NCBI GenBank assembly: GCA_001724245.1
Contig: MEDX01000014.1
Coordinates: 1 to 49,728, forward strand
Length of the DNA stretch: 49,728 nt
Source: Fonticula-like sp. SCN 57-25
Lineage: Eukaryota
Direction of reading: 5' to 3'
Shown here: piece after piece, positions 1-49,728 of the stretch
Position numbering within the stretch: the first letter of the stretch is position 1
How the letters are laid out: each line of letters begins with the position of its first letter
Notes under the pieces: model-generated
Databases searched by the model: none
Told to the model about the DNA's origin: nothing
Seen by the model: the letters and a program-made list of their open reading frames with translations, nothing else
Made by a program: the position numbers and the translations under genes

Positions 1-90
1 GCCTCGCTCTCCACCTTCCAGCAGATGTGGATCTCGAAGCAGGAGTACGACGAGTCTGGCCCGTCCATCGTCCACCGCAAGTGCTTCTAA
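1..90 (+). CDS. ACT: Actin, C-terminal end (gene begins before window)
   Basis: Frame 1 reads ASLSTFQQMWISKQEYDESGPSIVHRKCF-stop, the canonical actin C-terminus. Confidence 0.98.
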   Translation, partial: ASLSTFQQMWISKQEYDESGPSIVHRKCF

Positions 91-605
91 GCGCACGGCC
101 TGTGGCCCCTCACTTCATTTTTGTACTACGCTCCGCGTACAATAACAGTGATGTTGACGATAATTTTCCCCGACCAAAAAGTACACACAAAGTATGGAAT
201 GTCTTTCAAAGTTGATACTCCTGTCACCACCGTTTATTTCATTGCGATGCTGGTCCATAGAACATGTTTTTTTATTGTTGCATGCTTGTGGTGCTTGGTT
301 GTTTGCTGCATAAAGTATCGTACAGAATTATCGTGCAGAAACCATAAGCGGCTATTCTTGACCAAACTCGTTGGATAATAATGTAATGAACCCGATGATC
401 TACATCGCAATTTCGCACTGGATTTAGCCATATGGACATAGCCAAAAAATACAATACTAGAGAACTACTGTCGACGCTGGTGGTTATTTTCGTCGTCTCT
501 TCTTTTTGTATGAACCAAGTCCCGTGTACTAATTAGAATAATAAACTACGACTATATTGATCAATTTGGAAAGAAACGTCACACTGAAAACAGATGTCCC
601 TGCGC

Positions 606-3600
606 CTAATCACGACGCCACGAGTTGCCCGACGACGTGGAGCGAGACGAGCCGTATGAGCCGCCATCCCTGGGGGCAGGGCGAGAATCGCGCTGCTCGT
701 CACGGTTGTCGCGCCAGCTGCGAGTGTCGCGAGGAGCGTCGCGGGAATCGCGGGGAGCATCGCGGGGAGCATCGCGGGGGTCACGAGGGGCATCGCGGCT
801 ACCGGCGGAGCGCCAGCCAGAAGAGCCGCTAGTGTTGGCGTTCTCTTGACGGAAGTCGCGGTAACGAGGCTCGGCAGACCGCCTGTCATCGCGAGGCTGG
901 TCGTCGCGAGGCTGGTCGTTGTAGCGACGCGGGCCTTCGGAACGCCAGGTATCAGCGGAGCGCTCAGCCTGCGACCTCCAGCCACCGGACGACTCGGGGC
1001 GCTCGCCCTGAGACCTCCAGCCACCGGACGACTCGGAGCGTTCCTCGCGCGGCGGCAGAGACGCCTGGCGGCGGGGCGGCTCAGAGGAACCAGCGAGACG
1101 ACGTTCAATCTCAGCCTCCTTCTGGCGCTGCATAGCGGCACGCTCGTCGAGGCGGCGGTTGTACTCGGCAGCTTCAGCAGCCTCGGCCTCCAGCTTGGCG
1201 CGCGCCTCCTCCTCCTCCTCACGAAGGCGCTCCTCCTCCTCGGCACGAAGCGCCTCCTCCTCCGCACGCCGCTCCTCCTCCTCGCGGCGGCGAATCTCCT
1301 CCTCCTCACGCTGGCGGCGGCGAGCCTCTTCCTCGGCCTTCTTGCGCTCCTCCTCCTCGCGCTGCTTGCGAGCACGGGCCTCCTTGCGACGCTGAAGCTC
1401 CTCCTCGACTTCCTTGAGAGTGACATCGTACTTCTGCTGCACGGCAGCTTGGCGCGCAGCCATGACACGAGCACGGAACGCCTGTGCCTCGGCGAGCAGG
1501 TGACCCATGCGCTCCTTCATCTCGGTGTCGCGAGCAAACTGCTCCTGCGCGGCCTTGAGAGTGGCAGCCTTGTTCTGGGCATACTGATCAGCGTCCTCCT
1601 TCTTGAGGCGCTCAAAGTCCTGCTCGAGAAGGGGAATCTCCTCCTTGCGGTAAGCACGCTCGAGGTGATCCATCCGCTTGCCAATAGAGCTAAGACGAGC
1701 CTTCATCTCCTTCTTCTCCGTCTCAAAGATCTGGAACTGCTTCTTAACAAGCTCCTCGGGGGAGAGATCCTTGAGATCGTCCATCGACAACTTGATGCCA
1801 ATGACCTCGCTCTTGCGCTTCATGTCCTCAGCCATGCGCATGCGCTGAGAGAGTTCGATTTCCTCGCGCTCGCGCTGAATACGCTCTTGCTCACGACGCT
1901 GCGACTCCTCCGCCAGACGAACACGCTCGGCCTCCGCCTCAAGCGCCATCTGACGCTGCTTCTCGCGGTTCTCGGCGGCCTCCTTCTGCTGCAAGGCGCG
2001 CTCGACTGCCTCCTTCTTCTTTTCGATGAGGTTCTTGCGCTGGAGCGCGCTGGTGTGCGCCTCCTTGACCTGCTTGGCAATGTTGTTAAAGAAGCTGGCG
2101 CGCTGCTCAGCGACGGCCGCCTCCTGAAGCGGGCTGATGAGACGGGACGCCTCCTCAAGACGGCGAGACACGGCAAGCAACTGCGAGCGAATCTCGGTTT
2201 TCTGATCAAGACAATAAGAGTAAGCATAAAAGAACGCTCTTGATTCAAAACGTACGTCGCGAACGCCGGACGAGCCATCACGGTCAGTAGCTGCGGTGGC
2301 AGGAAGGAGACCAAAGACGACGGACTGCGTAAGATGGTTGACGCGGACACTAATATCGCCCCGCTTGCTCATATCAACAACGTGCTTCTCGATCGCCAGC
2401 GGAGTGGCAAACGGCGCAAGCTCGGCGAGGGTGGTGAGCTTAAGAGAACTGTACACCTGCGACACTTGAAGAAGGACGCGTGCGAGCGCCACCTGCTTAA
2501 GGGCGGGCGCGTAGCGCGCGAGCGACGGGTTGGCCTCGATGACGGCAAGAATAGGCGTAAGCTTCTTGTGAAGAACAAGAGGCTGGAAGTCAACTTCGAG
2601 AAGCTTGTACAGCTCAACGAGCTCGGGCGACACCATCTGGAGAATGTCCTTGGCCAAAAGCTCCTGGATGAGAGAATCGCGGGAAGGGGTCTTCTGGAGG
2701 AACAGAAGGCTCGCGAGGCGGTTGGCGCGCGCATCTTGCTCCTCCTGCTCGATGTAGCTGTTGTTGGAGCCGAGGCTAAGGCGGACAGGCGTCAAGATGG
2801 GGGAGGCCAGGGCACAGAGGAAAACGGCAGACGCAATCTCGGTGCGCTCTTCAGGCGAAAACGTCTTGACCTGCTTCTGCTGGAAGAAGAAGAGCTTGTA
2901 CGCATAGGCATGGTACAGGCCGTTATCAGACATGAGGAAGACCTGCATGAGCTTCTCGTAGTACACAGCGAGGGAAGCAGCCTTGGGGAACTTCTTGGCA
3001 TGGTACACCAACCCATGAAGATCCTCGACCGTACGGAACGCCTCCTGCCAGAGCTCCAGCTCAACCGTAACGTTCAGCTGCACAAAGCGCGTATCGAGGT
3101 GCAGCTGGAAAGAGTCGCTGTTGCTCAGGTTGATGTTGTTGGGCTGATGAGACTTGGAATACCACTGCACATGGGAGCGGAGAAGCTCGCAGAGGCGGCG
3201 CAGCTCAAGCTTGCGGTTGTACTTTTGGCAAAAGTAAAAGGCCTGCTGGGCTGTTTCCTGGTAGACAGTCTCGAGCTTGCTGTTGTTGCGCAACACTTCG
3301 ATGACGGTGCGGTACGCCTCCCACAGGAATCGCAGGGCAGGCGAAGCGCGGACGCGATCACGGGACTCATCGCCAGTCACGCTGCTCAGCAAAAGGCTCT
3401 CGGGGGTCTCCGACTCCTCCAGATCCTCCACGTCCACCGAGTCCTTGTCGCCCTTCTCGGGAACAACGGCGCGGGCTTGGGCGAGGGTAAGGAAGCGCTT
3501 AATCACGAGCTCAAGAGAAGCAGGGTTCGTGTGCTGGCTCACGTTCTTAAACTGGTAAAGACCTTCCTTTGCCGGACGCGACAGCTGAAGATCCACGCAA

Positions 3601-3826
3601 AGCTCAACGTACTTCAGCATGATCTGCTCGAGAGTGGCAGACCACGAGCGAAGGCGCTTGCTGGTGATCACATCCTGCAGATGAGTGGCGGCAGCCATCT
3701 TTTGGCCGACCACAAGAAGCTCTACGCATTAAAAAAGTTAGACAATGCTCTCTGCGTATTCAGAACAAGGAGAGGCGTACCATCAGCGCGCTTGAGCGCG
3801 TTATCCGGCCGAGGAAACCGCGACAT
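606..3826 (-). CDS. EIF3A: Translation initiation factor 3 subunit A
   Basis: MSRFPRPDNALKRADELL start; motifs LRFLWEAYRTVIEVLRNNSKLE, LELWQEAFRTVEDLH, MDHLERAYRKEEIPLL; PCI domain, charged helix, R/D/P-rich tail. Introns 3780-3722 and in-frame 2255-2202. Confidence 0.96.
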
Positions 3827-4047
3827 CGTCGTTCGGTCCCGCTCAGGCAAGAAGAGGGAAAAGGGCAAAGAACCACGCGTCCTCGATCACGATTCTTTCT
3901 GAATCGCGATCTGTAAGGATGTGTCACTGTTTCGCAGTTTCGTTTTGGCTGGTTTTGGCGGCAGCTTGGCACCATGTCGGCTTGGTCCATAATTTTAATG
4001 TCACCATACTTTTGAACGGACGTTCCCTGTAAAAATTTAGTGGCGAC

Positions 4048-5364
4048 ATGACCGAGCGCGCGGTCGGCGCGACGGTAAATGTCATCAGCCGGTCCGAAGT
4101 CTGTCAAAGTGTTTCCCGTGCAGTGGAAGCGACGACGTCGAGGGTGGACGTGGTTGTGTATGTCGGCGAACTTCACATGGTGTTGGATAGCATACCCGTA
4201 GAAACAGGTTTTACCTACCATAACCTTCTTTCAGCAGTCCAACGCGAGTTCAATATGTTGAATCCCGACTACGGCCAGTACCTGAGCTGCTTCCGACAGG
4301 TGCGCGTTTTTCTTCTTTTCTTTTTGAGTATCTGCTGACATGAGCCGGAATCCCGACCAGCTTCGTACTTCAGAAAACGGCGAGCCGTTTACCCAAGAAC
4401 AGCTGAGTGGCCTTATCGGTGATGAGGACGTGTACTATGTCGATTGCGTTTCATGTACGTTTGAACCCGGCTCACTTTTTTCGCGCGTTGACCACTCTGC
4501 AATAGTTGACTTTGTCGCATCATCTCTGGATATGCTTCGAGCTTGGTTCTCTGGCAGCAGCAGCGAAGGAAATGGACATTCGGATCAACTTCCACCTGCA
4601 CCTGTGGACAACTTGATCCCGGACTGTCATAATCCCTCGAGCAATATCTATCAGGAATCTAATCCGCTCAAGGAGCAAGGGTTGTCGATGTTGTCTTCTC
4701 CGAATTCGCACAGCACGATGAGTAGGCGGATGTCGAGGGTGGACGTGGTCGTGTTTGTCGGCGAACTTTTCTGTGTGGTGGATCGCATACCTGTAGAAAC
4801 AGGTTATACCTATCATAACCTACTTTCAGCAGTCCAACGCGAGTTCAATAAGATGAATCCAAATTACCGCCAGTACCTGAGCAGCTTCCGACAGGTTCGT
4901 TTTCTTCTTTTCTGTTTGACTTTCCGCTGACATGCGCCGGAATCCCGACCAGCTTCGTACTTCAAAAAACGGCAAGCCCCTCACCGAAGAACAGCTGGGT
5001 GGTCTTATCGGTGATGAGGACGTGTACTATGTCGATGTTGTTGAATGTACGTTTGAACCCAGAACGCGGCCCACTTTTTTCGCGCGCTGACCACTCTGCA
5101 ATAGTTGACTTTGTCGCATCATCTCTGGATATGCTTCGAGCTTGGTTCTCTGGCAGCAGCAGCGAAGGAAGTGGACATTCGGATGATCCTCCAGCTGCAC
5201 CTGTGGACAACTCGATCCCGGGCTTGAATAATCCCACGAGCATCGTCTATCAAGAACATAACCCGCTTAAGGGGCAAAGGTTGTATAGATTTCCTTCTCC
5301 GAATTTGCACAGCACGTTGAGTAGGCGGAGAGTATCACCTTACAACGGAGTAGAATCTGCTTAA
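4048..5364 (+). CDS. Uncharacterised protein with two tandem copies of a ~160-aa module
   Basis: Splicing GT-AG introns 4300-4360, 4455-4505, 4895-4952 and 5047-5104 gives one continuous frame ending at TAA 5364; start codon uncertain. Confidence 0.65.
4137..5329 (+). repeat. Direct tandem duplication, ~595 bp unit x2
   Basis: GTCGAGGGTGGACGTGG at 4137 and 4732; the units align along their length, including both introns. Confidence 0.93.
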
Positions 5365-5880
5365 AAATTTCGTCAAGGCGATTTGAAAGGTGAGGGTTAT
5401 TTTAGTATCAAGAAGACAATCAACTGTGTATTATTTCGCGTATGGATTTTAGCATACTGTATTTTATCGATTTGAATAAACGCGGCGTGTCTCAAAAGAA
5501 AGAAAACCCACACGCTAGAAGCGGCGCAGATCCCTTTACGGTTATTGGTGTTATGATAGCAGTGCAAGCGCACACGCGCGTCACTGTGGAATGGGCAAAA
5601 ACGAATGGGCAAAAACGGTATAGTACGATACGGTACATCATGTCAGATTCTCCAAATATTACAGTTCGCACGCGCTGCCCCTCAAGTGCAATAGTCACTT
5701 CTGCTGTTGATACAGGTTCCCCGCAGGTTCGGTCGCGCAGTGCCGACACTCTACTCCTATAGGGCTCAGACGCGTAGTGTAGCTGTTTCTAACGTGGAGA
5801 GCGTTTGAGGTTGTGTGTGTGTGCACGTTGTTTGCCACATTCGCGTTTCCACGTATTGTCTATACCTTCGCCGTTTAGCC

Positions 5881-7224
5881 ATGTTTGCTGTAATCACCTC
5901 GTGCATCTTACTTGCAGTGGTCACGTCGGGGCACCAGACTCCTCGTCCCCCAGGTCATGCTCAGTACTACGACCCGGCTGCAATGGCCGAGCTTGAGAAC
6001 AAGATGCAGGCTCTTCAGCTGTCATTGTGGAATACTCGCGACCAGTTGAAGGAGACAAGGCGAGCATTCGAAAGACTAGTTGCAAACGATGCAAAGCGTC
6101 CTCTCGAGCCGATTTCAGTTGAGCGGCGAAGTCGGCTAACGTATGACGAGTTTCTTCGTGAATACGCCAGCCGCGGTCGACCCGTTATTATTACCGACAT
6201 GCTTCCTGTTATGTTCCCCGACGGCGCGTGGGACCTCGACTACCTTGTTTCGATGTGCGGCGACTCTACTGTCGATCCATTCGAGTTCCAGGCGGACGCC
6301 AACGTATGGGGACGGTGCGACACTCGGCTGACTTGTGCTCGTTGTGATTAACAGCTGTTGCTTGGTAGTCTTGTGCACGCCGGCGTGGAGATTCCGTTGG
6401 AAGAGTTTGTGGAACGTCATCGTGATGCAGACGACGAAGACGTGCAGCGGCTATACGTTCATGACTGGTCGCTCCTTTTAAAGTGTCCTGCGGCATTCCT
6501 TCCGTCAAGCTCTCGCAGATTTGTTGTTCCAAAGTATTTTTCAGATGATCTTCTGCAGCGACTGCCTGCGGGACGCGGCTTGCTTTGCCGCGACGAGTGG
6601 CCGTCGCTCTTTATCGGCGCCAAGGGATCTCTCAGTGGGGTACGCTCTCTGTCGTCCCCGTGGTCCGTGTCTCATAATTTTCTTTTTGTAGCTTCATGTC
6701 GACTCATTTGGATCCAATTTTTGGATGATGCTTTTGAGTGGGCGAAAGCACTGGCGGTTCTTCCTCGAAGGTGACAGACCGTTTTTATACGAGGACCGTG
6801 CTCAAAGTGTGTTTAATGTGGACGCTTTTCGGATTGCGGAGACTGAGGACAAGCCGCTTGCAAAGCTTGCCCAGCCGTACGACTGCGTGCTAGAGCCAGG
6901 CGAGCTTCTCTTTGTCCCGGCCGGCGCCCCGCATCAAGTTTTAAACTTGGAGGATTCCGTTGCAATCTCGGGTAATTATATTGACAGTACAAATTTTCAA
7001 CGGTCGCTCGTCGAAATCGGACGAGAGGCACATGCAGGGGTGCAGGAAAGTGTTGAGCTATATGGGGAATTATCGTGCGTGCTATTCACTTGAATCAATG
7101 CGGCTTTTAATCATGATGAATTGGTAGGAAACTGGATGGCACGTACAAGGCAAATGCCAACCACGTCGACCGCTCGTGGAGTGGATTCAAGAACCCTCAG
7201 TGGAGGAAGACGGTCAATGTATAG
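5881..7224 (+). CDS. JmjC (cupin-like) 2OG/Fe(II) dioxygenase with signal peptide, JMJD4/6/8-like
   Basis: Hydrophobic N-terminus MFAVITSCILLAVVTSG; LTYDEFLREYASRGRPVIITD; WPSLFIGAKGSLSG|LHVDSFGSNFW; LEPGELLFVPAGAPHQVLNLEDSVAISGNY; introns 6315-6368, 6640-6691, ~7075-7127. Confidence 0.88.
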
Positions 7225-8139
7225 TGGCCTGTTATGCGCCGTGCGGTAGAATACCTGAAGTAGTATCGTGTTTTTTGCCGACTCTCTCTGCTTCTCGTGC
7301 TACACTGTGCATTCTTGTTGGGATGTTTATCTTGTTTAGTGGTGACTTTGTGAGCTAGTTTTCCGTGTGTTGTTTTGGCCAGGTGGCTATTACTTGTTGC
7401 GTTGCTCCTTACAAGTAGCGGGGTTGCGGACAGGCCACATTCTCGTGTACTGTTCGTGTGATTCTGCGCGTGTTAGCACGTCTTGCAATGATGATGACTA
7501 TCCTTGTGAATAATGCTATTTGCATAAATCCTGCAATCTTGCTGCGGATCCGTGTATTGTGCAGTTTGTAGAAATGCAAGATTGGAGTACTGTTGTATCG
7601 CTATAGCGTTTTTAATGTTTTCATTGTTTGAATGATTCTCGTACATACAATAAATAATACAACGAATTATAGGATATCCATCAGTCTCACATCAGATAAT
7701 GGAGTACAACAGTCGTTGAGACAAAAATACGAGATGCGCAGCCGTGCTGTGCCTGGCTGTACACTGTGCAATATCCGTACATAGTATGCTGCGAAGCGCG
7801 TTGTGACAATCCTGGCTTGCGGCTGTTTGAACTGTGCAACTAACCGCAGCATCGATTTGGCTCGTTGTTCAAACGTTGATCGTCCGGGAGAATCATAAAC
7901 TGGCGCCCACTGTTTGAACGGTAAGACTGATTGCAGGATTGATGTAGCTCCTTGTTAACGCTGCTTCCTTTTGCGTGGACAACAATCTGTCAACATAAGT
8001 CGCAGCGTCTACTGTTTGAACAGTGCGTAAATACAGGATCAATACGGCTCGTTGCTCAGACGTCGTTTGTGTGTGACCTATGGAATTAATGCCCCACTGC
8101 AAATAGTGCAATTGAATCAGAGTTTATGCGTTTCGTCGT

Positions 8140-8900
8140 TTAATAAGTGAGGCATCGCAAAGCCCGCTGTTCACAGCAGCGTCGTTCGTGTATGGAGACC
8201 AATACTGCACTGTTTAAACAATGAAACCGGCACTAGATTGATATGATTCATCCTTCAAACAGTGAGGCATGCAGACCCCTCTGTTCACAGCAGCGTCGTT
8301 GGTGTATGAAGACCAATATCGCACTGTTTAAACAATGAAACTAATACATGGTTGATCTGATTCATTGTTTGAACTAAGTGCAAACTGTTCCTGACCGCAT
8401 TGTTGGCGTATGTAGATCAATGTTGCACTGTTTTAACAATAAAACGGATCAGGTTTAATATGATTCATCGTTCCAACAGTGAGGCATCGCAGCCCTGCTG
8501 TTCACAGCAGCATTGTCGCTGTATGGACATCGATATCGCACTGTTAAAAATTGAAACTGACAGAGGGTTGATATCATTCATCGTTCAAACAGTGGGACAT
8601 TGCAGCACCGCTGTTCACCGCAGCATTGTCGGTGCATGGGAGACCAATATCGCACTGTTTAAACAATGAACCAGGCATGCTTCAACCTTCAAACAGTGAA
8701 GCACTGGAGTCCCACTGTTCACAGGAGCATTGTTGATGTATGGAGCTTAATATTTCACTGTTTAATGAAACGGACACAGGGTTGATATGATTCATCGTTC
8801 AAAATATGAAGCGTCGTAGCGCGCGCACTGTTCGCAACAGGGTCGGTAGTGATCGCACTGTTTAAGCAATGAAATGATTCGTCGTTCGAACAGTGAGGTG
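8140..8900. repeat. Degenerate tandem array, ~100-115 bp unit, about 7 copies, with internal inverted repeats
   Basis: Recurrent blocks AGTGAGGCAT, CTGTTCACAGCAGC, GCACTGTTTAAACAATGAAAC, GATATGATTCATCGTTCAAAC; unit starts near 8146, 8261, 8377, 8478, 8591, 8695, 8806. Confidence 0.88.
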
Positions 8901-11647
8901 CACTCTCGAAGTATAATACAGGACAAACACTCGCGGTCAACGATACACAGGTATGTCAAAGGAAACATGGTATGGGTAAAACTGAACTCCGCTCGTTATC
9001 AGCTGCGTTTTTGAACGTTGAAAGGTCTGTGCGTGAGAGTAAGGTTATAATGAGAATACAATTTCCTGGAAAGCACAGTATCGTGCACCTGACTGAGATT
9101 TGTGGACTGAGAGACATTGTTGTTGCGTTGCGGTACCAACTGAGCATAACCAAGGCACAGTCGTGTCGTCGCACAGTCGACAAAGATGTATATGAGAGAA
9201 TCCGTTGCATAGGTCGGACGGTCGCTTTGGTCTGAACCGAAGTCTGCCACCATTCGAGAGGTAAGTTCGTGCACAGATTCATTCATGTAGGCGGACGCAC
9301 GGGTCTCGTCACTCGGACTATCCAGCGGGCTTCCGCAAAGCATTCATTCAATTGATACCTATCCTTTCTAGACTCAGATACACTTTCCGAGCGGCCAGCG
9401 GAAATCCTGGAAGCAAGACGGCCGCCAGCTGGTCGACGGAAGGATAGATGCACCAAGTGTAAGAGAGGTGTGCCAAGGATCAGGGTAAGACAAAGTGTAT
9501 TGAAAGGTTACACAGGAATCCGAGGGAAAGGCACGAGATCCAACCACGTGGATCACTGTGCACAAGACTGCCACAGCAGATATCCTACACAAGCGCTGAA
9601 ACGATGGCTGAAGCAGCTATGGCCTGCCGAACTGAAGATGGGGATTTCAGGTCCGTGGCACCGGCTCAGGAGTGTGTCGTCTGCAGGGAAAGAGCCGTTG
9701 TGCGATAAAACGTTAAGGAGGCACTATAGAAATGGGGAATGAAAGGGCAATAGCTTGGAAGAACTGCATACTTGAGCAGAGTGACTCCTTCTCGAGGAAC
9801 AGGAAATAGAGAGGGACAGGGTACCTTACAATTACGGAGTCAAAGGAATACACTCAATCATCGACGTTTTTATTATTCGATCGTAGTTGATATTCTAACC
9901 AATGACAGATCTGGGTTTTAAAAAGTTCTGATGTGATTGGTAGAGTAAAAGAATAGGAATCTACACCTATACCTTTCTTTTGCGCAGAGTGAGAGCATCT
10001 TTATTGTGGTCCTTCTTTTCATGGTATGCGAAAAAGAGGGGACAGCTTCGCCCGGAGCGTCGAAAAGGCGCGTCGTGACTCTTGCTAGGCATTCCGGTAG
10101 GGAGAATGCCGCAAGACTGCTCTTACTGAACCCCACAAGCGCGAGTACTGCTAAAGTGTGGATTTCAGATACAGAGGGAACTCATGCCGAATGTGACGAT
10201 TGTGCTTTATGGTTTATGAGTTGTTACACAAGGTGCGTCACATTAGCTCTGGGAACTAACGCTGTGGTCGTCTCAGTGCTCTAGCAATCACAGGATTTAC
10301 GATCACGTCACTTACCATCCCACTGTCACCATTCCATGTCACCATTCCTCACACCTGTCACCATTGTCTCCGTATTACCTTTTGTAGCTCTTGTGTCCTT
10401 TGTCTTCGTCTTTGCCCTCGTGTCTCTCTCTGAGCTCTACTCTCTGCAAGTCAATAAACCTCTACAACCTCAGCAAGGTGTATTACCTTCTCCCTCATCA
10501 CACGAACGCGCCTACTCAAGGAACCAGTCGAAGCGCAAGACGACGACAAAAAGACCTTTCAAACATAGGTGTGAGAAGTTTTAGACGTTGGACGAATAGC
10601 GCGCAACTTTGCGCTGAGATTGTCTTCACTCCGTCATCTGTCAGGAACCACCCCTACCACATCTATACATTCCGCGTCGTCCTTTACCACGTTCATCGGT
10701 TCCGTCAGGAGCCACCTCCACCACCGCCGCCCGTGCCGCGCCCTCCTGCACCTCACGCATAGCGTTTTTAAACGGCTTCACTGAACTCGTCTTGTCGCGA
10801 GCTCTCGAACGACCCCTAAACCATCGCTCTACGACAAGTATTCGCGGAGATACGAGCTCCCGCCGCTACACACGATCAACGATTTGCCGATACCTTCACG
10901 GTCAACCATCGTCCCAGACGACGACCCCCGATCGAGCCAACACCATCGCTTACCCAGCACACGCGCACACACGTGCTAGGCAACTAGGACGTTCACACGC
11001 AGGAACAATAGCGCACACTAGAGCTGGTCGGCAGGACGCCCTCGCCAATAGGGCAACTTAACGTACTCGTTTCGCAGCTTATCTTCGACTAGTCGAGCCC
11101 TTTGATTGTATTTTACTCTGGAACTTGCCTCGTGGCACCGTATTCTGTATTCTTTTCTTTGTGGTACAATTTGTACCAGTTCAGAACCACTGTCACAACG
11201 CGGCCTGTAGCAGCATGCATCTTCTGCTTTACTTGTCTGTCACAAGGATTTGTACGGCATCAGAATATTCCCTTATATAATACTGGGAACCGAAAGAACC
11301 GGACCGGACATGGCAGTCTGCATGTTCCTGGATTGCTAGCAACCGTTCGCACCCTCACGCGTAGCTTTCGGTATGCTCTCTTCCTTTCTGACTGATTTTT
11401 TTTCTCTTTGTACAATAGTTTGCATCTATTCGGCAAGACAGATCTCCGCGGCAGTCCAGAAAGAGACCTTAATGAAGTCACTCACGATGTCTGAGCGATA
11501 GGTACATCAACAGCAAACGCTATACGATAGAGAACGCTTCGCAAGTATCGCGACTAACAATGCCAGTGTGTATCTGTATTCCACAATCATGATGATGTTT
11601 TGTCGATGATTAAAACCAAAAAATGAATCTAAAAGAACAAGAATTGC

Positions 11648-13312
<1,665 letters not shown>

Positions 13313-13953
13313 TCTCGAGACTTCTATGACATGCAGGAATGAGCAAATTATTGTCCGTCCTACACGCAGCAAAGGCATAGGTGACCCCAACGTACACGGC
13401 CGATCACTGCAACAGTACAAAAAAAGAGGGCACAAGGTGTCTCGGTCCAAGCGGTCGTGGTCTGCACTTAGTTTTGAACTGAGACAGAGCAAATCCAGCA
13501 ATCAACGAACAATCAGACAAATTGGTTGCTGACGCAATCACCGTGTGGTCGTAGCATATTACCAATATAATTTTATCATTCAGCACGGAAGGGCACAAAG
13601 GTTGTACTGGCAAGCCAGTTGTGCGGAATATCGAGGTACGTGGTAACTCTTTTTGAGTGCGAAGAATAGTTATTGGCTTAGTGGGTTGGCTCATATGCTT
13701 CTATCAAGCAAACGCGGCGACTCGCTGACTCGTGAGTCCGACGAAACATTTACAGTCATCAAATGAACACAGTGACAAGGGACGGCTGAGCTGGTGTGGC
13801 AATGGACTTTTCCCATTGAAGTCCTAAAGCGGGATGTGTCAACAGATGCGCAGCACCAGTGAGGATATATGGCAAAACTTTCAATCACTACGTTGACATT
13901 ATATATTCAATATTTCTCTGAGTTAGTTCTGGTCTTCTACAGTACGAGCGAGC

Positions 13954-15122
13954 TTAAACACCCAAGGCCATATCCTTCTTGATCTCAGCAATGGCGAGAC
14001 CGGGGTTGAGGCCCTTGGGGCAGGTGCGGGTGCAGTTCATAATCGTGTGACACCGGTACAAGGAGAAGGGGTCCTGGAGCTTGGCGCGGCGCTCAGCACC
14101 AAACTCGTCCTAAAGCACGAATGAGAAAAACAAGAAATAAGAGGAGATGTCTCCAAAGGCGCACTCTGCTGTCAGCCATCCACCGGTACGCCTGCAAAAG
14201 GACGGCAGGGCCCAGGTACTTGTCCTGGTTCCACCAGTAGCTAGGGCACGAAGTACTGCAGCAAGCGCAAAGGATGCACTCGTACAGACCGTCGAGCTTG
14301 GCACGGTCCTCAATCGTCTGGAGGTTCTCCTTGGTGGGGTCCGCAAGAGGCGCCTTCTGCTTGAGCCAGGGCTCAATCGACTTGTATTGCTTGTAGAAAT
14401 TGTTCATGTCGGGCACAAGATCCTTAATCACATACATGTGAGGAAGAGGGTAGATCTTGACTGCAATACACCCAATGGCGCATTAGCACAATACTCTGAA
14501 AAAGGAATGGTGCGTCATACCTGGGCTACCAGTCTCGATGTGGCAGAGGCACGCAAGCGTGTTGCTGCCGTTGATGTTCATGGCGCACGAGCCACAGATA
14601 CCCTCGCGGCACGAGCGGCGGAAGGTGAGGGTGGGGTCAACCTCGTTCTTGATCTTGATAAGAGCGTCCAGGATCATCGGGCCGCACTTGGACAGGTCAA
14701 TTGTGAACGTCTCAAGACGGGGCTTGTCATTGGGAACCTCGGGGTTCTGCGCACGGGTTAGTACCGGCGCCGCTAAGGGATTAAAAAAACGAGAGCAACG
14801 AGCAAACAACATAATAAAAGCCAACTGCTCAAATTTTACCCAGCTAATTATAATCGAATCCCAACGTGTGCTGGACTGCGTAACATACCCAGCGGTAAAT
14901 CTGGAACTCCTGCATGCGCGGGGCAGGAGCGTCCGGGGCAGCGGCCGCAGCCGAAGCAGTCTCGCTCTTGGGAACAATCGTCGCCTGGAGAGCAGGGGCG
15001 CTCACGCCAAAGGCGCGCGCCTACACGCAACAAAAAGCCCATTCAGCACAAGGTCCATTTCAAGGGAAAGGTCGTACGTTGCGAGCAAGGAGTGACGTCG
15101 AACGGGCAAATGCCGGGATCAT
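13954..15122 (-). CDS. SDHB: Succinate dehydrogenase iron-sulfur subunit, mitochondrial
   Basis: [60 protein letters not shown]; presequence [14 protein letters not shown]; several introns. Confidence 0.97.
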
Positions 15123-16234
15123 TTTTCTCCTCTTTACTAAAAAAAGGCAAAGGTTCAGCCGACTGTCTCGCTTAACAAAATTGCCTGTAGGCGTCGCCAC
15201 TGGGTCACAATGGCGGCCAGTCACTGGGAAAGCGTACCAGGCCCGCGCCGAAGAAGGTCGGAAAAAAGCGGAAAGAACAAAATCAAGGGCAGAGCCAAGG
15301 GCAGAGTTTGCAGTTGTATCAGTTTTCTTTTTTATCACATGGGGCAATGTAAAATCTGGGGTGGACTTTTTTGTTCATCATTTTCTCGTTGCTCGGTCCC
15401 TCGTGGCACATTTGCTTTTTCTCCCTCCAACATGGTCGAGTCTTAAAGTCTTGCCAAGGTAGCTATTCACATGGCTTGTTCCAACGAAAGCACTCGGATA
15501 AACGAGTAAAGCTGCTCAGGTACGTCTTATTTGTATTTTTTAGAGTGAACAGTTTCTTTGAGCATATGATGACATTTTTCTATTCACACTGTATGAATCT
15601 CTGCATGTTTACCATTCTGCAATCCTGATGCTCCTATAATTATAAGCACTTGTTTCTCGTATTTCATTGAATACGTCTCTAACGCCTTTGTTTGGCAGAA
15701 TCATGCTAGTTTAAGTTTGACCTATTCAAGAGCCAACCCCTATCGTCGGTGTCGGGTGCGTTGCGAACCTCTCTGTAGCTCTTTATGTGCCCTTGCATAT
15801 TATGATGAGTATAAAGCGTAGAGGCTGTTTATGAGTCCTATGATTTTATTTTACTACGTTCCTGATCCCCCTCTTTTTATTTTACTTTGCCGCTCTTTTT
15901 TTATCGCTTTACTCATGCTCGCTCTTTCCGCCCCAGACGCCGCTGCGGTTACGAACTTCCCGGTGTCAGCATAGTCCGCGGCATGACCCTGCCAAGACAT
16001 GCGATTGTCCGCCATAAACCGAGGTGCTTTTGCGGGTCTTTGTCTTTTGTCGCATCCTGTTGTCAGGATATGCAAGGGACTTGTCCGCGGCCAATGGCCA
16101 TATCTAGTTCATTGAGGATTATATAGTATGGTACCGAAATGTATTCAACAGAGAAAAAAATATACTATATTCAACCGAACAACTTTGTTTTACATCGTGA
16201 ACAATGATACTGCACATTTCAACTACTGAGTGTC

Positions 16235-16976
16235 TTACTCTACAGGTGTGCTGAGATCCCGCGCCTTCCGTCTATCCGCCAGCATCTTGACCCTCGTTTC
16301 CATTTCATCCACGCAATCTTTCAAATCATCAATGAAAGCCACAGCTAAAGAGAAAAAACACAAGAAAGTGTGAGTGAGCGCAAAGAACACACTCGCTTAG
16401 CACCGTACCACTGGACAGCAAGTTTCCCTTGGTGGCCTTTGTAAATGTCTCATCAATGGGCAGCAGGTCTTTAAGCTCCTCAAAGAGCGCTCCCATATCT
16501 TTCCTCCTCTTGCGTTCGGCCATGCGGTGACTCATCCTTGTGGGGACATGTTGCCCCGACGATGTTGTCCCTTCTCCGGGCCCGCCGCCAACTTGCACTC
16601 TTGATAGTTGTTTACGTGTCAAGTGGTGCCTCCGCAAAGCGCCGCGTGGATGAGCTCCACCAATTGCATAGACAGTCTCACCCTCGCTCCCGTCATCACC
16701 TACTTCCGGATCAGCAATCTCGTCGTCGTCGTCGTCGTCGTCGAGATCCCCTTCCGAGGACGAGTCGGTATTTTCGGACAACAATCCGCTGGCGGCAGCT
16801 GGGGTAGTTGCGGTGCTCGCAGTGGGAATGTCCGAAGCAGTTATAACAAGAACGGGACCGGGCAATGCGGGAGCAGAGGGGGAGGGATCCCTGGCAGTGT
16901 CGGTTTTGCCGCCCGATGGTTCCACCTCAGCGTCATTCTCGCTTGAAGAATGCTTCCGCTTCAAGCTCGTCTCCAT
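16235..16976 (-). CDS. bHLH(-ZIP) transcription factor, class B E-box binder
   Basis: Basic region SHRMAERKRRKDMGALFEELKDLLP (H-E-R), helix 2 KATKGNLLSS|AVAFIDDLKD across intron ~16408-16344, zipper-like tail, acidic N-terminal part; 5' end may extend upstream. Confidence 0.82.
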
Positions 16977-17528
16977 AGGAGAGACAGGTAGACAAAAGAC
17001 AAACAATGCGTGAAATAAAACGAAATATCCCTACGGTGGCCCGGCTGGTTCTGCAGTGCTGGCCTGCCCTCAATGGCACAAACGGCACCCGGTGTTGGGG
17101 TACGTTCACAGGGAGTATGATAGGTCTGACGTGGTTGGCTGTTGATCGATTTGGCTGCGTTTCCATTGGCGCGCGGATCATTTGACTGTTGTTGATTGGC
17201 TGCAGCTGCTCAGCTGGTCCGGGACCTGGCTCGGGCCTGCAACTTGAGGATGGGTGATGGACAAGAAAGGCAGGCGGCACGCTGCTTGACCAGAATTTAA
17301 AGGGCAACTGTGTATTCGGTGAACAATGAAAGAACAACACCGCGCATTAAATATTTCAAGTACTCCTCTTTGGGGTGTGCCACTAGCAAGACAAAAAGGC
17401 ACACCTGCCATATCCATACCTAAAAAGCTGGTCTCGAAAAAAAAAAGTATATTCGAATTTAATACAATACGACAAACAAAAAAGTGACCCCGCGGAACAA
17501 ACTGCGACCTCTTGGAAACATGTTAGCC

Positions 17529-18444
17529 TTACGACCGCTCCTCGCACCAGTCGTTCTCCTTGCGCACGAGCTCCTCTTCCTCGGGCGTAAAGTCGTTCTT
17601 GATGTTAAAAATGCGGCGAATCTCTTCAGGTGTCTTGCCTACGCACATCATAAAAGTGAGAAAAACCCACAGGACAAGTGTCCACTGTACCCTTGATCAT
17701 GTTGGCGACCGTCTTGCACGTCAAGTCGAGAAGGGGCTTAATGTCCATGTAGTTTGCGGCCTAAGCACGGCAGTTCGTTAGCACACTATAAAGATATCCA
17801 CTCAAAGATATCATTAAAGGGACCAAAATGGTAAAGAAAAACGACGAAACATAAAGACCGATTCCCACCTCCCTGAAAGCTACCCGCACAAAGAAAAAGG
17901 CTGTCGTACAAGAATAAGCTCGAAAAGTGTGCCTTGATCAACCTTGCAAAACTCAAAGTCCCATTCTGAGATATCGTCGGTGCGCTTGGAGACCGATTCG
18001 TCCTCGGGCTGCGGCGGCGGGTCGCTACGGTGACGTGTGCACCACTCCACCACCTTCTGAAGAATCGGCGCCGAAACGTTCATGAGCGGAATGGCCTGGT
18101 CGCTCTCGCCAAAATCTGACAAAGCAAAGAAATGTAAATGGTCCACGAAGATGAAGGCAAAAATAGGGCTCCGAGCGAAAGTGGGAACAAAACACGAAAA
18201 GGAAGACGTTAACTGAATAGAATACAAAGAATGCCCACAGAGATGGCAACAGAAAGTGCCTTTCTGGACGGCAATGAAAAAGAACAATACTAAACAGTAC
18301 AGCAATGTCCCCCCCACACTAAAAAATATCCACATAACGCGCCATACCTTCGATCATGTTCTTGATAAGAACAGACTTTTCAGCCACATCGCGCGGGACG
18401 CGGACCTCATGGTCGTCCGAACTCATAAGTCGCACTTCGGCCAT
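17529..18444 (-). CDS. SKP1: SCF ubiquitin ligase subunit Skp1
   Basis: [76 protein letters not shown]; 3 introns. Confidence 0.97.
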
Positions 18445-18604
18445 TATTCGTCTTTCAATATTGACAAAGAAAATTCACTGCCCTTTCCACAGTCTTTCAC
18501 GACTCTCCAAGAAACGCAGACAAGGCCTACGTCAGAGGAAGCCAAGGTTAACGGATCAACGCGGCCGCCTACCGAACCGATCCAAGACGAATCAGCTTTG
18601 GTGA

Positions 18605-18624
18605 TGACGTCAGATGTGACGTCA
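18605..18624. promoter_or_regulatory. Two perfect CRE/ATF palindromes (TGACGTCA) upstream of SKP1
   Basis: TGACGTCA at 18605-18612 and 18617-18624, ~160 bp upstream of the SKP1 ATG. Confidence 0.55.
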
Positions 18625-18669
18625 GCTACTCCTAGAATAGGGTGTGTACAGTAATCGACTAATCGTAGA

Positions 18670-18698
18670 CTAGACGGAAGCTAGACGGAAGCTAGACG
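18670..18698. repeat. Short 11-bp tandem repeat (TAGACGGAAGC x~2.6)
   Basis: tagacggaagc tagacggaagc tagacgg. Confidence 0.75.
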
Positions 18699-19028
18699 GT
18701 AACTCCAAACTAGAAGCAACTGAAGCAACGATGCACCAACAGGCCGACGGCTCCACGCAGCCATGATAGCGCGGCTCAAGCAAAAAATGGCCATAGTAAT
18801 ATTTTACCGTTCACATCATCCAAGAATAGTAGGTTCCCATCGCCACGACGACGGCAAAAAGTACTGCCGCAAAGGCCATCTGAAAGGTAAAAAAACTTTA
18901 AGGCAGTTCAAAGGGGTGGTACTAATCAAAACACAGTAACCCATGCAATTTTATTAATGCATAATAATCATGATGAGCTGCGAGCAAAGGACGCTATGCG
19001 TAGTGTGCGTGGCTTCTGCCGCCACTCG

Positions 19029-19629
19029 TTAGAAGAACGAAAGGGCGGAGGCAACGGCGGCAAGCAGTGCAGTCACCGAGGCAAACGCCACGGTCTGGAA
19101 GCCGCTGCTGCACTCAAGCTTGACGGACGCGTTGACAGAGGCGGTGCACTGGCCGTCGTCTTGAGTGGTGGTGAGGCAGCCCTCGGAGCAAGCGTTGTCA
19201 GAGCACGTCGCGGTGGTCACCTTCCCACCAGAGCAGGTGTGCTTGCGGTACGAGGAACCAACGGCGATGCAGGAATCAGCAAGCTCACCGGCAATACCAG
19301 TGTACTCACCACTGCAGTCGGTGTTATCATAGGTCAGGTGCAACACATACTGGCCGCTGGCCCTGGGAGGGTAAATCGACTCGGTGCAAACGGTAGAGGC
19401 GGTGACGCCGGCCACGGACGTGCAGACGTCCACGGGAGTCGGGCAAGTTCCAATGCCAGTGGTGAAACTGAACGGAACATCGTCGCACATTGCATTCTTG
19501 TCTAAAAGAGGATGTCAGTGCGTGATGCAGATGTTTCGGTCGCAACGTACGAAACCCGACGACTGAGTTGAGCGCAGAAGCGCAGGCGACGAGGCCAAGA
19601 AGGACGACGGCGGTGGAGCGAGCAACCAT
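19029..19629 (-). CDS. Small Cys-rich secreted, probably GPI-anchored surface protein
   Basis: Signal peptide MVARSTAVVLLGLVACASA, intron 19550-19502, about 12 Cys, C-terminal SSG followed by hydrophobic tail VAFASVTALLAAVASALSFF. Confidence 0.78.
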
Positions 19630-19987
19630 TTTCACTGTTATAGGGAAGGCGACTGGGAGAAGACTGAATTGAGCTTTTATGGGGGTGGGGGGAAAACGTT
19701 TTTCGGACGTTTCTGATCCGAAAAATATGTGAACGGTTCGCATGAAAGTTTTGATCTCGACCAATCACCACGCAACTGTTGCCTCAATTAGGGTTCCGAT
19801 CAGACATTCCATTTCTTCGGAATTTGATAGGGTTCTGTAGGTAATTTTTGTTCCGCAATAGGCAGTGTAAAGTAAGGGGCACGACAGTCGTACGATAACT
19901 GTCTCCTGTCACAAAATTCCAGAGAAATTCCAAGAGGTTCCATTCAAATTTACTCAAAAGCAGAATGCTACAATATTTTTATTTATA

Positions 19988-22900
19988 TCACGCACTAATC
20001 ATAACGACTCCATCGCTCCCGGCCGCAGCCGGTGCGGGTATCCCGCGATCAGGAACATACTCTGTCACTCTCGGCACCATGGTAATGCAATCATAGATCG
20101 GACAGACGGAGAGGCAGAGCGTGCATCCCGTGCAGTCGTCGGTCACCGTGGGCAGATGTGTCTGCGCATCAAACGTAATGGCCTGATAGCCCGCGTCGTT
20201 GCACGTCATGTAGCACTTGCCGCAGTTGATGCAGCGCTCGTCATTGACGACCGCTACGACTTGCGCCTTGTTGTCGAGCTTGCTGTAGGGGCCCAGGCGT
20301 CCGAGCGCCTTGCCAACCAGCTCGTTCAGGCGCGGTACCGCGCGCGCGACCGCAGGCGCTGGGCGCACCAGATGAGCCTCCGACTCAGTCTCCGCCGCCA
20401 GCACGTCAGGAACGCTGAGCGGTCCATCCGCGGCAGCCACCTCTGCTTGTCGCTGAGCACGACGCGCGCGTTCGTAAGGCCCAAAACGCGGGAGTCGCTT
20501 GGTTGAATCGGCTGCGGACGAGACGGTCTCTGACGAACGAATATGGCTCTGCCCGTCCCAGACGCTCGTGTCGGCGAGGTCGGCGCGCGCCTGCATGTAC
20601 AGGAGGCACTGCAGGCCCGTCGTGTAGTCCTGCACGACCGTAAGGTCCTGATTCTGAACCGCCGAGCAGATCTGGACGACGCTGGCGCCGCAGTAGAGGA
20701 ACTCGAGAACGCTCTCGGCAGTGTCGGCGCCGCCCGTCGCGAGGACAGGGTAGTCGGGGAAACGCTGAGCAATTGCTGACACTGCACGCAGTGCAATCGG
20801 CCGGACGGCGACGCCCGATACGCCGCCGTAGGTGGTACGCTTGCTGGCGCCGACGGCAGGCCAAGGCTCCGCAGAGTGCGGGCGCATGCTCATCAGCCCG
20901 CTGACCGTATTGACCGCCGTCACGCCAGTCGCTCCGCCGTCCCGTGCGGCGCCCGCAATGAGAGTAACGTCTGTGATGTTGGGCGTCATCTTTGCAAAGA
21001 AGGGCACAGTGCAAACTTCCTTGACCCACTTGCAAATGTCATGCACAAGGTCCTCCCTCTGGCCGCACGCAAGCCCCATGCCGCGCTCACCCATACCGTG
21101 TGGGCAGCTCAGGTTCAGCTCCACGGCGTCCGCACCGGCCGCGCACGACTTGCGTACGAGCTCCTGCCAATCTTCCTTGACAAAGGCGGCCATGACAGAG
21201 GCGATAATGATGCGGTCCGGAAAGTCCTGCTTCAGCTCGCGGATGGACTCGCACCAGTACTCGGCGCTCTTCTCGGAAATGAGCTCGATGTTGAGGAAGC
21301 TCGTCTGGCCGGGGCCGTACTTGGGCCCGCTCGTTGTGCCGCGGACAATGCGCGGGCTCACGTTTGTCACCCAGTCGCGCTCAACGGCAAAGGTCTTGGT
21401 GACGGCGAATCCCCAGCCGGCCTCAAAGGCTCGGCGAATGATGCTTGCCGACGTGCACGGCGTCGCGCTCGCAAGCCCAAACGGATTGGGGAAACGGAGG
21501 CCGGCCGTCGTCACCGACAGGTCCACCTTGTCAATCTCGGTGAAGAAGCCGGGAAGCTTGGCGACATTACCGACATCAATGCCGCTCAAGGACTGCACAA
21601 AGCGGTGCAGGTGCCACGACGCAGTCTTTCCGTCGTTGACGGCCTCCACGGTGGTCGACGAGCCAACGATATCGCCACCACAAAAGACCCACGGGGCGTC
21701 AAGTGATGTGCCAGAGAGCGGATCGTAGGCGGCCAGGCCCGACATGTCGCTCACCTTGAGCGGCGCCATGGCTGAGAGCACCTCGGCGCTGCCAACATGG
21801 GACCCAAAAGCGCTCACAATGTGGTCGCAGCGCACGCGGATCAGCTGGTCGTCGTCGCGCACGTACTCGCCCGTCTCCAGATCCTTCTCCATCTTGTACA
21901 TTTCAAGCGCATGCACGCGCCCGTCGCGCATAATCACCTGGCGAGGTGCACAGTAGGGCAAGAATTCGCATTTTTCGTGGATTGCGTGCTCCACCTCCTC
22001 GGGCACCGCGCGAATATCCGTGAATCCGCGGCGGAACACCACCGTCACGCGCGATGCACCGCAGCGGAAAGCGCTTCCTGCGCAATCAAACGCCGTGTCT
22101 CCAGCTCCCAGCACAATCACCCTGCCGCGGAGGTCGGGCATCGCGGCCGCTGCAGCAGTGGCCGTTTCGGATTTCGCCCCAGAGCCGCAGCCGCCGCAGC
22201 TTCCACCGCTGCAGCCGCCAGCGCTGGAGAGGCGCGGCTTGGACGCCAGCGAGACCGCCGGAAGGAGATCCTTCGAAGTCCAGAAGCCCTGCTCAGTCGT
22301 GATGCCGTTAAAGGCCGCGTCCACCTTGGCGTCGGGCGCGCCGATGCCGACAAACACGGCCACATAGCCCTCATTGTGAAGCGACTGGACCGTAAAGTCG
22401 CGCCCGAGAGCCTTATCATAGACGATCTTGACACCAAGGTCAAGCATGAGCTGAATTTCAAAAGACACAGCGGCGAAGGGGAGTCGATACTGCGGGATCT
22501 CGGAAGAAGAGAGGCCGCCGGCGTACTTGCCCTTTTCAAAGATGGTCAGGTCGGTGTAGCCGAGGCGCGCCAGGAATGTTGCGCAGGAGATGGACGATGG
22601 GCCAGCACCAACAAGCGCAATCTTGCTGCGGTACGACGCGGGGAGCGACGACAAAGGGGGGAGCGAGGGGTCGCGGATCTGCGCAACGCGCATCTTTTTA
22701 AAGGTCTCAACCGCAAAGTGCTGCAGGCCACCGATATCTACAAACACCAAAGCGTCAGTCGCAAAAAATCAACATATATACAAGCAACGTACTAATTGCG
22801 CCCTCCTCAACGGCGGCGAGATTGCAGCCGCCAACGCAGAGGTCGCTTGTGGGGCAGACCATGCCGCACGTCAGACCGCACGGGTTGTCGGACAAGATGA

Positions 22901-23289
22901 GCTTGGCCGCCCCGTAAAAATTCTTGGAGGCAATACAGGAAATGAATGCCTTGATATCCAGCTGGGTCGGGCAGCTCTTCTGGCAAGGCGCGTCAGCGCA
23001 CTTGAGGCATCGCTGCGCTTCAGCGAGCGCCGCCCGCTCGGTCAACGTCGTCGGCTTGATGTCGCTGAAGTCATTCTTGAATTGCGATCCCTGCAGCAAA
23101 CAACAAAAGGGTAAATACATGGTCAAAGGGGCATGCGGCATAGCGTACGTGGATAGGGATATTGCGCTTGAAATGCGCCTTGGTCTTGTGCGTTTCGCGG
23201 CTCGGCTTGACCGTTGCGTGGGTGTAGACCTTGGGATTCAGCGCGAGATCCTCGATATCCTTTACACCGGAAACTTTGAGCAAACTCAT
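19988..23289 (-). CDS. DPYD: Dihydropyrimidine dehydrogenase [NADP+], single-chain animal type
   Basis: [14 protein letters not shown] and [15 protein letters not shown] Fe-S motifs, [11 protein letters not shown] (FAD), [11 protein letters not shown] (NADPH), [16 protein letters not shown] active loop, C-terminal [23 protein letters not shown]; introns 23148-23091 and 22792-22738. Confidence 0.97.
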
Positions 23290-23671
23290 TGCTGCTTAAC
23301 TATTCGGATCAACACTACTTGATCGCGGTAAACGCTCGTGCACTAGCTGGCGCACCCGGACGTTGGTCCAGGGTCACACGGCCAACGCGCTGTGGGAGAA
23401 AACAACGAAAGTGATAAGGAACGAAAGGGGCTCAACATGTTTAAGTGTTATCTGATTGGTCCGATTTTCTGCTTCTCGACCAAAATAGGAAACGGGAGTG
23501 ATCGAATTCCGAAACACATTCCAGGTACACGCTGTGCGCCATTCTTTCTTTCAATTCTTTTCCATGCTATCCATACCCGGGTATCCATGGATAATGCGGG
23601 CAACGTATGATACATTTAAAGCGCGTTGCATACAAAAGTTGCTCTTACAATAGGTAGCGTATTGATCATAC

Positions 23672-24838
23672 TTACTCTGACTTTCCAATGAGAGGGTCAC
23701 GAATAAGCGGCCACTTGTAGTCCTCCTTGACGTATTCCGTGAGGGAAGCTGCGTACATGTCGTACCGTGCCGTCATAGCAAATCCCCACTTGTCGCGCAC
23801 CTGCCTGCACATGTTCAGATCGCAGTCAGCAAGCAGCACGCCATCCCTCACGCGCGACAGCCCCGGCGTTCTGCTGGCATCGGGCGCGGCGACGTAGCTG
23901 CTGCCGTAAAAGGCGCCAAAGTCCTTGTGAGCCGGCTTGCCATCGCCAGAGGTAAACTCATTCGGAAAGGTCTCCGTGCCAACTCGGTTGATGCTCGCGA
24001 CAAACACTGAATTGGCGATAGCGGCGGTGCGGCCCTCCAGGCCCCACATCGGCTCCGAGAGTGCGCCGACGGTGGCGGAAGGGTTAAAGATGATTTGCGC
24101 GCCGTTCAGCGCGTACATCATCCAGTTCATCGGAAAGTGGCGGCCGTAGCAAATGTTAATTCCAATGCGGCCATACTCAGTCTCAAACACGGGATGCCCG
24201 TCGGTGCCCTCCATGTAGTACGTGCTCTCATTAAAATCGCCGACCCGCGGGATGTGGTTCTTGCGGTGCTTGCCGATGTAGTTGCCCCGGTTGCCAATAA
24301 CAACCGCCGTATTCCAAATGACATCCTGGTGCACGGCGTCGCGCTCAAGCATCGGGGAAATGATAACCATGTTGTACTGCCGCGCCTTGCGCTGAAGGAA
24401 CACGGTGGGGCGGCCGGTGACAGCATCTTCGGCAAACTCGGTCCACGGAAGGCGCTCACGAGTGCACATGAAAAACGGGCAGTGCCACGCCTCCTGCAAA
24501 CAGAGAATGTTTGCGCCCGCCTGGCCAGCCGCGTCCACAAGCTCCTCCACACGACGCTCCAGAGCAGAATACTGCTCATCCACAGTCGCCGTCGTGGGAG
24601 CAACAATCGCATTCTGCAAGACCGCCACGCGAACAACATTAGGCTGACGGCGCTGCTCGGCCGCCGCAGTCAGCTCATAGCCGGCCAAGTCAAAGTTGCC
24701 GCTGCTTGCAAGTGACTGCGCCTCGGAAGGAAGCGTGACCGGACGGCCGCCGCTGCCGTACAGGACGCGCATCACCTCTGAGCGGGAGGGCTCGGACAGT
24801 TCCGACAGAGTCGATTCGAGGCTCTCAAACGTAGACAT
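23672..24838 (-). CDS. UPB1: Beta-ureidopropionase (beta-alanine synthase), nitrilase fold
   Basis: Intronless; [31 protein letters not shown] (E-K-C triad), [14 protein letters not shown]. Confidence 0.97.
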
Positions 24839-25045
24839 GATCAACGGCAGTACGTAAACACGAATGAAACGAGTTTATAAAAAGTGACCACTTGGAATCC
24901 CAAAACTGCACCGAGAGCGAGCTCACACTCCCACGGTGCCCTGGCAAACACAATTTTTTAATCGACCAAAAATGTCAGGGCAAGATAAACGAAACAAGCC
25001 AATCAAATCACAGCATTCCTGACAACAGCCGGGGCACGGAGAACG

Positions 25046-26422
25046 ATGCTGCGTCAGGGTGCGACGGGGATCGCGCGCGGCGGCGCCGGCGCTCGTCTTC
25101 TGTCGACCATTCCTTCATTTAACCATACTCCTCCCACGTACACGGGCCCTTCTGCTGAGGAAGTGTTGCGTCTTCGCAAGGAAAATGGGCACCCGAACCT
25201 GTTCCTGTACTACAAGAAGCCGATCGTGGTGTCGAGCGGCCACCGCCAGTACCTTTATGATGAGAAGGGCAAGCGTTATCTCGATATGATTGCAGGCATT
25301 GTGACGGTGAGCGTGGGCCACACCCACCCTCGCCTCGTGGCCAAGCTGACCGAGCAGGCGCAGCGCCTGTGGCACTCGACCACCATCTACCTGAATGATC
25401 AGTTTTCGACGTACGTCCGCGACCTCGCCGCCAAGATGCCGGGGGATCTCAAGTCAGTCTACGTGGTTAACTCTGGAAGCGAGGCCAACGACCTTGCTCT
25501 TGCTATGGCGCGCGTCTACACGGGCGCTGATCAAGTGCTTGCGCTTCGCAACAGCTACCATGGTATGAGCTACGGCGCCAATGGCCTCACGTCCCTTCAC
25601 ACCTGGCGCCACGACATCCCGCTTGGCCAGCACATCACGCACGTTGCCAACCCGGATCCGTACCGCGGAACGCACGGCTCCGATGTGGGCGCGTACCTGA
25701 ACGAGCTCCGCGAGTCGATCCGCTTTGGCGGCAGCGGGCGTGTGGCGGGCCTGTGGGCCGAGCCCATCCAGGGCATCGGAGGCACGAGCGTGCTGCTGCC
25801 CGGCTACCTTCCGGGCGCCGTGGACATTGTGCGCTCCCACGGTGGTCTCTTTGTGGCCGACGAGGTGCAGACGGGCTTTGGCCGCATGGGAACGCACTAC
25901 TGGGGCTTTCAGATGCACGGCGTCATGCCCGACATTGTCGTCATGGCAAAGGGAATCGGCGCCGGGTTCCCCATGGCCGCCGTCGTTACCACGCCAAAGA
26001 TTGCGCAGGCGTTCACCTCGAGGCTCACGTTTAACACGTACGGCGGCAACCCGCTTGCGTGCGCCGTTGGGCAGGAGGTGCTCAAGATCATCGACGACGA
26101 GAAGCTGATGGAAAACTCGCGCGTTGTCGGAGACCACCTCATGAAGGGCCTCGTCAAGCTTATGGACAAGCACAGCATTATTGGAGACGTGCGCGGCGCG
26201 GGTCTCATGCTCGGCGTCGAGTTTGTCAAGGACAGAGCGACCAAGGAGCCGGCCGGCGCAGAGGCCGCCACCGTCATGGAGACGCTCAAGGACAAGGGCG
26301 TCCTCGTTGGCAAGGGTGGCCTGTACGGAAACTGCCTGCGCGTCAAGCCGCCGATGTGCGTCACAAAGGAAGATGCGGACTTTTTCGTCGACATGCTTGA
26401 CGAGTCCATCAAGGCGCTCTAA
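25046..26422 (+). CDS. AGXT2: AGXT2/PYD4-like class III aminotransferase (beta-alanine/beta-aminoisobutyrate:pyruvate), mitochondrial
   Basis: Intronless; Arg-rich presequence; YLDMIAGIVTVSVGH, VNSGSEANDLA, FVADEVQTGFGRMG, PDIVVMAKGIG (PLP lysine), FNTYGGNP. Confidence 0.92.
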   Translation: MLRQGATGIARGGAGARLLSTIPSFNHTPPTYTGPSAEEVLRLRKENGHPNLFLYYKKPIVVSSGHRQYLYDEKGKRYLDMIAGIVTVSVGHTHPRLVAKLTEQAQRLWHSTTIYLNDQFSTYVRDLAAKMPGDLKSVYVVNSGSEANDLALAMARVYTGADQVLALRNSYHGMSYGANGLTSLHTWRHDIPLGQHITHVANPDPYRGTHGSDVGAYLNELRESIRFGGSGRVAGLWAEPIQGIGGTSVLLPGYLPGAVDIVRSHGGLFVADEVQTGFGRMGTHYWGFQMHGVMPDIVVMAKGIGAGFPMAAVVTTPKIAQAFTSRLTFNTYGGNPLACAVGQEVLKIIDDEKLMENSRVVGDHLMKGLVKLMDKHSIIGDVRGAGLMLGVEFVKDRATKEPAGAEAATVMETLKDKGVLVGKGGLYGNCLRVKPPMCVTKEDADFFVDMLDESIKAL

Positions 26423-26611
26423 AGTGACAGTACGGAAACAACAGAGACGCAACGAGTAATGGAATAGTACATTAATGTCTCTTTAATATATTATTGATAA
26501 ATGTTCTTTCCTATATGCCATATGAATGCTTTTTGGTCACATACACAAAAAATCCCACGATGCATCGCACAAAAAAATCTCATGTGTTTCATCGCGTGCA
26601 TGAACCTCGAA

Positions 26612-28157
26612 TTATATCTGGACGACCGGGCCGTCGTACGGCTTGCGTTCCACCTTGAACTGCCTAGGGTCCGCGGCCTTGTCGCGTCGCTCAATATTGT
26701 CATATGCGCTTCCAAAGCACGAACGCGGGACAAACTTTCCGCTCCCTGGAACGGTGGTCAGCACGCCGTTTTCGTAGACGACGCGGCCCCTCGAGATGGT
26801 GACGGCCGCGACGCCGGTCACCTGCATGCCCTCAACTGCGCCCGCCACACATTAGCAACTTGAAAGTAAGATATTCGTTTGGCCACGCACAAATGTTGTA
26901 GTCAATGTTGTGGTGGTGCGTCTTTGCCGAGATGGTCCGCTTGGCCGCCGGGTCCCACACGACAATGTCGGCGTCGCTTCCCTGCTCGATTCTGCCCTTC
27001 CTAGGGTAGAGCCCAAAGATCTTTGCCGCGGCGGTGCTTGTGACCCTTACAAAGTCGGTCGGCGCGAGCATGCCTGTTTCGACGCCCTTTGTCCAGACGA
27101 TGGCCATGCGGTCCTCGATGCCGTTGACGCCGTTCGGGATCTTTGTAAAGTCGTCCTTGCCGAGCGCCTTTTGGTCGGCGTTGAACGTGCAGTTGTCGGT
27201 CGCAACTGTCGCAAGGTCTCCAACGGCAAGCAAACGCATGAGGTGCTCCTTGGTGGTTGGGTCTGAGCGCAGCGGCGGCGACATGACATACGCCGCGGCC
27301 GCGCGCCAGTCGGCGTTGCAGGCGTGCGAGCCGTCGACCGCGAGGCCCGCCGCAAGCGCCTCTCCAAAGCACTGACGACCCGCGCGGCGCGCGCGGACAA
27401 GCGCATCAGCAGCGCCCTTGCTCATGACGTGAACAATGTACGCCGGCGCGCGAACCTGGTGCGCGATCGTGATGGCGCGCTCGGTCGCCTCGGCCTCGAT
27501 CTCCTCGGGCCGGCTCAGCTCGTGGCCCTCGGGGCCGTGCACGCCGCAGCGCAGCACGTGCTCTTGGCCGGCGGCCACCAGGTCCCCGTTCTCAGCGTGC
27601 ACCATGCCAATGGCGCCAAGCTCGCGGCACCGCGCAAAGCACCTGTACAGCTCAGCGTCGGTAACCATCATCGAGTCCTTGTAGGCCATAAACATCTTGA
27701 ACGACGACACGCCGCGCTCGCCGCAGAGGATCCCCATCTCGGACGAAATGCGCTCGCTCCAGCTCGTCACGGCAACGTGAAGGGCATAGTCGCAGTTGAC
27801 CTTGGGGTCCGCCCACGACCGCCAGCGATCGTACGCGTCGACGAGGCTCTCGGAGCGCGAGGACGGGATCACAAAGTCAATGACGCACGTCGTGCCGCCG
27901 GCCACCGCAGCGCGAGTGCCATGATCAAAGTCGTCGCGGGAAACCGTTCCCATGAACGGAAGCTGAAGGTGCGTGTGCGGGTCGATCCCGCCGGGGATCA
28001 CATACTTGCCCGCCGCATCAATCACGCGCACACCCGCAGGAACGACGAGATCGAGCCCAACCGAGTGCACCTTGCCGTCAACGACAAGAACGTCTGCGCG
28101 CCACTGGCGGTCGTCATTCACAACAATGCCATTCACAATGTGAAGCGCTTGCGCCAT
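26612..28157 (-). CDS. DPYS: Dihydropyrimidinase
   Basis: [63 protein letters not shown]; one intron 26890-26836 (YNI|FEGM). Confidence 0.97.
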
Positions 28158-28411
28158 CAGATCGTTTTTTGATACCGCAATAGGGCAGGGGTTGGGCAGG
28201 GGAAAACAATGAGGGGGTGGAATCTGCCGCTGATTTTTCAATGTTGGAATGTGGCAATCGTGCATGGTCCATGACGCCCCAATCCCATACTCTATCCCTA
28301 TTGCATGTCCGTATCCATACTGTTTGCGGTAAAATATCACAGTGGTTATTGCCTCTTTGACACAACAAATTACAAACTCTCCTTGCGCCTCCTCAAATCT
28401 GATTTCATCGT

Positions 28412-30311
28412 CTAATTCTTGGCGCTCAGCTCAGCGACCCTGTCCTCTGCCTGCTTGGCCTTGGCGAGGGCGGCCGCGACGTCGGCATTCGGCGCGGCGG
28501 CGCCGCCCTTGACCGGGCTCTTGGCGCTACCCGCAGCGCTCTTTTTACTCTTGGCAATCAAGGGGAGGAGCGCGGCCTCGGCCTCGGCAAGCGCCTGGAT
28601 CGCAGAGTTGGCCGCATTCGCGCCGGGCAGCGACGGCTCGGCGACAATAGACTTAACCTGCGCAATGAGATCGGTGGCGGCAGCGTCATCGGCAGAGATA
28701 GAGTCGGCGTTGCAGAGGGACATGAACTCGCCGTGAAGGCGGAGCGCCCTGAGCAGAAGAGCCTGGCGCTCGCGAACAACATTCTGCAAATGCAAGTTAG
28801 CAAGCGGCAATAAAGCGCAGAATGTCCGTACCTTGGCGAGCGCAAAGTCGAGGCGCACGTAGATCATGCTGATGGCAAATGAGCAGAAGCAGAATGCAAA
28901 GAGAAGGAACGGCTCGAGGAGGAGCGAGACGGTGGCGAGCCTGTACGTGACCTGGACGAGCACGTCATGCTCGTTGACAAGGTTTGTCCTCTCACCGAAA
29001 AAGACGACGCGCCCGCTAACATCGAGGTACGTCGCGACGCGCTTGATGCCCTCCTTCTCGAGCGGCACGGCCGAGTGGAACTGAACGTTTGTCGCGCCCT
29101 CGGGGAGGATGACCTCGAGCGAGAACTTGTCGATGGCGATGTTGCTGGGCGCGGCGAGCAGCGGGAAGGTGAGGCAGTACTCTCCCTCCGCCGTGATGCC
29201 GAGGAACGACGACAGCGGCGTGTTGTAACCCTGATACCACGCCGTGTGCCACCCGCCAAACACGGGGAAGCGCGGCTGGATGTCAAGCGACGTCGTCTGC
29301 GTGGCCAGGTTGTGGCGCAGGTTGCTCGTGGAGATGTTGCCAATGGCGTCGCGGTAGTACGTGTCCGTCACGTCGAGCGGCAGCACAAACGACATGCGGC
29401 GCATGGCCGGCAGGCTCTCGGCCGCGCCAGAGTACAGGCGCTGCTGGTACTCGAGGCGGCTGAAAGAGTTCTTGAGAGAAGCGCCGGCGTTGAACAGGCG
29501 GTAGTGGTCCTCAACCGCGAGATTGTTGCCCCAGTGCGAAACCTCAACAACGCGGGCAAGCTCCTCGACAACAAGGAGCGCCGGGGCGCTCTCATAGTGC
29601 ACGCGGAGAGGGGACGTCGAGAACGCAGGAACAGACGGGGTCGGGCCGTACGTGATGCGGCCATTGCTCAGCGAGCCGCCCTCAGTGGAAGACTCCAGCT
29701 TGCCAGCTGGAAAAGTGCGTCAATATCACAGATAGGATGCAGCACATCATGCGCGGAGCGCGGCACGTACGGGCAGGCAGCTGAACAATCGTCTTGGTCT
29801 GCACGGTCGCGTACGGCGAGTACAAGTGCATCAGGCCCTCATAGACAAGGCGCTGGCGCTCATCCTGCGCAATGGTGCGGGGGAGCGGGCTCGCGAGGTG
29901 GGTAAAGACCGCCTGCACGGTCGCAGTCGCCGTTTCCGACGGCGCCAGGGGGGTCGGAAGAGTCACAATGAACTCGCGGAAGCCGCTGCGTGCAATCGTC
30001 AGTTAAATCAAACATCGAAAAGAGAGAAAAACGCACTCTTTCGTCGAAGGAGTAGTCGGCTTGGCGACCACATGGGCACCCGCAAACGTGGTGTTCAGCA
30101 GCGCAAGCTCGCCTTCTCCCTGGAGGAAGAACTGAAAGGTCAGGGCAGGGTGCACGCCCTTGTTGGTCACGACAGCCTTCACGGTCTGGCGAGTGGGCGT
30201 GCCCGTGAGATCAATCCCAAATACGACATTGGTGAGCTCAAGCTGAGCGAGCGCAGGGGCTGCACATAGCGCCAAGAGCAGCGCAATGTACGGGAGCAGG
30301 CGTCGCGACAT
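28412..30311 (-). CDS. RPN1: Oligosaccharyltransferase subunit 1 (ribophorin I)
   Basis: Signal peptide [75 protein letters not shown]; several introns. Confidence 0.95.
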
Positions 30312-30647
30312 TTTCCCTCCACCAAACGATGGATGCCGCGACACAAAAAGACAAAAGAATCGCAACTGATTTCGCTGATTCTCTTCTGATTCTCAATGAT
30401 CGCGCAACGCCCCCGTGAAACTCTGGAACAGTTAAGGGCGTTTTGCTCAAACACCACTAAAGTGCAATAGCGCTTGGGACACACACAATGGCACATAGTT
30501 TAGCTTTGATAGATTGGAGCCAACGAAGCTTTTCTGTAATCAACCGCAGATATCCACACTTTCGGTTGCAGCCTAGCATAAATGCATACACCATCATCCT
30601 TCTATTCATAATTCTGTACACAATACAACTCAATAGAATACACAAGC

Positions 30648-31451
30648 TTACGCGGATAGTTCCAATTGACTCTTTTCTTCAAAAATGTTTCTAAATTCGT
30701 CTGCTGCTTTCCTCCACCTGATCACGGCGAGCGCCTGAAGCAGCGCGTCGCTCATGTCGTCCCTCTTTGTCTCCTCCTCAAACGCATTTTTCGCTTCAGG
30801 CGCAAATGAAAGCATGCCCTCCCGCATAGAGTCCGCAATAATAGTGCGCGCACGCACGACCGCGTCCTTTTTCTTTCCTCTTCCCTCCGGCAGCTCAAAG
30901 AGACCGGCAACGCGCTTTGGTTGGACCGAGGCGGCGCGGCCAAGGAACTGCGCGTGCAAGAGAACTTCCAAAAGGCGCAGCTTGATGGCATGCTCAATGA
31001 CAGTCGCGGCGCCCCCGGACCGGTGGCGCTGCGCTTCAATGAGGTAGAGGTCGGCAGCGGGCAGGCGCGCCGCGAGCGCCACACCGACCGCGGCAAACGG
31101 CGCGGGGTGGTACGGCGAAGGGGAGTGCACTTCAATGCGACGCCACTCGCGCACATGGCCAACAGAAGTAAGGTCAAGGTGAGCAAATGCAAAGTTCTTG
31201 AGGCCGAGATCCATCGACACGATCGACCGCACGGGCACGGGACGCAGGTGCCTCAGTTCGCCGTCAAACTGCGAAGGATCAGTGTTGGCGACGCTCGCAA
31301 GACGCAGGGCCATCTCTGCCTTTACACCAGAGGGACTCAAGCCCATGGACGTGCAAAGGCCGCGCAGCTCGGCGCTGCTGCATTTCCGTAGCCTGGCCAA
31401 CCAAAGTGTCAGTGTCACTTGACGATCAACGGCTCGAGCGCACCATGCCAT
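30648..31451 (-). CDS. Mitochondrial cruciform-cutting endonuclease (Ydc2/Cce1): SAP domain plus RuvC-like resolvase
   Basis: SAP-like LRKCSSAELRGLCTSMGLSPSGVKAEMALRL; IVSMDLGLKNFAF, YLIEAQRHRSGG, KRDDMSDALLQA. Confidence 0.85.
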   Translation of the reverse strand: MAWCARAVDRQVTLTLWLARLRKCSSAELRGLCTSMGLSPSGVKAEMALRLASVANTDPSQFDGELRHLRPVPVRSIVSMDLGLKNFAFAHLDLTSVGHVREWRRIEVHSPSPYHPAPFAAVGVALAARLPAADLYLIEAQRHRSGGAATVIEHAIKLRLLEVLLHAQFLGRAASVQPKRVAGLFELPEGRGKKKDAVVRARTIIADSMREGMLSFAPEAKNAFEEETKRDDMSDALLQALAVIRWRKAADEFRNIFEEKSQLELSA

Positions 31452-31717
31452 AACGGTGTGTCATCATTTGGTACTGTGTGTCAGCGTTTATGTGAACGGC
31501 CCGAACCTGGAAGTCTGCTTAAAGTGGCAGCGAAGCACCGAGCACGGTTCTAACCCACAGCATTTATCTCATATACTATTGACAGTCATTTCTCCACATG
31601 TAGGTAATAACATAGTTAATTCATTGAAATACTATAGTACAACAGAAGGAAGCGTCACGCTTCTTAACATTGGTTATAATACTATTCACAAAGACGTTGA
31701 CCCGCCGACTCTTACTA

Positions 31718-33550
31718 TTACTCGTCGTTCATCGCCGCCATCACTGCATTGACAATGGCCGCCAGCGACCTTGAATTCCTCCCCCCGTTGATGGCCGCCT
31801 CTACCTTTGCGGACAGCTCGCCCAGCGCCGGGTCCATGCTGAACGCCGGCGCCACGACGCGCACGGTCGGCGGCACCTCGGGGTACCTCGCCAGCTTCTC
31901 CACGGCAAGGCTGACGCGGCAGATGCTCGTGTCAAAGCAGCACGCAAGCTGCGAGACACCCACGCGGGACACCTGCACGTCTCCCAGCGCCTCCAGCTCG
32001 CGAGCAGCCGCCCCGGGGCCGCGCTGCGCGTCGTCGTCGCCTCCATCGCTCGGCAAAGCCGTCGCCTCGGCGCGCCCGCCGCGCATATACTGCGCAAACT
32101 TGTCGCGGTCGCGCTCTACACAAACACATCAAGTCAGCTGCCTTGTGAGCGTGCACCCGTCGCGCACCAAAGACAAAGAGGTCGTCGGCGGCGTTCCGCT
32201 TGCGCTTGGCCGCGCTCTCGCCGACGCCGCCCATCGCGTCGTACAGCTGGCGCTGCTGGAGCAATGGGGTGAGCGAGCCGTCCAGTAGCAGCGCCGTCAT
32301 CGTCGGGTCTTTGTCTGGAACCGCGTCAGTCTCTTTGCAAGACGGTCAGGTGTACGCACGGCGTTCGAGAGAAGCAAGCGTGTCCTTCCAGGTGCGCGTA
32401 TCCTGCCCAGGGCGTGCAGTAACACCTACCGTCTCTTGCTGCTGTTGCTGCTGCTGCATCGCCTGCCGCGAGGCTGCGGCCTGCTGCTGCGCGGAAATTG
32501 GCGCACTCGCAGCAGCCATGGGCCGCGCCTGCTGGCGTGTGGCGGCCGAAGGAACCGGTTGGGCGGGGCGGGGTAGGCGCGCCTGCGTGGACGCAACACC
32601 CGCGGCCGGCGGCATGCGCTGCGCGCCCGCCGCAACACCAGGTTGGGCCACGTGGATGTTTTGCGACGCGAGGAATTTTGTCATGTAGCTAGCGGGGCGT
32701 CAGCGGCGATGCGGTGCGACAATAGGAAACGAACTCTATCGTGGCGGCAGTCTGCTTCTCAAGGGTGGCAAGCACATTCGCGTTCATTGCCATAGAGGGG
32801 CCGTTGGCGTAGCGGACCTGTGCGCGCGCGGTGAGGGCGAATCATTCATGCAATGCAGCGAGGCGTACGAGATTCTCGTATAATTTGATGTATTTCACAC
32901 CTTCTTCAATGTTGCGGCGCGAAATATGCGGATGAGCTTCAAGTACCAACGGGCGACAACGCGTCACTTCGGCAACAAACGCTGAAAACTGGTTCATGGC
33001 GGGTGAGAATCAGGGGTGTGTTGGTCAAATGACGCACCCGCCGCGCAAGATCGGGATCTGCAATACGCGCCGCCGCCGCCGCCGCACCGCCTGGGGCTGC
33101 AGAGGGCACAACGGGTGCCACTCCTCCCTGCGCTGGCGCGCCTACAGATGCCAAGGCGCCGGCGTTACCGCCTGCAGCCGCAGCCGCAGCCGCAGCCGCC
33201 AGTTTATCGTCTAGACGTTCGCGGGTAAGTACAACAAGTTAATACGCTCGACAAGGCGCACTGTGCGACTTTATCATTTGATAAACGCGGCGCAGAATAT
33301 AGTCCTGATACGCGGCCTTGTTGGTATTAAACTGTCCGAACGCTTGCGACTCGACCGTGTTGGCAATATTGTCGGCCTGCTGGCGCGTCGCGCCTTTCAC
33401 GCTATTCATCAATTGTGTCGCGCTGAAGCAGAAATCACAGATAAGCCATTTGCTCAATAATAAAGCACAGAAGGCGCACATTTGATTAACAATAGTGAGG
33501 CGATCAGTGTCCGTCACCACCTGCACCGCCCCTTGCTTGGTCGGCATCAT
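31718..33550 (-). CDS. Probable Mediator subunit 15 (Gal11/Med15)-like protein
   Basis: N-terminal KIX-like three-helix segment (RLTIVNQI...ANTVESQAFGQFNTNKAAYQDYI), Ala/Gln-rich middle, C-terminal ...LARYPEVPP... domain; multi-exon, exon boundaries approximate. Confidence 0.55.
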
Positions 33551-33648
33551 GATGGCGACGATGTTGAGGATGGTTTGTACAAAATCGGTTTCAAACCTAC
33601 TCTGATTTCTACTTCGGTTCCCACCAAGTTGTTCCTCGACAAAAGACG

Positions 33649-35608
<1,960 letters not shown>

Positions 35609-35928
35609 AACGGCGCCTTGAAAGGAACCCTCGACACACCTCGATTTACATTATCCTTACAGTTTGCATTATGAATATTAATATAGCGAGATCGACAACT
35701 ACCACTACGCAAAAATCTATGCCTTTGTCCAATCAGTAATGGCCACGTGGATTAGCAAGGATTATAGAATCGTCTCACGGATGGATTGAGCGATCGAGAT
35801 CCGTCAATTGGTCATAGTTGAGGGTAGCGGGGTTTGAGTCGATTTTACCAATAACAGGAGCGACTTTCTTTTCCCTCGGGACACGAGGGCGCGGTATTTC
35901 GACTTTGCGCGCACGTCCATGCGGACTG

Positions 35929-38386
35929 ATGAGCGCCAGTCTGAAGCGGCCCCTTGAAGAGGCGCAGGTACCCGCTAATAAGCGGTTAGACTCGAATGAT
36001 GATCCTGTAGAAAAGGTACGGCTCACGATCGGTGGTGGCCGCTTGTCTAACGGCTTTTGTCTCAGATGGAGAAGGACACGCTGGTCCAGCAGCGCGACGC
36101 AATGTCGCGCGCCTTGCGGCTCAAGAATGACGAGCTCCTGTCATGGCAACAGCGCGCCGACGAAGAGGTTAAAAGGAGAAGTGCGCTCGAGCAGCAGATG
36201 GTCAGCATCGAGGTTGCCTGGCTCCAGGTTCGTCTTTCTTTCCCCTCCTTTCTTTGCTGCGTTCCCGATTCGTGTTTCTTTTGATGTCGTTGATTTTCGT
36301 GGTATTCTTTTTTTATTTATCGTTCACTACACTCCGTACCATCCCATTACCCGTGGGGACGTACTTTTTTGTGTGAACAAGAGCACTGAACACTGGACGG
36401 CGCTACTCACCCCTGTCACCTTACATGTGACAATGGGTCTTTGTTGCTGTTACATTCCTTTTCTTTGTCGTTTCATTCGGTTCATTCTGTCTTTATATTT
36501 CTTTTGTTGCACCTTTTTTCTTACGTTCTCTGCGTTTGCAGCTTGCGACGGACGTTGGTTCTGTATTAGCTCGCCTCGAAAGCGCGCCGGTTCTTCCGAG
36601 AGGTACGCTTGCCAACCCCATTTTGGCCGACGCCTCACCTCACACTTTTTTTGTCTTAGCGCTGGACTTGTCGAGGGCACTTCGCGAGCCTGTTAGTCTG
36701 CCGCAGCTGCTCAAGGATCACGCGAGCGCGGTCGTATCGACCGCCAGCAAGCTTGCGTCTCTTCTTGAGCGGGGCAACCCGAGCGACAGCGCTGCGGCCG
36801 CCGAGTCGAATGCGGACGCTGAGCTTCGTCAGCTTCGCGCGCGCCTTGCTGCGGCTGAAGCGTCGTCGCAGCAGGAGCTGGCTCGCAGCGAGTCGCTGCA
36901 GAAGCGCCTTGACGACCAGACTGTCGACCTCGAGATGCGCGCACGCAAGATTATTCGGCTCGAGGGCGAGATTACCGCCGCAGAGGCGCGGGTTTTGGCT
37001 GCGCAAGCCAATGCTGCGGTGGCCCAGCCGACGCCCGCTTCGGCGTCCGCCGCCGCCGCTTCGTCGTCGTCCGCCACCGACCCCACTGCTCCGTCGTGGG
37101 AGGATAGGTTGGAGGACATGCGCGTTGTCGCGGAGGGCCGCCTGGCCGAGCTGAACGCCCTTTCTGAGGACCGTATCAATCTTCAGCGCGAGGTCGACCG
37201 ACTGCGCCACGACCTCCAAGACCCGCCCGAGAGCCTCATTGTGTCCTCTGTCGCGTACCGCCGCCTTGCACAGGCGTGCGAAGAGTTCCGTCACGACGCT
37301 GAGCAGATGCGCGCTGCTGCCATGGCTGCGCGTGCCTCGACTGACGAGATGACTGCGTCGCGCCGCGACTTTACCGCCTCTGTCGTCGCCGCCGAGGCCG
37401 AGCGCCGCAATGCGCTCGAGGCCGAGCTGCGGTCTCTGCAGTCCGAGTCGACGCGTGTGCGCGGCGAGCGTGATACCCTCAAGAGCACGCACGACCAGCT
37501 CGCTGGTCGCGTCACTGGCCTCGAGAACGTTGTGGCCGAGACGCAAAAGCTGCTTGACGCGACGCAGGCCGAGTGCGCGCACCTGCGCAGCGAGGTGAAG
37601 CGCCTTAGCGAGGGCGCTGCGCCGAGCGAGGACGACCTGCTGGCCGAGCTGAGCTCGCTGTCAAAGGCCTTTGAGGACCAGCAGGCGCAGACCAAGAGCC
37701 TCGTGAAGCTGCTTCGCGAGCGCGAGGACGCGGCTTCGCGCGCACACGCCGACAAGGTGAAGGCGACGCAGACGGCCATGACGCTCGTGAAGGAGAAGGA
37801 GGTGGCTTCGCGACGCAGCGCGGCGCTGCAGAAGCAGAGCGTGGCGCAGCAGGAGGCGATCCGCAAGTTTGAGTCGAGCGAGAAGCTGCACCAACAGGAG
37901 CTGTCGGCACTGGAGCGGGTCAATGTGACGCTGAACGCGAGCCTGGAGCAGCACCGCCGCAAGACGGCCGAGGCGCTGCACCAGCTGTCTGAGGTGCAGA
38001 TGGCGGCCGACAAGAATCACGAGCTGCTCAACGAGGCTCAGGCGACGCTGGCCGGCCGGTCGACGGCCGCTGAGCGGGAGGCGTTTGCGCACAGGAGGCT
38101 GCAGGAGGAGGTTGTCTTGATGAAGAAGCGCGTTGCGCAGCTGGACAAGCTCGAGGGCGCCGCGGCCGCAAGCGCTGATAGCATGCTCAAGGACGAGCTC
38201 AACTCGTACAAACAGCTGCTGCGGTGCAGTTCGTGCAAGAACCGCGACAAGGCCGTCGTCATCACTCAGTGCTACCACTGCTTCTGCAAAGAGTGCATCG
38301 ACAAGAGGATTGAGTCAAGGCAGAGAAAGTGCCCCACCTGCGGCGAAAAGTTTGGCGTCAGCGACGTGCACGCGCTTTACCTCTAA
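35929..38386 (+). CDS. BRE1: E3 ubiquitin ligase BRE1 (H2B ubiquitination)
   Basis: Long coiled coil with LLAELSSLSKAFEDQQAQ motif; C-terminal RING CSSCKNRDKAVVITQCYHCFCKECIDKRIESRQRKCPTCG; introns ~36016-36065, ~36228-36541, 36603-36659. Confidence 0.9.
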
Positions 38387-38594
38387 TTGTGGCTTGTTCC
38401 CTTTCCTTTTGCATTTCAGTCCGTGTATTGTTCATAATCTTTTTGTTGCGTCTTTCTTGTGAGTGTGCATGTTTCAAGCGCTGTTGTACGCGCTTTTTTG
38501 TAACAATAGACCCCCTTTTTACCCTTTTCAATACGACCGCCGGCGTCCAATTGCCAGTTGTGCCCTGCGAAAGGCCGTCGGCGCGAGAACAGAA

Positions 38595-38604
38595 GTCACG
38601 TGAC
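38595..38604. promoter_or_regulatory. GTCACGTGAC palindrome (CLEAR-type E-box)
   Basis: Perfect 10-bp palindrome 5 nt upstream of the ATG at 38610. Confidence 0.5.
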
Positions 38605-38609
38605 CAGGT

Positions 38610-39997
38610 ATGTGGGTGGTGCTGGTGGCCGCGCTGGTGATCGCGGCTGCCGGGCAGGAGCAGAGCGGGACTCCGCCTCCCATTGGCGGCGTGAGCGTGG
38701 AGACGTTTTGTGAGAATTCGACTATTGTGCTGGCGCGGTCTCGCCCCGAAATCTTTAATGGCGGCGAGGTTGCCTTTGTGATCAGGTGTGCCTTTTCCCT
38801 GTTCCGCTTGGTCGATCGCTAACCATTGCGGCGCACCAGTACTGCGGGAACCCCTGCGTTCATCATGCTGAGCAGCCTCGGCGAGTACTCATTATCGCTT
38901 CGCGTTCACTGCGATCGCATCGGGTCGAACTACACAGAGGCGCTGGAGCTGTCGCGCTCGTATGCCGGGATGGGCTACGTGTTTGAGGGCATCGTCGAGT
39001 ACATCCCGTCGACAAAGTGGACCGCCTTTGAAGCGTCGTCGCGGACTATTATGGAGCCGCACTACGACCCGGCGACCGTGGCCTTTTCGCAGTTTACCAA
39101 TTTCTCGCATATCGCATGGCGGACAGAGGCGGGCAGCACAGAGGACGGCGACGTGGTCGTCTCGATGATCGGCGCAGAGTACGGCGCCCGCGTGGACCTC
39201 ACGCTAAGCGCGCACGAGAGGAAGCAAGGGCTGCTTGCAGTCACTCCCATGGCGGTCACTGTCAAGTTTGCGTTTGATCAGGCGCTGCTTCGGGTGCGCA
39301 ATTTTTCTCAGTGGCGAAGGGACATTAGACGCCTATTGGTGCCATTCTTGTCCTTTTTCCCTTTTCGCCTACATATTTCTTTTTGCTAAACTCTTTTTTT
39401 TACTAGACGAAGGCGGGCAGCTACTATGCCCCGCAGTTCCTTCAGACCGCCCCTCTGTTGTGGACTGAGCCGTCCTTTAGCGTGCACGAGTCCGTGACGG
39501 ACGACGGCGGCATCGGTCTGTTCCTGTACACTGTCGCATCGTCGCGGATGGACCGCGCTGCTGGCAACGACTCTGCATTTATTGCCTGGCCTAACGTGGC
39601 ATCGTCGGATGCCGGTGACGATGATGGTCGCGGCGACAGGATCGGCGTCTACTTTGATCCCGTGGGCTCTGTCATGTACGACAGGCTTCCTTTCTCGGTC
39701 GTGCGGCTGTTCCTGGGCCAGATCACGGCGTACCACCTGGGGCGCTTCACGGTCGCCCTGCAGCGCGCGCCCTCGGACGGCATCCTCGAGTGGGACCTGG
39801 TGGCGGGAAACGGAGTGGCGACCTTTGACGGCATCCCGCAGTCGACGCTGCTCGCCGGCATTATATGCGGCGGGCTGCCAGTCGTCCTCATGATCATTGG
39901 GGGGCCCATTAGCTGCGTCATGCGCAAGCGAAACGCTCCACGGCACCACAGACACTTTCTCGCATCCCCACACGCACCATCCGTCCAGGAGTACTAG
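38610..39997 (+). CDS. Glycosylated lysosomal membrane protein (GLMP/NCU-G1)-like type I membrane protein
   Basis: Signal peptide MWVVLVAALVIAAAG, N-glycosylation sequons, C-terminal TM LLAGIICGGLPVVLMIIGG; collinear similarity by eye to GLMP (ESVTDD, AFIAWPNVAS, LPFSVVRLFLG, LEWDLVAGNG); introns ~38786-38839 and ~39294-39407. Confidence 0.72.
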
Positions 39998-40040
39998 ATT
40001 CGGCGAACGCATAATAGTACTTTTGTGCGCTCTCAGAGGT

Positions 40041-40112
40041 GCGCGTGTGGTGTAGTGGTTAGCATCTCTGCTTCCCAAGCAGGGGACCTGAGTTCGAATC
40101 TCGGCACGGGCA
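40041..40112 (+). tRNA. tRNA-Gly (anticodon CCC)
   Basis: Cloverleaf: A-box TGGTGTAGTGG, anticodon arm TCTGC-TTCCCAA-GCAGG, T-arm CTGAG-TTCGAAT-CTCGG, discriminator A, downstream oligo-T Pol III terminator; one acceptor-stem mismatch. Confidence 0.9.
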
Positions 40113-40205
40113 TACAATCTTTTTTGTTTTTTTTGTGTACATAATCCCGTATTGCAAGTCATAGTCATATGAATTGTTAGTGAGGTCATCGACGCTATCC
40201 CAACC

Positions 40206-41194
40206 ATGCACCCGCTCATCTTCAAGGCTATGGCCATGGACGTGGCCGTCCAGACGGCCTGTTTCGTTGGATCGTACATTGCACGCACCGAGAGGTTTTA
40301 TGACTTTTCCGGTGCCATCACCAATGTGGCCGTGGTTCTGTCCACCTACCAGGGGCTGGACGTGAGCCACCCCCGCCAGGCACGCCGCCGATCTCTGTTT
40401 GTGGCCCGAGGCTGACGGGTCGCCGTAGACATTCCTGACGTTTGCAGCTGTTACGTGGGCATCCCGCCTCGGCCTCTACCTGTTCACGCGCATCATGCGT
40501 GCAGGGGGTCGCGATCGCCGCTTTGATCATGTCCGCGACAATCCCGCGCGGTTTGGCTTTTATTGGGCGATGCAGGCTCTTTGGATCTTTGCAACCAACT
40601 TTGCAGTGATTCAGGCGAATGTTCAGCCTGTGGCGCAGCAGCCGGCGCTTGGCTGGCTGGATGCCGTCGGCGCGGCGATCTGGTTTGCCGGATTCGCCAT
40701 CGAGACGATCGCCGATTATCAAAAGTGCGCCCCTTCCTTGCACGGCCGCCTCTTCTAACACTCTTATTGGAAAAGGTCGTCCTTCCGAAGCAATCCCGCC
40801 AATGAGCACAAGTTCATCACCACTGGGCTGTGGAAGTACAGCCGCCACCCCAACTACTTTGGCGAGATCGCGCTCTGGTGGGGATCCTACATTGTCGCCG
40901 CGTCGTCCTTTTCAGGCTATCAGCATCTCGGTGCGTCAAATTGATAAAGCATTGACAATTTGTCAACTAACCGTGTTTTCCCCTCTATTGCGCCGTCATT
41001 TTGTCCCGTTTGCAGCCGTTCTCAGCCCGTTGTTTGTGACTTATTTGCTGTCCAGGGTGAGCGGTGTTCCCATCCTCGAGCGGAATAACCTCAAGCAGTT
41101 TGGCAGCGACCCGGCGTACGTTGACTATGTCGCGCGCACGTCCAAGCTGCTGCCGCTCCCGCCCAAGAAGCTGCGCGGCGACAAGAAGCAGTGA
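40206..41194 (+). CDS. DUF1295 / steroid 5-alpha-reductase-like membrane protein
   Basis: [75 protein letters not shown]; 3 introns, the first GC-AG. Confidence 0.92.
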
Positions 41195-41438
41195 CACATT
41201 TCCCGCGGTTTGTGTAGCTATCAATTTGATTCGACGGTTATGAAATTCAACTTGAACGATTCTGATTGGTCCATTTTTATAACGGTTTGGCGGTTTTTTT
41301 TCAAAAGAACAAATTTTTCGACTTCACACTTGTTCTGCCCGCGCTGCCCTTTTCGACACTGTGATCTGCAGAGAGTCTGGATCGCACGCACGCAGTTGAG
41401 TACCCTTTGGTTCATTTCCACACACATTTTTAATCAAG

Positions 41439-44400
41439 ATGGAGCGGCCATTGCTCGGTGGGCGCACCCACAATGAGAACTTTCAGAACGTGGGATCCCT
41501 GCAGGAGCAGGTGGACGCTTTGTTGAAAGAGAAGAAGCAGAAGGGTACGACAACTACTTTTATTTCGTTTATTACTGCATGAGCGTATGTGCTCGTTTGT
41601 GTGTGTGTGTGAAGAGGAACAGTTTTGCATGATGATTCCTAGGTTGACTGACGGTCTGCACGCCAAAAGGCGGCTTTCCACTTTTAATTTGTGATGTCAC
41701 CAACCTCTGACAACCTGATACACTTCTGTTCCTCTATGCTGTGCATGTATTCCCTTTTATTTGTTTTGGCATGAATACTGACTTGTGCTATAGCGATGCA
41801 GATTGACAGCCTCGAGAGCTCGCTGAATGGCCAGAAGCGCCGCTACGACGAGCTCAAGCAGACGCACGAGGATCTTGTGCGCAAGTTTAATGAAGAGACG
41901 ACACAGTCGGTAAGGACGGCCGACGAGCTCTCGCGCAAGACGGAGGAGCTCAAGCAGGCTACCTTTCGACTCTCGAGCGTCGAGATGCAGCTTTCCGGCG
42001 TGAAGAGCACGATGAAGGACGAGTCTGACGAGAGCCGCCGCCTTCGTCTCGACTTTGAGTCGGCCGCTCGCCGCGAGGAGCAGCTCCGCAACGATGTTGA
42101 AAAGGTCAAGGAGGAGAAGGAGGCCCTTGAGGCACGTCTCTTGTCACTCGAGTCGCAGGTTCGCAACGAGAGTGCTGCGCGTCAGGCATCGGACGAGCGC
42201 GCGAACGGCCTCGAGTTGCAGTCGTCCGCGGGCGGGCTCAAGCGCAGCACGTCGTACGGCACGGGGCTTACGGAAGGGTCCGAGTGGCGCGAAAAGTACG
42301 AGACGGCCAACGCAAAGATTGCCGAGCTCAAGGCGTCGCTGCGGTCCATTCAGGCGGAGAACATTGCCGCCATGGACGAGGCCGAGACGACCCGCCAGCG
42401 CCTCGCCAGCGAGAACGAAAAGCTCAAGGCTGAGGTGCAGTCAACGCGCTTTGAGATTGCCAACCGCGTCGCGGCGCACGAGAAGGAAAAGGAGCGCTAC
42501 ACGAGCGGATCGAGTGCTCGCATCGCCGCGCTCGAGGACGAGGGGCGCGCCCTTGCGGCGGAGCTTGACGAACTGCGCCCGGCCGCCATCACTACCCGCA
42601 GGGAGCTTGACCGCGTCAACGCGCAGCGTGACGCTATGGCCGCGCAGATCCAGTCGCTCACGGCGCGCGTTGAGGAGGCCGAGGCCGCCGTCTCGCCGAG
42701 CCTCAATGACGCCCACGCCCTCACGGCGCGCGTCGCCGAGCTCGAGTCGGCTCTTGCGCAGGAGAAGGAGAGCGCTGTCTGCGCCAACGAGGTGCTTGGC
42801 GGTCTGCGCGCGCGCGTTCGCGAGCTGGATGCGGTGATTGCCGCGTCGGCGCAGGAACGCAGCAAGCACGCGCTGCGCTCCGAGGCGCTTGAGGCCGAGG
42901 TCGAGTCGCTCCGCCGTGCGCTTGACAAGGCCAAGGAGCAGCAGAGCATTGCCGACGAGGTCCGCGAGCGCGCTGCCGAGCACAAGACGCGCGCGAGCGA
43001 CGTTGAGGCACTTCTTGCTGTCGCCGAGCAGAACGCTGTTGCCGCGGCTGAGCGTGAGGCCGCTGCTGCTGAGCGTGCGGCTCGCCTTGAGCAGTCGCTT
43101 GAGGAGGCGCGTGAGGCCGAGCGCAAGGTCCAGATTGATCTGAGCAACGAACGCGCCGCTCGCATGGTGAGTGACGACACGGTGCAGGAGCTGAACGAGA
43201 TGCTCGCTGCTGCCGAGGACGCCAAGGCTGCCCTGGACGCGTCGCTCGCCGAGGCAATTCAGCGGGCCGAGTCTGCCGAGCAGGTTGGCAAGGCCGCCGT
43301 GGCTGCCATGGAGAAGAAGCTCGAGGAGATGTCGGCGCAGCAGGGCGAGGCTGAGCAGCAGAGCTCGTCTGCCCACGAGGCTGTTGTCGAGGAGCTGCGC
43401 GCCGAGATTCTGTCGATGCGCGGCACGATCGCGTCTGGCCGCGCGCACATTGAGTCGATGCAGAAGCGTCACGATGACGAGATGCACGCTCTTGCGGACG
43501 AGTATGAAAAGGAGCGCGCGACGATCCTGGCCGACATGAACGAGACCGAGGTGGCCCTGGAAGAGACCAAGGCGGCGCTGTTGGTCAAGGCACACGACAT
43601 CGAGACGGTCAAGCAGGAGATGGCCACCCTCGCGGGGAACGTGGAACGGTTGAGCGATACGCGCACCGAGTTGGCCGAGATGAGGGAGGCCGCTGCCCTG
43701 TCGGCCGCCGAGAACGAGGTGGTCATTGAGTCGTTGAAGAACCACAATGAGTCGCTCGAGGCGCGCGTTGAGGCCCTCAAGGCAGCTGTTGAGCTCCGTG
43801 AGCAGGAGGCGTCGGCTATCGCTGCCAGTGCGGCCGAGGCCCGGGCCACTGCCGACGCTGCCGAGGAGCGCGCCGCTGCGGCCGAGGAGCAGCTTGAGGA
43901 GGCTCTGGCGTCCAAGACGGCGGCCGAGTCGCGTCTGGAGGCCGCCGAGGCCGGCAAGGTAAAGGCGGAGGCGGCCCGCGAGGAGGCGGTGGCCGAGGCT
44001 GTCGCGCGTCTCGCCACGCTGCAGGAGCTGAGCGACCTGCTTGCTTCTGCGCAGGACGACATGGCGGCGTCGGCGAGCGACAAGGCGCTTGCCGAGGAGC
44101 GCTCCAAGGCGCTCGAGATTGAAAAGGCGTCTCTTGTTGAGCAGCTTGCCGCATCTTTTGCCGAGAGCGACGCCAAGCTCAAGGCTGCGGACGAGTGTGT
44201 TGCTGCTGCCGAGCTCAGTGCCGCCGAGGCCACCAAGGCTGCCGAGGAGGCCCTTTTGCGCGTCGCCAACGCCGAGACGGCCGCCGAGACTGAGCGCGCC
44301 AAGTGCGCCGCTGCCGAGGCGTCTGCCCAGGAGGCCTCTGCCGAGCTGTGCCGCGTGCGCGAGGAGGCGGACGCTGCCGTTGCCGCTGCCGCCGCTCAGG

Positions 44401-46580
44401 CGGAGCGCGCCGTTGCCGATATGACCGCTGCGGTTGAGACGAGCAAGGCGCGCACGCTTGACGCTGCCAAGGCTCGCGCTCAGCTGGCTGTTGCCGAGGA
44501 CAATGTGAACGAGCTTGCCGAGCTGCTTGACGTTGAGATGGCGGCCCACGCGACCGCTGCCGCTGATGTTGAGCGTCTTACGCACGACCTTGGCGTTGCC
44601 AAGATTGCCGTCAACGAGCTGGAGCAGGCGCTCGCCGACGCTGTTGCCGCCAAGAATGAGCTTGAGGCTGCGCGCGCGGCGTCGACCGTGTCTGAGGATG
44701 AGCTTTTGGATGTTGTTCGCGAGCGCGATGCTCTCACTGTGTCGCTTGCCGAGTCTGCGTCCGAGATGAAGGAGTTGCAGGTGGTCGCCGATGAGCTGCG
44801 CGAGGCCGCTGCCGAGACCACGGCGGAGCTTGAGCGCCGCACCGAGGAGCACCGCCAGGCGGTTGCCCTTGTCGAGGAGAAGGAGGCGGCCATTGCTGAG
44901 CTTGCCGGCAAGCTTGACGCCGAGGAGGCGCGTGTGGCTTCCGCGCTTGAGCAGCTCGAGGAGCGCGAGGCGGCGCTTGCCCTTGCGCGCGAGTCTGCCG
45001 CTGAAGCTGCTGCTGCCGTTTTGGCTGCCGAGGCCGCTGCGAACGAGCGCGTGGCCGAGGCCGAGGCGCGCTACATGGCCGTGCGCGACGAGCGCGTTGA
45101 GCTGCGCACTGAGCTGTGCGAGGCGCGCGACCAGATTGAGGCTACCGAAGCGCAGTTTGCTGCTGCCCGCGCTCTTTCCGACAAGATTCAGCTTGAGGCG
45201 GAGCGCGCGCAGGCCGAGGTTGGCACAATGCTCGCCAAGGTCGGTTCTCTTGACGCACTGTATGAGGAGCACTGCGCGGCATTTAGCGCGGCTGTTAACG
45301 AGGCGGAGGAACACATGTTTGTCGCTGTCGAGGAGGCGCGCCGCGAGGCTGCGTCTGAGCACGGTGCTGCCTTTGCCGAGGTGAACGAGGCACTGCAGCG
45401 CGCCGAGGCCATGTGCGAGGAAATCCATCTTGAGGCTGCTGCCGCGGCTGAGCAGCGCGTTGCCGAGAGCCAGCGTCGCAAGGCCCAGGTGGCGGAGGCG
45501 ATTGCCCGCATCGAGGCTGAGGGTGAGGCTGCTCGTGCCGAGCTCGTCGCTCGCTGCGGCCGTGTGGAGGCCCAGCTTGCCGAGGCCGAGGAGGCTCTCC
45601 AGGGCGCGCGTGCCGAGCTGGCCGCTTCCCAGGAGGGCGCGTCGGCGTCGCGCGCCGAGATTATGACGCAGAAGCGTCGCTGCATGGACCTTGCCGAGAA
45701 GGTGTGCATGCTCGAGGCTCGCGGCGAGGAGCTTGAGGCCGATCTTGCCGCCAAGGAGTCGTCGCTGGACAACCTGCGCACCGTTCTCGGCGAAAAGTCA
45801 GAGGCGCTTGAGGCGGTGGAGAGCGAGCTTGCGGCCGCCCGTCTCAGCGGTGAGGAGCGTGTGGCTGCTCTGGCCCAGTCGACCAGCTCGTACGAGGCGT
45901 TGACTGCGCGCTACGAGGAGGCAACAGCTGAGAAGGCTGCCGCCGTTGAGGCCCTGCGCGGCCTTGAGAGTTCTGTGGCGGACAAGGAGGCGGCGGTGCG
46001 CGCGCTCGAGGCGACCGTCGTGCAGCTGCGCGCCGAGCTGGAGCTTGCGCAGGCTGCTGCTGCCGCTGCTGCCGTTCCGGCCACGCCGTCGCCGTCGCAG
46101 GCCTCCAAGCGCAAGAGCCCGACTCAGCACGAGGAGCGCTCTGCCAAGCGTCACGAGACGATGATGGCTCGCCCGGCGACTCGCGCGACGTCCATCTCGG
46201 GACCGCAGACGCCCGGCCGCTCGCGTGCTGTTGCTTCGTTTATTCCGTCGCCGCTTCCCGCGCCGTCGACCGAGAAGAAGAACTCGAGCGTTCCTGCTGA
46301 TGCGGCGGTGACGCCGAGCCGTGCTATGCGCCCCCCGGTGCCTCGCGGTGCTGTGGCCGCTGCGGTGGCGGCCGTGCAGGCTGCTGCTGCTGCCAATGCG
46401 CAGGCGGCAAGCCCCGTGGCTGCGCTTCCGGTGCGCCCGGCGGGTCCTGTTCGTGCTGCGGTGCCGCCCAAGCGTGCGGCTGTCGCCGAGAAGGTGGCGG
46501 CGATTAATGCGGCTGAGGGTGCTGCGCCGGCGGCGGAGGGTGCCGATGGCGCGACCACCGAGGAGTGCAACATGCAGTAG
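41439..46580 (+). CDS. Very long coiled-coil protein (~1630 aa) with C-terminal NLS, S/TP sites and CaaX box
   Basis: 1594-codon Ala/Glu-rich heptad ORF plus predicted short exon 41439-41544 (intron 41545-41793 keeps frame); tail KRKSPTQHEERSAKRH and terminal EECNMQ. Confidence 0.85.
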
Positions 46581-46946
46581 AGAGGAGAGAAAAGTGAATG
46601 GCCAAGGAGCGCATTTGTGTATTATATTTGCTTGATTAGGTTTTGTATTTTGAGTCGTTTTGAATATATCAGATAATCATTTTAAGAGCCTTGAATTCGC
46701 ACAAAAGACTGGATATAATAGTAGAGAGGACATGCTTTAAGTCATGTTTGGATGGTTTCTATGCTTTGTGGCAGGCTGGTATTGGTTATATTGTGGTTAT
46801 CATTCTTGTCATACTCTGGCATTGAACCCTGTCCATAGGCCCTATCGCCGCTCTTTTAGTATCTCTTACTTGTCTGTGATTGGTCGGTTCTCCTGTCTAT
46901 CACGTTTTGACGGCCTGCATACCAGGGAGCTTTCTGACGTGCGACC

Positions 46947-47672
46947 ATGTCAAAGATCGAGGTGATCGGCGCCGGCTTTGGCCGCACGGGGACGATGTCG
47001 CTGTACCATGCGCTGAATGAGCTTGGGTTCAAGTCGTATCATATGCGCGAGGCCATGACGAACAACCATCTCCCGCTGTGGTGCGACATTGCCGATGGCA
47101 CCGCCAGCTATGATTCTGTTCTTGGCAAGTACACTGCGACGACCGACTTTCCCGCCTGCACGCACTACAAGGCTCTTCTTGCGCTGAACCCGACGGCCAA
47201 GGTGATCATGACCGTTCGCGAGGCGGATTCGTGGTACGAATCTGCGCGGCAGACGATCTTTGCCGCGCACCATCATGACAATGAGGTGTATTTGTACGTG
47301 CTCGGCCTGATCCCGCAGATCGGCAGCATCAACACGCACATTCAAAAGGCGATCCTCGGCCCCGTCTTCAAGGGAGTGGACCCGCTCAATGATCGCGAGG
47401 GCGCCATCCGCATTTACAACGAGCATATCGAAGATGTGAGGCGATCGGTGCCAGAGGGGCAGCTGCTCATGTTCAGCGTGCGCGACGGCTGGGAGCCGCT
47501 GTGCGCCTTCCTCGGCGTGCCGGTGCCAAAGACGCCGTTCCCAAAGGGAAATGACGTTGACGATTTCAAGGCGAGGATCAGAAACATGATCATCGTCGAC
47601 AGGGTCATCGCCATCTCCCTTGTCGCCGCGGCATCGTGGGCCGCGTGGAAGGTGATCAGCGCGTTCTTGTAG
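46947..47672 (+). CDS. Sulfotransferase-like P-loop protein (Sulfotransfer_4 type) with C-terminal TM
   Basis: VIGAGFGRTGTMSLYHALNELG..YHM, TDFPA, AKVIMTVREADSWYES, DGWEPLCAFLGVPVPKTPFP; intronless. Confidence 0.88.
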   Translation: MSKIEVIGAGFGRTGTMSLYHALNELGFKSYHMREAMTNNHLPLWCDIADGTASYDSVLGKYTATTDFPACTHYKALLALNPTAKVIMTVREADSWYESARQTIFAAHHHDNEVYLYVLGLIPQIGSINTHIQKAILGPVFKGVDPLNDREGAIRIYNEHIEDVRRSVPEGQLLMFSVRDGWEPLCAFLGVPVPKTPFPKGNDVDDFKARIRNMIIVDRVIAISLVAAASWAAWKVISAFL

Positions 47673-48011
47673 CCATCTTTTGTTGAAGCGCTGCTGCTAT
47701 TGTGTTTTTGTTTGTCGCCGCCGCCAAATACAGAATGAAAGTTATTTGCCATCCTGCTGACATCGGCATGTGCTAGATTCCAAGATGTTGAGATGTTGAC
47801 AGGCACAAGTACCGTACAGTTCCGGGTGGTCCACATTCTGACAACACTGTCCACACAATGAGAGAACATGCAATACATACTACACTCCTTATCAGCTGTA
47901 AGCGTTTCCTGTCGTATTCGCCTGCGCCGGTGCTTAGCCCAAATCTACCTGTGGCAGCATTGTCACAAGATCTGACGCGTCGTGAACGGTGCGCGCGCTC
48001 TGCCGGTGATC

Positions 48012-49728
48012 ATGTGGACACCTGGACGGTCGCCACTCAGCTCGTCTGCGCGGCCGCGCCCCTCTCCCTCGGTACGTCCTTTATTCTTTTTCTCGATGGC
48101 CGCACTTTGCTTTTGGTGCCTTCTTTCCGCGCACTTGCTCAACTTTGCCCTTTTCCTTTACAGGGAGCCGCCTCGGCCGGTCAGCTTGTCGCCTCGCATG
48201 ACCGTCATGTCTTTGCCGTTGATGGCGACTGCCTCTACTTTAGCAGCACGCTTGCCGGCGCCAATGCCCCCCCCGCTGTCGTTTCTGTTGCTCTGCCGTC
48301 GCAGCCGCAGCAGGTGCTGATCAGCCGCACGGGATCGTACCTCGCGGTGGTGGGCCGCAAGGGCGTCGCGGTGGTGCTCGTGGGCGATGCGCCAAAGTGG
48401 AACCCGACGTCGGCGAGCGCGATCAAGGCGGTGAACTTTATGCTGCCGATCCCCAGCTGGGCCGATGTCGCTAGCGCGTCATGGCACCAAATGTCAGAGT
48501 CGGATTCGCACATTGGCGTGCTCTTGGCCAACAGAAAGGCCGGCACATCAGCCATCCAGTGCGTCCATTTGCTGCGTGTTTCATATTCATTTGCTATTCA
48601 TTTTCCTACTCTTTCTCTCTTTTTTTGAATAGTTTTGTTTGCTAACATTGAATGCAGCCTGTATGATGTCCGGGATCGCTCCGACAATGTCGTCACGCAG
48701 ATCTTTGACACGACAATCCGCACAGGTACGATTCCCATGCACAATATATTTGAACGTCTACGTCTATTTGTATGTGTATGTGCTTGTGTGTGCATGTATG
48801 GGTATGTATTGGTAACCATTGTACTACGTGTATGAGCGTCTATGGGTATGTATGCTTATGTGAATGTGAATGTATACTTTATTCTTTTTATGCACTTTTC
48901 TGTACTTTTATGAGCTTTTTATCTACATTTTGTGCATATTTTCCTCTCTTTTCACTCCCTCTTCACTCACCCTTCCTTCTCTTTCCAGCCGACGGCGTCT
49001 CGCTCGACCCCCTCGACACGCCCATCTCCCTCTGCTTTGGCCCCAGCACCGCCGGCTGGAGCGGCCTCACCGCCCACGTGCTCACCCGCGGCGGTCAACT
49101 CCTCGAAATCTGCCCAATTGTGCCCCTTTCCAGCCACGTGGCCGCCCCTTTTATCGACGCGCTTCTTGATGCTGCACGTGACGACGCTGCCGCGGCAAGT
49201 GCGGCGACCGCCCATCGTCGCCCTGGCGCAGTGTCTACGTCATCTATGACGTCATCATCTGCTGGTGCGTTTTCTCTTTTTGCCTCTTTTTGCCTCTTTT
49301 TCTGCTGCTCATACTTTATTTTCGTCTTTTTTCCGTCTTTTTTCGTCTTTTTTCGCCCTTTTTGCCTCCATTTTAGCCACTTTTACTTCTACTTTTGATG
49401 CATCCACACCCCCAACTCTGCCCCAAACATCTTCCCTTTCCCTTTCCCAAAAACGAAACGCCGTTCGCGCGCTCTGCTTTGCCGAGCACCTTTCCTCGAT
49501 GCGCTCGCTCGACCGCGACGCCGTGGCCGCCCCCCTCGTCGCCACCCTCAAGGGCCGCCTTCTAGCCGCGCGGCCACGTGTCCAGGGCCCGCTCGGTATT
49601 GTGTCGGGTCGCGAAGTGCGGGCGGATGCCTCTGGTCTCCTATTGGTGGAATTTGCGAGGGGAAGGCCGGTGGTTGTTGTGGCGTATGAGGATGGTCAGG
49701 TGGGCGTGTTTAGTCATCAGGAGAGTGC
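48012..49728 (+). CDS. Nucleoporin Nup82/Nup88, N-terminal beta-propeller (runs off window)
   Basis: QVLISRTGSYLAVVG, ASWHQMSESDSHIGVL, LYD, ISLCFGP...WSGLTAHVLTRGGQLLEICPIVP, PRVQGP; multi-exon, boundaries approximate. Confidence 0.75.

Follow-up and report, generated by a model that had tools for sequence, protein, structure and literature searches.

The window, by which we mean the whole 49,728-nucleotide stretch analysed here, is a metagenome contig that holds at positions 19988-28157 four adjacent genes of reductive pyrimidine catabolism. Their order and strands, DPYD(-), UPB1(-), AGXT2-type aminotransferase(+) and DPYS(-), are those given in the initial annotation, and the gaps it had put at about 190-380 bp measure 382, 207 and 189 bp (Table 1). 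None of these three spacers contains an open reading frame match or an Rfam family. The spliceosomal introns it had described are likewise present, two in DPYD and one in DPYS, all of them GT..AG introns of 55-58 nt. The four genes fall into four different Pfam families and are non-homologous, so that the locus is not a paralogue array. Pfam identifies the flanking RPN1 as ribophorin I; from its stop to the DPYS ATG there are 254 bp, and short spacers are the norm for this genome. Inside the cluster we found no transcription factor and, as had been noted before, neither a transporter nor a semialdehyde dehydrogenase of the ALDH6A1 type.

Table 1 Genes, introns and spacers of the locus, numbered from the first nucleotide of the window
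Feature	Positions	Strand	Details
DPYD	19988..23289	-	1062 aa; ATG 23289; exons 23289-23149, 23090-22793, 22737-19988 (stop included)
DPYD intron 1	23091..23148	-	58 nt, GTACGC..CAG; frame and homology regained on splicing
DPYD intron 2	22738..22792	-	55 nt, GTACGT..TAG; junction yields ...EEGAINIGGLQHF...
Spacer, 382 bp	23290..23671	.	UPB1 3' end and DPYD 5' region; GC 0.46
UPB1 (beta-ureidopropionase, nitrilase superfamily)	23672..24838	-	388 aa; intronless
Divergent region, 207 bp	24839..25045	.	separates the start codons of UPB1 and AGXT2; GC 0.47; putative bidirectional promoter shared by both genes
AGXT2-family class-III aminotransferase	25046..26422	+	458 aa; intronless; Arg-rich N-terminal extension
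Spacer, 189 bp	26423..26611	.	between the convergent AGXT2 and DPYS stops; AT-rich
DPYS (dihydropyrimidinase)	26612..28157	-	496 aa; ATG 28157; exons 28157-26891, 26835-26612
DPYS intron	26836-26890	-	55 nt, GTGCGT..CAG

DPYD combines the Pfam domains DHO_dh, Fer4_21 and Pyr_redox_2 and matches pig DPD in the PDB with E=0 and 1130 bits over chain residues 149-1019. Once spliced, it aligns end to end with the DPYD proteins of Heterostelium, Balamuthia, Capsaspora and Bos at 58-62% identity; its PreA part scores 379 bits against an NCBIfam cut-off of 335, and four Cys-rich Fe-S motifs are kept together with NLSCPH. The protein, a dihydropyrimidine dehydrogenase [NADP+] of the fused eukaryotic form, is a single chain comprising an N-terminal Fe-S part, FAD/NADPH and FMN/DHO_dh parts and a C-terminal 2x[4Fe-4S] part. 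UPB1 carries the Pfam domain CN_hydrolase (3.4e-59), matches human beta-ureidopropionase in the PDB at 1.6e-158 over query residues 16-392 and contains the motifs CLQEAW, HRKNHIP and NICYGRH; it is the nitrilase-superfamily form with an N-terminal extension, as in animals and Dictyostelium. DPYS (Pfam Amidohydro_1) matches Dictyostelium dihydropyrimidinase (PDB 2ftw) at 2e-179 and the human enzyme at 1.7e-175, passes the TIGR02033 equivalog model with 529 bits against a cut-off of 393, and has the metal-site motifs, TDNC among them, which we take to supply the metal ligands.

In the reductive pathway, reduction of the base by DPYD (EC 1.3.1.2) and ring opening by DPYS (EC 3.5.2.2) are followed by the UPB1 step (EC 3.5.1.6), which liberates NH3, CO2 and either beta-alanine or beta-aminoisobutyrate, after which a mitochondrial AGXT2-type aminotransferase hands the remaining amino group on to a keto acid; through these steps both ring nitrogens are therefore recovered. 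The fourth gene product of the cluster belongs to Pfam Aminotran_3 (7e-91) and contains VMAKGIG, presumably the PLP-lysine site. Its nearest solved structure is only ETNPPL (2e-98, 333 bits), and its best sequence matches, at 55-59% identity and 583 bits, are to proteins named AGXT2 or (R)-3-amino-2-methylpropionate-pyruvate transaminase, names that are automatic annotations of their sources. The protein groups with AGXT2 and not with ETNPPL, GABA-AT or further class-III enzymes, the placement on which the initial annotation had staked its proposal: in a quick tree it falls within a 19-row eukaryotic AGXT2 clade (SH-aLRT 98) whose rows are plant and algal AGXT2, with no animal AGXT2 row, and it sits there on a long terminal branch (1.23). 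The aminotransferase probably belongs to the pyrimidine pathway and is predicted to be of the beta-alanine / beta-aminoisobutyrate:pyruvate type.

An unlikely alternative is a three-gene pyd cluster of DPYD, UPB1 and DPYS in which a promiscuous AGXT2-type enzyme lies by chance and acts on other substrates such as glyoxylate and alanine. One source describes human AGT2 as promiscuous and reports alanine:glyoxylate activity in vitro for Arabidopsis PYD4 (PMC9309667). The AGXT2-type family is also not pathway-specific, because a pyd gene lies in the retrieved flanks of only 9 of 80 prokaryotic loci with an aminotransferase homologue (6 of 37 at an identity of at least 50%). Chance placement fits poorly, however, with a gene flanked by UPB1 and DPYS and separated by 207 bp from the divergently oriented UPB1, and in a comparison set of 67 bacterial-type UPB1 metagenome loci an AGXT2-like aminotransferase gene occurs in 13, each time on the UPB1 strand (13/13) and in eight cases within 160 bp directly downstream of UPB1. 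Arabidopsis PYD4, moreover, is co-expressed with PYD1-3 (PMC9309667, PMC2713857).

The initial annotation had called the enzymes eukaryote-type, and trees, identities and PDB scores bear out the eukaryotic lineage, although the features it listed are not as exclusive to eukaryotes as it implied: bacterial pyd operons among the 67 metagenome loci also include nitrilase-fold UPB1 homologues and AGXT2-family aminotransferases, and a fused-looking DPYD is found on two contigs carrying bacterial-type UPB1 (L031 and L035). Judged by sequence comparison, DPYD, UPB1 and the aminotransferase group with eukaryotic homologues and not with the genes of bacterial pyd operons. The cluster's DPYD has 30-31% identity to the two fused-looking forms and up to 47% to split bacterial forms over their PreA portion. 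Its UPB1 has only 36-42% identity to bacterial pyd-operon UPB1 and belongs to a eukaryote-type clade whose branch from the bacterial operon type has a support of 100. The best PDB matches of DPYS are eukaryotic (601 and 588 bits), with bacterial entries at no more than 471 bits.

We consider it very unlikely that a bacterial pyd operon was gained by horizontal transfer and acquired introns and eukaryotic promoters later. Bacterial contigs do carry all four families together as operons (5 of the 67 loci), aminotransferase relatives at 51-59% identity occur in Verrucomicrobiota and Desulfobacterales, and three contigs with bacterial neighbours (L002-L004) encode UPB1s with 60-64% identity to that of the cluster. 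These three UPB1s nevertheless form a clade of their own (support 99) that excludes the cluster's gene, the cluster's genes do not nest within bacterial homologues, and UPB1 and the aminotransferase stand in eukaryotic clades apart from operon-linked genes; DPYD is fused and closest to amoebozoan and animal DPYD. In bacterial pyd operons (PreT/PreA or PydA, PydB and PydC plus an aminotransferase) the same four families lie side by side and UPB1 likewise adjoins the aminotransferase, as observed in metagenome and genome loci such as L017, L024, L025, L055, L071 and L151. Those operons are co-directional, with DPYD mostly split into two genes, whereas the cluster has a fused DPYD, three introns, mixed strands and an N-terminal extension on its aminotransferase. 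Since bacterial contigs hold the same four families as operons, the content of the cluster would be convergent: genes of eukaryotic descent would have been joined via rearrangement and thereby come to match the content of a bacterial pyd operon. Among 13 eukaryote-type UPB1 metagenome loci, most of them short, two also carry DPYS (L005 and L008) and none has the full four-gene set. UPB1 and DPYS are neighbours on L005, an alga-like contig, and DPYS-UPB1 fusion proteins are encoded in two environmental sequences, one from a lineage with a ciliate genetic code and one from a second, GC-rich lineage.

The genes neighbouring the cluster encode ribophorin I, Ydc2 resolvase, BRE1, eIF3a, Skp1 and SDHB. 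The relative synonymous codon usage (RSCU) of the four cluster genes correlates at 0.83-0.95 among themselves and at 0.76-0.92 with ribophorin, BRE1, eIF3a and a 1601-aa open reading frame, and GC3 is 0.73-0.82; the cluster and the housekeeping genes around it share one genome signature. Nearly all named matches of the eIF3a on the contig are fungal, at 44-51% identity, and the host, which lies outside the sampled fungi, is a deep-branching, uncultured eukaryote of fungus-like (holomycotan) affinity. An assembly artefact, in which the metagenome contig would be a chimera of different genomes or loci, is less probable still than horizontal transfer: none of the pieces listed from other runs is longer than 634 bp or shown to bridge two genes, but the cluster and both flanks are alike in codon usage, GC3 and intron style, and identical DPYD, UPB1 and AGXT2 proteins are each recorded on four contigs, the longest of which measures 35,604 bp for all three. 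All 30 bins of positions 17000-31000 are covered, at similar low depth, by a run from an independent study (X2), 30 of whose 43 aligned contigs are at least 99% alike.

Gene identities, adjacency, eukaryotic affinity and the common signature having been observed directly, we read the locus, with a probability of roughly 0.8, as a genuine uracil/thymine catabolism gene cluster of the reductive type in an uncultured holomycotan eukaryote, its eukaryotic genes having been joined by rearrangement. The term operon-like, which had been applied to it, does not hold strictly: with strands -, -, + and -, and hence one divergent and one convergent pair, the locus is not an operon. It is a metabolic gene cluster, with more than the three adjacent, non-homologous genes of one pathway by which such clusters are recognised. 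Every gene would be a separate transcription unit, and UPB1 and AGXT2 diverge from the common 207-bp region, a putative promoter region between the two start codons. This divergent arrangement is the one hint of co-regulation among the member genes; no k-mer of at least 7 nt is common to the three upstream regions. A neutral rearrangement accident of no selective or regulatory meaning would agree with the want of a common promoter motif, regulator and transporter in the cluster, and is as improbable as the chimera, given that by our own arithmetic four named genes fall consecutively among about 10^4 genes with a chance of order 24/N^3, or about 1e-11, and that the coupling recurs in bacterial operons, in DPYS-UPB1 fusions and on L005.

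Fungi are well known for catabolic, or nutrient-utilisation, gene clusters, of which the DAL cluster for allantoin in yeast is one. Like DAL and the Aspergillus nidulans hxn cluster, the locus brings together, in a genome of fungal type, non-homologous genes for a single catabolic pathway that yields nitrogen. The nicotinate-inducible hxn cluster serves another pathway; according to the abstract of the paper describing it, it comes with a transcription factor of its own, HxnR, and has genes that are co-induced experimentally, and the title of that paper names convergent evolution in fungi and bacteria (PMC5746545). The pyrimidine cluster has neither regulator nor transporter. In human and Arabidopsis the same four enzymes are encoded by unlinked genes. 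Human DPYD, DPYS, UPB1 and AGXT2 lie on four chromosomes. Arabidopsis PYD1-4 are scattered as At3g17810, At5g12200 and At5g64370 (PMC2713857) and At3g08860 (PMC9309667), by the locus names given in these sources, and in a study of Bodo saltans the pathway genes have unrelated gene identifiers (PMC4728078). The initial annotation was not aware of any description of such a cluster, and our search, too, found no earlier report of one for pyrimidine catabolism in a eukaryote in the literature covered. The cluster is real and probably unreported, and adds a new example to the known fungal-type catabolic clusters.

A wider reading, to which we give somewhat less than even odds, is that this is the first complete eukaryotic reductive pyrimidine cluster, made of vertically inherited genes and representing one case of a wider eukaryotic tendency to couple them. 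If true, such coupling would point to selection, be it for co-inheritance, co-regulation or the channelling of carbamoyl-beta-amino-acid intermediates. Eukaryotic primary-metabolism clusters are few and are used to probe the causes of clustering, among them co-regulation, co-inheritance and the avoidance of toxic intermediates; a four-step cluster of eukaryotic genes with the content of a bacterial operon would be a clear-cut example of convergence. The general understanding of the pathway, or of gene clustering, is unchanged by it. To our knowledge, the role of AGXT2/PYD4-type enzymes in the fourth step is still only predicted in plants, and the clustering lends it independent genomic support. 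We infer co-regulation, selection for the linkage and a role of pyrimidines in nitrogen supply; the cluster would suggest that free pyrimidines provide nitrogen to this fungus-like organism of bioreactor and wastewater samples. In Arabidopsis, pyd2 and pyd3 mutants fail to draw nitrogen from uracil, and moderate nitrogen limitation raises all four PYD genes, including BAT/PYD4, 2-6 fold (PMC2713857, PMC9309667).

ORF listing, translation and spliced models of the four-gene cluster (window 19988-28157) reproduced the coordinates, gene order, strands and spacings proposed in the initial annotation. The intergenic spacers measure 382, 207 and 189 bp, the second separating divergent start codons and the third convergent stop codons, and the introns are 55-58 nt each with GT..AG borders. 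A paralogue array is ruled out, as the proteins belong to four unrelated Pfam families. The operon-like arrangement put forward in the same annotation did not hold: because the strands run -, -, +, -, the cluster is not an operon. Special compaction of the cluster is excluded by the equally short ribophorin-DPYS spacer next door (254 bp), short spacers being the norm of the host genome. No Rfam family matched in window 17000-31000, and the repeat search gave nothing beyond short two-copy matches. Two of these lie just beyond both cluster ends, an 18-nt direct repeat with 83% identity (19845-19862 / 28167-28184) and a 24-nt inverted repeat with 79% identity (18786-18809 / 28327-28350), and both probably arose by chance.

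Genes of the cluster, with positions in the window
Gene	Position	Strand	Protein	Basis
DPYD	ATG 23289; introns 23148-23091 and 22792-22738; stop at 19988	-	1062 aa	ORF listing, sequence reading, splicing
UPB1	24838-23672	-	388 aa	
Class-III aminotransferase	25046-26422	+	458 aa	
DPYS	ATG 28157; intron 26890-26836; stop at 26612	-	496 aa	

The window is a metagenome contig whose best-matching sequence source is a bioreactor metagenome, and the cluster neighbours are eukaryotic housekeeping genes, namely those for ribophorin I (the flanking RPN1 of the initial annotation), a Ydc2-type mitochondrial resolvase, BRE1, eIF3a, Skp1 and an SDHB-like protein. The named eIF3a matches are nearly all fungal (Glomeromycotina, Mortierellomycotina, chytrids, Dikarya) and reach only 44-51% identity, with Ichthyosporeans at 44-45%, which points to an unsampled, fungus-like opisthokont as the host. 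In codon usage the cluster belongs with its flanks, with RSCU correlations of 0.83-0.95 inside the cluster and 0.76-0.92 against ribophorin, BRE1, eIF3a and a large ORF (41775-46580). For DPYD, UPB1 and the aminotransferase alike, identical proteins occur on four recorded contigs, of which the longest is 35,604 bp in all three cases, a common figure that fits co-residence in another assembly. The sequencing run X2, from a different study, covers 30/30 bins of 17000-31000, and its sequence there is mostly ≥99% identical to the window. The four runs compared with the window yielded only short contigs, and no bridging of two cluster genes is seen among the pieces listed (151-634 bp); the joints listed in this comparison have sides of just 24-28 nt and are probably derived from other organisms. 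Given the shared codon usage, the 35,604-bp contigs and the X2 coverage, a misjoin within the cluster is unlikely. Contig, depth and difference tables proved identical for two of the four runs, X3 and X4, despite their different studies and years; the pair is apparently a single data set deposited twice and should be counted once.

Base composition varies along the window, where a 16-kb stretch (4000-20000) has a GC content of ~0.49 as against ~0.60 elsewhere. It carries intron-split genes for a kinase (12382-13116), the SDHB-like protein (14483-15001), a bHLH protein (16329-17030) and Skp1 (17880-18353), and the kinase and bHLH ORFs have a lower GC3 (0.53-0.57) and correlate poorly with the rest in codon usage. 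The large ORF at 41775-46580 (+) is a 1601-aa open frame in a region of GC 0.67, with codon usage like that of the cluster genes; its sole Pfam hit, HALZ, fell below the threshold.

By established biochemistry, the four enzymes together turn uracil and thymine into malonate semialdehyde or methylmalonate semialdehyde, releasing both ring nitrogens. Hallmark motifs were found in all four proteins, and we take these to have the functional meaning usually assigned to them in DPYD, DPYS, UPB1 and the aminotransferase. Comparison with solved structures matched DPYD to pig DPD (E=0), UPB1 to human beta-ureidopropionase (1.6e-158) and DPYS to the Dictyostelium (2e-179) and human (1.7e-175) dihydropyrimidinases, with bacterial hydantoinases scoring lower (≤471 bits). 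End-to-end alignment of the spliced DPYD gave 58-62% identity to the Heterostelium, Balamuthia, Capsaspora and Bos proteins, and NCBIfam equivalog cut-offs were passed by DPYS and by the PreA part of DPYD. The aminotransferase is without a close solved relative, its best structure match being ETNPPL (333 bits); its best database matches (55-59%, 557-583 bits) come under the source names alanine-glyoxylate or (R)-3-amino-2-methylpropionate-pyruvate transaminase.

A metagenome scan with the UPB1 alignment returned 80 loci, in whose fetched flanks partner genes were sought. Bacterial-type UPB1 (36-42% identity) is present on 67 of these, accompanied by DPYS on at least 28/67, by a PreA-like DPYD on at least 32/67 and by an AGXT2-like aminotransferase (36-53% identity) on at least 13/67, the last always on the UPB1 strand and within 160 bp of UPB1 in 8. 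At least one partner occurs on at least 44/67 and all four families on at least 5/67, all of these being minimum counts, since many of the contigs are short. In gene content the cluster therefore equals the bacterial pyd (reductive pyrimidine catabolism) operons, and what is eukaryotic about it is the descent of each gene. The initial description of the enzymes as eukaryote-type thus stands for gene lineage, as judged from trees and best matches, but overstates how exclusive the enzyme types are, since these recur in the bacterial loci. In the UPB1 tree, the window protein is split from the bacterial operon type with support of 100 and joins two environmental sequences with support of 97 (the L025 row, of 40 aa only, is meaningless). 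It is also split, with support of 99, from a clade of three metagenome loci, L002-L004, whose UPB1 shares 60-64% identity with the eukaryotic type. These three loci are ruled out as eukaryote-type UPB1 without a cluster by their plainly bacterial neighbours (L,D-transpeptidase, 3D domain, HAMP histidine kinase, malic enzyme-PTA fusion); no pyd partner genes lie within 9-15 kb of UPB1, and the whole picture suggests an old between-domain transfer of a eukaryote-type UPB1 gene. On two other contigs with bacterial-type UPB1, single tblastn alignments at 30-31% identity (L031:1532-3451 and L035:9729-11708) span DPYD residues 10/49-733, so that fused PreT-PreA-like genes seem to exist outside eukaryotes.

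The aminotransferase had been assigned to the AGXT2 family, and a quick ML tree (47 rows) does group it there: its 19-row clade (SH-aLRT 98) holds AGXT2 from plants and algae and two long-branch bacteria, with the bacterial pyd-operon-linked aminotransferases branching below. Its exact placement is soft because its terminal branch is long (1.23) and animal AGXT2 is absent from the set. Membership of the pathway is favoured by its position between UPB1 and DPYS and by the AGXT2-like genes on 13/67 bacterial-type UPB1 loci. In Arabidopsis, the sections consulted describe co-expression of PYD4/BAT with PYD1-3 (PMC9309667, PMC2713857) and a 2-6 fold increase of all four PYD genes under moderate N limitation (PMC2713857). 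Against such a role, a pyd gene lies near the AGXT2 homologue in only 9/80 prokaryotic genome loci within the fetched flanks, or 6/37 at ≥50% identity, and the AGXT2-type aminotransferase family is promiscuous, according to the part consulted of PMC9309667.

The four cluster genes may be co-regulated, with UPB1 and AGXT2 served by one putative bidirectional promoter, and rearrangement could have brought them together, favoured by selection for their joint expression or inheritance. No k-mers of ≥7 are common to the three cluster upstream regions. The Pfam scan of ORFs agrees with the initial annotation that the cluster contains no transporter or semialdehyde dehydrogenase gene, and no regulator lies within it either; among stop-free ORFs of the left flank only Skp1 and the SDHB-like Fer2_3 matched Pfam, with no transporter, dehydrogenase or regulator.

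A full-text literature search found no report of a eukaryotic pyd cluster or of a DPYS-UPB1 fusion. The four pathway terms looked for in each are absent from the main texts of two genome-wide fungal cluster surveys (PMC4256263, PMC11381361), whose supplementary genome-wide cluster tables may hold relevant entries. Fungi are known to have catabolic clusters for nitrogen sources, such as the hxn cluster for nicotinate (consulted part of PMC5746545), and the pyd cluster is therefore a further case of a known type. Unlike those of the window, the Arabidopsis pathway genes are unlinked (PMC2713857, PMC9309667), and those of Bodo saltans carry unrelated identifiers (PMC4728078), as given in the portions consulted.

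Among the 13 metagenome loci with eukaryote-type UPB1, UPB1-DPYS coupling occurs in two (L005, L008), and the neighbour genes of L006, L007, L012 and L013 were uninformative. On L005 (194-3703), a GC-rich 3.7-kb contig, UPB1(+) and DPYS(-) are convergent and 357 bp apart. Both carry hydrophobic, signal-like N-terminal extensions, which are unusual for these cytosolic enzymes, and the contig may derive from an alga that targets them to an organelle or the ER. L008 (2-2698 of a 2712-bp contig), read with table 6 (TAA/TAG=Gln), is one 898-aa open frame that runs from a DPYS domain through a ~90-aa linker to a UPB1 domain. With in-frame TAA at five sites and TAG at seven, several of them where DPYS or UPB1 has a conserved Gln, and a sole, terminal TGA, the frame looks like a DPYS-UPB1 fusion protein from an organism that uses the ciliate code. 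The same layout recurs independently in the protein record P0368 (586 aa, 13,581-bp contig), which comprises the C-terminal part of DPYS, an Ala/Pro linker and UPB1 in the standard code with no reassigned codons; in the UPB1 tree it ranks with the nearest relatives of the window UPB1, and across both domains it shares 51% identity with the L008 frame.
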